Assembly: GCA_051294375.1 (NCBI GenBank)
Contig: CM119271.1
Location: forward strand, 2,787,611 to 2,851,610
Source: Paraspadella gotoi
Taxonomy: Eukaryota; Animalia; Chaetognatha
Length of the DNA stretch: 64,000 nt
Direction: 5' to 3'
A program made the translations under genes and the position numbers. Below are positions 1 through 64,000 of the stretch, in pieces. Numbering within the stretch: position 1 is the stretch's first letter; each line of letters starts with the position of its first letter. A model generated the notes under the pieces. The model did not search any database. It was not told the origin of the DNA and saw only the letters and a list, made by a program, of their open reading frames with translations.

Positions 1-3000
1 CACGAGCTGATTCGAGCCTTCTCGGAGGGCAACAGTGAATCGAAGGGCCGAAAAGTCCTTGCCAACCCAAATAAACCGAGACTTGCAGGAAAGAAGAATT
101 GCTTTCAAAATTACTAAAAAAAATTGCTCTCTGCTTGTCGTCGATCGAAGCCCATTTTTTGTTCGCTTTGTTTTCAGTATTAACGAACGTGATCAGAAAC
201 TGTACCAAATGAACGCTTTACTCTTCGTCAAAGTCGAGATTTGACTAAAAACGTTCCGGCCAATAGAGGTTTGACCCGTAAAAAACCATTGCATGTAGCA
301 GTGGACCTAACATGAGGAGGAAACGACAAATGTCCAAAAACTGGCAGACGAGTCGCTGCAGCCGAATGAACAATGAGAATGACCGGTGTCCACCATTTGG
401 TGCCGTGAATATAACTAAAGAAAGACAATGAAAAGTAAGGCAAGTGCCCACCTAGCCGCAGTAATCTGTCTAAAGACAGTCTTCTTAAGTGACCACGCAT
501 GTACTTAATATTATAATGCACAGCTTTTTCATTAAAAATCCCGCCTTCACACAGGCCACGCTCTCTTTCAAGTCTAGCCATTGTTACCAGTTTGGTTTTC
601 CATATTTGCAATTACTTTACTGGTGGACTAAAGATCCATCCTTTCGCGTTGAATCACTCGGCCTAATTGGTGCCTGGATGTTCAAGTCATATCGTCCTCT
701 CCAATCCTTCATTATTAGGTCCGAGTTCTATGCTTCTGGTGGTCTGCTATCAGTAATTGTATGTGTAGTGGCCTTATCAGCTGTCATTGTTAACTTTCGG
801 TTTGTTATATTCAGCCTGATCCGAAGCGTCCAGGAGAGCTAGCTATATATTGAGAGGTTCTATCATTAACACATAACTCGTAGATTACTTTTCTCTCATC
901 GACGTCACTCGCGCAGCGACTAATAAAGGCTGTCAAGTTTATCAAGACGTCCGTCAGCCGACGTGGCCGACGGGGCCCGTTGTGAGACCGTTTTATAAAA
1001 AACAATTCCACCATGTCCCTTTTCCTTCGTTCCGGCATTTTGCTTCGGCCTTTTTGAAAGCCTAATCCTTTTTGTCGTTATTTTTTTTTAGCATCGGTTC
1101 AGCACCCCTCGGGGCCCAGCCAGACACTCCCGCCCCTGCCGGCAGCCCTTCGGTCCTCGTCCTCGTCTCCAGCCTTTCTCTTTGTTTCGACTAGGACGAA
1201 GTTTCCATATTTGTAACAAGGTTTCCTCGCGTCTTTTTCTGCCGTCCGCCATTTTTGTTTCGAAGGCGTGAGGTGACTCGGTTATCTTTTCTTTTCCTTT
1301 GCCCCGGGCGAGAGGTGTTTGAGTTGGCGTGAAGACGAAAGGACAGCCAATGAAGGATAAATTGATCCCGGTTAAACGAAACGCGATTTTAAAACAAAAA
1401 CCTTGTTTTTTATAGTTTTATTAGTTAATTTCATTGAATATCTAGGTTAGTATTGTTATCAACAGGTAAAAATATGAACTGTAATAATATAAATAATTTA
1501 TAACAGTGGATTTTCCTCCCAGTTTTTTTTTAATGAAATAGCGAAAATATTATTTAAATTTAAAATCTAACTGACGTTAAAAACGATATCGCTGTGCCCT
1601 CTTAAAAAAAACAGAGAAAGACTTGAGTTCGTGAGACTCACACACGCCGCGAATTAATCGAATCGACCTTGCACACTTTTTAAACAGCTTCACAACACTT
1701 TTTCTCAAGAGGACTTTCTTTCTGTCCTTCGTTCGGACGCCCTATTGTTTACACTAAAATGTTAATTTTTCTTTTGCCTAATGTCTAGTTCAATTTTTTT
1801 TTTGCCCGTGGAAGTCCGTTCTCCTCCCACGAAACTCACCCATCTCTTACTTCCTTCAATCTCTTCTCTCACATCTTCGCTCTTGCTTCTTCCTGCTCTT
1901 TCTTCTCTCCACCCCTCTTCAACCTCACAACACTTCCAGCATCTCACCATCTCCTAGGGAAACCTTACGAAGGTTCATTTCTTTTTTGCCCTGTTGGACT
2001 TCCACCCCTTTTTTTTAAATCGCTTTCTTCCACAAGCAACAGAACTCCACCAATTAACCTACCCATAACTAACCTCCTCTAAACATTAAAACTCTCATCC
2101 TTAATTGTACCTGGCCCGGGCACGTCAGTCCTAAACCACGGAGTTCGTTAGGCGAGGTGGTCTGCCAACCCATGATACTCCATAATTACACTTTCATTCT
2201 TCATGGTGAAAAACTTATAATATTCTGAACCGAAAGAATTGTTAGTACAACAACACACAACGTACAAAGTCTGTCTCGTAAATAACAGCGGTTAATATCC
2301 CACTTCTCTCTACATTATTGCATCCGCTCCTGCGCTCTTGTTAACTTTTTTCATGCGCATGGTCGTCCGCTCTTCCAAGTTAAGCTTTCCCAGTTTAACT
2401 AAAGCTTACTCTCAGTATCATCTTGTATTCTTCTGTTTCCTCTCATGTTTCCCTCCTCGGCCTTTGCTCTCCCTCCCTCTCTCTTTTTCTCTCTGATACT
2501 TTCTATGCATGACATCAATCACTGTACAACAGGCGCTCAATACACGACGTTTTCAAACGAACTGGATACTACTTATCTCTCTCTCTTCTCTCCTCACTCT
2601 CTCTGCTGCTCTCTCTCGTCTCGTCTCACACACTCCTCTAGCGTGTTTTCTCTCGTTCACGGTTCATTGCAACAGAACAGTCTGAGGCACTCTCGTCGTC
2701 TCAAACATTCATAACTTTAACTCATGATCGTTTTCTGTATCCCCCCCCCGTCACCGGTCCCCCAAGCCCTGGTCCGGATCAAAAAAGGTGAGCGAGCAGT
2801 GAGACACGCGAGAGGGTCTCAAACGTTGAGAACGGAAGAGAAAATGGATTTTTTGATGTCTCGACGGATCATTGGGGAGAACGTCATTGGCGGCGTTAAC
2901 GACGAACGCAACGACGTCGATCATCCGCTACCGAACACCGATGACCGCCTTATCAAATGGGAGATGTAATAACGAACACACAAAAAAAAAAATTATTTCA

Positions 3001-3929
3001 TTCCAAAGTATCGGATTTTTATTTCAATTAATCGCTTGAACGATGTTGAAGATTCTTTGAGTTTAAGTATTAGTAAACTTAAACGTCCTGCCCCCAGCCC
3101 GCTCGCCTGACCCCTCCCCTCCTCCATCCAAATTTTTAAAATAAGGATCGGATGTTGAAAACTTATGTGAATCGATAAAGGGATCCATTATTATGTGGTC
3201 AGTATTCGAGATTTAATTTGATTTTTTTTTATACATTGAATTCCATAGGGAAATCGTATATTGAGAGTGATTCTTTTTTTTTCGCTTTTTTTATCGAACG
3301 TCGGGAAAATCTTTTTCGTAAAATAATTATATATCTATCTTTCATTGAACGTTGCTCAAACCTAGCGAGCTTAAGACTTGTGTATCACTATTCAAAACAT
3401 ATTAAGTCATTCCCTTATAAATCTAGGTGCAGCCTGTTTAAATTGAACGCCTGAATATTTTTTTACAGTTGTTTACCAAATCAATGATCGAAAATCAACA
3501 TTCGAATTGAAAATATACCCTAATTTTATCAAATTTGTTTTTTCTCGTCTGCGTACAGAAACTTTTTTCCTGTTTTTTTTCTTAACTCTTTCGATGTTGG
3601 TTAAGATTTTAACCCAAAAATAACAATTTACCAGGAAAACTGACAAAACCTGGGATTTGAAAGGCTGGAAAAATTGTTTTAGAAAAAGTGAATAAAAAAA
3701 ATTATTATAAAATAAATCGAAACATAGATGAGGCCAGGAAGCAAGGAGTTTATTATGTTTATTGAATATTTTATATTATATTTTATATTATATATTCTAC
3801 CAATTTAACAACAACAACAACATTCAAAAAAAGAAAAGAGGAAAGAAGAAAACAAAACAAAAAATAAACAAAAATAAAAGCGAGAAAATTGACGCTTGTG
3901 CTATAATTTAAAAAAACCGCCCCCCCCGG

Positions 3930-4370
3930 AAAAAAAATTGAAGGAAAATCGAGAAACATCAGATGGAAACGAGAGAAAGAAAAATCTGGGCGAGTGAAAA
4001 ATATGATGATACTTTTTTTGGCTCTATTTCCCGAAAGAACCCAGTTTAAAAAAAATTGAAGGAAAATCGAGAAACATCAGATGGAAACGAGAGAAAGAAA
4101 AATCTGGGCGAGTGAAAAATATGATGATACTTTTTTTGGCTCTATTTCCCGAAAGAACCCAGTTTCAAAAAAATTGAAGGAAAACCGAGAAACATCAGAT
4201 GGAAACGAGAGAAAGGAAAATCTGGGCGAGTGAAAAATATTATGATACTTTTTTTGGCTCTATTTCCCGAAAGAACCCAATTTAAAAAAAAATTGAAGGA
4301 AAACCGAGAGAAAAAAAATCTGGGCGAGTGAAAAATATGATGATACTTTTTTTTAGCTCTATTTCCCGAA
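3930..4370. repeat. ~121-bp tandem minisatellite, ~3.6 units (noisy duplicate at 8030-8600)
   Basis: Unit AAAAAAATTGAAGGAAAATCGAGAAACATCAGATGGAAACGAGAGAAAGAAAAATCTGGGCGAGTG...CCCGAAAGAACCCAGTTT. Confidence 0.9.
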
Positions 4371-4419
4371 ATAACCCCCTTTCAACTTAAATTAAGGATT
4401 TTGAATTTGTTTTTAAGTT

Positions 4420-4550
4420 TAAGGGTTAGGCGATAATTGGGGTTAAGGGTTAGGGTTAATGATTTAGGTCAGGGATTAGGGTAGGGATTTGGTTAGGGAT
4501 TTGGTTAGGGATTTGGTTAGGGATTTGGTTAGGGTTATGGTTGAGGATTA
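4420..4550 (+). repeat. Degenerate interstitial TTAGGG-like repeats, including (TTAGGGATTTGG)x4
   Basis: Directly visible. Similar degenerate tracts at ~46400, ~50900 and ~51730. Confidence 0.7.
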
Positions 4551-4969
4551 AAGTTTATAAAACTTTGCAAAAAATAAGAGACCTAGATATTGGGATTAAA
4601 ATTAAGTTTAAGGGTTAGGAATCAAAATGGGGCGCTCACGGAAAATAGTGCCGATACTTACGGTAGATGGAGAGAAGAGGAAGAGATATTTTTTTTTTCT
4701 AAGAAAACAAAACTCATCCCCGAACATGTCCGTACGTCCGTTCTGCCACCTCCCCCCTCTCTCTTCCCTTTACCGAACCCATCCCACTTTTTCGCCCTCT
4801 AGGGACAGAGAAATCGTGACGATCCGTCGAGGAATCACTTTCTCTCTTTCTCCTCCCTAAATCCTGAGTTGGGTTTTTTTGGGGGGGAGAGGGGAAGCGG
4901 GATGTGAAGGAGGGGTCGGGAAGGGGGGGTCGTATTTGGGGTGTGAAGAAGATGGAGAGAGTTTTAAAA

Positions 4970-5029
<60 letters not shown>

Positions 5030-5101
5030 CTGCAGATTTCCGTTCGAAACGCGAAACCAAGAATAATATAATCGATCTGGAGCAAAGGCGAAGACGCAAG
5101 C

Positions 5102-5187
<86 letters not shown>

Positions 5188-5461
5188 CTTCTCCATTTCA
5201 CACGCTCGTGTAAATTCCCGTTCGAATCTCCTGGAAGGATTTCGCCGTCTGCCGTCTTTATTGTCGTCGTTGTTGTTGTCGTTGTTTGTTGTTGTCGTTG
5301 TCGTCTTTCTGATTGTCTCTTTTCTTTCTAAATGAAGTATTTGTCGCCTTCATTGTCTCTAATTCCTCATTAACTATCGCACTCACTACATCCAACTTCT
5401 CTGAATTGAATTGAATTGAATTGAATTGAATTGAATTGAATTATTCTTTATATATTATACC

Positions 5462-5692
5462 GCTTCATTGATAGGGAGGCTAGGTACTCTGGGAGTGAGT
5501 AAACGGGACTGTGAGAGAGTCTTGATTGAAAGCTTGCAGGGACCTGCTATGTATATTGTATATATATATATATTATATATTGTAAGAGTGATGGAGGCCT
5601 TAAACCACCAAAGCCTGGCCAAAGTCAGGGGCAAGATAGCTTATTTATTAAATGAATGGATATTTTTTATATTGGTTGTACTAATTTCATAA
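5462..5692 (+). mobile_element. Abundant short interspersed repeat family; copies near 9735, 11850-12150, 14770, 18770-19060, 42850, 47420, 51889-52150 (-), 52655 (-) and 53240-53575 (-)
   Basis: Recurring GGACTGTGAGAGAGTCTTGATTGAAAGCTTGCAGGGACCTGCTA...GGGCAAGATAGCTTATTTATTAAATGAAT core in both orientations. Confidence 0.75.
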
Positions 5693-6001
5693 TATATCAG
5701 ATTACCGTCGTTGTTCTCACCGCCTCTACCTTCGCCACTATCACCAATCAATCCTTAATCCTATTCGTCCAACGCCGCTCCTCTCTCTCCCCTTAAAAGC
5801 TTTTTTCGTCGTCGTCGTCGTCGTCGTCATTTTCACGTTATTTTTTTCAAATTCCAGGGATTAGGATTTTTGTCTTTTTTTTTTTTCAAATCAAATTTAC
5901 GGTTGGGATCTTCTTCTGCTAACCCTTACTACTCGTGCCCGCCTATAATTCCCGCCCAAGTTGTTGAGATCTTGGGAACTTTCTTTCTTTCATTCTTTCT
6001 C

Positions 6002-6076
<75 letters not shown>

Positions 6077-6128
6077 CTCTCTCTTTCTTTCCTTTCTTTC
6101 TATTATTGTTTTCTTGATCACCCGCCAG

Positions 6129-6228
6129 GATTCTTTTAAACCGGAAATCGATGAAAACAAAAGGCCGTCGAACGAAATCGCTAAGACGATGAGTGATCAC
6201 GTGACTGTCGATCCAAAGCCACGTGACT
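6129..6228 (+). CDS. Candidate exon, possibly a 5' exon of the BMP3-like gene (noisy copy at ~10419-10520)
   Basis: Long (TTTC)n tract, cgccag acceptor, open frame DSFKPEIDENKRPSNEIAKTMSDHVTVDPKPRD, then T|gtatgt donor. No recognisable motif. Confidence 0.35.
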
Positions 6229-6546
6229 GTATGTGAAGTTATCACGTGTTTGTCTCTTTGTTCTTTACTCGTCTCAAGAAATCTTCCTTTGTCATCTGAA
6301 GAAGGATAAGAAAATATAGTCGTCGGGGAATTCGCTTGATTGATTGATTGGTTGATTGATTGATTGATTGATTGATTTTTGTCAACTTTATTGATCGCTA
6401 GAATAGCGACCATATTGAACAAAATTTTGTTTACTAAGTTTAAAATTCTCACATAATCTTCAAGTTTAATACTAAATTAACTAATACAACTTTCCCTAGA
6501 ATAAGAAAGATACGCAATAGTACGTCTAAAAATTTCACTGTTTATT

Positions 6547-6587
<41 letters not shown>

Positions 6588-7044
6588 TCTCCATCGCCCC
6601 TTCGGATCGGCAATTTTCGCCGACAAAGACAATAGTTAAATAACAAGAAAAAAAATTCTTTTAAAGACTTCGTACAGAATTTCTGACAATTTCTTCTTCT
6701 TTTTCTTTTAATGACCTCTTGTCACATTCTTCGGTTCTAGTTTTTTAACCTTGTTTACCAATGCTCTTTTTAGTTGCGCCGCGAGTACTCGCAAGTCACT
6801 TTTCGGTCGGTCCGTCGGTCGGTATGTCTGTCCGTCTGTCAGTCTTACTTACGTTAAAAATGCATATAATTTCCATATAGTTGGTTGCTCTTTTGTTAAG
6901 ACAGAAAAAAACCTCAAATCTAAGTGACTGCAAGCGACGCCTTCAGGAAATCCTAAAACTAAAATAGAATAAAAGACATATGAGAGTAGATACAGATGAG
7001 ATGAGGAGAGGAGAGGGTATCATATTGAAAATACATATGTCATA

Positions 7045-9224
7045 TCAAAAAAAAAAAAAATTATTTCATTCCAAAGGTATCGATTTTTATTTAATTAAAT
7101 CGCTTGAACGATGTTGAAGATTCTTTGAATTTAAGTATTAGTAAAGCTTAAACGTCCTGCCCCCAGCCCGCCTCGCCTGACCCCTCCATCTGCTCCATCC
7201 CAAGATTTTTAAAATAAGGGATCGGATGCTTGAAAACTTATGTGAATCGATAAAGGGATCCATTATATGTGGTCAAGTATAGAGATTTAAGTTTGGATTT
7301 TTTTTATACAATTGAATTCCATTAGGGTAAATCGTATAGTTGAGAGTGATTCTTTTTTTTTCGCTTTTTTTTATCGACGTTCGGGAAAATCTTTTTCGTA
7401 AAATAATTATATATCTATCTTTCATGTGAACGTTGCTCAAACCTAGGCGACTTTAAGACTTGGTGTATCACTATCAAAACATATTAATCATTCCCTTATA
7501 AATCTAGGTGCCAGACTGTTTAAATTGGAACGCCTGAATATTTTTTTACGTTGTTTACCAAATCAATGATCGAAAATTCAACATTCGAATTGAAATATAC
7601 CCTAATTTTTATCAAGAATTTTGTTTTTTCTCGTCTGCGTACAGAAACTTTTTTTCCTGTTTTTTTTCTTAACTCTTTCGATGTTTGGTGAAGAGTTGTG
7701 TAAACCCAAAAATAACAATTTTTCCAGGAAAACTGACAGGAAAGCCTGGATTTGAAAGGTGGAAAATTGTTTTAGAAAAAGTGAATAAAAAAAATTTATT
7801 ATAAAATAAATCCGAAACATAGATGAGGCCAGGAGAGGATTTTATGTTTATTGAATATTTTATATTATATATTTATATTATATAGATTCTGTAAAATTTA
7901 ACAACAACCAACAACAACTTTCAAAAAAAAGAAAAGAGGAAAGAAGAAAACAAACAAAAAATAAACAAAAAATAAAAAGCGGAAAATTGGACGCTTGTGC
8001 TATAATTTAAAAAAAACCTGCCCCACCCTGGAAAATTGGAAGAATCGAGAACATCAGTATGGAAACGAAGAGAAAGAAAAATCTGGGCGAGTGAAAATAT
8101 ATGATGCATACTTTTTTTTGCCTATGTTCCCGAAAGACACCCAGTTTAAAAAAATTGAAGGAAATCGAGAAACATCAGATGGAAACGAAGAGAAAAAAAT
8201 CGTTGGGCGACGTGAAAAATATGATGATACTTTTATTTGGGCTTCTATTCCCGAAAGAACCCAGTTCAAAAAATTGAAGGGAAAACCGGAGCACATTCAG
8301 ATGGAAACGAGAGAAAGGAAAATCTGGGGCGAGTCAAAAAATATGAATGAACTTTTTTTGCTTATTTCCCGAAAGAACCGCAAGGTTTCAAAAAAAATTG
8401 AAGGAAAAACCGAGAAACATCAGATGGAAACCGAGGAGAAAGGAAAATCTGGGCGAGTGAAAAATATATGCATACTTTTTTTTGGCTCTATTTCGCCGAA
8501 AAGAACCCAATTTAAAAAAAAATTGAAGGAAAATCCGAGAGAAAAAAAATTGGGCGAGTGAAAAATATGATATACTGTTTTTTTAGCTCTATTTCCCGAA
8601 TAACCGCCCCTTTCAACTTAATTAAGGATTTGAATTTTGTTTTTAAATTTAAGGGTATAGAGCGATAATTGGGGTTAAGGGTTAGGGTTAGATTTAGGTT
8701 CAGGGATTAGGTAGGATTTGGTTAGGGATTTGGTTAGGGATTTGGTTAGGGATTTGTAGGGTTATGGTTTGAGTGTTAAAGTTTATAAAACTTTGCAAAA
8801 AATATAAGAGACCTAGATATTGGGATTAAAATTAAGTTATAAGGTTTATGGAATCAAAATGGGCGCTCACGGAAATAGTGCGCGATACTTTACGGTAGTG
8901 GAGAGAAGTAGGAAAGAGAATATTTTTTTTTTTTAAAGAAAACAAAACTCATCCCGAAATGTCCCGTACGTCCGTTCTCTGCACCGTCCCCTCTCTCTTC
9001 CCTTTACCGACCCATCCAACTTTTTCGCCCTCTAGGACAGAGAAAATCCGTGACGATCCGTCGAGGAAGTCAACTTTGCTTCTCTTTCTCGTCCTCCCAA
9101 ATCCTGAGTTGGGTTTTTTTGGGGGGAGAGGGGAAGGCGGGATGTGAAGGGAGGGGTCGGGAAGGGGGGTCGTATTTCGGGTGTGAAAGAAATGGAGAGA
9201 GTTTTAAAAAGGACTCTGCTCTCT

Positions 9225-9275
<51 letters not shown>

Positions 9276-10291
9276 GCAGATTTCCGGTTCGAAGTACGCG
9301 GAAAACCAAGAAATAATATAATCGATCTGGAAGCAAAGGGAGCGGCAAGCACTATCTCTGTCTCTCTCTCTCCTCTCATCCTCTCATCTGTCTCTCTCTC
9401 GTCTCTCGTCTCGTCTCTCTCTCTATCTCTCTCAGTCATCTCTCTCTTCTTCCATTTCACACGCTTCGTGTAAATTCCAGTTCGAAATCTCCTGGAAGGA
9501 TTTCGCCGTCTGCCGTCTTTATTGTCGTCGTTGTTGTTGTCGTTGTTTGTTGTTGTCGTTGTCGTCTTTCTGATTGTCTCTTTTCTTTCTAAATGAAGTA
9601 TTTGTCGCCTTCATTGTCTCTAATTCACTAATTACTATCGCACTCACACTACATCCAACTTCTCTCTGAAATTGAATTGAATTGAATTGAATTGAATTGA
9701 ATTGAATAATTCTTTATAAATTTAACCGCTTCAATTGATAGGGAGGCTAGGTACTCTGGGAGTGAGTAAACGGGACTGTGAGAGAGTCTTGATTGAAAGC
9801 TTGCAGGGACCTGCTATGTATATTGTATATATATATATATTATATATTGTAAGAGTGATGGAGGCCTTAAACCACCAAAGCCCCTGGCCAAAGTCAGGGC
9901 CAAGATAGCTTATTTATTAAATGAATGGATATTTTTTATAGTTGGTTGTACTAATTTCATAATATATCAGATTACCGTCGTTGTTCTCCGCTTAATTCGC
10001 CACTATCAACCAATCAATCCTTAATCCTATCGTCCAACGCCGCTCTCTCTCTCTCCCCTATAAAGCTTTTTTCGTCCGTCGTCGTCGTGTCGGTCATTTT
10101 CACGTTATTTTTTTCAAAATTCAGGGATTAGGATTTTTTGTCTTTTTTTTTTTTTCAAATCAAATTTAACGGTTGGGATCATTCTTCTGCTAACCCTTAC
10201 TACTCGTGCCGCGCCTATAATTCCCGCCCAAGTTGTTGAGATCTTGGGAACTTCTTTCTTTCATTCTTTATCTCTCCTCTTCTCTTTCTTG

Positions 10292-10323
<32 letters not shown>

Positions 10324-11290
10324 ATCTTGTCTTTTTTCTTTTTTTCTTTCTTTCTTTCTTTTCTTTCTCTATCTTTCTTTCCTTTCTTTCTATTATTGTT
10401 TTCTTGATCACCCGCCAGGATTTCTTTTAAACCGGGAAATCGATGAAAAAAAAAGGCCGTCGAACGAAAATCGCTAAGACGATGAGTGACACGTGACTGT
10501 CGATCCAAAGCCACGTGACTGTATGTAAAGTTATCACGTGTTTGTCTCTTTGTTCTTTTTACTCGTCTCAAGAAATCTTTCCTTTGTCATCTGAAAGAAG
10601 ATATAGTAAATATAGTCGTCGGGGAATTCGCTTGATTGATTGATTGGTTGATTGATTGATTGATTGATTGATTTTTGTCAACTTTATTGATCGCTAGAAT
10701 AGCGACCATGTATTGAACAAAATTTTGTTTACTAAGTTTAAAATTCTCACCATAATCTTCAAGTTTAATACTAAATTAACTAATACAACTTCCCCTAGAA
10801 TAAAGAAAGATACTGCAATAGTACGTCTAAAAATTTTCACTGTTTTATTTCGTCGTCGTGTCGTCGTCGTCGTCGTCGTCGTCGTCGTCTCTCCATCGCC
10901 CCTTCGGATCGGCAATTTTCGCCGAACAAAGAACAAATAGTTAAATAACAAGAAAAAAAAATTCTCTTTAAAGACTTTCGTACAGAATTTCTGACAATTT
11001 TCTTCTTCTTCTTTTCTTTAATGACCTCTTGTCACATTCTTCGGTTCTCAGTTTTTTAACACTTGTTTACCAATGCTCTTTTTAGTTGCGCGCGCGAGTA
11101 CTCGCAAGTCACTTTTCGGTCGGTCCGTCGGTCGGTATGTCTGTCCGTCTGTCAGTCTTACTTACGTTAAAAATGCATATAATTTCCATATAGTTGGTTG
11201 CTCTTTTGTTTAAGACAGAAAAAAAACCTCAAATCTAAGTGACTGCAAGCGACGCCTTCAGGAAATCCTAAAACTAAAATAGAATAAAAG
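7045..11290 (+). other. Indel-rich direct duplicate of ~2985-6975 (probable long-read gap-fill artefact)
   Basis: Colinear over ~4 kb. Differences are almost all single-base insertions. Ends next to a 25-N gap. Confidence 0.85.
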
Positions 11291-11628
11291 ACGGAATTTT
11301 GATGCAGTGCATGTCATAAATGTACGGGCTAAGAAAGTTATTGTACTCATGTTATGTTACGTCATGTCTTGTCATGTTCATGTCACAAGAAATACATGTG
11401 ATAAGAATAGTCCNNNNNNNNNNNNNNNNNNNNNNNNNGAATTTTGATTGCCAGTGCATGTCATAATGTACGGGCTAAGAAAAGTTATTGACTCAATGTT
11501 ATGTTACGTTGCATGTCTGTCATGGGGTCATGGTTCACATCTTACAGGGAAATGACACAACTGTGATATAGTATAGTCACTTCTCGCTGGCCTCAACACA
11601 TTTGAATTAGACCGTTCTTGTTTTTTTT
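11078..11628 (+). mobile_element. HINE/DINE-1-like element, same family as 44701-45098 (spans an N gap); partial copies at 6768-6975, 53725-53782, and a 3' end at 18564-18604
   Basis: Same TTTTTAGTTGCGCCGCGAG-type start, GTCY repeats and ...CAAC...CCGTTCTTGTTTTTT end. Confidence 0.6.
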
Positions 11629-14600
11629 AGTCAGAGAGAGAGAGAGAGGGCAGGGCGTTGCTCTGGGGAAGAAAAGGCTATGAAACGTGATTTTTCGTAG
11701 GAATTTTTACCCGGGCCGAGTTATTATTCCGTGATTCGCTCTTCGATAAAATTTTATAAAACAGTGATTTTTTTATTTTTTATAATTGTGGGAGTTATAT
11801 ATAAAAGGGTTGTGTGTGTTGCCTCTAGAGAGGGAAATTACATTGTGTTACAATGTAGGATAGGCACTCATTGATTAATGCAACTCTTTTCATAATTTTA
11901 CATATGAGAACGTTTACAATCAAAAAGGTATCCGGCCTACCCCCTTATAAACCCTCGCTCCTTATCTTCACTTTAGTGAGGGAGGCGGTGTCGTCCTCAA
12001 TATGTATACAACAAGAAATAAGATTCTTTGAAATACAACTATTACTGGCATACGGAGAGTTATCCTGGAGTTAAATAAACTAAGACTGTGAGAGAGTCTT
12101 GAATGAAGCAAAACCGAGACCCTATTATGATAGGTCATTATCTGTAGAGATAAAGAGGATGAAAAGGAAGAGAACTCTTAAAAAGAGTTCAGCAGACAGA
12201 GAGAGAGGAGACAGGAGTATGCAGTGTTCAGGAAAAAAAAACGAAGGCTCTTTCGCACTATTAGTATATCTATGTTTTGTTAGCTTAATGTTCGATTGAA
12301 CTTTGTACCACAACACAAATTAGGCCGAAACGAAGGTATTGCGGTCTAAAAAGCATTTCTCCACACAATTTCTAATGATAAATTCACGCTACGCTATTTT
12401 TGGTCTACAATTTTTTAGCCATAAATAATATTTTATGTCCATTTTTGTCGCATTTTTAATCTTACGCGACTTCTGATTTGAATGCCAAGGAAAGTGGGAG
12501 TGAGAAAATTTTTTTTACTTTGGAAATCCGTCTCTTTCCTTATCTTCTTTACCTCTGGGTAAATTTATTAAGCTTAATGCATTTATAGTTTTAGCCTATA
12601 AATTAATTTTAAAGTTAACAAGTTCAAAAAGTTGGAGTTTTCAGTCTTTATCATAAATGTTGTTAAACAAAAATAAATCAAATTGGTTGAAATTTAACAA
12701 AGAAAATGGCTAGGCCTTATTGAATAAGGGCTTTTAAACCACCTATAAATTCTATCAAAAAAACTTTTGCTGCTCTTAGTGGTCGGCAGCAAATAATTTT
12801 TAAAGACGTCTTTTAATTTGTGACTTTTTTGTGACTTGGGCTACTTTATTTTTGATAAAGAGAAATATTTTCAACTCATTTAATTAGTTTTAAAGATGAG
12901 TACATACTGACGCTTAGATTAATCAAACAAAACACCGGCATCCTTTTAAATCGCAGCTTGGAAAGGCATCAGGACTTGTTTTTTTCTTCAAAATCGACAG
13001 ATTTTGCGGAAAAATTTTACGCAAAATCTCTCATTAACTAATTTGGGCTAGCTTCAAATCTCAAGTATTCGTCAATCGCATCGCAAAATTGAAAGAAAAA
13101 ATCATTCCGCGCTACCAAATTCATTATTTGTCTTTCTTATAAAATGCAATCAACGCATAAACGGGGTATATTTTTCGCATCGCGGTAACAAAAAGATTTC
13201 GGGAATCTTCTTTACCGTTTTTTTAAATTTCAGATTTTTTTTTAAAATCTGCTTTTTCACTTTTTTTCTCACTTTTTTTTTCTTCGCAAACAATTAATTC
13301 CTAATTACTATGCATGAGGAAAGATTTTAATTACAAATATCGAGATTGTATTATTTTATTCCTACATTCTGTCTTCCTCTTTAATCTGCATTCTAATTCA
13401 AATCATCTTCAAATTTGGTAAGAAAGAGTTGTAGAATGATGGGCAGGGATGAGGAGGATGAAGGGCAGATAAGTTGGTCATGAAAATGCAAGAGAGAGAG
13501 AGTGAGAAGAAAAGAAGAGAGACTCTCAAAAATTTCTTCAAGGCAAATGTCTTGAATAAGGTATAGTTTGCGCGCTGTAAACCAATTGTCAGGCAGAAAA
13601 TTGGACTCCGGATATCATAGAATCTAAAATTTATGATAAAAAGACAGAAATTTATGGGCGAAAAGGAAAGTAAAACAACTAAATACGTTCTCAAGGATTT
13701 TCAAAAAGACTGTTCTCATTTCGTCAGCGGCCTTCGCCTATACCCGTGACATATCCGTGAATTTCAGTAATCTCTCGCCAGTTGAAAGGTCTTTCACTCT
13801 TGAATTAAGCCGTATGCGATACAAAAAAAAAATTTCAGGGAAAATTAATAAAACGAAGAAAAGATGACTGTATAATCTCGAATTCGTCATACGCGGTAAA
13901 GAACGTTAAAACTATTCCTTTTCGGTTTTTACCCCGGTTTTAATGGCCGTGAATGCCCTTATTAAAGAATTTCTTTGATTTGGCTCAGTGTAAATGTAGT
14001 GAGAGTGAAAGACGAAAGGGAAAACTTCATAAAAGAGAAGGGGGAGAATGAAAGAGAGGGTGAAATGGCAAAAAACGAAGGCAAATGGGGAAAAAATAGT
14101 GAATACACATTGTAAGGTAACGAAAAGAGGGGAAATGGAAAGAAAAGAGGGGAAAAAAAAGGGAAAGAATGACAAATGAGAAAAAAAGGTGAGGAAGTGA
14201 ATAAGTGACGCGGAAAAAGGTAGGGTCCAAAAAAATGGTAAGTGACAGCGTGAGAAAGTAAGGGAGGAAAGAGGAAAGGAAATATAAAGTAAGAGAAGAG
14301 AGGTGAAGAAAATTAATCAGGAAAAGCGTAATGAAAGAAAAAAAATTGTATCAAGATAATGTGGCGTCTTAGCCCGTAAAATCTTTTGGTGTCAGTAAAA
14401 GAGAGCATGAGGATTCTTATAAGGAATTCGATCTTTAAAATCAATTTGTAGGCCAATAAAAATTCAGCATACTTTTTTCTAAAAATTAAAGTCACGTTAA
14501 TGAGATTAGATTGAACAAGCATTGAAAGAAACACTCGTCTTACCGGTAATTTTTTAACTCATAGAAATTTAACATGGGAAGTTCTAAGTGACTTAAAGAA

Positions 14601-15329
14601 AGGTCAGATAATCCCTTGATTCTACCAAGTTAGACTACCGTTTTTTTAAATGAAGAAAAGCTTCGTAACTAAACCAAATGAGATCAAGAAATATGGTAAA
14701 TTATTGAAGTTCAGATTTCTTCTGTCTAATAAACAGACACCGTTGTATGCGAAACGTCTTAATATCCCGTCTCAAGCCTGTCCAAATTCTGGGTCAAGAT
14801 AGCTTATTTGTTAAATGAATAAACAATTTTTTGTATTTTTTATATTATATTTCATAAAATACTGTCGACATTGACAAATAGGCTCTCGAAAAGCCGACGG
14901 AATCAACAAAAACAAAAGGCCATTGCCCTCCGCCGATTTGAGAAAACATAAAGAGAAGCAAAAGAATGAATAGATATGTAAATAAATATGAAATAAATAT
15001 GAAATTTTATATATAAAAATATATATTATATAAAATAATAAATAAAATAATATAATAATATAAAAAATATAAATAAATATATATATAATATGAAATAAAT
15101 ATGAAAAATAAACAAAGAAATAAAAAAGGAAAAAAGAGAGGATTTTCGTCGGGTTGTTTTTCTCTCTTCGGGTTCGTTTCCCCTTTAGTTCATTTAACTT
15201 GTTCAAACTTGAGATAAATATTAAATATTCGAAAAGAATATGAAATAAATACAAAATAACTAAATTATTGTAAATTAGATTTGTAGAAAAAACATGATCG
15301 TTGAGGGCATGAAAATCTAATGAAGAAGA

Positions 15330-15400
<71 letters not shown>

Positions 15401-17943
15401 AAAGAGAGAAGAGGAGAGCGCCACAAGAATCAATAAAAGAAGTTATATCTTCCTATTTCCTCAAGAAGGACCGAATTTTTTCCGACAAAAAAAAATTGTG
15501 GAAAAATTGGAGCGAAAAAAAAATATTAATTGGAAAAACTTATTCATTCTACTATTCGAGCGCCCAGTTCGTTTCGGGCTATTTTTTTTTCGTCATTATG
15601 GATAAATATGGTGATCATTTGTGATAAATATATTGCAGCGGTAGCACGGGAGTGCAGGCTCATTGTGCTTACAAATGCTTTTGCCAAACGCAACAAAATG
15701 TTTTATAAGTTACATTTATCCTGCCACAGTGCCCATGATAAAAAAATTATAATAGTTACAATAAATCATATGGCTTAGATGGCGCTGCAACTTCCATATC
15801 CCTCTCTCTCTCTCTCTTCCTCATCCTCTCTCCTCATCTCTCTCTCTCTGTCGTCTCTCTCTCATCTCTCTCTCCTCCTCTCTCTCTCTCATCTTTTCGC
15901 TTCCGTCTTGAGCTGTGTCTCGCCCTCCATGTCGAACCTCCTTTTGGCAAGCTTGTTTTACATCGAATTTTCCTTAATCGCCCTGATAGAATCCAGATGC
16001 CGTAAATATTTGGGCCTGTTGCGCCGTTGGATTGGGTAAGAGGAGTTTATTGGTGGATCATTGGGGTAGGTTGGGCTTCGGGGGCTTTTGGTGAGAATAA
16101 CCAGAGAAGAGAGCCACTCTTGGTTTTGGTTTCTGGAAATGTTTTTTTTAGTCGGATCTGCTTATAGCAGATCGCGGCGACCTCTATAACCTCACTTTTT
16201 AATAAACTCACATTTTTCGGTCCGCGTCGGTCCGCCCCTCAATATCTGTTCGGGCACAAGTCACTTATATCATGTTAGATACATCTGATTTATGATAAAT
16301 TATGGCAAAAAAAAATGATGTCCGTCCGTCCGTCTGTTCTGTCGCGTCCGTCTCGCGTCCATCCGTCCGTCGGCGTCCGTCCGTCCCACTTAATGCAAAA
16401 ACACGCAATTTACTCGTCGATTGGATGGATGGATTTAAATAAATTTTGTGTGTGGATAGGTAAGTTCGCGTGTGATTGATGAGCTGGATACCTAAAGTTT
16501 TCGAATGGAAATCGTCCGAGTGGAAAAGTTTAAATGTGAAAACGCAAAAAAAATATATTCCTATTTGAACACGCATTGCTCATGAGTGGATGGGCTGATT
16601 GAAGCTGGAAATTTTGTATGTGGGTAGGAAAGTGGTGTGATTGAACAGGAATCAAGTTTCGTGGAATAGTTTTGAGTGGAAATGAGTTTAAAATGGAAAA
16701 AAACAGAAAACCTGTTTACTAATTGATTATGCTTCTTTTTCCGTTTTGTTTTTCCTTTTATAATTAAATGTATCTGCAGGATGTATTAATAAATCAAAAT
16801 AATTAATTCAGTTAATTAATCAATTAGTAATAAATTAATCAATATTAATTAATTAAGTCAATCAATCCGTCCATTCCGTCCCATGCTTAAGCAAAAGCTC
16901 GCAAATTAACTCGTGATTGGCTGGTTGGATTGGAATTAAATTTTGTGTGTGGGTACGGAAAGTGTGTGATAAAGCTGGATATAAAATTTCGATGGAATCG
17001 TGTGAGTGGAAATTAGTTTTAAATTGGGGGAAAAAACATAAGTCGAATTTACTAAAATCTTTTACTTATTTTAACGTCATAAATACTCAATTAATCAATA
17101 ATTGGATGGATAGATTGAGTTGAAATTTTTGTGTGTGGGTAGCGAAAACGTATGACGAAGCTTGATATAAAGTTTCAGGTGGAAACGTACTGCAAGTGGA
17201 AATGAGTTTTAAATGAAAAAAATAATGAGCACATTTTACTTGAATCTATTTAAATTTATTTTTACCCATGATAGATTGAGATGAAAATTTTCTGTGATCC
17301 GGTAGGAAAGTGAGTGAAGAAGCTAGATATAAAGTTTTGACGGAATGCAAGTTGAAAAAATGATGGCAAGTTTGAAAAATGATGCATAGTTAAAAAAATC
17401 TTAAAGCATAAGGATCGTCGCTTAATTGGCATAAAAGAGAAGAGAAGAGAGAAGAGAAAGAGAGAGTGAGAGAGAGAGAGAGAAGCAGTGAGAGAGAAAG
17501 AGAGAGAGTGAAGAGAGAGAGAAGAGAGAGAAGGAGCATAAAATAAAAAATCTAAAAAAAAGACTCAAGATCGAGCAGAAGCCCACTATGCAATAGAAAA
17601 TTAATAGAAAAAACCGCGGGAAAAACGAAAAATGATCATAAGCGATAACGAAATTGTTGATGTACTAGTAATTGATTGAGGGTAATACTAATTGATTGAT
17701 GTAATAGTAATTTTTTATTGATGTACATAGGAATTGGATTATTGATTCGATGATAAAATCAATTATTGAAATGCGATGATAGTCATTCACTGCTGTGATG
17801 ATAGTCATTCAGTGATGCGTGATTGTCATTACATTGATTCGATGATTGTCATTCATTGAATGCGATGATAGTCAATAAAACAAACAAATGCGTGTATGAG
17901 TGAAAGAGAGAGAGAGAGAGTAGAGAGAGAGAAGAGAGAGAGC

Positions 17944-17978
<35 letters not shown>

Positions 17979-20097
17979 AAGAAAGAGAGAGACGAGAGAA
18001 AGAGAGAGAGAGAGAGAGAAAGAAAGGAGAATAGATTCCACGAAAAATCTCGGAATGAAAATATGGGATTTTGTATGAAAAAAAGCGGCGGAAATAAAAT
18101 GGCATAATAAAAAGTTTTTAGAAGGAAAAAAATAATCAAGAATTTTTTCAAAAACAAACGATCAGCGCAAAAAATCGGAAACAGATAGGGACAGACACAC
18201 ACAGAGAGAGCAGAGAGACAGAGAGAGAGAGAGAAAAAGAGAGAGAGAGAGAAGAGAGACTAGCCGGCTGGGGCAGAGAAAAGAGAAAGAGAAAGGAAGC
18301 GATATATAATAATTAAAAAGATGAGAGAGAGAGAGAAGGCTCTCGGCTGCCCCTTACTCGTTAAGAAGTCAGCAGTAACTTATGGGCCTGCAATACGTTT
18401 AAAGTCGGTTGAGCTATTTCTCTTTAACCTCAACCTTAGTGACCTGAGTCGGGTTCGCGCCCTGTTCGCTGGCAGATACGTTTTTATTACATTAGTTGAA
18501 CCCACATTAAATATCTAAAAAAATTTTTGTAAAAAAGGAAAAGAAGAAGAGGAAGAGAGAGAACTGCGGCTCAACACATTTGAATTACCGTTCTTGTTTT
18601 TTTTAGAGAGAGAGAGAGAGAGGGCAGGGCGGTTGGGGAGAAAGGCTAGAAACGTGATTTTCGTAGAATTTTTACGCCGTTTTTATTCCGTGTTCCTTGA
18701 TTAAATTTTATATGTTTTTTATTTTTAATTGGAGTTAAAAAAAGGGGGTGGGGGGGGTTATGTGTTACAATAGGTAGCACCATTGATTATCACTTTTCAT
18801 AATTTTAATTGAGAACGTTTCATCAAAGGTTCCCCTTAAACCCGATCTAATACTTTAGTGAGCGGTCCTTTTATACAAATGAAAGATTCTTTGAAATATT
18901 AACACGGGTTATCCTGGAGTTAATAAACTAGACTGTGAGAGAGTCTTGAATGAAAGCTAACCGAGACCTTTTGTGTCATTATCTTGTAAGAGGGATGGAG
19001 GCCTTAAACCGCTCAAGCCTGTCCAAATTCTGGGTCAAGATAGCTTATTTGTTAAATGAATAAACAATTTTTTGTATTTTTTATATTATATTTCATAAAA
19101 TACTGTCGACATTGACAAATAGGCTCTCGAAAGCCGACGGAATCAACAAAAACAAAAGGCCATTGCCCTCCCGATTTGAGAAAACATAAGAGAAGCAAAA
19201 GAATGAATAGATATGTAAATAAATATGAAATAAATATGAAATATATATATAAATATATATATAAATAAATAAATAAAAATATAAATAAATAAATAAAAAT
19301 ATAAATAAATATATATATAAATATGAAATAAATATGAAAAAAATAAACAAAAGAATAAAAAAGGAAAAAAAGAGAGGATTTTCGTCGGGTTGTTTTTTCT
19401 CTTCGGGTTCGTTTCCCCTTTAGTTCATTTAACTTGTTCAAACTTGAGATAAATATTCGAAAAAGAATTATGAATAAATACAAAATAACTAAATTATTGT
19501 AAATTAGATTTAGAAAAAAACATGATCGTTGAGGCATGAAAATCTAATGAAGAGAAGAGAGAGAGAGAGAGAGANNNNNNNNNNNNNNNNNNNNNNNNNN
19601 NNNNNNNNNNNNNNNNNNNNNNNNNNNNNNNNNNNNNNNNNNNNNNNNNNNNNNNNNNNNNNNNNNNNNNNNNNNNNNNNNNNNNNNNNNNNNNNNNNNN
19701 NNNNNNNNNNNNNGAGAGAGAGAGAGAGAGAGAGAGAGGCGCCACAAGAATCAATAAGAAGTTATTCTTCCTATTTTCTCAAAGGAACCGAATTTTTTTC
19801 CGACAAAAAAAAATTGTGGAAAAATTGGAGCGAAAAAAAAATATTATTGGGAAAAACTTATTCATTCTACTATTCGACGCTCAGTTCGTTTCGCTATTTT
19901 TCGTCATTATTGATAAATATCGGTGATCATTTTGATAAAATATTCAGCGGTACAGGGAGTCAGGCTCATTGTGCTTACAAATGCTTTTCCAAACCACAAA
20001 ATGTTTTATAAGTTACATTTATCCCTGCCCAGTGCCCATGATAAAAAAATTATATAGTTACAATAAATCATATGCTTAGATCGCTGCAACTTCCATA

Positions 20098-20207
<110 letters not shown>

Positions 20208-20972
20208 CCTTCCGTCTTGACTGTGTCTCGCCCCTCCATGTCGAACCTCCTTTGGCAGCTTGTTTTACACGATTTTCCTTAATCGCCCTGATAGAATCCA
20301 GATCCGTAATATTGGGCTGTTGCGCCGTTGGATTGGGGTAGAGGAGTTTTTGGGCATTGGGGTAGGTTGGGCTTCGGGGGCTTTGGTGAGATAACCAGGA
20401 GAAGACCACTCTTGTTTTGGTTCTGGAAATGTTTTTTTTTCTGGACGAGCAACTGGTTAAAGGATGATGCTTGTATAGACTTTTCTGGTTGGACAAGTCC
20501 AAGCAGCTGGCATAACTTTACAAGCTATATCTTTAATTTTTTTATATTACTTTAACTTTGCCCAGAAGCCAAAAAAGAAGTAGCTCCATAATTAATCCAT
20601 CAAAATGTGAGACTAAAACTCAGATTCCAAACTTTATACGCAGATTTACAGCTGCTCCACTTAAATCGGTTCTAAAAATTTTCTTAAGTCTAAATTTACA
20701 GAGAAGTCCTAAATGGGAGACCGTTTCAATTTAATTCGAAAAAAATCTCGATTTCTTAAGAAGTAAATTACGCACAATCGTCCGTGCAAAGCGCACGTCT
20801 TAAGTCATAAGAGGAAGAAGTAAAGAATTTAATCTTGCAAAGACGTGCGCTTGCATGGTAAAGATACATCTATTGCTTTCTAGGTATTTAATCAGTCTCC
20901 ACTGTAGCGACGGCGTCTGAAGGCGCTTCTTCTCCACGTCGTTTTAAGTGGATCCCACTTTGGATCATCTCA

Positions 20973-21067
<95 letters not shown>

Positions 21068-21416
21068 CACATTGGATCGTAAAAATTGAAGTGGATGGAG
21101 AGACACCGGCGACGAAGTTGACCAGCGGCGCACGTCAGATATGTTAATTATTTTTTTAATTAGTTAAAGGAAGAATTAGCTTTAACTTAAATTATTACTT
21201 AATTTTTGTTAATTGTGTTAAAAGTAAATTCCAAAAAAAATATTCGCTAAATTTTAATTTTTTATTTAAAATAGTATTATTAGAAAATAAATATTATTTG
21301 AATTAAAGAGCATATTAAAGGGAAATGCTAAGGGAAAGCCGAGACACGCGAGTTCCGTCGACGTCGTGATGTCCGACCACTTGAGATTTCAAAATCGTCG
21401 AAAGAGATCATTATTT

Positions 21417-21449
<33 letters not shown>

Positions 21450-21469
<20 letters not shown>

Positions 21470-22040
21470 CTTATTCATTTTCCGGGTTTGTCTATTCAGA
21501 GACGAGTTTCGGAAATATTTGCGTCTTCCTCTTAGCCTAATTTCGCCCTAAGGACATAATCCAATGCATATGATAATAATGTAGTATATATTAATTGATT
21601 TTGTTTTAAAAATCATTATCACCAGTTTAAATAGGGCCCCGTTTTCCCTCGCTAACGCCAATTTAATTTTTTATCTGATTTAATTTTGAATATTCATTAT
21701 TTTTAAAGACCTTTTAAACCTTTGGATCTTCTTAGCTTATGGATTAACCCTTTCCGGACCTAACTCCAGGAAAAAAAATGCCGATTGGAAAATTTTCATC
21801 CGTTTATTTGGATCAAAAAAGGGGGAATGAGCCGATTAGGAAAGAAGCGACGTCTGGAGAGGAACGAGTCCTGGCTCGTTTAATGTCGTCGTCGTCGTCT
21901 TTGTCGTCATCATCGTCGTCGTCTCCCTCTTGAATTGAGTCGCGTACCATTTCGAGGACCAAAGATGTAAACAAAACGTGTTTATGTTTTTTGAATCGAA
22001 TTAGTAGTTCGACGTTCGATAAAAAGACTTGAACGATANN
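21450..22040. repeat. ~600-bp dispersed repeat; inverted copy at ~45410-46070
   Basis: Colinear reverse-complement match that differs mainly by substitutions, so a real diverged copy. Abuts (GA)n. Confidence 0.75.
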
Positions 22041-22389
22041 NNNNNNNNAGAGAGAGAGAGAGAGAGAGAGAGAATGATCTCGAATAATCAAGGAGGGAAA
22101 CCATGCTTTTGTGGTATGTTTGTTTACATTAATGCTGCGTATTAAGTGTTTTAATGTTTGGGCAAAGAAAAAGGACTTCACGGAAAACATTTTTTGACTG
22201 GAGAACGTCCTTTTTGTTATAAAACAAACGAAGATAAACTAAGTTAAAGAGATTGTACATTGAATAAAATGGTAAAAATGACGAAAATTAAATATAAACA
22301 AAAAATAATTTATATTAATTTAATTAATAAAAACTTATATAACTTGTCTATCATTTGTCTAATGTTTATAAACATCTCCAATTTAACAG

Positions 22390-22434
22390 GAAAAGTAAAC
22401 AACGAGAAAATGTTCGTCTTCAACGTTTCGTCTC

Positions 22435-22472
<38 letters not shown>

Positions 22473-22647
22473 GTCTTCCAAGCGGATCTTCACATCTTCA
22501 AGAAACGAATCAAGATTCCTCGACGTCACAACGACAACAACGACAACAACAACAACAAGACCGAGGCGAAGGACGTGGTGGTGATGCAATTGTTCGAGGT
22601 GGCGCCGACCTACATGTCAGCGATGGGAGAGATGGTTCTACCTCAAG
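22390..22647 (+). CDS. BMP3: BMP3/GDF10-like TGF-beta ligand, prodomain exon (first exon identified; signal-peptide exon not located)
   Basis: Acceptor ttaacag, donor CAAG|gtgaat, phase 1/1. Encodes KMFVFNVSSL...FQADLHIF, resembling the TGF-beta propeptide FxFNxS and AELxxY segments. Splices in frame to the 23197 exon. Confidence 0.8.
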
Positions 22648-23196
22648 GTGAATGAGAGAAGAATGAGTGGCCAATGGCCAATGACCAATGACCAATTGGC
22701 CAGTCACAAAAATTGGTTTACAACGTTATTATCTTTAACATCACGTGATCCACGTCATCTCTTCCTGTTCACCACAGATGTGAGATCAATCTTGGTTATT
22801 TTTACGTAAAAACAAATCCAGTCAATTATAACTGAATAATTATAATTATAATTATATCTGAATTAAAAAAACTGAAACTAATAAAATATACGAAAGAAGT
22901 TAAAATGCTTTTAGCACAAAACAAACGAAACTAACAAAGAAAATAAAACAAAATTAAACAAGACAAACAAGATTAAAAATATAAACAAAATTTAAAAAAT
23001 GAACAAAACAAAACAAACAAAAACAATATTAAAATTAAAAAAACTAAACAAATTAAAACAAAAATAAAAAATAAACAAAATCAACAGCGAGCAAAAAAAA
23101 AAACAAACTAAACCACACAAACTAATCTACACGAACAAAATAAAACTTACAAAAGAAAACAAACAAAACAACATTAACCCCCCCGTTTCCCCACAG

Positions 23197-23951
23197 AGCC
23201 CCGCCAACGCGGTTGGGTCTCCGTCTCCGTCACCTCCTTCATCCGACGCTGCCTCGACTCGGGACACTCCCGGCGCCCTCGCGGCGCCAAGCGCCAGCCG
23301 CATCTCCTGGCGCTGCGGTTCCGCCTCACGACGATTCGGCTCGGCGGCGTCGGGAACGACTCGTCCGGCGTCTCCCCGCGCGTGCAGCTGCATCGATTCG
23401 TCAAACGGCGCGCCCTTCCCTTCCTCGTTGTCTTCGCAAACGAGACACAACGAATCTCTCTGGATCATCTCGACCCGCGATTGGCGTCGCAGAGCGTCGC
23501 CGCCGTTCACGCCGCGCCGCCCACGCCGTCCGAACCGGAAATACGGCGTCTTTTCGCCGGATTCGGGGTGGAAGGCGAGCCGGCGGCGTCGGCGCGATCG
23601 AGACGCGCCACCGTCGGCGGCGATCAGCGGCGTCGTCGTTCCATCTACGACAATCAAATTCCGGAAGCGCCGGAGGACGACGATCCGTTTCGCGGAGCCA
23701 CTTATCCTGGCGCCTTTGACGCCCGATTCGATCCGGATCCTCGAGCGCCGTCTCCGCTGGATAGGCGTCGAACTCACGCGGCGTTGGCGCCGGGGACTTT
23801 GTTACGTCCGCGAAGTCAGCGGAAGGAGAAAGACAAATACTCTTTTCTCGTTCCGGCGCCGCGAGACGACGACGACGACGACGCCGAGTTCGACATCTTC
23901 GCCCTCGAAGAAGAGGATCGACGGCGCCGGAAGTTTCATCGCCATCAACAG
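23197..23951 (+). CDS. BMP3: BMP3/GDF10-like, large prodomain exon
   Basis: GC-rich open frame from ccccacag| to CAG|gttcgt. Contains RGWVSVSVT (GWxxFDVT-like) and LPFLVVFAN propeptide motifs. Phase 1/0. Confidence 0.85.
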
Positions 23952-24167
23952 GTTCGTTAATCTTTTTTGAAAGTCCCGGATGTAATTCATTGTTTGGTCG
24001 AGTCGCTCCCAAGCCCGCACCTTGAAAAATGCTGCGTTTCCCCATTCGGAGATAATTTCGTCGCGTATTGGTTTACGATGTATCTTTATTTCTTTTGTAA
24101 ATTTGAAATATGTGATATTTCTCAAAATTTTTAAATATTTAATTAAAATTTAAATCGTTTACCTCAG

Positions 24168-24437
24168 AAACGATTCCACGCGGATCAGCGTCGCCGTATG
24201 GAAAAGAAGCGACGCAAGAAGAACCGAATGCTTCCGTCCGGATGGCCGGGTGTCGGCGGCGGCGTCGGCGGCGACAGGGACTCCCGAGAGAACGACAACG
24301 AGACGCGGCCGCCGATTTGCCGGAAAAATCGGCTCGTCGTGGACTTTGCCGACATCGGGTGGTCAGAGTGGATCATCTCTCCTAAGTCGTTCGAGGCGCA
24401 TTACTGCGACGGGGATTGTCCCTTTCCCATGGCAAGG
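24168..24437 (+). CDS. BMP3: BMP3/GDF10-like, basic cleavage region and first half of the mature cystine-knot domain
   Basis: Acceptor acctcag, donor AGG|gtgaga. Encodes [13 protein letters not shown], then [57 protein letters not shown] is characteristic of BMP3/GDF10. Confidence 0.93.
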
Positions 24438-25190
24438 GTGAGATGATGATGATGATGACGATGACGATGACGATGCTGACGATGATGACGATGATGATGA
24501 TTAATAAAAAATTACTAATTGAACCCCTAAGAGGAGAGTACATCACCGGCGCGTGACGAAAAATCGTTTCACTGTGTGAAACAAATTAATCTTCGGTTTG
24601 CGATGTGAGTCATCTTGTAGTATCAGGAGGAAACTTTATTTAACTTAATTTTAATAAATAATATGTTAGATTCAAGAAAAATGTTTAATTAATTTTTTTG
24701 AGTAACTAAAGGTTGATTACCAAAATTAATTAATTAAAAAATTAGTTGACCTTTTCCTTAAGTTCTCGCTTAAATGAATTTATCTTCAGAAATAGTTTTA
24801 AAAAGTAAATGCTATGTCAACAGATTTAAGTGGAAACCTTTCCCTGAGGAAAAAAACTGTTACTGACTTTTTTCTCTTAACAATGGGGGATTTTTTTACT
24901 TTCCCTTAAAATTCAAAAGCTTTTCAATTATAATAGAATTTGTATTGACCATAATTTTTACTTTAATAATTATTTTTATTAATAAATTTGATAAATATAG
25001 TTATATATTTTATATTGGTTATACCAATTTTATACATTTCTCTTTCTTAAAAAAATCGAAATTTCTAAAATCGTTGAGGGGTTCCCCTTAAAAAGCTTCC
25101 CTTAACTAGCGAAAAATGCGACGCCACTTCCCGCGACTTTTCCTCACTCCGTCAATATTTAAAGGAATATTTGGCACTCACACTCTCTCG

Positions 25191-25262
<72 letters not shown>

Positions 25263-25499
25263 GACTCTCTCCCCCCTTTTGCCTCTCCTTACGTTTTCGA
25301 CATACTTTCCAAGCAAAAGTGACTGTTACACACGGATACTAGGACATAACCTCGAGAAAAAAAGTTTTTCACTCTTCCTCTTCCTTCTCCCTTTCCTTTT
25401 GCCCTTTTTTCTCCTCTTCCCTCCTGCGCCTCCTACCAATTTTCTCGTCTATTTTCTCGCAAAATTATGAACAAATAAGGGGAGATGATTGAAGAGGTC

Positions 25500-26081
25500 T
25501 TATGACGAGACAACGCAAAAAAAGGTATAGAAAGATAGAAAAATGAGAGAAAGACAGAAAAAAAGCTTTCAAAAAAATGGATTCTGGAGCCGAATACGTA
25601 TTTCCGTTTTTGTTCCTTTTTTTTTTTTTTTTTCTTTTTGTTTTTAACTCGCCGACGCAAAAAAAAATTTTCGGTCGATAATTTTCGGGGACTTCCCATA
25701 ATTTAAGACGCGAATCCTTGGAAACAATCTGGAATCATCTTCACTATCAGCCTTGGCACCCCGGCCAAGCCCCTATACTAATGTCCCCGCAAGATCTCTT
25801 CCCAACACTTATGTCTTTTAATCCGCCCGCCCCGCGGACACTCGGTTTCGGACAAGTGGCGCGTCTAATACTCCAGCATGGTAAGAATTAATTGAACGAG
25901 ACTTGGAGGGAGCTCTTGACTACTCAGACACCGCTCGCCTCCAAGGGACGAGGTTCCGGCGGGTCGTCCTCGGGAAGAATCGTTAATTTCGAAGTTCTGA
26001 TGGTCGGCATTTTATTCCTTATCGATTATCCATATTTATAATTGCTTTTTCGTGTTGGTGTGCTTGTGTTGGTTGTTTTTC

Positions 26082-26146
<65 letters not shown>

Positions 26147-28383
26147 TCTCTACTCTCTCTCTCTCTCTCTCTACTCTCTTTTATCGATGAATTATAAAAA
26201 ACAAAAAAGTAGTAACCCGATCTTCATAAACTTTCTGTTTTTCTATCTACGCCTCACCTCTCCTACTGCCAACACCTCCTCTCTCATCCCCACTCTCTTC
26301 TCTTCTCCTCTCTCTCTCTCTTCTCTCTTCTTCCTCTCTGCTCTCTCTCTCTCTCTCTTTCTCTCTCCTCTCCTCTCCTCTCTCTCTCTCTCCTCTCTCT
26401 CTTGTCTACGAGTATCCGACACGGAAAAGACCAACGACCTCATTCGTTCATCCGTCTGATGCACCGATGTTATTTTCTATTGTCTCTGTGAAGGCGAAAC
26501 CGTCTCTTCTCCGTCTCGCCTCTCTGGATCTCCTTGCTTCTCTCTCTCTCTCTCTTCTTCTCTCTCTCTCTCTATCTTTCATCGATGGAATTACCGAAAA
26601 AAACCAAAAAACAAAAAAAAATAACCTGATCTTTCAAACTTCCAAATTTCTTCCTCTCTCCTTTTTCTCCTCTCTCCTCCCCATCCTCTCTTCTCCTCTC
26701 TTCTCCTCCTCTCCCTCTCTCACTGTTCTCTCTCTCTCTCTCTCTTCTCTCCTTTTCCCTCTCTCTTCACGCCCTCCCTCTTTCTTTCCAGTTTCATTCT
26801 TTTCTTTTTCTCTTCTTTTTCTTTTCTGCTTCCTCCTCATCCCAGGGTCAAGCGGATCAAAGCCAAGCTCGATACTATTTTTTTTTTGAAAAAAAGAAAA
26901 AACAACAACACCAAAACAACAACGACGACACGACGACGACGACGACCGACGACAAAAACAAACCCGGCGAACAAACATACTCTTTTTAACTAATCAAGGA
27001 GTTTCAAACCCGAATAATTTTAACTGGGCTACCTCATTATCCATATTCTGCAAAATATATGTATCCAAAGAATCTCGGTCTCTTACATAGAGCGACATCA
27101 TGTCACATCAGCGGGCCATAACAACAACAGCAACACAAAGAACTTTTCTCTCACCTTAGGATGAAGCCGCGCAACCCGCCGTGAACTATTCCCTGCGATT
27201 CGTGGCCGGTGGTATTAAGGATTCATCTCCTGTCAGATGAAAAATAGGAATTTAAACGTTTTTAAAAACTAATTTACGCATAGGAAATATTGATTAATGG
27301 ATACTTAATAATAATAAAGAAAACTGGATAATTACTATTACAGATTAAGAGCATTAATTTACGTACGCTTTGTTCCCTCCATTCGATCTTAAATGTATTT
27401 GATTATTTTTTTTTAAATTTTTATATTGTTTCGCTGATAGGAATGATTTTTTTTTAAATTAACGTATTTTCTCTATACTGTATTATCCTATTAATGCGCG
27501 TTTGCTATTCATGCATCCATTCATTCAATCCAATTAATATCATATTCATTCTTCATTCATTTGATTCATTCATTATTATTCATTCATTCATTCTTATTCA
27601 TTCATTTCATCTCATTCATTATTCATTTCATTCATTTATTATCATTCATTCACTCCAATAATTCATCATGCATTCATTCATCGTTTTTTCCCATCCTCCA
27701 TTCTAGGTGACAAACGTGATTTTTGATATAATCCCAACAACCTTCCGTTGACCGTTAGTGTTTTCAGATTCTAATCTCATCGTTTTGATTCTAATTTATT
27801 TTAACGACATTTTTTTTAACAATGATTTTTCTCGGCTTCCAAGTCTTCTCAACCTTGACGGCCCGGCTTCCCGTTCTCTGCGCAGGGGGGGGCGGAAAAA
27901 AGAAAGGTTGGCAAAGACAGGGAGGGAGAGGACGAGAGAGAGAGAGATGAGGACGAGAGAGATAGAAGGAGAGAGAGAGAGGAGATAGGAAAAGAGAGAG
28001 AGAGAGAAAGGGAGACATTTTCTCAATGCTTATTTCTAAACTCTAATCAGTTTCCGCTGTTTGAAAGGACCCAGGGCCAAAGAGTCTTTATTTTTTACTT
28101 TTCTTGAGATTTTTTCTATTTTTTACGTTTCTCATCCATTTGGCTTTCTTTTCTTGGTCCATTTTATTTTAATGTTTCTCTTCTCTTTTCTTTTACCATT
28201 TTTCTTTTATCATTCTTCATTCTTTTATTTTGTTTTTTTTTTCTTTTTTTTATTTCTTTCTTTTTACTTTCTTTCTTTTTTCTTTCTTTCTTTGATCCTC
28301 TCTTTTCTTCTTTTTTTTCTCTTTCTCTCCTTCTCCCTCACCCACTTTCTCTCTTATTTTTACTCTCTCTCTCTCTCTCTCTC

Positions 28384-28428
<45 letters not shown>

Positions 28429-28826
28429 CTTTCTTTTTTTTCTCTCTTTCTTTTATTTTTTTTTCTGTTTTTTTTTTCTGTNNNNNNNNNNNNNNNNNNN
28501 NNNNNNGGAGAAGGAGAGAAAGAGAAAAAAAGAAGAAAAGAGAGGATCAGAAAGAAAGAAAAAAAAGAAAGAAAGTAAAAAAGAAAGAAATAAAAAAAAG
28601 AAAAAAAAACAAAATAAAAGAATGAAAGAATGATAAAAGAAAAATGGTAAAAGAAAAGAGAAAGAAACATTAAAATAAATGGACCAAGAAAAGAAAGCCA
28701 AATGGATAGAAAGTAAAAAATAGAAAAAATCTCAAGAAAGTAGAAAAAATAAAGACTCTTTGGCCTGGGTCCTTTCAAAACAGCGGGAAACTCGATAGAG
28801 TTAGAAAAGCATTGAGAAAATGTCTC

Positions 28827-28897
<71 letters not shown>

Positions 28898-30194
28898 CCA
28901 ACTTTCTTTTTCCGCCCCCCCCCGCGCAGAACGGAAGCGGCCGTCAAGGTTCGAAAGACTTGGAAGCCGAGAAAATCATTGTTAAAAAAAATGTCGTTAA
29001 AAATAAATTAGGTCGAACGCGACGTGAGATTCTAACACTAACGGTCAACGGAAGTTGTTGGGATTATAACAAAATCACGTTTAGTCACTAGAATGGAGGG
29101 ATGGAAAGAACGAATGAGTGAATGCATGAATGAATTATTGGATGAATTAATGAATAAATGAATGAATGAATGAATGAATGAATGAATGAATGAATGAATG
29201 AATGAATGAATAAATGAATGAATGAATGAATGAATGGATGCATGAATTATTGGATGAATGAATGGATGCATGAATACACGCATTAATGGATATATACATT
29301 TATAGAGAAAACGTTAATTTAAAAAAAGCCATTCTATCAAGCGAACAATATAAAAATTTAAAAAAATAATCAATACATTTAAGATCGAATGGAGGACAAA
29401 GCGTCGTAAATTAATGCTCTTAATCTGTATAAGTATTCATCAGTTTTCTTATTATTATTAGTATCATTATCAATATTCTAGCGTAAATTAGTTTTAAACG
29501 TTTAATCCTATTTTCATCGACAGGAGATGAATCCTTCTAACCACGCCACGATCCAGGGAATAGTTCACGCCGTCGGCCTTCATCCTAAGGTGAGGAAAAG
29601 TCTTTGTTGCTGTTGTTGTTATGCCGTGATGTGACATGATGTCGCTCTATGTAACGAGACCGAGATTCTTTGGATATATATTTCTGCATGAATATGGATA
29701 ATAGGTAGCCCAGTTAAAATTATTCGCGTTGTTGAAACTCTTGATTAGTTAAAAAGGTATTTTGTTCGCGGTTTGTTTTTGTCGTCGTCGTCGTCGTCGT
29801 GGTCGTCGTTGTTGTTGTTGTTGTTTTTCTTTTTTCAAAAAAAAATAGTTCGAGCTTGGCTTTGATCCTCTGACCCCTGGGATGAGGAGGAAGAGAAAGA
29901 AAAAGAAGAGAAAAAAGAAAGATAAACTGGAAGAAAAGGGGCGTGAAGAAAGAGGAGAGAGAGAGAGAGAGAGTGGGGGAAGTGAGAGAGGGAGAAGGAG
30001 ATTTGGAAGTTTGAAAGATCAGTCGGTATATTTTTTTGTTTTTTCGGTAATGTCATCGATGAAAGATAGAGAGAGAGAGAGAAGAGAGAGAGAGAAGAGA
30101 GAGAGAGCAGAAGACCTCCAAAGAAGCAAGGCAGACGCCGAAACGAAGAACGGTTTCCGCCTTCGTACGGGGGAAATAACTCGTGAGACATAAG

Positions 30195-30257
<63 letters not shown>

Positions 30258-30396
30258 GAGAGAGAGAGGAAGAAGAGAGAAGAGAGAGGAGAAAAGAGAG
30301 AGAGTGGGGAAGTGAGAGAGGAAGGTAGATACCTAGATAGAAACAGAAAGTTATGAAGATCGGTTTACTTTTTTTGTTTTTTGGTAATTCATTCGA

Positions 30397-30475
<79 letters not shown>

Positions 30476-30960
30476 GAGAGAGAGAGAGAGAGAGAGAATG
30501 AAAAAACCACACACACACACACGCACAAGAAGCAATATAAATATGGATAATCGATAAGGAATAAAATGCTCGACCATCAGACTTCGAATTAACGATTCCT
30601 TCCCGAGGACGACCCGACCGACTCGTCCTTGGAGGAGGCGTCTGACGTCAGAGCATCCCTCCAAGTCCTCGTCAATTAATTCTCTGCTGGAGATTAGACG
30701 CGCCCCTTGTCGAACCGAGTGTCCGCGGGCGGGCGGATTAAAGAAAGTGTTGGGAGAATGCGGGGAGCATTATATAGGGTTGTCCGAAGATGATCCGATT
30801 GTTCGAAGATTTCGTCTTAATTGGAGTCCGAAATTCGAAATTTTGTGGCGATTTAAAAAAAACGGAAATATCGCTCCAGAATCTCTTTTGAGGTTAAGAA
30901 ACAATAGTCATTCGAGGTATTTTATTGACAAAACTTTATCGACGTATTTGATTCAGAATT
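25500..30960. other. Mirror duplication around the 25-N gap at 28482-28506; includes a frameshifted inverted copy of the BMP3 66-nt exon at 27155-27229
   Basis: The left arm is a noisy reverse complement of the right arm. Confidence 0.8.
29524..29589 (+). CDS. BMP3: BMP3/GDF10-like, 66-nt mature-domain exon
   Basis: gacag|GAGATG...CCTAAG|gtgagg, phase 0/0. Encodes EMNPSNHATIQGIVHAVGLHPK (compare BMP3 PSNHATIQSIVRAVG). Not in the ORF track. Confidence 0.92.
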
Positions 30961-32190
30961 TAGAAAAAAAAAAAACAAAACAAATAAATAAATAAATAAT
31001 CCCGATTTAGCTTTAAAAAAAAACTGAAGAGAAAAGAAATTCCAATTCAGCGAAGATAAAAAAATATTCCCATTCGCTCTTGGAAATTGTGGTATCCATT
31101 CCACCACTAATTAACTAAATTTACAATTAAAATGTCTTAACAGTAAATAATGATCGCAACATCTTTGACACATTTTTCGAAACGATCATGGATTAATTAA
31201 TTAAACACATTAATCTTCAAGTTATATTTAAATCGACCGAGGGATCGTCCACAAATTAAAAGATCGCACATAGCGGGTATCTCAGTGACGTTTTCACTCA
31301 TTCAAATTTATAAATTAAGCTTATTATATGTACACCTGGCCGAAAAGAAAAGAAAATATCTGGCCAAGAGTTAGACGTAAATTGGATAGCGGGGATATTA
31401 CATGAGTCAGATGAAGGAAATACCCCTTCTCTTGCTTAATGAAATTGGTACAATTTGTATAAAAATGATAGTATGGTGGACTAAAATCCACCAACCTTTC
31501 ATCAGCGGCCATTGGTGCCGGAGGCAAGTCATTCGCTTCCAAAACCAAAGATCCGGTGTCAAGCGTGAACATTTGAACCCTGTAGAGTGACTAGGAAATT
31601 ATTATCAATTAAACGCTTTGGATGAGGCTGCAGCACCTTGCTACGGGCGAATTAAGCGCCCTGTCCCCCTGTGGCTACTGGACTAGAACGCTGGACCTTG
31701 GGGTTGGGTGGCGAATGAACGGTTGGTTGATCCTACATAACAGACTTGGTTTCCCGATCAAATTCGTGATAAAAGCATTAAATATTTGTTTTTCCTCGGG
31801 ACTTTGATCCAACTCGTTGTTATCGCATCGAAATGCCTTCTCTCTCGATTTTCATTTTTTTTAGGACTTATAATGAAAAAAATATCGAACTCGGCTTTGT
31901 CTTGTAGACTTAAAAAAATAATTAGTTTAAAGCTTAAGGAGTTTTACGTATTTTCAGTTTCGTTTTCGTCAACAACTGTTATTCAAACCCCTATCTCTAG
32001 ACTTATTTTATGACTAAGCTAACAAATTGAATCCCCAGGAAAAAAAAATCCGACGGTTTTAGTTCCTGATGATATTCGGTACAAGTTATAAGAAAAATAA
32101 TAAATAGAATAAAATTGAAAAAATAATAACCCGACTCTTAATACATAAAAAACAAAAATTAATTCCATCCAAGCTCGAAAATTATAAACG

Positions 32191-32507
32191 ATGGGAACTT
32201 CGATCTCCGTCGGGAAGCAAAACGAAATGGACAACTGGGAAAATCCACACGAGCTGACGATCAACTCGAAGCTGCGCGTCGAACATTTGGCCAACCTTCG
32301 CGGGTTCGGGCGAAAACTCCAACTCTGCTCGACTGAAGAAACTTTCGCGGGAATGGTCAAGTACAATCACTGGTTCGTCACCGACGGAGTTTGGGTCTTC
32401 GAATTCGCCTGTTTCATCCCGGGAAAACGATTCGTTAAGGTTCACAACGATTTGTCGAGATATGTCATTGGCGGGAATAAGCTTTACGTCGTTCATCAGG
32501 AGTTTCG
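32191..32507 (+). CDS. LRAT/PLAAT-like domain + AIG1-type GTPase fusion protein, exon 1
   Basis: ATG encoding MGTSIS (MGxxxS). Contains the KYNHWFVTDG His-box. Donor CG|gtaaat opens an 88-nt intron (32508-32595) ending in a pyrimidine tract and cccag, in frame with the 32609 ORF. Confidence 0.82.
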
Positions 32508-32595
32508 GTAAATAAGCTGAAAGCCGTGGTGAAGCTGTTTTGTGGTAAGGACTAAGGACACGCCCTTTCTCAATATCTCTCTCTCTCTTTCCCAG

Positions 32596-33350
32596 TCTCA
32601 CTCGAGACGTGAAACAAAGAATGAAAAACGTCAGTGGCGCCACCAATCACTCCATCCTCTTGCGCAATTGCGAACACGTGGCCCGTTACGTCTACTCGGG
32701 CAACTGGATCTCCTTCCAAACCGCCGGCGGTGGAGGAATCAGGGAAGAATTCAAGAAAATCCTGACGCCCGAAGCGAAGAAGCTCATCAACACTCCGCCC
32801 AAGGAAGTGGACGACGACTTGGACGCCGATCAAGTCGCGACGGATCTTTTGTACCCTGAATGCAAATTCATGGTTCAATTTTGCAACAAGGGAAAATGTC
32901 TGGAAAGCGCGAGTCAGTCTGGCTACAACGTACTGTTCCTCGGCCCGACTGGGTCGGGAAAATCCCGCCTCATCAACCTCTTGTTCAACAAAGAAGTGAG
33001 CAAATCCGCGCCGGACGCACAGTCCGTCACCAAGGACGTCGTCTTTTTGGAAGGTCTTATCTTCGCCGACGACGTCAACGGCTACACCGGATCGGAGTCG
33101 GAACGCGAGGTCAAATCCATGAACGTCATCGACACGATCGGCCTTTGCGATTCCTTCATGAGCAAGAAGGAAGTTTACGATTGCGTCAAGGATAAACTCG
33201 AGACGAACGTCGTCTCCATCGACATCGTCGTCGTCGTCTGCTACGGACGAATCGAGGGCAGCCACACCGAAGCCATCAATCAATACTTGGATTGGCTCCA
33301 CTACAAGGAACATCCGAAAAACTTTGTCTTCGTCTACAACAAAGCGGAGA
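32596..33350 (+). CDS. LRAT/PLAAT-like + AIG1/GIMAP-like GTPase, exon 2 (interrupted at ~33350)
   Basis: SILLRNCEHVARYVYSG (NCEH box). G1 NVLFLGPTGSGKS, G2 QSVT, G3 VIDTIG, G4-like VYNKAE. GC-rich coding composition stops abruptly at 33350, where an inverted block begins. Confidence 0.88.
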
Positions 33351-35435
33351 TTAAAAATTTGAAGTTCAAGAACAATTGTCGAATAATGACGAATTTTCTT
33401 GTATTGAAGTGTTTTTTTTTATATATTTTGCTGGTTCTTAAAATATAATTACATCTTTTTTGGTATTATTATCTTCAGCAGGCGTTATGAATTGAAATAT
33501 CGCCGCTATCCGCAAATGTTTTCCAATTGCATTTTCCAATTTAAGAGTAGATTATTATTGTATTTCCATTTTATCCTTTCATTTTATTTTTTGCAAAATT
33601 ACGTTGTAAAAAACAGCCGAAAAAAAAGGAAGATAAAATTCAGAAAATCGTGTCTCCGACTTCCGCTTTCCGCTCAACGCAAAACATAATTTCGGCGGGT
33701 ATTCAAAAAAACAAGCGGTCGCGTCTACGTGCGCGCCTTCCTCTCTCTCTCTTCCCTCTCTCCTCTCTCTCTCTCTTCTCTCTCTCTTTTCTCGCTGGGT
33801 ATTTCCGGCTAAGTCTGTTTTGATTTGGTGATCGATAGAACCTCCTAATTCCAGAAAATCGACTAAGGAAACAAAGGAACATCAGTTATAGATGTTTTTT
33901 CAAAGTTTCCGCCAGAGGACAGGTTGCCAGAGGTCGGAGAGATAACTAAAAAAAACAAATTTAGATCATTGTTAGATTTCTAGTGGCAACTAAATTTCTC
34001 AAGATATGTTTCTAATTAATTTCCTACTTATAACAAAATAAAAGTTAGCCTAACCTAAAACTAATAACATTTTTTTTTTCCTTTTTTATATCAAAACAAA
34101 TATATGTTTAATAAAGAATTTATAATTGTAAGATTCCAAAATAGTAATTTATTTTCGTTTTGAGGTACAGTTGTATCTTAACGCGAGTTCCATAAAAATT
34201 CTGGACCAATAAATATATACATTGTTCATGACTTAACAGTATGCGAAATGCTAACGAATAATAAAAATAATTTTTTTGGGCGAAATGATCACCCTAACAC
34301 GAATATCGACGTCCAGAAAAAGGCCGATGAAATCATGGATCGTTTATTTTTAGTTTAATTTTTGTGATCGAGTTTTATAAATCGAGTCGCCAGAAGTTAA
34401 CATTTTTTTTTGTCGTTTGTCAGGGCGAAACGACAATTATTTTCGTTTGTACAAAAATGCTAGTCTACGTTTGACAACTCGTTCATTAATTACAAAAAAA
34501 AAAAAAATAGCAAACAGTAATACACAAATCGGTACAAATAAAAGAATATACGCATCGAAATTATTATTTATACACTGTCCCTCAGTTCCGGGGTGGAAGG
34601 AAATATATATGAGGGCAATGTAGTGATGTCGACTGTAAACTAAAACGTGTTGACAGTCAATAAAAAACTGGACAATTGACATAGTAATTAGTATTCGATC
34701 AACTGGATTAAATAGTACAATCTTCGGAGCGAGTCATGGGATTTTGGACGCTATTTCGGCGGGAAAACATGGGTCGTGGCTCGAGGAAAAATAAGATGTG
34801 GAAATATCGATCGTAGATAAAAAAATGACTGTTAAAAATGTTGACTTTTCATATTTATTTATCTTTATATTTATAAATATATATTTTAAGAAAATTTTGA
34901 TTGAAAAAATGTTCAGGGAAAAGTGATCGATATGTTGGGACGGGAGAAGAAACGCAGTTTCAGTTTGTGATCCTCAGTCGTAGACAGAGTCGGGCAGTAT
35001 CAGACAGGGATCAGATCAAGAGTTACGAATGACCTAAGGCGAACGAATCATCTGCAACCGCAGGGGTTTTTTAAGGACAAGGGATCAAGAGTTACGAACG
35101 AATCATCTGCAACCGCAGGCGGTGACGGACATGTTGGGGTAATTCTTGAGGACGACGTTGAAGTCTTCGTCGAATAGAGAAGCGTCACCGACGTCATTCG
35201 CCGTCGGGACGCACACGGAGCCGGCACCTGGAAGGGGGGAGGCGAGGGACCGGCGGTGTGGAGGGAGGTGGAAAATAAAAAGTCTTTAGAATAAAATGGC
35301 GTCGCTTGACTTAATTCCACTGGCGTTTTTTCAAATGATTTTATGTCCTTTTCGTCATTCCTATTCTTGCTTTCAACACATTCGACGGGTCGCCCATTTT
35401 TCTCTGTTTGTTTGCGGTGAATTTTTTCTTTCTCT

Positions 35436-35469
<34 letters not shown>

Positions 35470-36218
35470 CTACTCTTTCCTCTCTCTCTCTCTCTCTCTT
35501 TTTCCACAACTCTTGTTTACGCTGATGAAGGCGCGAAACATGTCTCGCTTGCCGTATAAAAAAAAACTTCACGTTTGTAGTGACTCAAATGACGAAGACG
35601 ACGACAAAAGTCGACATGGTGTTAATTATTAAATATTAAAAAGTTTTTTCCGTCTTATCTTCACTCAAGAAAGAAATATAAAATGTCTAGATGTCTATAA
35701 AAATAACTCGCCGAGCCTAATTGTATCGCCAAGGATATAAAGAAAAACGAAAGTTGAAAAAAATAATTAGATTCGAGGAAAACAGAGAACATTTGATTTG
35801 AGATTACACAAATCATAAGTTAGCACCGACACCAAAGTTCACGGAATAAACAAAAACAATAAAAATAAAAATATGAAAAAAACCCCAATTCTAAATCTGT
35901 CGTAGCTAGGAATTGTGATCATTTTCGGGAGACATCTTATTACAAGGATTTCTTCGATTCACAAAAATGACGCAGGAACTCTTATGAATTCTTGATCCGA
36001 TTTTTCCGCTGAGACAAAATAGCATCGACCAACTTTTCTCGATCGTTTTCGATCTGATCGTAATCGAGCGCCGGCGGAAATCCCGTGGTGAAGGCCAGCT
36101 CGCGCTCTTTCAGGTCGGAGGTGCTGTCCGAGATCAGGGTGAAGGTGTTGTTCGCGTTCACGTCCAGCATCTCTCCCATCTGCAGCAGATTTTCTACCCG
36201 CTCCGCCACGGTTCAAAT
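33351..36218 (-). other. Inverted block mirroring 36244-38868 plus 41432-41520; includes a noisy inverted copy of the BMP3 last exon at 35103-35227
   Basis: Reverse-complement match across the 25-N gap at 36219-36243. Confidence 0.88.
36150..36218 (-). CDS. Linker segment of the LRAT-GTPase ORF, present only in the inverted block
   Basis: Reverse complement reads (N)LTVAERVENLLQMGEMLDVNA, allowing one extra base. It runs straight into NTFTLISDS, the sequence found on + at 36248. Confidence 0.65.
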
Positions 36219-36243
36219 NNNNNNNNNNNNNNNNNNNNNNNNN

Positions 36244-36436
36244 GACCAACACCTTCACCCTGATCTCGGACAGCACCTCCGACCTGAAGAGCGTCGAGCT
36301 GGCCTTCACCACGGGATTTCCGCCCGGCGCTCGTTACGATCAGATCGAAAACGATCGAGAAAAGTTGGTCGATGCTATTTTGTCTCAGCGGAAAAATCGG
36401 ATCAAGATTCATAAGAGTTCCTGCGTCATTTTGTGA
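36244..36436 (+). CDS. C-terminus of the LRAT-GTPase protein, ending in a polybasic stretch and CaaX (CVIL)
   Basis: Frame from 36245: TNTFTLISDSTSDLKSVELAFTTGFPPGARYDQIENDREKLVDAILSQRKNRIKIHKSSCVIL*. Codon style matches exon 2. Confidence 0.75.
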
Positions 36437-36843
36437 ATCGAAGAAATCCTTGTAATAAGATGTCTCCCGAAAATGATCACAATTCCTAGCTACAACAGAT
36501 TTAGAATTGGGGTTTTTTTCATATTTTTATTTTTATTGTTTTTGTTTATTCTTTGGTGTCGGTGCTAACTTATGATTTGTGTAATCTCAAATCAAATGTT
36601 CTCTGTTTTCCTCGAATCTAATTATTTTTTCAACTTTCGTTTTTCTTTATATCCTTGCGATACAATTAGCTCGGCGAGTTCATTTTTATAGACATCTAGA
36701 CATTTTGTATTTTCTTTCTTTGACTGAAGATAAGAACGGAAAAACTTTTTAATATTTAATAATTAAGACCATCGTCGACTTTGTCGTCGTCTTCGTCATT
36801 TGAGTCACTACAAACGTGAAGTTTTTTTTTATACGGCAAGCGA

Positions 36844-36865
36844 GACATGTTTCGGCCTTCATCAG
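36844..36865 (-). ncRNA. Ultra-minimal hammerhead-like motif in the last BMP3 intron (mirror copy 35522-35544)
   Basis: Reverse complement reads CTGATGAAGGCCGAAACATGTC. Stem II is reduced to palindromic GGCC. Confidence 0.4.
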
Positions 36866-36889
36866 CGTAAACAAGAGTTGTGGAAAAAA

Positions 36890-36920
<31 letters not shown>

Positions 36921-37118
36921 AGAATTCACCGCAAACCAAACAGAGAAAATGGGCGCCCGTCGAATGTTGTTGAAAGCAAGAATAGGAATGACGAAAAAGG
37001 ACATAAAATCATTTGAAAAAACGCCAGTGGAATTAAGTCAAGCGACGCCATTTTATTCTAAGACTTTTTATTTTCCACCTCCCTCCACACCCCGGTCCCT
37101 CGCCTCCCCCCCTTCCAG

Positions 37119-37244
37119 GTGCCGGCTCCGTGTTGCGTCCCGACGGCAATGACGTCGGTGACGCTTCTCTACTTCGACGAAGACTTCAACGTCGTCCTCA
37201 AGAATTACCCCAACATGTCCGTCACCGCCTGCGGTTGCAGATGA
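37119..37244 (+). CDS. BMP3: BMP3/GDF10-like, terminal exon
   Basis: ccttccag| then [41 protein letters not shown]. Completes the 7-cysteine TGF-beta pattern. Confidence 0.93.
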
Positions 37245-39859
37245 TTCGTTCGTAACTCTTGATCCCTTGTCCCTTAAAAACCCCTGCGGTTGCAGATGAT
37301 TCGTTCGCCTTAGGTCATTCGTAACTCTTGATCCCCTGTCTGATACTGCCCGACTCTGTCTACGACTGAGGATCACAAACTGAAACTGCGTTCTTCTTCC
37401 CGTCCCAACATATCGATCACTTTTCCCTGCACATTTTTCAATCAAATTTTCTTAAAATATATATTTATAAATATAAAGATAAATAAATATGAATAAGTCA
37501 ACATTTTTAACAGTCATTTTTTTATCTACGATCGATATTTCCACATCTTATTTTTCCTCGGAGCCACGACCCATGTTTCCCGCCGAAATAGCGTCCAAAA
37601 TCCCATGACTCGCTCCGAAGATTGTACTATTTAATCCAGTTGATCGAATACTAAATTACTATGTCAATTGTCCAGTTTTATTGACTGTCAACCGTTTAGT
37701 TTACAGTCGACATCACTTACATTGCCCTCATATATATTTCCTTCCACCCGGAACTGAGGGACAGTGTATAAATAATAATTTCGATGCGTATATTCTTTTA
37801 TTGTACCGATTTGTGTATTACTGTTTGCTATTTTTTTTTGTAATTAATGAACGAGTTGTCGAACGTAGACTAGCGATTTTTGTCACAACGAAAATAATTG
37901 TCGTTTCCCCTGACAAACGACAAAAAAAATGTTAACTTCTGGCGACTCGATTTATAAAACTCGATCACAAAAATTAAACTAAAAATTAAACGATCCATGA
38001 TTTCATCGGCTCTTTTCTGGACGTCGATATACGTGTTAGGGTGATCATTTCGCCAAAAAAATTATTATAATTCGTTAGCATTTCGCATACTGTTAAGTCA
38101 TGTACAATGTATATATTTATTGGTCCAGAATTTTTATGGAACTCGCGTTACGATACAACTGTACCTCAAAACGAAAATAAATTACTATTTTGGAATCTTA
38201 CAATTATAATTCATTTAATAAACATATATATTTGTTGACATAAAAAAGGAAAAATAAAAATGTTATTAGTTTAGGTTAGGCTAACTTTTATTTTGTTATA
38301 AGTAGGAAAGTAATTAGAAACATATCTGTGAGAAATTTAGTTGCCACTAGAAATCTAACAATGATCTAAAATTTGTTTTTTTAGTTTCTCTCCGACCTCT
38401 GCAACCTGTCCTCTGGCGGAAACTTTGAAAAACATCTATAACTGATGTTCCTTTGTTTCCTTAGTCGATTTTCTGGAATTAGGAGGTTCTATCGAATCAC
38501 CAAATCAAAACAGACTTGGCCGGAAATACCCAGCGAGAAAGAGAGAAAGAGAGAGAGAGAGAGAGAGAAGAGACGCGCACGTAGACCGCACCGCTTGTTT
38601 TTTTGATGATCCCGCCGAAAATTATGTTTTGCGTTGAGGGAAACGGAAAGTCGGAGACACGATTTTCTGAATTTATCTTCTTTTTTTTTCGGCTGTTTTA
38701 CAAACGTAATTTTGCAAAAAAAAATGAAAGAGATAAAATGGAAATACAATAATAATCTACTTCTTAAATTTGAAAATGCAATGGGAAAACATTTGCGGAT
38801 AGCGGCGATATTTCAATTCATAACGCCTGCTGAAGATAAATAAACCAAAAGATGTAATTTATTTTAAGCCAGAGATGTGGAAGCGATCGATTTTTCCGCC
38901 GCTGCCAATCCGGCGCTCTCCAAGACCCCTCCCGCTCCCGTTTTCGGGTGCAATCCTAACTTTTTTTAGCCCGGATCGCTTTCGGTTGAGTGCACATCGC
39001 TTCCTTCTTTAGAAAATTTTATATTTGTTTATTAATTTATAAAAATAATTCTCTTTAGACATGTAATTCATTGGTAGAATAATTTTAAACAATCTTTTTT
39101 GTTATAAATAACAAGTGAAATTTTTACTATGAAAAATTGTAAGATTTGTAAGATTGTAATAATCGTTCGAGTGGAAATGAAGTTTAAATGAAAAAAACAA
39201 CAAACCTTTTTCCCTATTTGCGCTTTCTTTTTTATTAAATATAAATACAAGCTGCATAATTATTCAATTGATCAATTAATTAAATCAATCAATCAATCAA
39301 CTAAACAACTAATCAATCAAAATCACTTAAAAATTAATGAATAAATTTTTATCAATCAATAAATTAAATAATCAATTAATTTATCAATCACTAATTAATA
39401 AATTTATTTTATAAATTATTAAAAGAACTAATTAATTAATTAATCAATCAATTAATCAATCATTAAACAATGTCAGTGTTATCATGTCATCTCCAACGTC
39501 GTTGTTGCTTTTGTCCTGGTCAGTGACCTGACAAAAAGACCTAAAAATTAACAAGGCCTGATATGAATTTATTTTATTTGATCAATCAATCATTCAATTA
39601 ATCATGATGGTGCTATCCTCGTTGTCATCATAATCATCATCAGGGTTGTCATTCTTTTTGTCATAATGAAAAGACAAAAAAACAAACAAGTTTGAGCTAA
39701 CAATGCCAGAACTGATCATTAATTAATTATTCAATCAATTAATCAAATATTCAATCAATCAATCAAAAAATTAAGCAATCAATCAATTTGTCATCGTCGG
39801 TATTATCATTGTCGTGGTTTGCCATCATAATTATTTAATTAATTAAACTCCTTTATCTT

Positions 39860-40200
39860 GTTGTACATTGCCAAACTGTATCTTTATCATTTAATTTATC
39901 CTTGTTTGTTTTGTTTCTCTCTCACTCTCTCTCTCTCTTTAACAAGTTTCAACTTTCTTTTCACAACTCACTCAATCTGGCCTTACCTTCAACCTGTCCT
40001 CACATCTGACCACTATTGCTTCACCACTTTGTTGGGAAAACTTTTACCTTTTCTCTTTCTTTCTCTCTCTCTCTCTCTCTCACACTCTTCTTTTACACAA
40101 TTTATTATTGAATGTCATATGCTGATGAAGGCTTGAAGTAAACAAGCCCGAAACATGTCCAACTATTAATTAAAAATCGTTGTTACAAATTCAAAATTCT
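39860..40200 (+). mobile_element. Penelope-like terminal-repeat fragment; related copies at ~57213-57650, 60750-61080, 60250-60590 (-) and 62300-62680
   Basis: Shared CCTGTCCTCACATCTGACCACT..CACCACTTTGTTGGAAA block, (CT)n, hammerhead motif and AATAAAA..TCGTTG tail. Confidence 0.55.
40122..40159 (+). ncRNA. Minimal hammerhead ribozyme motif (Penelope-like element type)
   Basis: CTGATGA-a-GGCTTG aagtaaa CAAGCC-c-GAAAC ATGTC: both core boxes, a perfect 6-bp stem II and a palindromic ACATGT stem III. Confidence 0.6.
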
Positions 40201-41744
40201 TTGCTTTCTCTAAATTAATTAATTGAAAATATTTTATAATGTTTGCGTGACTCAAAACAAAAATTTATAGAAAAATTTGAGGCGTGTTTTTTGTGATAAA
40301 GAAAACCTGGTATTATCAAAACACAGTAAAAGTAAAAATGATAAAATAATAACAACAACAACTAGTATTTACATTGGCTGAGAAAAAGGTCAGCCATAAC
40401 AAGATTGGGTAAAAACAGGTCATTCTTATTGACCACTACTGTACTACGGCTCACAAAGTACAAAGACTTCGTGCGTCGTTTTCGTCATTGTATTCATCGT
40501 CGTTGTCGTCTTGTTCAAATCATTTGAGCTCCCAAATGTTCGATATTATTATTTTAATTAATTATATGTAATTAATTAATAATTTATTTTTTTTCAATTA
40601 ATTAATCAATTATATACCGCTAATGATCGTGGGCAGATCCGGCATTGTTTGCTCAAACTTTTTTATTAATAATTTTGATTTATTTATTTTATATATTTTT
40701 TTTATTTGCTTTTTTGTTCAGTGCAAGAGGGGAAAAAAAAAGAAGATAGAGAGAGAGTGTGTGTTAAAGATTTAAGTATGTATAAGCATAATATTATGCA
40801 ATATTGCCAAATAAAACAGATCAATCCTTTTGGTTTAAACTTGTTTTGTAACATGAAAAATGTTATGGAATTAAAAAAAGGAGACTTAAATTTAAAGAAA
40901 AATAATGAAAATATAAGAAATAAAATTTTTAGTTTTATAGAATTAAAAAAGTTTAATTTAAATTTTAATTTAAGTTAATTACAGTTTTTTTTCAGATAGA
41001 AAAAATCTTTTTTTAGCTCAGATTTTATTTGAATATATTAAAAAGAATAATTAAAAAATAAATATGTAATTTTTTTTTTCATAATCCGACCGAGGAAAAG
41101 AGAATAAAAGAGAACAAAAAAATAAAAGAAGAGAATAAGAAAATGATAAAAAAAAGGAGCAAACAATTTTAAATGTTGAAAATAAATATTGAAAACAAAT
41201 TTTAAAGAAAAATCAAGAAAGAGCAGGGGGTTGCAAAGATTTAAATACATTAAATACCTTTCATTTCTAACCAATAAAAACAAATGACAGGAAGCGAACA
41301 CGCAGGGTTATTATAGCTTCCGGGTTCAATCTTTATTCTCAATTTTTCTATCGCTCCCGGTTTCGGGTTCTTCAAAAATCGCCGCTTCCACAGTGTTCGG
41401 TTTCGCTTTCCGGATCGCGTTCACATCTCTGATTTTAAGACCACAAAAATAAAAAAAAAAACACTTCAAAACAAGAAAAATTCGTCATTTACGACATTGT
41501 TCTTGACTTCAAATTTTATTTTGCCCGACAAAATTTTTACATTTTTTTTTACAGTTGAAACCTTGAAATGGATTTAGTAAGAAAAAGGGGGGAAAAAAGT
41601 TATCTTATTTAAATTTTGAGGTCGTCCACGCAAATTTTATAGAATTACAAAAACAAAAATTTTTTTTTTTTAATTATCGAAAAACCATTTTATCAAATCC
41701 GGAATCTGGAAAAAAAGAGAAAAAGAGTGAATATTGGCACCTAT

Positions 41745-41809
<65 letters not shown>

Positions 41810-42456
41810 TTATCTTTCTCCCTCCAGGTTCTCCCATTTCCATCCACCGGGAAAAAAAAACGATCCATCGATTTTTGTGATCTCCGTATCAACGTCCTCC
41901 ACCTCCTCTCCTCCTCCTCCTCCTCCTCCTTTTTTTCTCTGTCTCTCCACGCCCTTACTTCAAATTCACAACTTAACTCACTCGACGTATCTTTAATTCT
42001 TTATATTAAAAATTTAAATGACATTTACTAAATACCAAACTATTAAATCAAACATACGTCTCCGTGACTCCAGCCCTCAGATCGGAAAATCCGCTACCCT
42101 CGGAAATCACCGCTCCCAAACAATTCTCTCGACACCTCTTACCCGCCATTTCGGTTCCCATGACGACCGCAAACAACAAGATACGAAATCGTCTTTTCTG
42201 TTGCTGCGGAGTCCGACGCCGCGGGGACTCGGATAACAAGTGAATATATAACTCCCTTTGTTTATAAATATTTCTTTGGAGTTAATGGAGTTATTTTTTT
42301 ATATAATTTATTTTCTCTGTCTTTCTTTTTGTTCTCGTTTCTTTCTTTCTGTCTTTTCTCTAATTCTTTCTTTCCTTTTTTCTTTCTCTCTTTTTTTTTA
42401 TCTTTCCTTGAGTTCTTTCTTTGTTCTCTTTCATTCAGTTCTCTTCAATTGTAACC

Positions 42457-42507
<51 letters not shown>

Positions 42508-43871
42508 CATCGTAATCAATTTACTCGGAGGAAATCTCCTTAACGTCTTAATCTTTTTACTTATGTAAATTGCGACGTTCGTCATCGTCGTCGTCGTCTA
42601 TGTCTCTATCATCAACATCCCCAGCGTCCCCGGATGTAATTCGACTTTTTGACTATAATCGTCGTCGTCGTAATTTTCGTAGTTGCCATAGTGACGGTCC
42701 GGAATAATAAAATATAAAATATGAGTTTAATTCTAACTGGTTCGTTACAAATTTTCATCATCTCTATTTATCATTTGCATCATTTGCATTCACGAGAAAC
42801 TGAAACGTTGACTCAATTGTCAATAGTTTTTATCATGTATGTAGCCCACCGTAGCCTGTCCAAAGATAGCTTATTCATTCATTAAATGAATTGATAGTTT
42901 TTAGATCAGTTGCGCCAATCTTATAAGATCAATTATGTAGTTTTTTTCAGAGAGCTCATTCTGGTTTGGAGTTTCAATTCGAGTTTTCTCAATAAATAAT
43001 ATTTAATTTAAAACTTTCATTTTTCCTAATGGCAATCAAAGACCAAAAATATTACAAATTCAAAGATAAATTATCCTTGAGCGTTGATATGATAAATGAT
43101 TATATTATCAGTACATGAGATGCGAAATTAAATCCGGTTGTTATATACTTAAGCGATTATTAAACATAGGTTAATCAGGATAATCAACAAAAGAACATCT
43201 ATGTCTTCTCTTCGCCATGATGAGATCCTTGAAACCCTTCATGGTCGTCGTCGTTATCGTCGTCGTCGTCGTCGTCGTCATCGTCGCAGAAGACTATCAC
43301 TCAAATCATTGTCATCATCCTCACAATTATCATAATTATCCCAAAAGTCCAATTTCCGAAATATCAGAATTATTGTTCGGCTTCAAAAATGCTTACATCA
43401 TCAATCGTCCCTGTGGCTAAATAATAATAATAATCATTATATTTATCGTAGTCATAATCATCATCATGATCATTATGATCATCATCATCATCATCTTCGT
43501 TGTCGTCTTCATCATCATCATAATCATCATCATCGTCGTCGTCGTTTTCGTCTTCATCATCCTCATCATCACCATCATCTACTTCGTCCCTGTTATCTTC
43601 AGTCGCCCTCTTTTTCGTTATCGTCGTCGTCGTCGTCCTCGTCGTCGTCGTCGTCTCTCCTTAGGCGGAACGAAAGATAAAGTTGGGTTTTGACAAGTTT
43701 CAAGGTCGCGATTGAGTCAGAAAGAGATGGAGGTGCTCAGGGAGGTGCTTTAAGCAGATGTCTCACGGATATGAACGGCACGAGCAGGTGTCAGTCTGGA
43801 TCTTAAATCTATTTATAGCCCTCTGGCGGGGGAAAAAAAAGCATCGCTCTAATTCTACTGGATACTGTTCA

Positions 43872-44112
43872 GTGTTCACTTGTCCTAAACAATTTGTTCA
43901 CTTGTCCTAAACATTTTGTTCACTTGTTCTAAAAAATTTGTTCACTTTTTCTAACCAATTTGTTCACTTGTTCTAAACAACTTGTTCACTTGTTCGAAAC
44001 AATTTGTTCGCTTTTTCGACCCAATTTGTTCACTTGTTCTAAACAACTTATTAACTTGTTCGAAACAATTTGTTCACTTGTTCTAAACGATTTGTTCACT
44101 TGTTTTCAACAA
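43872..44112. repeat. 22-bp tandem minisatellite, ~11 units
   Basis: Unit TGTTCACTTGTTCTAAACAATT. Confidence 0.9.
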
Positions 44113-44700
44113 TTCCTGAAATCAAACAGTTTTGAACGATCAACCGAAGAAATCGCTAGTTTCTGTTTTGGCCGAAAAACTGCGTTACTTTTTTTTCCTC
44201 TTCACGACTCTTGAGCTAAATTGTTTTGGGTCTCCACGTTTCCACACTCCCCCCCTCGACTCCTTTTTTCTTGGGGGGGGACTTCAGGAAACGTTTCTTT
44301 CGGAAGCAGAACGGTAACCGAAGGGTTCAACAACCGGGCGACTGAAGCCGTGACTGTTATCGACTGTGAAGCTCAGGCTGATTGACTGTCTCTTTCCGAC
44401 CTACCCAATGGTTTTTTTTTTTCGCTCTATCATGACATGACATTACATGATTCATGTGGACTGTGGATGGAACACTACGCCTGGGATGGTGTGTTCTCCC
44501 TCTGAGCCAATGGATTTGGCTGAAGGATGGTGGACGTGAGGCGGTGTGAATATACCGCCACACCACTTTATTTGTGAGAACAAAAGCGAGTCGATATATC
44601 GTTCCTGTTACTGCAAAATAGTTGATTTCGCTAAAGGGAGAGTGCGTTGAGTTATCGGCGATGCATTAAGATCGTCTCGTTTTAGATCAAGAGAAAGAGG

Positions 44701-45098
44701 TTTTGTAGTTGCGCCGCGAGTATTCGGTCGGCCAGTCGGTCGGTCTTTACGTCCGCCCGAAATCCTCATACCCTAAGACGTCCTGATTTTTAGTTATGCT
44801 GTAGGTACTGATAGAGCAATGCTTTAAATTACTTTTTCCTTGGTTGGTCGGTTGGTTACTGGTTAGTAAGTTGGTCCATCGATCTGTCAGTCTTATATTC
44901 AAATTTTGAAATGTTCGTAACTCGTTTAATACTGCATCGTTTTGGATAATGCTTATCAGAAAGGTTGTGAACCATAAAACATATGTTTTGTACTTGCCCA
45001 GTCAAATGATCTTAGGCTTATGCTTGTCTTATATCTACTGGTTATATATCACAGGTTAACGCGGCGCAACACCGTGAGCTTGTCGGTTCTTGTTTTTT
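44701..45098 (+). mobile_element. Helentron-associated (HINE/DINE-1-like) short element
   Basis: Subterminal inverted repeat GTTGCGCCGCG (44708) and CGCGGCGCAAC (45060). GGTC/GTCY microsatellite near the 5' end, short ACCG..CGGT hairpin, then a TCTTGTTTTTT end. Confidence 0.7.
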
Positions 45099-46053
45099 CA
45101 GGATGAATAGATTTCTCGGAATTTTGGGAGAAAAGGTCACAAGGTCGCTTCTCCTATCTCCTATCCTAAGTCAGAAGTATGTTTCGTCTAAAATTACTAT
45201 CAATAAAGATGAGTCGTTTATCACCTTTATAAAGGACCGGGATGACGGATAGAATATAAACGACTGTGAAAGATTAAATCTTGAGTTAAAAAACGGACGG
45301 CGTTACTGTTCACGACTGTGAATATGTACATTTAGACTTTTTAATATGGTCATTGCTTTTGTTGGCCGAACAAAATAAACAAAACAAAATAAGTTATACT
45401 AAAACAAAAAAAAACACATCTACAATCTCATCGCAAGAAAACGTCGATCTACTAATTCGATTCAAAAAACATAAACATGTTTTGTTTACATCTTTGGTCC
45501 TTGAAATGGTACGCGATCCAATTCAAGAGGAAGACAACGATGATGACGACGATGACGACGACGAAGATGACGAATTTAAACGAGCAAGCACTCGTTCCTC
45601 TCCAGACATCTCTTCTCTCCCAATCGGCTAATTCCCCCTTTTTTGATCCAAATAAACGAATAGAAATTTTCCGATCGGCCTTTTTCCTGGAGTTAGGTCC
45701 GGAAAGGGTTAATCCATAAGCTAAGAAGATTCAAAGGTTTAGAGGGTTTTTAAAATAATGAATTTCAAAATTAAATCAGAACAAAAATTAAATTGGCGTT
45801 AGCGAGGGAAAACGGGGCACTATTTAAACTTGTGATAATGATTTTTAAAACAAAATCAATTAATATATACTACATTATTATCATTAAAAGAGAATTTTTT
45901 TTTATTTTGAACAATAAATTTATTTAGCAAAATAATGTCTACATTATTATCATATGCATTGGATTATGTTCTTAGGGCGAAATTAGGCTAAGAGGAAGAC
46001 GCAAATATTCTGAAACCTGTCTCTGAATAGACAAACCCGGAAAATGAATAAGG

Positions 46054-46096
<43 letters not shown>

Positions 46097-48519
46097 AAGT
46101 CGTTGAGTGGAAACGAGAGAAAATGGAACCGTGGAATCTGACATCGTCGTCGTCATTTTTGTCGCCGTCCTCGCGTTTTCCGTAAATTGCGATTTTGCCG
46201 TCTTTTTTTTTTCACGACAATCTCGGGAAATTTAATTTATGCCGTTTATCAACAGTCCTTTCGAAGTGGTTGTCTCTATTTTTGTAGTTAATGTTATCGT
46301 TTTAAAAAAAATTTTCAAACAATTTTTGTATTTTTGATCTCATTATATTAGTGGGACTTGGTCGTAACCCAAATATTTAACGCCAATCTCTTACCAAAAA
46401 GTACTTAACCTAACCCCTTTTCTCTAACCATAACGCCTAACCCTGACCTTAACTCTAATCTTTAAAACTAAATTTAAGCTGAAACGGGTCGGCTTTGAGA
46501 AAAACGTGCCCGATGAAGGCGGTCATCAGTATTTCTCTTCTTGTCGTGATCGTTCTCTTTTCTTTCCCCAGGAAATTTCTCTCCTCCTCTTTTCCTTTTT
46601 TATCTATTAATAGGAACGCAAATGGTGGCAGCGAATGACCTCTTCTCCTGCCCCCCCGACTGCTCCTCCTCCCCCCCCACTCCGCCCCTTTCCCCAACAC
46701 AACTTCGACAAGAGAAATTCCCCGAGCGTCCATGAAGAAAAACATTGTTTTTTTGCGCTTGCTTTTTTTTTTTTGCTTTTTTTTGCTCTTTTTTTTTCTG
46801 CTTTGGTCATTATTGTTTTCGTCGACGTCGTCGTCATTGCAGAACTTATTGTGAGTGTCGTTGTTGTTATTGTCGTCGTTTTAACTTTTAAATGTTTCAC
46901 ACTTTGCTCTTTTTTAGTTTTGTAATTACTAATTTTTTGTCATTTATTTAAGAATGTCATTATATAAACATTATAAAGATAAATTGACGTCAATATAATC
47001 TCTATCATCATCATCGTCGTCGTATTCGTCGTCGTCGTCGTCGTCGTCTTCGCTCCGCCCCAACAGAGTCATTGACTTCTTTTAATTAAACTTCGAATCC
47101 TTCGGCGCCATCTTGAAAAAGGGGGAGGGAAAACGGAGAGAAAAAAATAGCAGAAAGAAGAAGGAAAAAATAGAAGGAAAAAGAAGGGAAAAAATATATA
47201 AAAAAATATTCTTATTTTTTTCCCCCTTTTTTTTTTTATCTTTTGTTTTTTCTCCCTCAACACTTTTTCCTTCTTTCATCTTTCCTTCGTGTCCCACATT
47301 CAGCGATCTCTCTCTCTCTCTCTCTCTGCAATACATATTCATCAATCTTCGTCCACCTTGTTGTAGTTATTCCTACTATATTAGATAATTCATAAAATAA
47401 TATAAAATAATATGTGAGAGATGTATTGTGAGAGATTCTTGATTGAAAGCTTGCAGGGACCTGCTAGCGTGCTATGTCATTATCGTTTAGTATATGACGT
47501 GATTTGTTTGACTTAATCGAGAATGAACTTTATTACCGTGGCCTCAAGGTTGAAATGTCAGGCACGATGAGCCCATAGTTTGACTNNNNNNNNNNNNNNN
47601 NNNNNNNNNNNNNNNNNNNNNNNNNNNNNNNNNNNNNNNNNNNNNNNNNNNNNNNNNNNNNNNNNNNNNNNNNNNNNNNNNNNNNNNNNNNNNNNNNNNN
47701 NNNNNNNNNNNNNNNNNNNNNNNNNNNNNNNNNNNNNNNNNNNNNNNNNNNNNNNNNNNNNNNNNNNNNNNNNNNNNNNNNNNNNNNNNNNNNNNNNNNN
47801 NNNNNNNNNNNNNNNNNNNNNNNNNNNNNNNNNNNNNNNNNNNNNNNNNNNNNNNNNNNNNNNNNNNNNNNNNNNNNNNNNNNNNNNNNNNNNNNNNNNN
47901 NNNNNNNNNNNNNNNNNNNNNNNNNNNNNNNNNNNNNNNNNNNNNNNNNNNNNNNNNNNNNNNNNNNNNNNNNNNNNNNNNNNNNNNNNNNNNNNNNNNN
48001 NNNNNNNNNNNNNNNNNNNNNNNNNNNNNNNNNNNNNNNNNNNNNNNNNNNNNNNNNNNNNNNNNNNNNNNNNNNNNNNNNNNNNNNNNNNNNNNNNNNN
48101 NNNNNNNNNNNNNNNNNNNNNNNNNNNNNNNNNNNNNNNNNNNNNNNNNNNNNNNNNNNNNNNNNNNNNNNNNNNNNNNNNNNNNNNNNNNNNNNNNNNN
48201 NNNNNNNNNNNNNNNNNNNNNNNNNNNNNNNNNNNNNNNNNNNNNNNNNNNNNNNNNNNNNNNNNNNNNNNNNNNNNNNNNNNNNNNNNNNNNNNNNNNN
48301 NNNNNNNNNNNNNNNNNNNNNNNNNNNNNNNNNNNNNNNNNNNNNNNNNNNNNNNTGAATGGGATAAATTTTATAATGGTTTGTTAACCGCCATTTCATA
48401 AAATAATCAGATAATAATCGTCAAATTTCTTTCTCATCTTAACGAAGTAGGTGCCCGGTCGGTCATCCCGCCTGACCCCTGGTCCCCCTCCTTACCCCCC
48501 CCCGTCCGCGTTCTGCTCG

Positions 48520-48542
48520 GTCTTCTTCGTCGTTCGTCTTCG

Positions 48543-48574
<32 letters not shown>

Positions 48575-49349
48575 GTCGTCGCCATCGTAAAACTTTGTCC
48601 TCGTTGTCCTATCGTTATCGTCGTCAAAGTTTACGTCGTACTTCGTCGTCGTTGTCACCGTCATTGTTTCCGTCGGCTTTGTCATCGTCGTCGTCGAGGT
48701 CGTCGTTCTTCAAAATCCGCTCATCTGTCATCGTCGTCGTCGTCATTCTATGTTCTAACGTCAATCGAAATGTACAACGTCATTTTTATCATTACCTTCA
48801 ACGCCAATGTCGTCGTCTTCATCGTCTTAATCTTCGTCAATGTCATTTTCTTTGTCATTTTCCATCGTCGCGTTTTTTTTTTTGTCCGTCGTCGTCGTCA
48901 TCGTCGTCAATATATTCTCGTCGTCGTCATCTCATCCTTATCGTCGTCCTCATCGTCGTCGTTCGTCGTCATCGTCGTCATATATTTCTCGTCGTCGACA
49001 TCTTCATCGTTATCGTCGTCGTCGTCGTCATCGTCATCATAAATTCTCGTCGTCGTCATCTTCATCCTTATCTCTCCTATCATCGTCCGTCGTCGTCATA
49101 TATTCTCGTCGTCGTCATCTTCATCCTGATCGTGTCCTCATCGTCGTCGTCGTCGTCGTCATATATTCTCGTCGTCGTCATCTTCATCCTTATCGTCGTC
49201 CTCATCGTCGTCGTCGTCGTCGTCACCGTCATCTCCTCATCCATCAAAGATCATCTCTCACTTTTTTCTTTCTTTTTTTTTTCTTTTTTGCAGTTTCACG
49301 TCGGAAACGACGACGAAAATCACGACGATTGATGGCGAAAATGAAGCGA

Positions 49350-49382
<33 letters not shown>

Positions 49383-49690
49383 AGGCGACGAACGAGAAAA
49401 AGGTGAGAAATAAAAAGAGATGAAGACGACGACGACGACGACGACGACGACAATGAAAACAATGACAACGATAAACGATTTACGAAGGTTAAAGAATTGA
49501 TGACGACGATAATGACATCGATGACAAATATAAACGATAAGGATAATTATAATGACATAGATGACAAAGATAAACGATAATGATAATGACTAGGATGCCA
49601 AAGATAAACGATAATGATAATTATAATGACTTAGATGCCAAAGGTAAACGATAATGATAATGATTGACATAGATGACAAAGATAAACGGG
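48520..49690. repeat. (GTC/CAT)n trinucleotide-rich tract switching to (GAC/GAT)n, followed by ~39-bp repeats
   Basis: Directly visible low-complexity sequence; it explains the long spurious ORFs here. Confidence 0.85.
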
Positions 49691-51888
49691 TCCAAAAAAA
49701 ATGTTGACATCTTTGAAATATTTGATGACATAAAATTTAGCAAATAATTTTGCAATCTTCGTATGTATATATGCGATTTTATTCGAAAGCAAGGTTGAAT
49801 CAGTACAATCAAAATCAACAAACTTTCGTAGGCTAAGTTTGACCAAACGAAAACATAATAGAATAGAGTAAAAATATTTTTAAAAACCCCGTTAATCAAA
49901 ACAAATTAATACGTGAACAATTTAAATCTGTTTTAAAAAAATTAAAAAAAGTTTAAGTTTAGACAAATCAAGACTCACACATTGTCATTGATGTCATTGA
50001 TGACAATGACGAACGAAGTCGAGAGTAAGTTGATAACGACGACAACGAAAATATCGACAACAATGATGACAACGATAAATGTTCGTCAACGATATAAATC
50101 GCAAGCTCACGTGACTCGGAAAGGCGCGCGTACTCCATCACGCCCGGAGCGTCGGTGATTAGACAGTGAAAAAATCAATGACGCCCATCGCTTCACGGGC
50201 GATGGGCGTTGGGCATCGGGCAAGCCGCTATGGGCATTGGGCTTTGGGCATTGGGCATTGGGCGTTGCCGGGAAAAGGAAGACGGGATGGAGAGGAAACC
50301 CCAGGGGACGGCACTGATTTGGTTTGAGGGTTTTACGAGAAAAGAATCTATGTATCTATCTATCTATCTATCTTTCTATCTATCTATCTTTCTAATCAAT
50401 CTAATCTATCATTTCATCCGTCTATGACTCTTTCTTTTTGTCTTTCTTTCTATCCATCTATCGGCTAAAACGATCGTTGCAACTCGCTTATTAACAAAAG
50501 ACGTTGTTCCTTTATTCGGAGGATCGAGAGTCGATAAAAAAAAATGGCGAACGAGAGACCAAGATGGCGCACGATTTTGAAAATTCACCGACGACGACGA
50601 CACTGACGACGACGGCGGCGAGGACAATGACGAAGACGACAATGACGACGACAACAACTACGACGACGACGAATACCTCTCCCTCGTCTCCAACGAAACA
50701 AATGAGAAGATCCTTCTGCTTCGCGGACTGCGGTACGTTTTCATGGCCGGGGGGGGGCGGTGGGGTGTAGAGTTGTGGCGGTGGGTGGCACCATTTCCCG
50801 AGAGCGACCCATTTCTATTCTTAATCTTTGAACTTCATTTTAGCTTTATTATTTAACTGTTTGTACAAGTTAAATCTAATCCCTTACATTTATGTCTAGC
50901 CCAAAAACCTAATTTCAATCTTTAATCCCTAACCTTAATGTTTAATTTTATTATTAATCTCTAATTCCTCAAAGCAAATCTCAAACCTACTCCCCATTCC
51001 TAACTTAATAAACTTTATTCCTAAATTAGGTTGAAATGGGTTAATTTAGGAAAAGATGGCCGAGGCTCTTTGCTATGAGCCCCTTTAAAGGCTTTGGAGG
51101 TGGAAAGTACAATTTTGGAATGAGAAAAAGATCAGAAATAAAATGGTCGGGTTGGTTCATCCGTCTGTTTGGGAAGTTAGGGAAAACGGTAAAAGGAAAT
51201 TAAAAAAATGTACAAATAATGTCTGTCTGTCTGTCAGTCCATCCGTCCGTCCGTCCATCCGTCCGTCCCCCTTAGCCTTGAACGCCGATTACTCATGTAT
51301 AAATATGACGATTAACCTTAAATTTTGTGTGTAGGTAAAGAAGTGTGTGATTAAGCTGGAAATAAAGTTTTGATGGAATCGTCAAAGTGAAAATAATAAA
51401 CTATTAAATTTTGCCTGTTTTTCCTTTTATATAAAATGTAAAAGCATTTTGCAATAACAAATACTACAATTATAACAAATACTATAACCACGACAACCAC
51501 CACAACCACTACAACTACAAATACTAAAAACTATTACGACTATCCATGCATTATTACCAGAATTAAAACAGCAACCACATAAAAAAAACTATTGATTAAG
51601 AATATTTTTAATTAATTATAGTAAATGAAAAAAAATTTAATCATAACTTATCATCTAATTTGCTGCTTACCGCTAAAAGCTTATCCTACGTTGTTTGCTC
51701 AAACTTAATTACTTAGTATTTAAAAATTTAAAATTAGGCTAAAGATTAGGATTAAGGATTAGATTAGTAATTAAGGTTATGGATTTAAGATAAGTCAAAA
51801 GGATAAAAGATTATGGTTAAGTATTAGTTAAGGGTTTGGTCTTATAATTAAAAAATTATATTAAGAATTATGTTAAAAGTTTGTTAAT

Positions 51889-52150
51889 ATGAAATTGGTA
51901 CAACCAATATAAAAATTATTCATTCATTTAATAAATAAGCTATCTTGCCCCTGACTTTGGACAAGCTTTGGTGGTTTAAGGCCTCCATCACTCTTACAAG
52001 ATAATTACATAGCAGGTCCCTGCAAGCTTTCAATCAAAACTCTCTCACAGTCCCGTTTATTTACTCCCAGAGTACCTGGCTTCCTTATCAATGAAGTAGA
52101 AAATATTTCAAAGAATGTTTCAATTGTATGAAAAGACCACTCCCTAATAT
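51889..52150 (-). mobile_element. Copy of the short interspersed repeat family just downstream of the APOL-like stop codon
   Basis: Reverse complement of 5462-5692 with substitutions. Confidence 0.75.
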
Positions 52151-52229
52151 ATAATAGTTAAATATTAAGGTTAATATTGAGTTCTGGAAACAGAAATGAG
52201 GCACTTTTGAAAAAGAGAGCCAAAATCAG

Positions 52230-52552
52230 TTATTCCACAAAGGGGGTGCTCTCTTCAAAACACAATTCATTCTCAGTCACAGTGAGTTGAATTTGATCAT
52301 CTTTTCCATCTTCTCCACGACCGTATTCTTCATCTTTGACAGTGAGCAAAGCGAGCGTCATAAACTCTTGGTACATCGTGATGATGGCCGCTTTCTCCGT
52401 CGTGTTTCCGGCCTCCAACGACTTTCGGCTCTTGTGGATGTTGAAGCAGTCCAACCCGAATCCCGCGACGCCGGCTACGATGCCGACGACGCCACCGACT
52501 TTGGCCGCGAAAGACGCGGCGCGAAAAGCGTCGTCCGACATGCTGGCGATCA
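52230..52552 (-). CDS. Apolipoprotein L-like, terminal exon
   Basis: ttcttcag|TG ATC, phase 1. Encodes AAKVGGVVGIVAGVAGFGLDCFNIHKSRKSLEAGNTTEKAAII, like the APOL C-terminal LDVxxLVxESKHLHEGAKSETAEEL helix. Ends in TAA. Confidence 0.8.
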
Positions 52553-53782
52553 CTGAAGAATACGGGGATTAAATGGCTATTTTAATGCACCTTTACAATA
52601 ATTATCATTATGGGAATTGGTTCTATAAGCATAAAAATTACCCATTTGTTCAATAAATAAGTTATCTTGCCCCTAACGTTGGACAGTAAGACGTAGTGAA
52701 AGTTACATACAAAAATTATAAAAGTCGATTATGAACATTAATTTGTAAAAAAATTAAGTTTGTTTTTTAATTTTTTTAATTTTAATTTTTTTCAGCAGAT
52801 TTGAATTCCTCGTCAAAAGTTGATAAAAGATAATATAAATCATTTTTAAAAATTCTTTCATTAAGAGGGTTAAAAATTTAAAAAACTATATTTAATATAT
52901 AAAAAGTTAATTTTCAGCTTAAAATATAGCTTTTTCTAATTTTTGACATGACCCACTTAATAAAGGAATTTTTTAGACCGCTAAACATCTTGATAATTTT
53001 TACCAAAAATCTCATCAAGTAAAGTCATCACATATATTTCTTTTTAAAAACTTTTATGACGAATCCAAATCTACAAAAAAATCTTAGAAAAAATTTTAAC
53101 CTTTATTGGTTTAGTACTATTATAAATATGGCCTACTGCGTAAATTGTAAAATTTATTATAAATTTTTTTATTACATAAATGTTTATTAATATAATGTTG
53201 TTCGTTTCTCACTTTTAGAATTTTAATTAAAGTTAAATTTAGAAATTTTACGACGCCTTATTGGACAGTTAATAGTCTCCAGCTTAAGGCATCCATCCCT
53301 TTTTCATGATAATAACATAGCAGGACCAAAGACCCTGCAAGCTTCAATATGGACTCTCACAGTTTAGTATATTCACTCCCAGAGTGTGTACAATTGTACA
53401 TGGCCTCCCTATCATTAAAGTGGTATAGTGTTTTCCTGAACTGTTACAATTGTATAAAAGGACCACTCCCTTGAGTATTACATCGGGGAATACTATATTG
53501 TACTCAGTACTAGCATCAAAATACAAAGAGTTGATGGTTATGAAATTGGTACAACCAATGTAAAAAGTATTCATTAATTGAATAATTTGATTATTTTAAG
53601 GTAAAGTCTTAAATTTAATGTTATTTTGAAAAAAAATTATTTCAAAAGAAGCAGCAGTTTTTTTGTATATTTTTATATCTTCAGATAAGGAATGACGCGT
53701 TGTTGAGAAATCAAAATTCCATCCTTTTTAGTTGCGCCGCGAAGTAACTCAAGTCACTTTTCGGTCGGTCAGTATGTCTGTC

Positions 53783-55232
53783 TAGGAGCCGACGTCGTTC
53801 TTAGAGATCGAGAAAGATTTTTTCAATGGAGATTTTTGTTCAAATCTGAATACCAAACAATGTAAATGCCCCTGGGAAAAATTCCGGTAAAAAATTGATG
53901 TAAAAACACTCGATTCCGATCCTTTTGCATCGGAAGGGCTCACATTTTTCTTCTCTTGTCTTGTTCCGGTTTTACAAATGACTTCAAAGTCTGGAATCCT
54001 CTGGCAAAGTGTCTGAAGGGCTCTCAAAATTTTTCTTTAATTTATTTAGCTATTTTAATATGATACGATCATGGAAAAGTGAATTAGTCCATTTTGGTGA
54101 AATTTTTATTTGAAGTAAAAGTAAAAGAGGAGCTAACGATTGGAATTCTATGAGTTTTCAACCGGGAGTCAGATTCGGGAAAAATCTTCTATGGAGAAAA
54201 TCTTCCAAAGAAGGGGTGGATTTTCCGAAGATTTTGGTTAATATTTTCTATATTTATGTAGGGTAGTCTGGTTATTTTTTATTTTTATCAAGAAATTTTT
54301 TTTTTCACGTGTTGTCATGTAGCAGACATCGTTAGCTTAGAACATGCGATCCATCGTTTATTTATTTATTTTTTTTTTCTTTGATAACTTCTTTACGCGG
54401 AGCGAATGGACTATATTTTTAACGCGGCTTGTAGAGCGGAGGCCAGGGTGGCGTCGTAATCGAGGCTAGCCACCACGTAAACGTTAACCGAAGAATATCA
54501 ATGTTTACTAAAGCAATGTTTATTTTAAATTCTTAACAGATTATCTTAAAGAGACAAAAGGAAAGGATTTTTATTTCAAGTTTCAAGTCCAAACGCTCCT
54601 TAGGTCGCGTACTAGGAGTCTACGTCGTTCTTAGAAATCGAGGAAGACTTTTTCAATGGAGATTTTCGTTAAAATCTGACTACCAAATAATGTCAACGCC
54701 CCTGGGAAAAATTCAGGTAAAAAATAGATGTAAAAACAGTCGATTCCGATCCTGTTACGTCTGAAGGGCTCGCATTTTTTTTCTCTTGACAAATAACCAT
54801 CATTTTGACATCGAACCATTTAATTCAAATGTACTGGTCCGCTCGGGAAAATATTTTTAACGCAATTTATATATAAAATAAAAGGGATTTCTCAACTTCA
54901 ATACAATTCAAACGCAATTTCAAGGTATGTTTCATTTTACAATAAAACTTCGAATTCAGGAATCCGATAGCAATTATGTCTGAAGGGGCTCTCAAAATTT
55001 TTCTTTTACATCTTATTTGCGTTATTTTATATGATACGATCATGTTAACATGAATTAGTCATTTTGGTTGAAATTTTTATTAAAAAGTAAAAATAAAAGA
55101 GGAAAGCTAAACGATCGGAATTCTAAGAGTTTTCAACCGGGAGTCAGATTGGCGGGAAAAAAATCTTATATGGCGAAAAATCTTCCAAAAGGGTGGCATT
55201 TTCCGCAAGATTTTGGTTAATATTTCTATATT
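53783..55232. repeat. Two diverged direct copies (~53783-54255 and ~54612-55232) of an unclassified repeat
   Basis: Shared CTAGGAG..ACGTCGTTCTTAGA..CCCCTGGGAAAAATT and later blocks. Stop codons interrupt the frames examined in at least one copy. Confidence 0.6.
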
Positions 55233-55367
55233 ATGGTCAGATATTTTTAAACTTAAAATAGCAAATATTGCCATCATTCTACAATTGGCCGTGTCAAAGA
55301 ATTATATTAAAAAACCTCTGAACTTTTTTCTCCGAGCTTAGTCCTACGCGTACAGTTCGAATGCCTT

Positions 55368-55790
55368 CTCTCCTCCGCTCCTACTTCGCTTGCTCTCCTC
55401 TCCTCATCCTCAGGAGCAAGTCCTCCTTTCCGTTACTCCTGCTCTCTCCCCTCCTCAGGCAATCCTCTTCTCCCTCTACTTCGCTGCTCTTCCTCTCCTC
55501 ATCCTGCAGAGACAAGTTCCTCCATTGCTCTCCTCCCGCTCCTACTTCGCTTGCTCTCCTCTCCTCATCCTCAGGAGCAAGTACCCTCCTTCTCTCCTCT
55601 CCGCTCCTACTTCGCTTGCTCTCCCTCCTCATCCTCAGAGCAAGTCCTCCTTCTCTCCCCCGCTCCTACTTCGCTTTCTCTCGCTCTCCTCATCATCAGG
55701 AAGCAATCCTCTTTCTCTCCCCCGCTTCCTACTTTCGCTTGCTCTCCTCTCCCTCATCCCAGACAAGTCCCCTTCTCCTGGTCTTTTGCA
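55368..55790. repeat. Pyrimidine-rich tandem repeat of ~65-85 bp, ~6 units
   Basis: Recurring CCGCTCCTACTTCGCTTGCTCTCCTCTCCTCATCCTCAGGAGCAAGT. Confidence 0.8.
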
Positions 55791-57479
55791 TTGTCCCCTC
55801 TCCTCCCTTACGTTCGACGTTTTTGAGCGAGCGTTTGCTGTTTGTTGTTGTCGTTGTCGTCGATGATATGATACATTAAAATTATTTTATGATAGCATTA
55901 TGACATAAACCAAAAAAATTGTGATAATTTTTTTCTGCAAGGCCTCGTAGACACAGATAAATCTCATATTTACATTTGTAATAATTGGACTAATAAATTT
56001 TGATATATTCTGTCTATAACTACTCAATTTTGATCTTCAGTATCATAAATATTGACGAAAATAATTTTTTTAAATTAATTTATTTTTAATTTTTTTGTCA
56101 GAATTGATTTTTTTCCATTAATTCAAATAAATATACAGCGGTCATGCACTGATTCCGATTCTGTTGGGTTTAGCCTATCTTTCAAGCACATAACGAAAAA
56201 AATAACTTGACGTCATAGTAAGAAATAATAGCAATTATTCCAAATTTTTTCTCAAAACTTATCATCATTTTTGTTTCTGACTGTTTTTGCCAAACATGCC
56301 CTTTAAAATTAGAAAAATAAAGATTAGCTAATGAAACTACAAAGTCTTAAGTACATTTCGTTGCCGGAACAAAGAAAATTCATTGATATCATAGTCTCAA
56401 TATGGAGCCTTGAAATACCTCATTTTCTTTGTAATTTACCCCTTTATTGATAAGGGCCTTGTATTATAATAAAAAATGAAAACAATAATTTAACCATACA
56501 GCTACATGCATTAGAGTGTTATTGAAAGATTGTAGATTGGCATTATGCAATGGTTTTAATTTTCACCTGAAGATGACCNNNNNNNNNNNNNNNNNNNNNN
56601 NNNNNNNNNNNNNNNNNNNNNNNNNNNNNNNNNNNNNNNNNNNNNNNNNNNNNNNNNNNNNNNNNNNNNNNNNNNNNNNNNNNNNNNNNNNNNNNNNNNN
56701 NNNNNNNNNNNNNNNNNNNNNNNNNNNNNNNNNNNNNNNNNNNNNNNNNNNNNNNNNNNNNNNNNNNNNNNNNNNNNNNNNNNNNNNNNNNNNNNNNNNN
56801 NNNNNNNNNNNNNNNNNNNNNNNNNNNNNNNNNNNNNNNNNNNNNNNNNNNNNNNNNNNNNNNNNNNNNNNNNNNNNNNNNNNNNNNNNNNNNNNNNNNN
56901 NNNNNNNNNNNNNNNNNNNNNNNNNNNNNNNNNNNNNNNNNNNNNNNNNNNNNNNNNGTCCTGACGTGTTTATAAAAATAAAAACACCTTGACGTTACGC
57001 ATTAAACACTTTTTTATACTAGACATTTTTAGTTTTTCTACATTATATAGCAATAAAATATAAACTAAACTTGCGTCATTTTCAACTTCACCATATTCCA
57101 CCAAACTTTCTTTAGCTAATTAGTACACATATTGAATTATTTATTCACTCTTTGCAATTGTTTAAAGAAATTCTCACCAACCTTTTTCAGTTTTTAAACC
57201 ATTTATTACTGCTTGTACATTGCACAATGTATATTTTTATTGTTATTTAGTCCCTGTTAAAGTCCTATCTCTCTTCTGTCTCTGCTTTCTCTCAACAAAT
57301 CTTCCATCTTCTTTTCAAAAACTCACTCAATCTGTGGTTCAACCTTTACCCCTGTCCTCACCTCTGCACCCACTATTCGGTCTCACCACTTTGTTGGAAA
57401 GCTTTAACTTTCTCCCTCTCTCGTCTCTCTCTCTCTCTCACTCTTCGTTTTGCACAATATTTTGTCTAATTCACAAACA

Positions 57480-57606
57480 CTGAAGGAAGCTGAAAAAACC
57501 AACAGCCGAAACATGTCTGTTTTCCCTAATAAAAACAATTCCGGTTGAAACTTATACAAACTTATGTTTGCGCTGATGAAGCTCGATTGTGAGCCGAAAA
57601 CATGTC
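57480..57606 (+). ncRNA. Two tandem hammerhead-like motifs (57480-57517 degenerate or noisy; 57573-57606)
   Basis: CTGAAGGAAGCTG..CAGCCGAAACATGTC and CTGATGAAGCTC gattgt GAGCCGAAAACATGTC, each followed by AATAAA. Confidence 0.5.
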
Positions 57607-58123
57607 TGCCTCTTTTAAAAATAAAATTCGTTGCAACGAAAAAATCAAACTTTGTTTTGTTACATTAAACAATACAATTTTTTATAAAAAAAATCTCAAA
57701 TTCCTATTTTTGCCCTTTACTTTAACACATTATAATTGTACATTTTAGGTATATTTCATTTATGCTTCATATTTTTTATTTTGTTCTTGTTTTTATTAAC
57801 GTTGTTTTTCGTTTATGCTTTATATTTTTTGTTTTTGTCTTTGTTTTCATATTTTTGGTTTAAAATTTGAATTTTGAACGTTCTTGTATTTGTATTTGTT
57901 CTTGTATTTTATAGTTTCTTATGAATTAGTTCATAATATTTTATTGATGAGTCCATTTAAATGTTTGTGTCTTTTGTTTCTTGATTTTTTTGGTTTAAAA
58001 ATTTGAATTTTGAACGTTCTTGAACGTTATATTTTATAGTTTCTTATGAATTAGTACATAACATTTTATTTATGAGTCCACTTAAACGTTAAATTTAAAT
58101 GTAAAAAAATAATAAAAATGCAA

Positions 58124-58165
<42 letters not shown>

Positions 58166-58410
58166 ATACATGCTATTAAATTAATCCGCGCAATTGCCGG
58201 ATATATAGCAGGTATATTTACAGCAGCAAACTGATGTACATGTGACATTGCCTGCATTATAAGTTATTTTTCCTTTTTTTTAAAATGAATCCACGAAAAT
58301 CTCGGATGTGAATTTGGGATTTTGTATTGTGTATAAACTATCAGTTTCGTTGCGATTTGAATTTAGGAGAAAAACAATTTGTTTTTAACAACGAATTGTA
58401 TTATTGGTAA

Positions 58411-58448
58411 TACATGTTTCGACTCTTGAGTTTTAGAGTCTTCATCAG
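58411..58448 (-). ncRNA. Minimal hammerhead ribozyme motif
   Basis: Reverse complement reads CTGATGA-a-GACTCT aaaactca AGAGTC-GAAAC ATGTA. Stem II sequence differs from the 40122 copy but still pairs. Confidence 0.6.
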
Positions 58449-59309
58449 TCTTCATCAGGATTTTGTATTGAAAAAAATAATAAAAGTTTTTAGAAGGAAA
58501 AAAATAATCAGAATTNNNNNNNNNNNNNNNNNNNNNNNNNTTTAGAAAAAAGGCATTGAGATCGTACAGATTAGAACAAAAGAGACAAAGCTGGAACAGC
58601 TGCTGGAAGGCCGCTGAACAGTCACTGAGAGCCTTGAACTCGTTTTTTCAGAAATTAGAAAAAATACTATATAAATATAATTTAAAGAATAAAAAAAGGC
58701 AAAATATGTTTACAATTGTTTACAATTGGACAATTTTTCCCAAATTTTTTGCCAATCGCAGCTTGTAAAAGATTTAATTTAGTTATTTAGTCATTAAACC
58801 ATTGAAGATTAATGAAGCTTCTCATTAAAAAGTTATTTGAGTTACCATTTTTATTCATAGATTTAAAAAAAAACTTTTTGAATGTTCATCTTCAAATATT
58901 ATTATACTGCCAATATGTAAATGTAGATTAAAGCCATTTCTATTATACTAATTTGGATATTCATAATTCGTAACATATAATTCTCATTGATATTGCAAGC
59001 TAAATCATAATGGACAGTGGGAAATTCAAACCAATAAAATACTTAAATCCAAAATGTAATAAGAAAAAATCAAAGCTATTTCCAAGATGAGAAGCCATAT
59101 CTACAACTTCTATCGATCGCACACTATTGTTTAAAACTTTATGCAAATCAAACATTCAATTTGTATTTAAGAAAAAACGGAAAGTCCAACCAAACCGATA
59201 AAAGCGTAGTAGCTTTTTATTATAAAATAGCATGACGCGACCGACGACGACCATGGACGCACGACAGACGACGACGACGACGACCGATTACCGTCACAAA
59301 GAAGCAAAC

Positions 59310-59665
59310 CTGAAAACATTATAGAGCCTGAACCGGCTTCCCGGTTATGTGCTCCGATAAAAAAGTTTTTCAGACTTTTCCAAGCCACCACCTCTTGCCA
59401 TATCGGCACGCAATCGGCTACTACCGTCTCGTAGCAATCCGGTAAGTTGGGACATGCAAAAACCCTTAACGCAAAATGATAGAGCATATGCTTTTGCGTG
59501 CCAAGAGTTGGATTTCCCGCCTCCTCTGGCTGAACAGGAGGGACGGCATCTATTCATTGGACATGCGAAGCACAGACGGCAAAATCATGGACCACATAGC
59601 AATGTAGATTTGCGTTCGATGGCGTAGAAGGTTCTTTCTTGGTACCTCGATTCCGTTCAGCAATT
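59310..59665 (-). other. Second noisy copy of the APOL-like middle exon (probable assembly duplicate)
   Basis: Colinear with 61721-62030, with many single-base indels. Lies inside the 58630-60200 / 61130-62510 direct duplication. Confidence 0.6.
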
Positions 59666-61720
59666 CTGGTTATGTAAAGATGCCAAATTCATGCAGATGC
59701 TCTTGCTAAAATGCGGTTGAAGATACTCGCAATGCATATTGAGATTGGTTCGACTTACTAAAACATTCATTCCATTCAAATAATTAACCAACGCTATAAC
59801 AAATGCCGGATGCCTGTGATGCTTATTGGGGACGGTTGGCAGTCTAAGCTGGTGGCTTTAGGGTGCTTCCAAACCTCCAGTGGCACAGGTCCGCCACTAA
59901 CTGTGCGCTTACCCTATGATTTGACTCGCTTTGCCAACACAGAGGGAAGTTCATTAGTACGGTGGTTAGTTAATCATTGGTTGGGACGATGGTGTTTACC
60001 CCCTGCTCGCCAGCATTAGATCTGAACCTGATGAAGTCGGCAGCTTCGGCAGCGGTGTGAAGACACTACCTCAAAACGTCTATCTTTCCCCTCCCCTTGT
60101 CACATGTTTCTACCACTCTCCTCTTACTTCTCTCTCCTTACCTTCACCTGACACGCTCAACTCTCACCACGTGTCCTATTTCTTCGATCCATTTGTTGGA
60201 CCTGAACTCGTTTTTTCAGAAAATTAAAAAAATATATATAAATATAATTAGAGATGAAACGAAAAATTCGTTGTAATAGCAATTTTTATTTTATTAATGT
60301 ACAATGTTTCGACTTCTTTTTTGCGAGCTCTTCCTCAGCAAGTGATTACAATGAGTCCATAATATTGTTTAACATAGTTTGAGAGAGAGACAGAAATGAG
60401 AGAGAGAGAGACGTTTCAACAAAGAATTGGAGCAAGAGACTAAGTGTCAGATGTGAGGACAGGTGAAGATGTAGGGAAAGAGTAGAGGTAGAAATGATTT
60501 GTTTGAAATTGTGAAAAAGAAAGATGAGAAGAGAGGAGAGATGAGAAGAGAGAAGACACAGGCATCAATACATTAGGCAATGTACAACAGTGAAGAAATT
60601 TTTTAGAAAAACTAACATATTGAACAAAGTAACTAATAAATAACTTGTTAGTGATTTCATTTTCCTCTTACTAACATCCTCAGCTAACAATTAATTTATA
60701 TTCTTTTGTTTAAATTTTAGTTTTCTATAAAATCTTTTCACTGAGTTGTGACAATTGCCTAAGTGGTTATTGATCCCTGCTGTCTCCTCTCTCCTTCTCT
60801 CGTCTCGTCTCTGGCTCTCTTTGTTCTTTTCCACCAAGTTTCAAAACAATCATCTACTTCTTTTCCCCTACTTTCACCCTGTCCTCACATCTGACGCACT
60901 ATCCTTGCTCAATTCTTGTTGTAAACTCCTCTCCTCTCTCTCTTTCTCTCCTCTCTCTCAAACTGAATGTTTAAAAATTATTGGTCTATTGATTCACTTG
61001 TCTGATGAAGATCGCAAAATAAGACTCGCAAACATGTACATTAATAAAAATAAAATTGCTATTACAACGAATTTTTCGTTTCATCTCATAACTATTCTAA
61101 ATAGCAAAAGAAAGTCAAAATACAATAAATATAATTTAAAGAAATAAAAGAAGGCAAAATATGTTACAATTGTTTTACAATTGGCAAATTTTTCCAATTT
61201 TTTCCAATCGCAGCTTGTAAAAGATTTAATTTATATTTGGTATTAAAATTAAGATATAGCTTCTCATGAAAAAGTTATTTTGAGTTACCATTTTTATTAT
61301 AGATTTAAAAAAAATTTTTGAATTTCAATCTTCAATATTATATACTGCAATATGTAAATTAGATTAAAGCATTTCTATATTACTAATTTGGATATCATAA
61401 TGAGTACTATAATCTCATTTGCATATTGCAGTAAATCATAATGAAGTGGTAAATTCAAACAAAAAATACTTAAAGATCCAAATGTAATAAGAAAAAAATC
61501 AAAGCTATTTCAAGATGAGAAGCCATATCTAACTTTCTATGATCGCACACTTTTGTAAAACTTTATCATAATTCAAAATAATTTGTATTTAAAAAAAAAC
61601 GGAAAGTCCCAACCAAACCGATAAAAGCGTAGTAGTTTTTATATAAAAATAGCATGACGCCGACGACGACGACCATGACGACGACGACGACGACGACGAT
61701 TACGTCACAAAGAAGCAAAC

Positions 61721-62030
61721 CTGAAACATTATAGAGCCTGAACCGGCTTCGCCGGTTATGGCTCGATAAAAAGTTTTTCAGACTTTTCAGCCCCACCTCT
61801 TGCTATCGGCGCAATCGGTCGTAGCAATCCGGTAAAAGTTGGGACAGCAAAAACCTTAAGCAAAATGATAGAGATGCTTTGGTCCAAGAGTTGGATGTCC
61901 TCGCTCCTCGGCGACACAGGAGGGACGCATCTTTTCTTGAATCGAAGCAAGACGGCGAAATCGGCAATAGCAATGTAGATGCGTTCGATGGCGTAGAGCT
62001 TTCTGGTAACCTCGATTCGTTCCAGCAATT
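61721..62030 (-). CDS. Apolipoprotein L-like, middle exon (indel-noisy sequence)
   Basis: ataaccag| gives phase-1 ELLERIEVTRKLYAIERIYIA...; ends TCAG|gtttgc. The apparent frameshifts differ from those in the second copy at 59310-59665, which suggests read errors. Confidence 0.6.
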
Positions 62031-62729
62031 CTGGTTATGTAAAGATGCAAATCATGCAATGCTTGCTAAAATGCTGGTTGGAAGATACGCAATGCATATG
62101 AATTGGTTCGACTACTAAAACATTATCCATTCAATAATTAACCAAGCTATAACAAATGCCGGATTGCCTGTGATGCTTATTGGGACGGGGCATCTAACTG
62201 TTGGCTTTAGGGGCTTCCAAACCTCAGTGGCACAGTCCGCCACTAACGTGGTTACCCTATGATTGACTCGCTTTGCCAACACAGAGGGAAGTCATTAGGA
62301 CGGTGGTTAGAACTCATGGTTGGGATGGTGTGTTCCCCCTCTGAGCCATTAGGATTGACTGAATGAAGTCGGAGTTGGAGCGGTGTGAATACACTACCTC
62401 AAAGCTATCTTTCCCCTCACCATTCACATTTCTACCACTTCCCTCTTCTTCTCTCTCCTTACCTTCACCTGTCCTCAATCTCACCACTGTCCTTTTCTCG
62501 ACCTTTGTTGGAAACTTTATCTCTCTCTCCCTTTTTCTCTCTCTCTCTGTCTCTCTCTCTTTCTCTCTCAATGTCTCTCTCTCCCTCTCTCTTTGACTCA
62601 ATGTTAAGATTTGTCTGATTGTTCACAAAGCCAAAACATGTCCCTATGTAAAAATAAAAATCGTTGTAAATAAACAAATAAACTTTGTTTTTCTCTTAAA
62701 CATAAAAAGTAAAAATTCTTTTTTTTTAC

Positions 62730-62828
62730 CTGTAAGATTTTCAAAATTTGCGCCGGCGTCTTTTAGGGCTTCTTCAAAATTTTTAGAGGAGAATCTTCCA
62801 AGAAGTTTAATGATTCCTGTAGCTCCCA
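62730..62828 (-). CDS. Apolipoprotein L-like, 99-nt exon
   Basis: ctttacag|TGGGAGCT...CTTACAG|gtaaaa, phase 1/1. Encodes VGATGIIKLLGRFSSKNFEEALKDAGANFENLT. Confidence 0.75.
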
Positions 62829-63266
62829 CTGTAAAGCCAAATGTATTTTAGTTATTACTACTGGCTGAAATAAACAAGCTGAAGAGACAGTGATAATTGT
62901 TATTTGTTAGTGACAGAACCGTTCAATATAAGCAGTTCCTGAGCTTCAGATCAGGCTGTAACACCATGTTACAGGCGGGTTAAGCGCCTCGTCCCTCTTA
63001 ACTGCTAGGCGACCACCGGGCTAGAACCACCGGACCTTTGACCTTTGGCTGCTGATGAACGGTTGGTGGATTTTAGTCCACCATAAAGCTATCTTGCTAT
63101 GGTAAGTTATGCTATTGGTAAGTTAAGGCCTTCATTCTTCTTCATTTGCCTCGGCGTGAGTATAAGAACCAGGAGTAATGGAATTAAACCCTAATGAAAT
63201 TTTGTGAAATTCCTCCTCTTAACTTAAATAGCAAGTGATCAAATAACAATCTATCAAATTCCTTAC

Positions 63267-63569
63267 CATTAGTTGCTGCCGCTGCTGCCCCGGTACTCGC
63301 GGCGACGATTTCCATGATGACTCCAACCGGAAACAGAGGTGTGAACAAGAACGCTGCCCCGATGATGGCGGTGGTAGAAGCAATAAGACCAACGGAACTT
63401 CCAACAATATTAGTAATATTCACATTTTTCTTATGCTTCTGCAAATTGTCCACTTGAACTTCGAAAGCCGTTTTTATCTTTCTCACAGCCTCCATTTTCC
63501 AATTGGAAGCTTCTTTATTCAGTTCCGTGGTAATCGATACCAATTCTTGGATTTTTTTAAGTTGAAGAG
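63267..63569 (-). CDS. Apolipoprotein L-like protein, exon (upstream exon probably outside the window)
   Basis: 303 nt, phase 1/1, tttttaaaaag| ... AATG|gtaagg. Encodes VDNLQKHKKNVNITNIVGSSVGLIASTTAIIGAAFLFTPLFPVG...TGAAAAAT, resembling the APOL hydrophobic hairpin (KVHKGTTIANVVSGS...LAPFT). Confidence 0.8.
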
Positions 63570-64000
63570 CTTTTTAAAAAGAAATATGACACAATGAAAA
63601 ATGGCGTCACGTTACTGTTCCGTGCATAAAAATATTTACTGTTCAATATTATTATATTTCTTTTTATTTTTTGAAATGTTATAGTTTCATATGTTGATAT
63701 ACAAAATATCAATGAAAAATATTTTTTTGACTGAATATTAGGCCGGAACAGGTTGAAAACTAGAAGTTCTTTCAAATACATAATGTAAAGGTGACTGTTA
63801 AGAGAATATGAAAATAAAAAATAAATTTTAAAAAATTATTTCATTAATAGCGCACGGAAGCCTTTAAGGGGACCAAGTGAACAGGGGGGTAAAAAAGCTG
63901 AAAACATAACGTTTGACCCTTAACCTAAGCTGGTTCTGATCATAATTTTTTCTTCTATAATCATTTGGGAAAGTAAGTTAAAAAATTCGATAAAATCAGC

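What the first reader, a model, noticed from the sequence alone, without database searches (positions are those of the whole stretch)
32191..36436. Doubly lipid-anchored LRAT/PLAAT-like enzyme fused to an AIG1/GIMAP-like GTPase
Seen: splicing out the 88-nt GT-AG intron joins two ORFs into one protein. It has MGTSIS at the N-terminus, a His box (KYNHWFVTDG) preceding a Cys box (SILLRNCEHVARYVYSG..S.Q), then GPTGSGKS / SVT / DTIG / NKAE GTPase motifs. A downstream segment ends RKNRIKIHKSSCVIL*. Established: His-before-Cys with NCEH is the signature of permuted NlpC/P60 enzymes of the LRAT/PLAAT (H-rev107) family, which are phospholipases/acyltransferases. The G motifs fit the AIG1/GIMAP/Toc34-like clade. 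MGxxxS and CaaL are the N-myristoylation and geranylgeranylation consensus sequences. Inference: a ~440-aa GTP-switched membrane-modifying enzyme anchored at both ends, possibly a cell-autonomous immunity or organelle-degrading effector. I know of no characterised protein with this architecture.
Basis: partly seen in the sequence, partly recalled or inferred. Interest (0 to 1): 0.88.

Follow-up and report, generated by a model that had tools for sequence, protein, structure and literature searches.

The report
Double-anchored GTPase fused to lipid enzyme
This animal gene encodes one protein that joins a papain-type enzyme domain to an immunity-type GTPase, with predicted fatty anchors at both ends, and it belongs to an apparently undescribed family (copepods, dinoflagellates, a nematode, a rotifer, a fungus) that likely cuts or remodels membrane lipids under GTP control.

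Summary
The fusion is real. A sequencing-run contig skips the 88-nt intron. The tail is not a distant exon: 33351-36218 is a flipped assembly duplicate, and loose contig ends join exon 2 straight to the CVIL tail. The gene spans about 1.4 kb, gives about 442 aa, and sits in the last intron of a BMP3-like gene. Of 232 pooled homologues, 136 carry both domains in order; 115 of those end in CaaX, and 78 of the 127 that start with Met start Met-Gly. The N-domain folds like permuted papain enzymes (PLAAT4, picornavirus 2A, DeSI) and matches Pfam LRAT. The G domain is closest to GIMAP/Toc34 but lacks the GIMAP PGPH and IAN motifs. His is kept in 85 of 86 Cys forms against 35 of 46 Ser forms, which supports a working triad plus recurrent pseudo-enzymes. 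No paper describing it was found in 10 searches; the scan had not noted it. Caveats: substrate, GTP gating and immunity are inferred, and the one assembled 5' end carries a stop at codon 8.

The parts
32191..32507 (+). Exon 1 coding: Met-Gly start (predicted N-myristoylation, Ser6), first half of the LRAT-like domain with His60 (32368-70) and Glu71 (32401-03)
   Evidence: ORF; covered by X1 contig; positions; aligns with homologues
32508..32595 (+). 88-nt GT-AG intron
   Evidence: splice sites; skipped by an X1 contig, depth 23.6
32596..33350 (+). Exon 2, first part: NCEH box (Cys131, 32669-71), linker, GTPase G1-G4 (Lys228, Thr251, Asp285, conserved-box Arg324 at 33248-50, Asn354)
   Evidence: Pfam MMR_HSR1 3.6e-8, AIG1 2.1e-7, LRAT 0.016; X1 contigs; positions
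33351..36218 (-). Flipped assembly segment: reverse-complement copy of the DNA downstream of the gap; not an intron
   Evidence: 92.8% identical to 36244-38868; 25 substitutions against 95 gap events; its far end matches 41432-41517
35959..36218 (-). Continuation of exon 2 inside the flipped segment, including the ~22 codons absent from the plus strand; carries single-base errors
   Evidence: translation; X1 loose ends at 33350 and 36212; X1 contigs over 35853-36212
36219..36243 (.). 25-N assembly gap between the two redundant arms
36244..36436 (+). Second copy of the exon-2 tail: end of the G domain, basic stretch, CVIL (36422-36433, predicted geranylgeranylation), stop
   Evidence: ORF; agrees with the X1 contig over the stop; homologue ends
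29524..29589 (+). Middle exon of the BMP3-like host gene, upstream of the nested gene
   Evidence: translation and AG/GT borders
37119..37244 (+). Last exon of the BMP3-like host gene, 683 bases after the nested gene's stop
   Evidence: Pfam TGF_beta 7.2e-14; splice acceptor

Best explanation
The gene encodes a ~442-aa fusion of a permuted papain-fold (LRAT/PLAAT-like) domain and an AIG1-like GTPase that is likely held on the cytosolic face of a membrane by a predicted myristate at Gly2 and a predicted geranylgeranyl group at the CaaL end, where it likely acts as a GTP-gated phospholipase A / acyltransferase. Shown: the two domains, their fixed order and spacing, the conserved termini and the conserved catalytic and GTP-binding residues. 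Inferred: the two lipid anchors replace the hydrophobic tail by which PLAATs reach membranes; His60 with Glu71 activates Cys131, which takes an acyl chain from a phospholipid and passes it to water or an acceptor; GTP binding drives G-domain dimerisation through the invariant conserved-box Arg, as in GIMAPs, which would set when and where the enzyme works, with hydrolysis as the timer. Ser forms are likely pseudo-enzymes that regulate active paralogues. The likely purpose, weakest of these steps, is attack on or remodelling of a target membrane such as a pathogen vacuole or damaged organelle.
For: Family: 294 clusters (50% identity) at E<=1e-30; 136 of 232 pooled proteins, and 134 of the 147 of 380 aa or more, have both domains in order. 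NCEH-to-P-loop spacing is 83-98 residues (5th-95th percentile, 130 measured; window 88), and the two-domain model of homologue P0011 has pLDDT 90.4, pTM 0.89: a packed unit. N-domain model of P0161 (pLDDT 93.2): rows 2-9 of 18 in the VIA search are papain-like enzymes, most of the permuted kind; PLAAT4 has the lowest rmsd and highest identity (Z 6.4, 3.0 A, 89 aligned, 22%). Pfam LRAT hits 10 of 12 N-domain sequences (best 4.6e-7) against 1 of 12 for Peptidase_C97 (0.09), and 32 of 44 family members at E<=0.1. Triad coupling: His kept in 85 of 86 Cys forms and 35 of 46 Ser forms; His plus Glu in 81 of 86 and 28 of 46. G1 Lys 136 of 136, G3 Asp 136 of 136, conserved-box Arg 129 of 136; that Arg aligns with the LGR motif Arg of GIMAP5 and GIMAP7. 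Only 5 of 136 have a 19-residue hydropathy peak of 1.8 or more, window 1.41, so lipid anchors are the evident route to a membrane. PLAATs use an NCEH Cys triad, need a C-terminal hydrophobic part to reach damaged organelles, and restrict pathogens (PMC10102619, passages); GIMAPs dimerise on GTP through the conserved box (PMC9111091, passages).
Against: No activity, lipidation or nucleotide dependence was measured. The fold does not give the substrate: DeSI-1 (Z 5.9) is tied with PLAAT4 (Z 6.4), picornavirus 2A scores 6.8, all near the tool's chance range (Z under 8), and Foldseek gave no PDB hit at E<=0.001. Pfam LRAT matches cover mainly the Cys half and mostly fall under the curated cut-off. 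Triad geometry was not measured, since model coordinates were not at hand; Glu71 as third residue rests on covariation. 46 of 136 members have Ser at the nucleophile and keep anchors and GTPase motifs, so the family can persist without the Cys. No infection or expression data bear on immunity. In the one run that holds the gene, the assembled 5' end reads a stop at codon 8.
Confidence: 0.5

Rival explanations
1. Same anchored, GTP-gated architecture, but the Cys domain acts on proteins: an isopeptidase (DeSI/PPPDE-like), protease or protein deacylase working at a membrane.
For: DeSI-1 is tied with PLAAT4 in the fold search (Z 5.9 against 6.4); PPPDE-type viral entries appear in the viral library; permuted cluster II holds deSUMOylases and lipid amidases beside LRATs (PMC10318531 and PMC3142127, passages).
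Against: Pfam LRAT 10 of 12 against C97 1 of 12; RN[CSGAN]E[HN] box in 127 of 136, the NCEH type that PMC10102619 gives for PLAATs; ESM Atlas neighbours of the N-domain are LRAT or NC-domain clusters (LRAT on 17% and 40% of members).
Confidence: 0.25
2. The protein is mainly a membrane-bound GTPase scaffold or tether; the papain-fold domain binds lipid or partner proteins, and catalysis is accessory or lost, as in the Ser forms.
For: 50 of 136 members lack the Cys (46 Ser); the Ser label needs at least 12 changes on starred branches of a FastTree, while GTPase motifs stay invariant and anchors persist in Ser forms (MG 22, CaaX 36 of 46).
Against: His and Glu decay specifically where Cys is lost, as expected if the triad is under selection in Cys forms such as this one; related sequences inflate the Fisher p-values (3e-5, 4e-6). 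35 of 46 Ser forms still keep His, so some may be serine enzymes rather than dead.
Confidence: 0.15
3. The family is real but this locus is a dispensable or decaying copy: it lies in an intron of another gene and the expressed version seen is a null.
For: The single X1 contig over exon 1 has a stop at codon 8 and five further residue changes in codons 10-24; the window protein sits on a 0.8 end branch with no starred relatives; AIG1 genes are enriched among dispensable genes in lancelets (PMC12373286, passages).
Against: The window's frame is open and keeps every catalytic, GTPase and anchor residue; X1 differs at only 3 listed places in exon 2 up to 33350, two synonymous and one Glu-to-Asp; X1 holds two alleles in its 3' part and contigs drop rare variants, so a window-type 5' end may have been removed.
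Confidence: 0.1

Closest known systems
PLAAT1-5 / HRASLS / H-rev107 and LRAT (Pfam LRAT, PF04970)
   Same: His before Cys, NCEH box, permuted papain fold (PLAAT4 7zot Z 6.4, rmsd 3.0 A over 89); membrane-directed.
   Different: Third triad residue is predicted to be Glu, not His/Asn; no hydrophobic C-terminal anchor but predicted lipid anchors at both ends; fused to a GTPase; about a third of members have Ser for Cys.
GIMAP / AIG1 / IAN GTPases and Toc34
   Same: Best structural and profile matches of the G domain (GIMAP7 3zjc E 4e-8, GIMAP2, Toc34); G1-G4 and the conserved-box Arg; patchy spread across eukaryotes.
   Different: G3 is D[TS]xG.CD (120 of 136) rather than DTPG (1 of 136); PGPH 0 of 136; IAN motif 0 of 136; no long C-terminal helix in the model; carries an N-terminal enzyme domain. 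Fusions reported in the passages read are death/CARD, kinase, ARM and Hint domains (PMC7053062; PMC12373286); neither paper holds the word LRAT.
DeSI-1 / PPPDE (Peptidase_C97) and picornavirus H-box/NC 2A proteins
   Same: Same permuted fold (2wp7 Z 5.9; Aichi 2A 7zv6 Z 6.8).
   Different: Pfam C97 hits 1 of 12 N-domains at 0.09; none is fused to a GTPase or doubly lipid-anchored as far as I recall (not tested).
Immunity-related GTPases (IRG, myristoylated) and GBPs (prenylated) (roles recalled)
   Same: Lipid-anchored GTPases that gather on target membranes in a GTP-dependent way; IRG chains match the profile weakly (9n2t 2.9e-8).
   Different: They carry one anchor type and no built-in acyl hydrolase; the fold here ranks GIMAP/Toc34 first.

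Membership tests
Permuted NlpC/P60 (LRAT-like) enzymes | His precedes Cys in sequence (circular permutation) | tested here: met
   His60, Cys131; definition in PMC3142127 passages
Permuted NlpC/P60 (LRAT-like) enzymes | Permuted papain-like fold | tested here: met
   Model of homologue P0161: rows 2-9 of 18 in VIA are papain-like enzymes, Z 2.9-6.8; Foldseek top rows are H-box/NC 2A and DeSI, E 0.07-0.66. Single scores are modest; the agreement of the rows carries it.
Permuted NlpC/P60 (LRAT-like) enzymes | Cys-His-polar triad in catalytic geometry | tested here: inconclusive
   His and Glu covary with Cys (81 of 86 against 28 of 46); distances not measured
PLAAT/LRAT family | NCEH motif and Pfam LRAT match | tested here: met
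   NCEH at 130-133; LRAT hits 10 of 12 and 32 of 44; P0228 passes the curated cut-off, 25.5 against 24.3 bits; the window's exon-2 piece alone does not (16 bits)
PLAAT/LRAT family | C-terminal hydrophobic or transmembrane anchor | tested here: not met
   Highest 19-residue hydropathy 1.41 in the window model; 5 of 136 homologues reach 1.8
PLAAT/LRAT family | Phospholipase A or acyltransferase activity | not testable with these tools
   needs an enzyme assay
PPPDE/DeSI (Peptidase_C97) | Pfam C97 match and DeSI fold | tested here: inconclusive
   C97 1 of 12 at E 0.09; fold Z 5.9, rmsd 5.1 A over 113
AIG1/GIMAP GTPases | G1 GxxxxGKS, G2 SxT, G3 DxxG, G4 NKxD-like | tested here: met
   G1 134, G2 121, G3 133 of 136 by pattern; G4 first residue Asn 84, Thr 44 of 136; Pfam AIG1 2.1e-7, 31 bits against cut-off 27
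AIG1/GIMAP GTPases | Conserved box between G3 and G4 | tested here: inconclusive
   Arg kept in 129 of 136 and aligned with the GIMAP5/7 Arg; PGPH 0 of 136; consensus from PMC7053062 passages
AIG1/GIMAP GTPases | G5/IAN motif RxxxFNN | tested here: not met
   0 of 136, absent in the window
GIMAP in the strict sense | C-terminal coiled coil | tested here: inconclusive
   Longest helix after G4 in the P0011 model is 17 residues; no coiled-coil predictor was run; the feature is disputed as a criterion (PMC8857920 passages)
AIG1/GIMAP GTPases | GTP-dependent dimerisation | not tested
N-myristoylated and CaaX-prenylated proteins | Gly2 with Ser/Thr6; Cys at -4 with Leu at the end | tested here: met
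   Window MGTSIS and CVIL; family MG 78 of 127, of these Ser/Thr6 58; Cys at -4 115 of 136, Leu end 98; both ends 66. Consensus rules are recalled; modification itself not tested.

The most novel reading that the evidence does not exclude
This is the founding member of a eukaryote-wide family of self-contained membrane-attack enzymes: one doubly lipid-anchored chain joins the GTP-driven targeting and dimerisation of immunity GTPases to a PLAAT-type phospholipase, doing in a single protein what vertebrates split between IRG/GBP/GIMAP and PLAAT, and it is tuned by repeatedly evolved Ser pseudo-enzyme paralogues.
Probability: 0.25. Interest if true: 0.9.

Novelty: new variant of a known kind. Interest (0 to 1): 0.72.

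Why it matters
Both domains are known, but I found no description of their fusion, and databases mislabel members as EngB, spn2, SAR1-family or plain AIG1 proteins. A conserved ~430-aa protein with an acyl-transfer-type active site packed against a dimerising GTPase and lipid signals at both ends would be a lipid enzyme with its own nucleotide switch. It would give a direct handle on an open question, what AIG1/GIMAP-type GTPases do to membranes, because here the output is built in and can be assayed with single mutants. Its spread in copepods, dinoflagellates, a euglenid, a nematode, a rotifer and a chytrid points to a cell-biological or defence pathway missed by work on standard model organisms.

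Tried and rejected
Whole-genome work: no genome is held for this window. Second intron of 2.9 kb: rejected. Real inverted duplication: rejected, since indels outnumber substitutions about 4 to 1. Prokaryotic or viral origin: 0 of 185 pattern-matched stretches in viral contigs, 0 of 35 in GTDB genomes, no phage record; the metagenome scan read 1 of 64 parts and gave 3 short weak hits of 598 stretches (E 1e-5 to 3e-5), not followed. Sequence search of the N-domain profile against solved structures found no NlpC/P60 chain among 10 rows; P0228 hit HRASLS2 only at E 0.14. Foldseek of the N-domain: nothing at E<=0.001 in PDB or the viral library. The top VIA row, a Euglena supercomplex chain (8iuf_E7, Z 8.0), is unnamed in the output and was not interpreted. 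A search for stand-alone N-domains gave 75 hits, the short ones mostly on contigs under 1.6 kb and probably fragments, so it does not show whether the domain occurs alone. NCBIfam gave no match above a cut-off. No run on record as RNA was listed; runs X2 and X3 showed only low-complexity matches. A-rich loose ends near 35848-35882 were not taken as a poly(A) tail. The tree (FastTree, 137 rows, long branches meeting) does not place the window protein, so no claim of transfer or donor is made. Literature searches with no relevant hit: 0 papers; 1, off topic by listing; 0; 0; 0; one search gave 2, of which PMC3482391 passages show no such fusion and PMC7159879 was seen as a listing only. One paper sought by a recalled id was not held. 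No supplements were read; supplementary domain tables of the AIG1 papers could list this architecture. Earlier findings of the scan: none by sequence or place.
Full report
Observation. The window holds exon 1 at 32191-32507, an 88-nt GT-AG intron at 32508-32595 and exon 2 from 32596. Spliced by coordinates, the frame is open for 357 codons to 33349. One public run, X1, holds 69% of the sampled words; its 1049-nt contig covers 32149-33285 and skips exactly the intron.

The tail. That distance is an assembly fault. 33437-36153 is a 92.8% reverse-complement copy of 36244-38868, on either side of a 25-N gap, and the other 25-N gaps of the window also have duplicated flanks. The arms differ by 25 substitutions and 95 gap events, 78 of them single bases. 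The flipped arm begins, on the minus strand at 36218, with the codons that follow NKAE. X1 contigs end loose at 33350 with letters that match that start, and at 36212 with letters that match the end of exon 2. Further X1 contigs tile 35853-36212 and agree with the right-arm reading at the stop. So exon 2 runs on without an intron to CVIL-stop; the gene spans about 1.4 kb and gives about 442 aa. This rests on a chain of overlapping contigs from one run, not on a single molecule.

A result against. The one X1 contig over exon 1 differs from the window at 11 listed places in 32187-32280: two in the leader, two synonymous codons, five residue changes and a stop at codon 8 (two bases). From 32281 to 33285 it differs at one listed place. 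The next in-frame Met in that version is codon 55. It may be a null allele or a paralogue's 5' end, with the window-type end dropped by the assembler; X1 shows two alleles further 3'. I could not resolve this. It bears on this locus, not on the family.

Surroundings. The gene lies on the same strand inside the last intron of a TGF-beta-family gene whose best solved relative is BMP3 (2qcq, E 2.7e-16), with exons ending at 24437, at 29524-29589 and at 37119-37244. The host is therefore an animal.

Family. Exon 2 found 50 homologues among 525 candidates; a 44-sequence profile found 97 at E<=1e-20 among 7997 scored and 294 clusters at E<=1e-30 among 1.84 billion representatives, of which 150 were listed. 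Pooling these and dropping the cluster members left 232 proteins; 136 have the N-domain (His box to Cys box) followed by the G domain (G1 to G4), including 134 of the 147 of 380 aa or more. The window model is 30-47% identical to the 50 first hits. The ESM Atlas has one unnamed-architecture cluster at 0.98 (67 members, all eukaryotic, labelled by its GTPase only). Named members, from 30 look-ups and source names: Neocalanus and Calanus (copepods), Fugacium, Symbiodinium and Alexandrium (dinoflagellates), Petalomonas (euglenid), Acrobeloides (nematode), Adineta (rotifer), Cladochytrium (chytrid). Most members are unnamed environmental contigs, and plankton transcriptomes can hold prey or parasites, so the range is provisional. 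None was found in viral contigs, GTDB genomes or phages.

N-domain. The model of a natural N-terminal fragment (P0161, 80-row alignment, pLDDT 93.2) matched, among 48,161 chains, an unnamed Euglena chain (Z 8.0), Aichi virus 2A (6.8), PLAAT4 (6.4, rmsd 3.0 A, 22% identity), DeSI-1 (5.9), TseH, CLN5, YiiX, the Bacillus enzyme 3kw0 and the MARTX RID. Each score is modest, but rows 2-9 are all papain-like enzymes and most are the permuted kind described in PMC3142127 and PMC10318531 (passages). Pfam favours LRAT (10 of 12) over Peptidase_C97 (1 of 12). The nucleophile is Cys in 86, Ser in 46 and other in 4 of 136. His is kept in 85 of 86 Cys forms and 35 of 46 Ser forms, His plus Glu in 81 and 28 (Fisher 3e-5 and 4e-6, inflated by kinship). 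The Ser label needs 20 changes on the tree, at least 12 forced by starred branches. I read this as a working Cys-His-Glu triad in Cys forms, this one included, and repeated drift to pseudo-enzymes; geometry was not measured.

G domain. The full-length model of P0011 (pLDDT 90.4, pTM 0.89) matches GIMAP7, GIMAP2 and Toc34 first, and the profile ranks GIMAP5, 4 and 7, then septins. G1 Lys and G3 Asp are invariant (136 of 136) and the conserved-box Arg is in 129. That Arg aligns with the Arg of the LGR motif in GIMAP5 and GIMAP7; GIMAPs dimerise on GTP through the conserved box (PMC9111091, passages), and its role as an arginine finger is recalled, not read here. DTPG, PGPH and the IAN motif, listed for AIG1 domains in PMC7053062 (passages), are found in 1, 0 and 0 of 136. 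It is an AIG1-like GTPase of its own clade, not a GIMAP.

Anchors. 78 of 127 Met-starting members begin Met-Gly, 58 of them with Ser/Thr6; 115 of 136 have Cys at -4, 98 with a Leu end; 66 have both. Some misses are truncated or extended gene calls. Only 5 of 136 have a transmembrane-strength segment. The window tail has net charge +5 before the CaaL. The NCEH-to-P-loop distance is nearly fixed (median 86).

Mechanism. Shown: architecture, conservation, folds. Inferred: two lipid anchors put a rigid two-domain enzyme on a cytosolic membrane face; the Cys triad takes acyl chains from phospholipids as PLAATs do (PMC10102619, passages); GTP-driven dimerisation gates this. I give it 0.5, a protein-directed enzyme 0.25, a mainly non-catalytic scaffold 0.15, and a decaying copy at this locus 0.1. 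Immunity is plausible by analogy with PLAAT4 and AIG1 genes, but nothing here tests it.

Novelty. Ten searches of the held library found no account of an LRAT-like/AIG1 fusion. I read passages, by term, of eight papers (PMC3482391, PMC10318531, PMC3142127, PMC9111091, PMC10102619, PMC8857920, PMC12373286, PMC7053062), no whole texts and no supplements; the three AIG1/GIMAP surveys among them do not hold the word LRAT. Subscription journals are mostly missing, so absence from print is not proven. Verdict: a real, conserved, apparently undescribed protein family built from two known domains; new variant of a known kind; interest 0.72.

Noticed in passing
window 23178-37244 (+): BMP3-like TGF-beta gene (exons about 23178-23957, up to 24437, 29524-29589, 37119-37244) whose last intron holds the LRAT-like/GTPase gene on the same strand; its last exon is duplicated at 35103-35285 (-) by the assembly flip.
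   Followed up: yes
window 11414-11438, 28482-28506, 36219-36243, 58516-58540: Four gaps of exactly 25 N, three with long duplicated flanks next to them (3931-6977 with 8148-11292 direct; 25771-28336 with 28507-30779 inverted; 33437-36153 with 36244-38868 inverted) and one followed by a duplicated stretch (58661-60200 with 61117-62512): likely gap-filling artefacts that could mislead other findings in this genome.
   Followed up: partly
window 32187-32280: Run X1 carries a 5' end about 10% divergent from the window, with a stop at codon 8, joined to a nearly identical rest of the gene; possible null allele, paralogue or conversion tract.
   Followed up: partly
proteins P0298, P0244, P0199, P0207: Longer relatives: one with a Lipase_3 domain (P0298) and one with a cofilin/ADF domain (P0244) in front of the module, one with the whole module twice (P0199) and one with two N-domains (P0207). 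Single cases; may be gene-calling fusions.
   Followed up: no
PDB chain 8iuf_E7: A subunit of the Euglena respiratory supercomplex is the top fold match of the N-domain (Z 8.0, rmsd 4.1 A over 111), so it may be an LRAT-like fold recruited to complex I.
   Followed up: no
proteins P0146, P0148, P0151, P0215, P0228: The nematode and rotifer members fall in one starred clade apart from the copepod and dinoflagellate members; three relatives of the nematode protein are unnamed.
   Followed up: no
window 52233-52568 (-): GC-rich 112-codon frame with a Gly/Ala-rich hydrophobic stretch and no Pfam match; possibly an exon of another gene.
   Followed up: partly
window 60244-61095: Self-inverted stretch of about 850 bases (77% identity) between two copies of a 1.5-kb repeat.
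   Followed up: no
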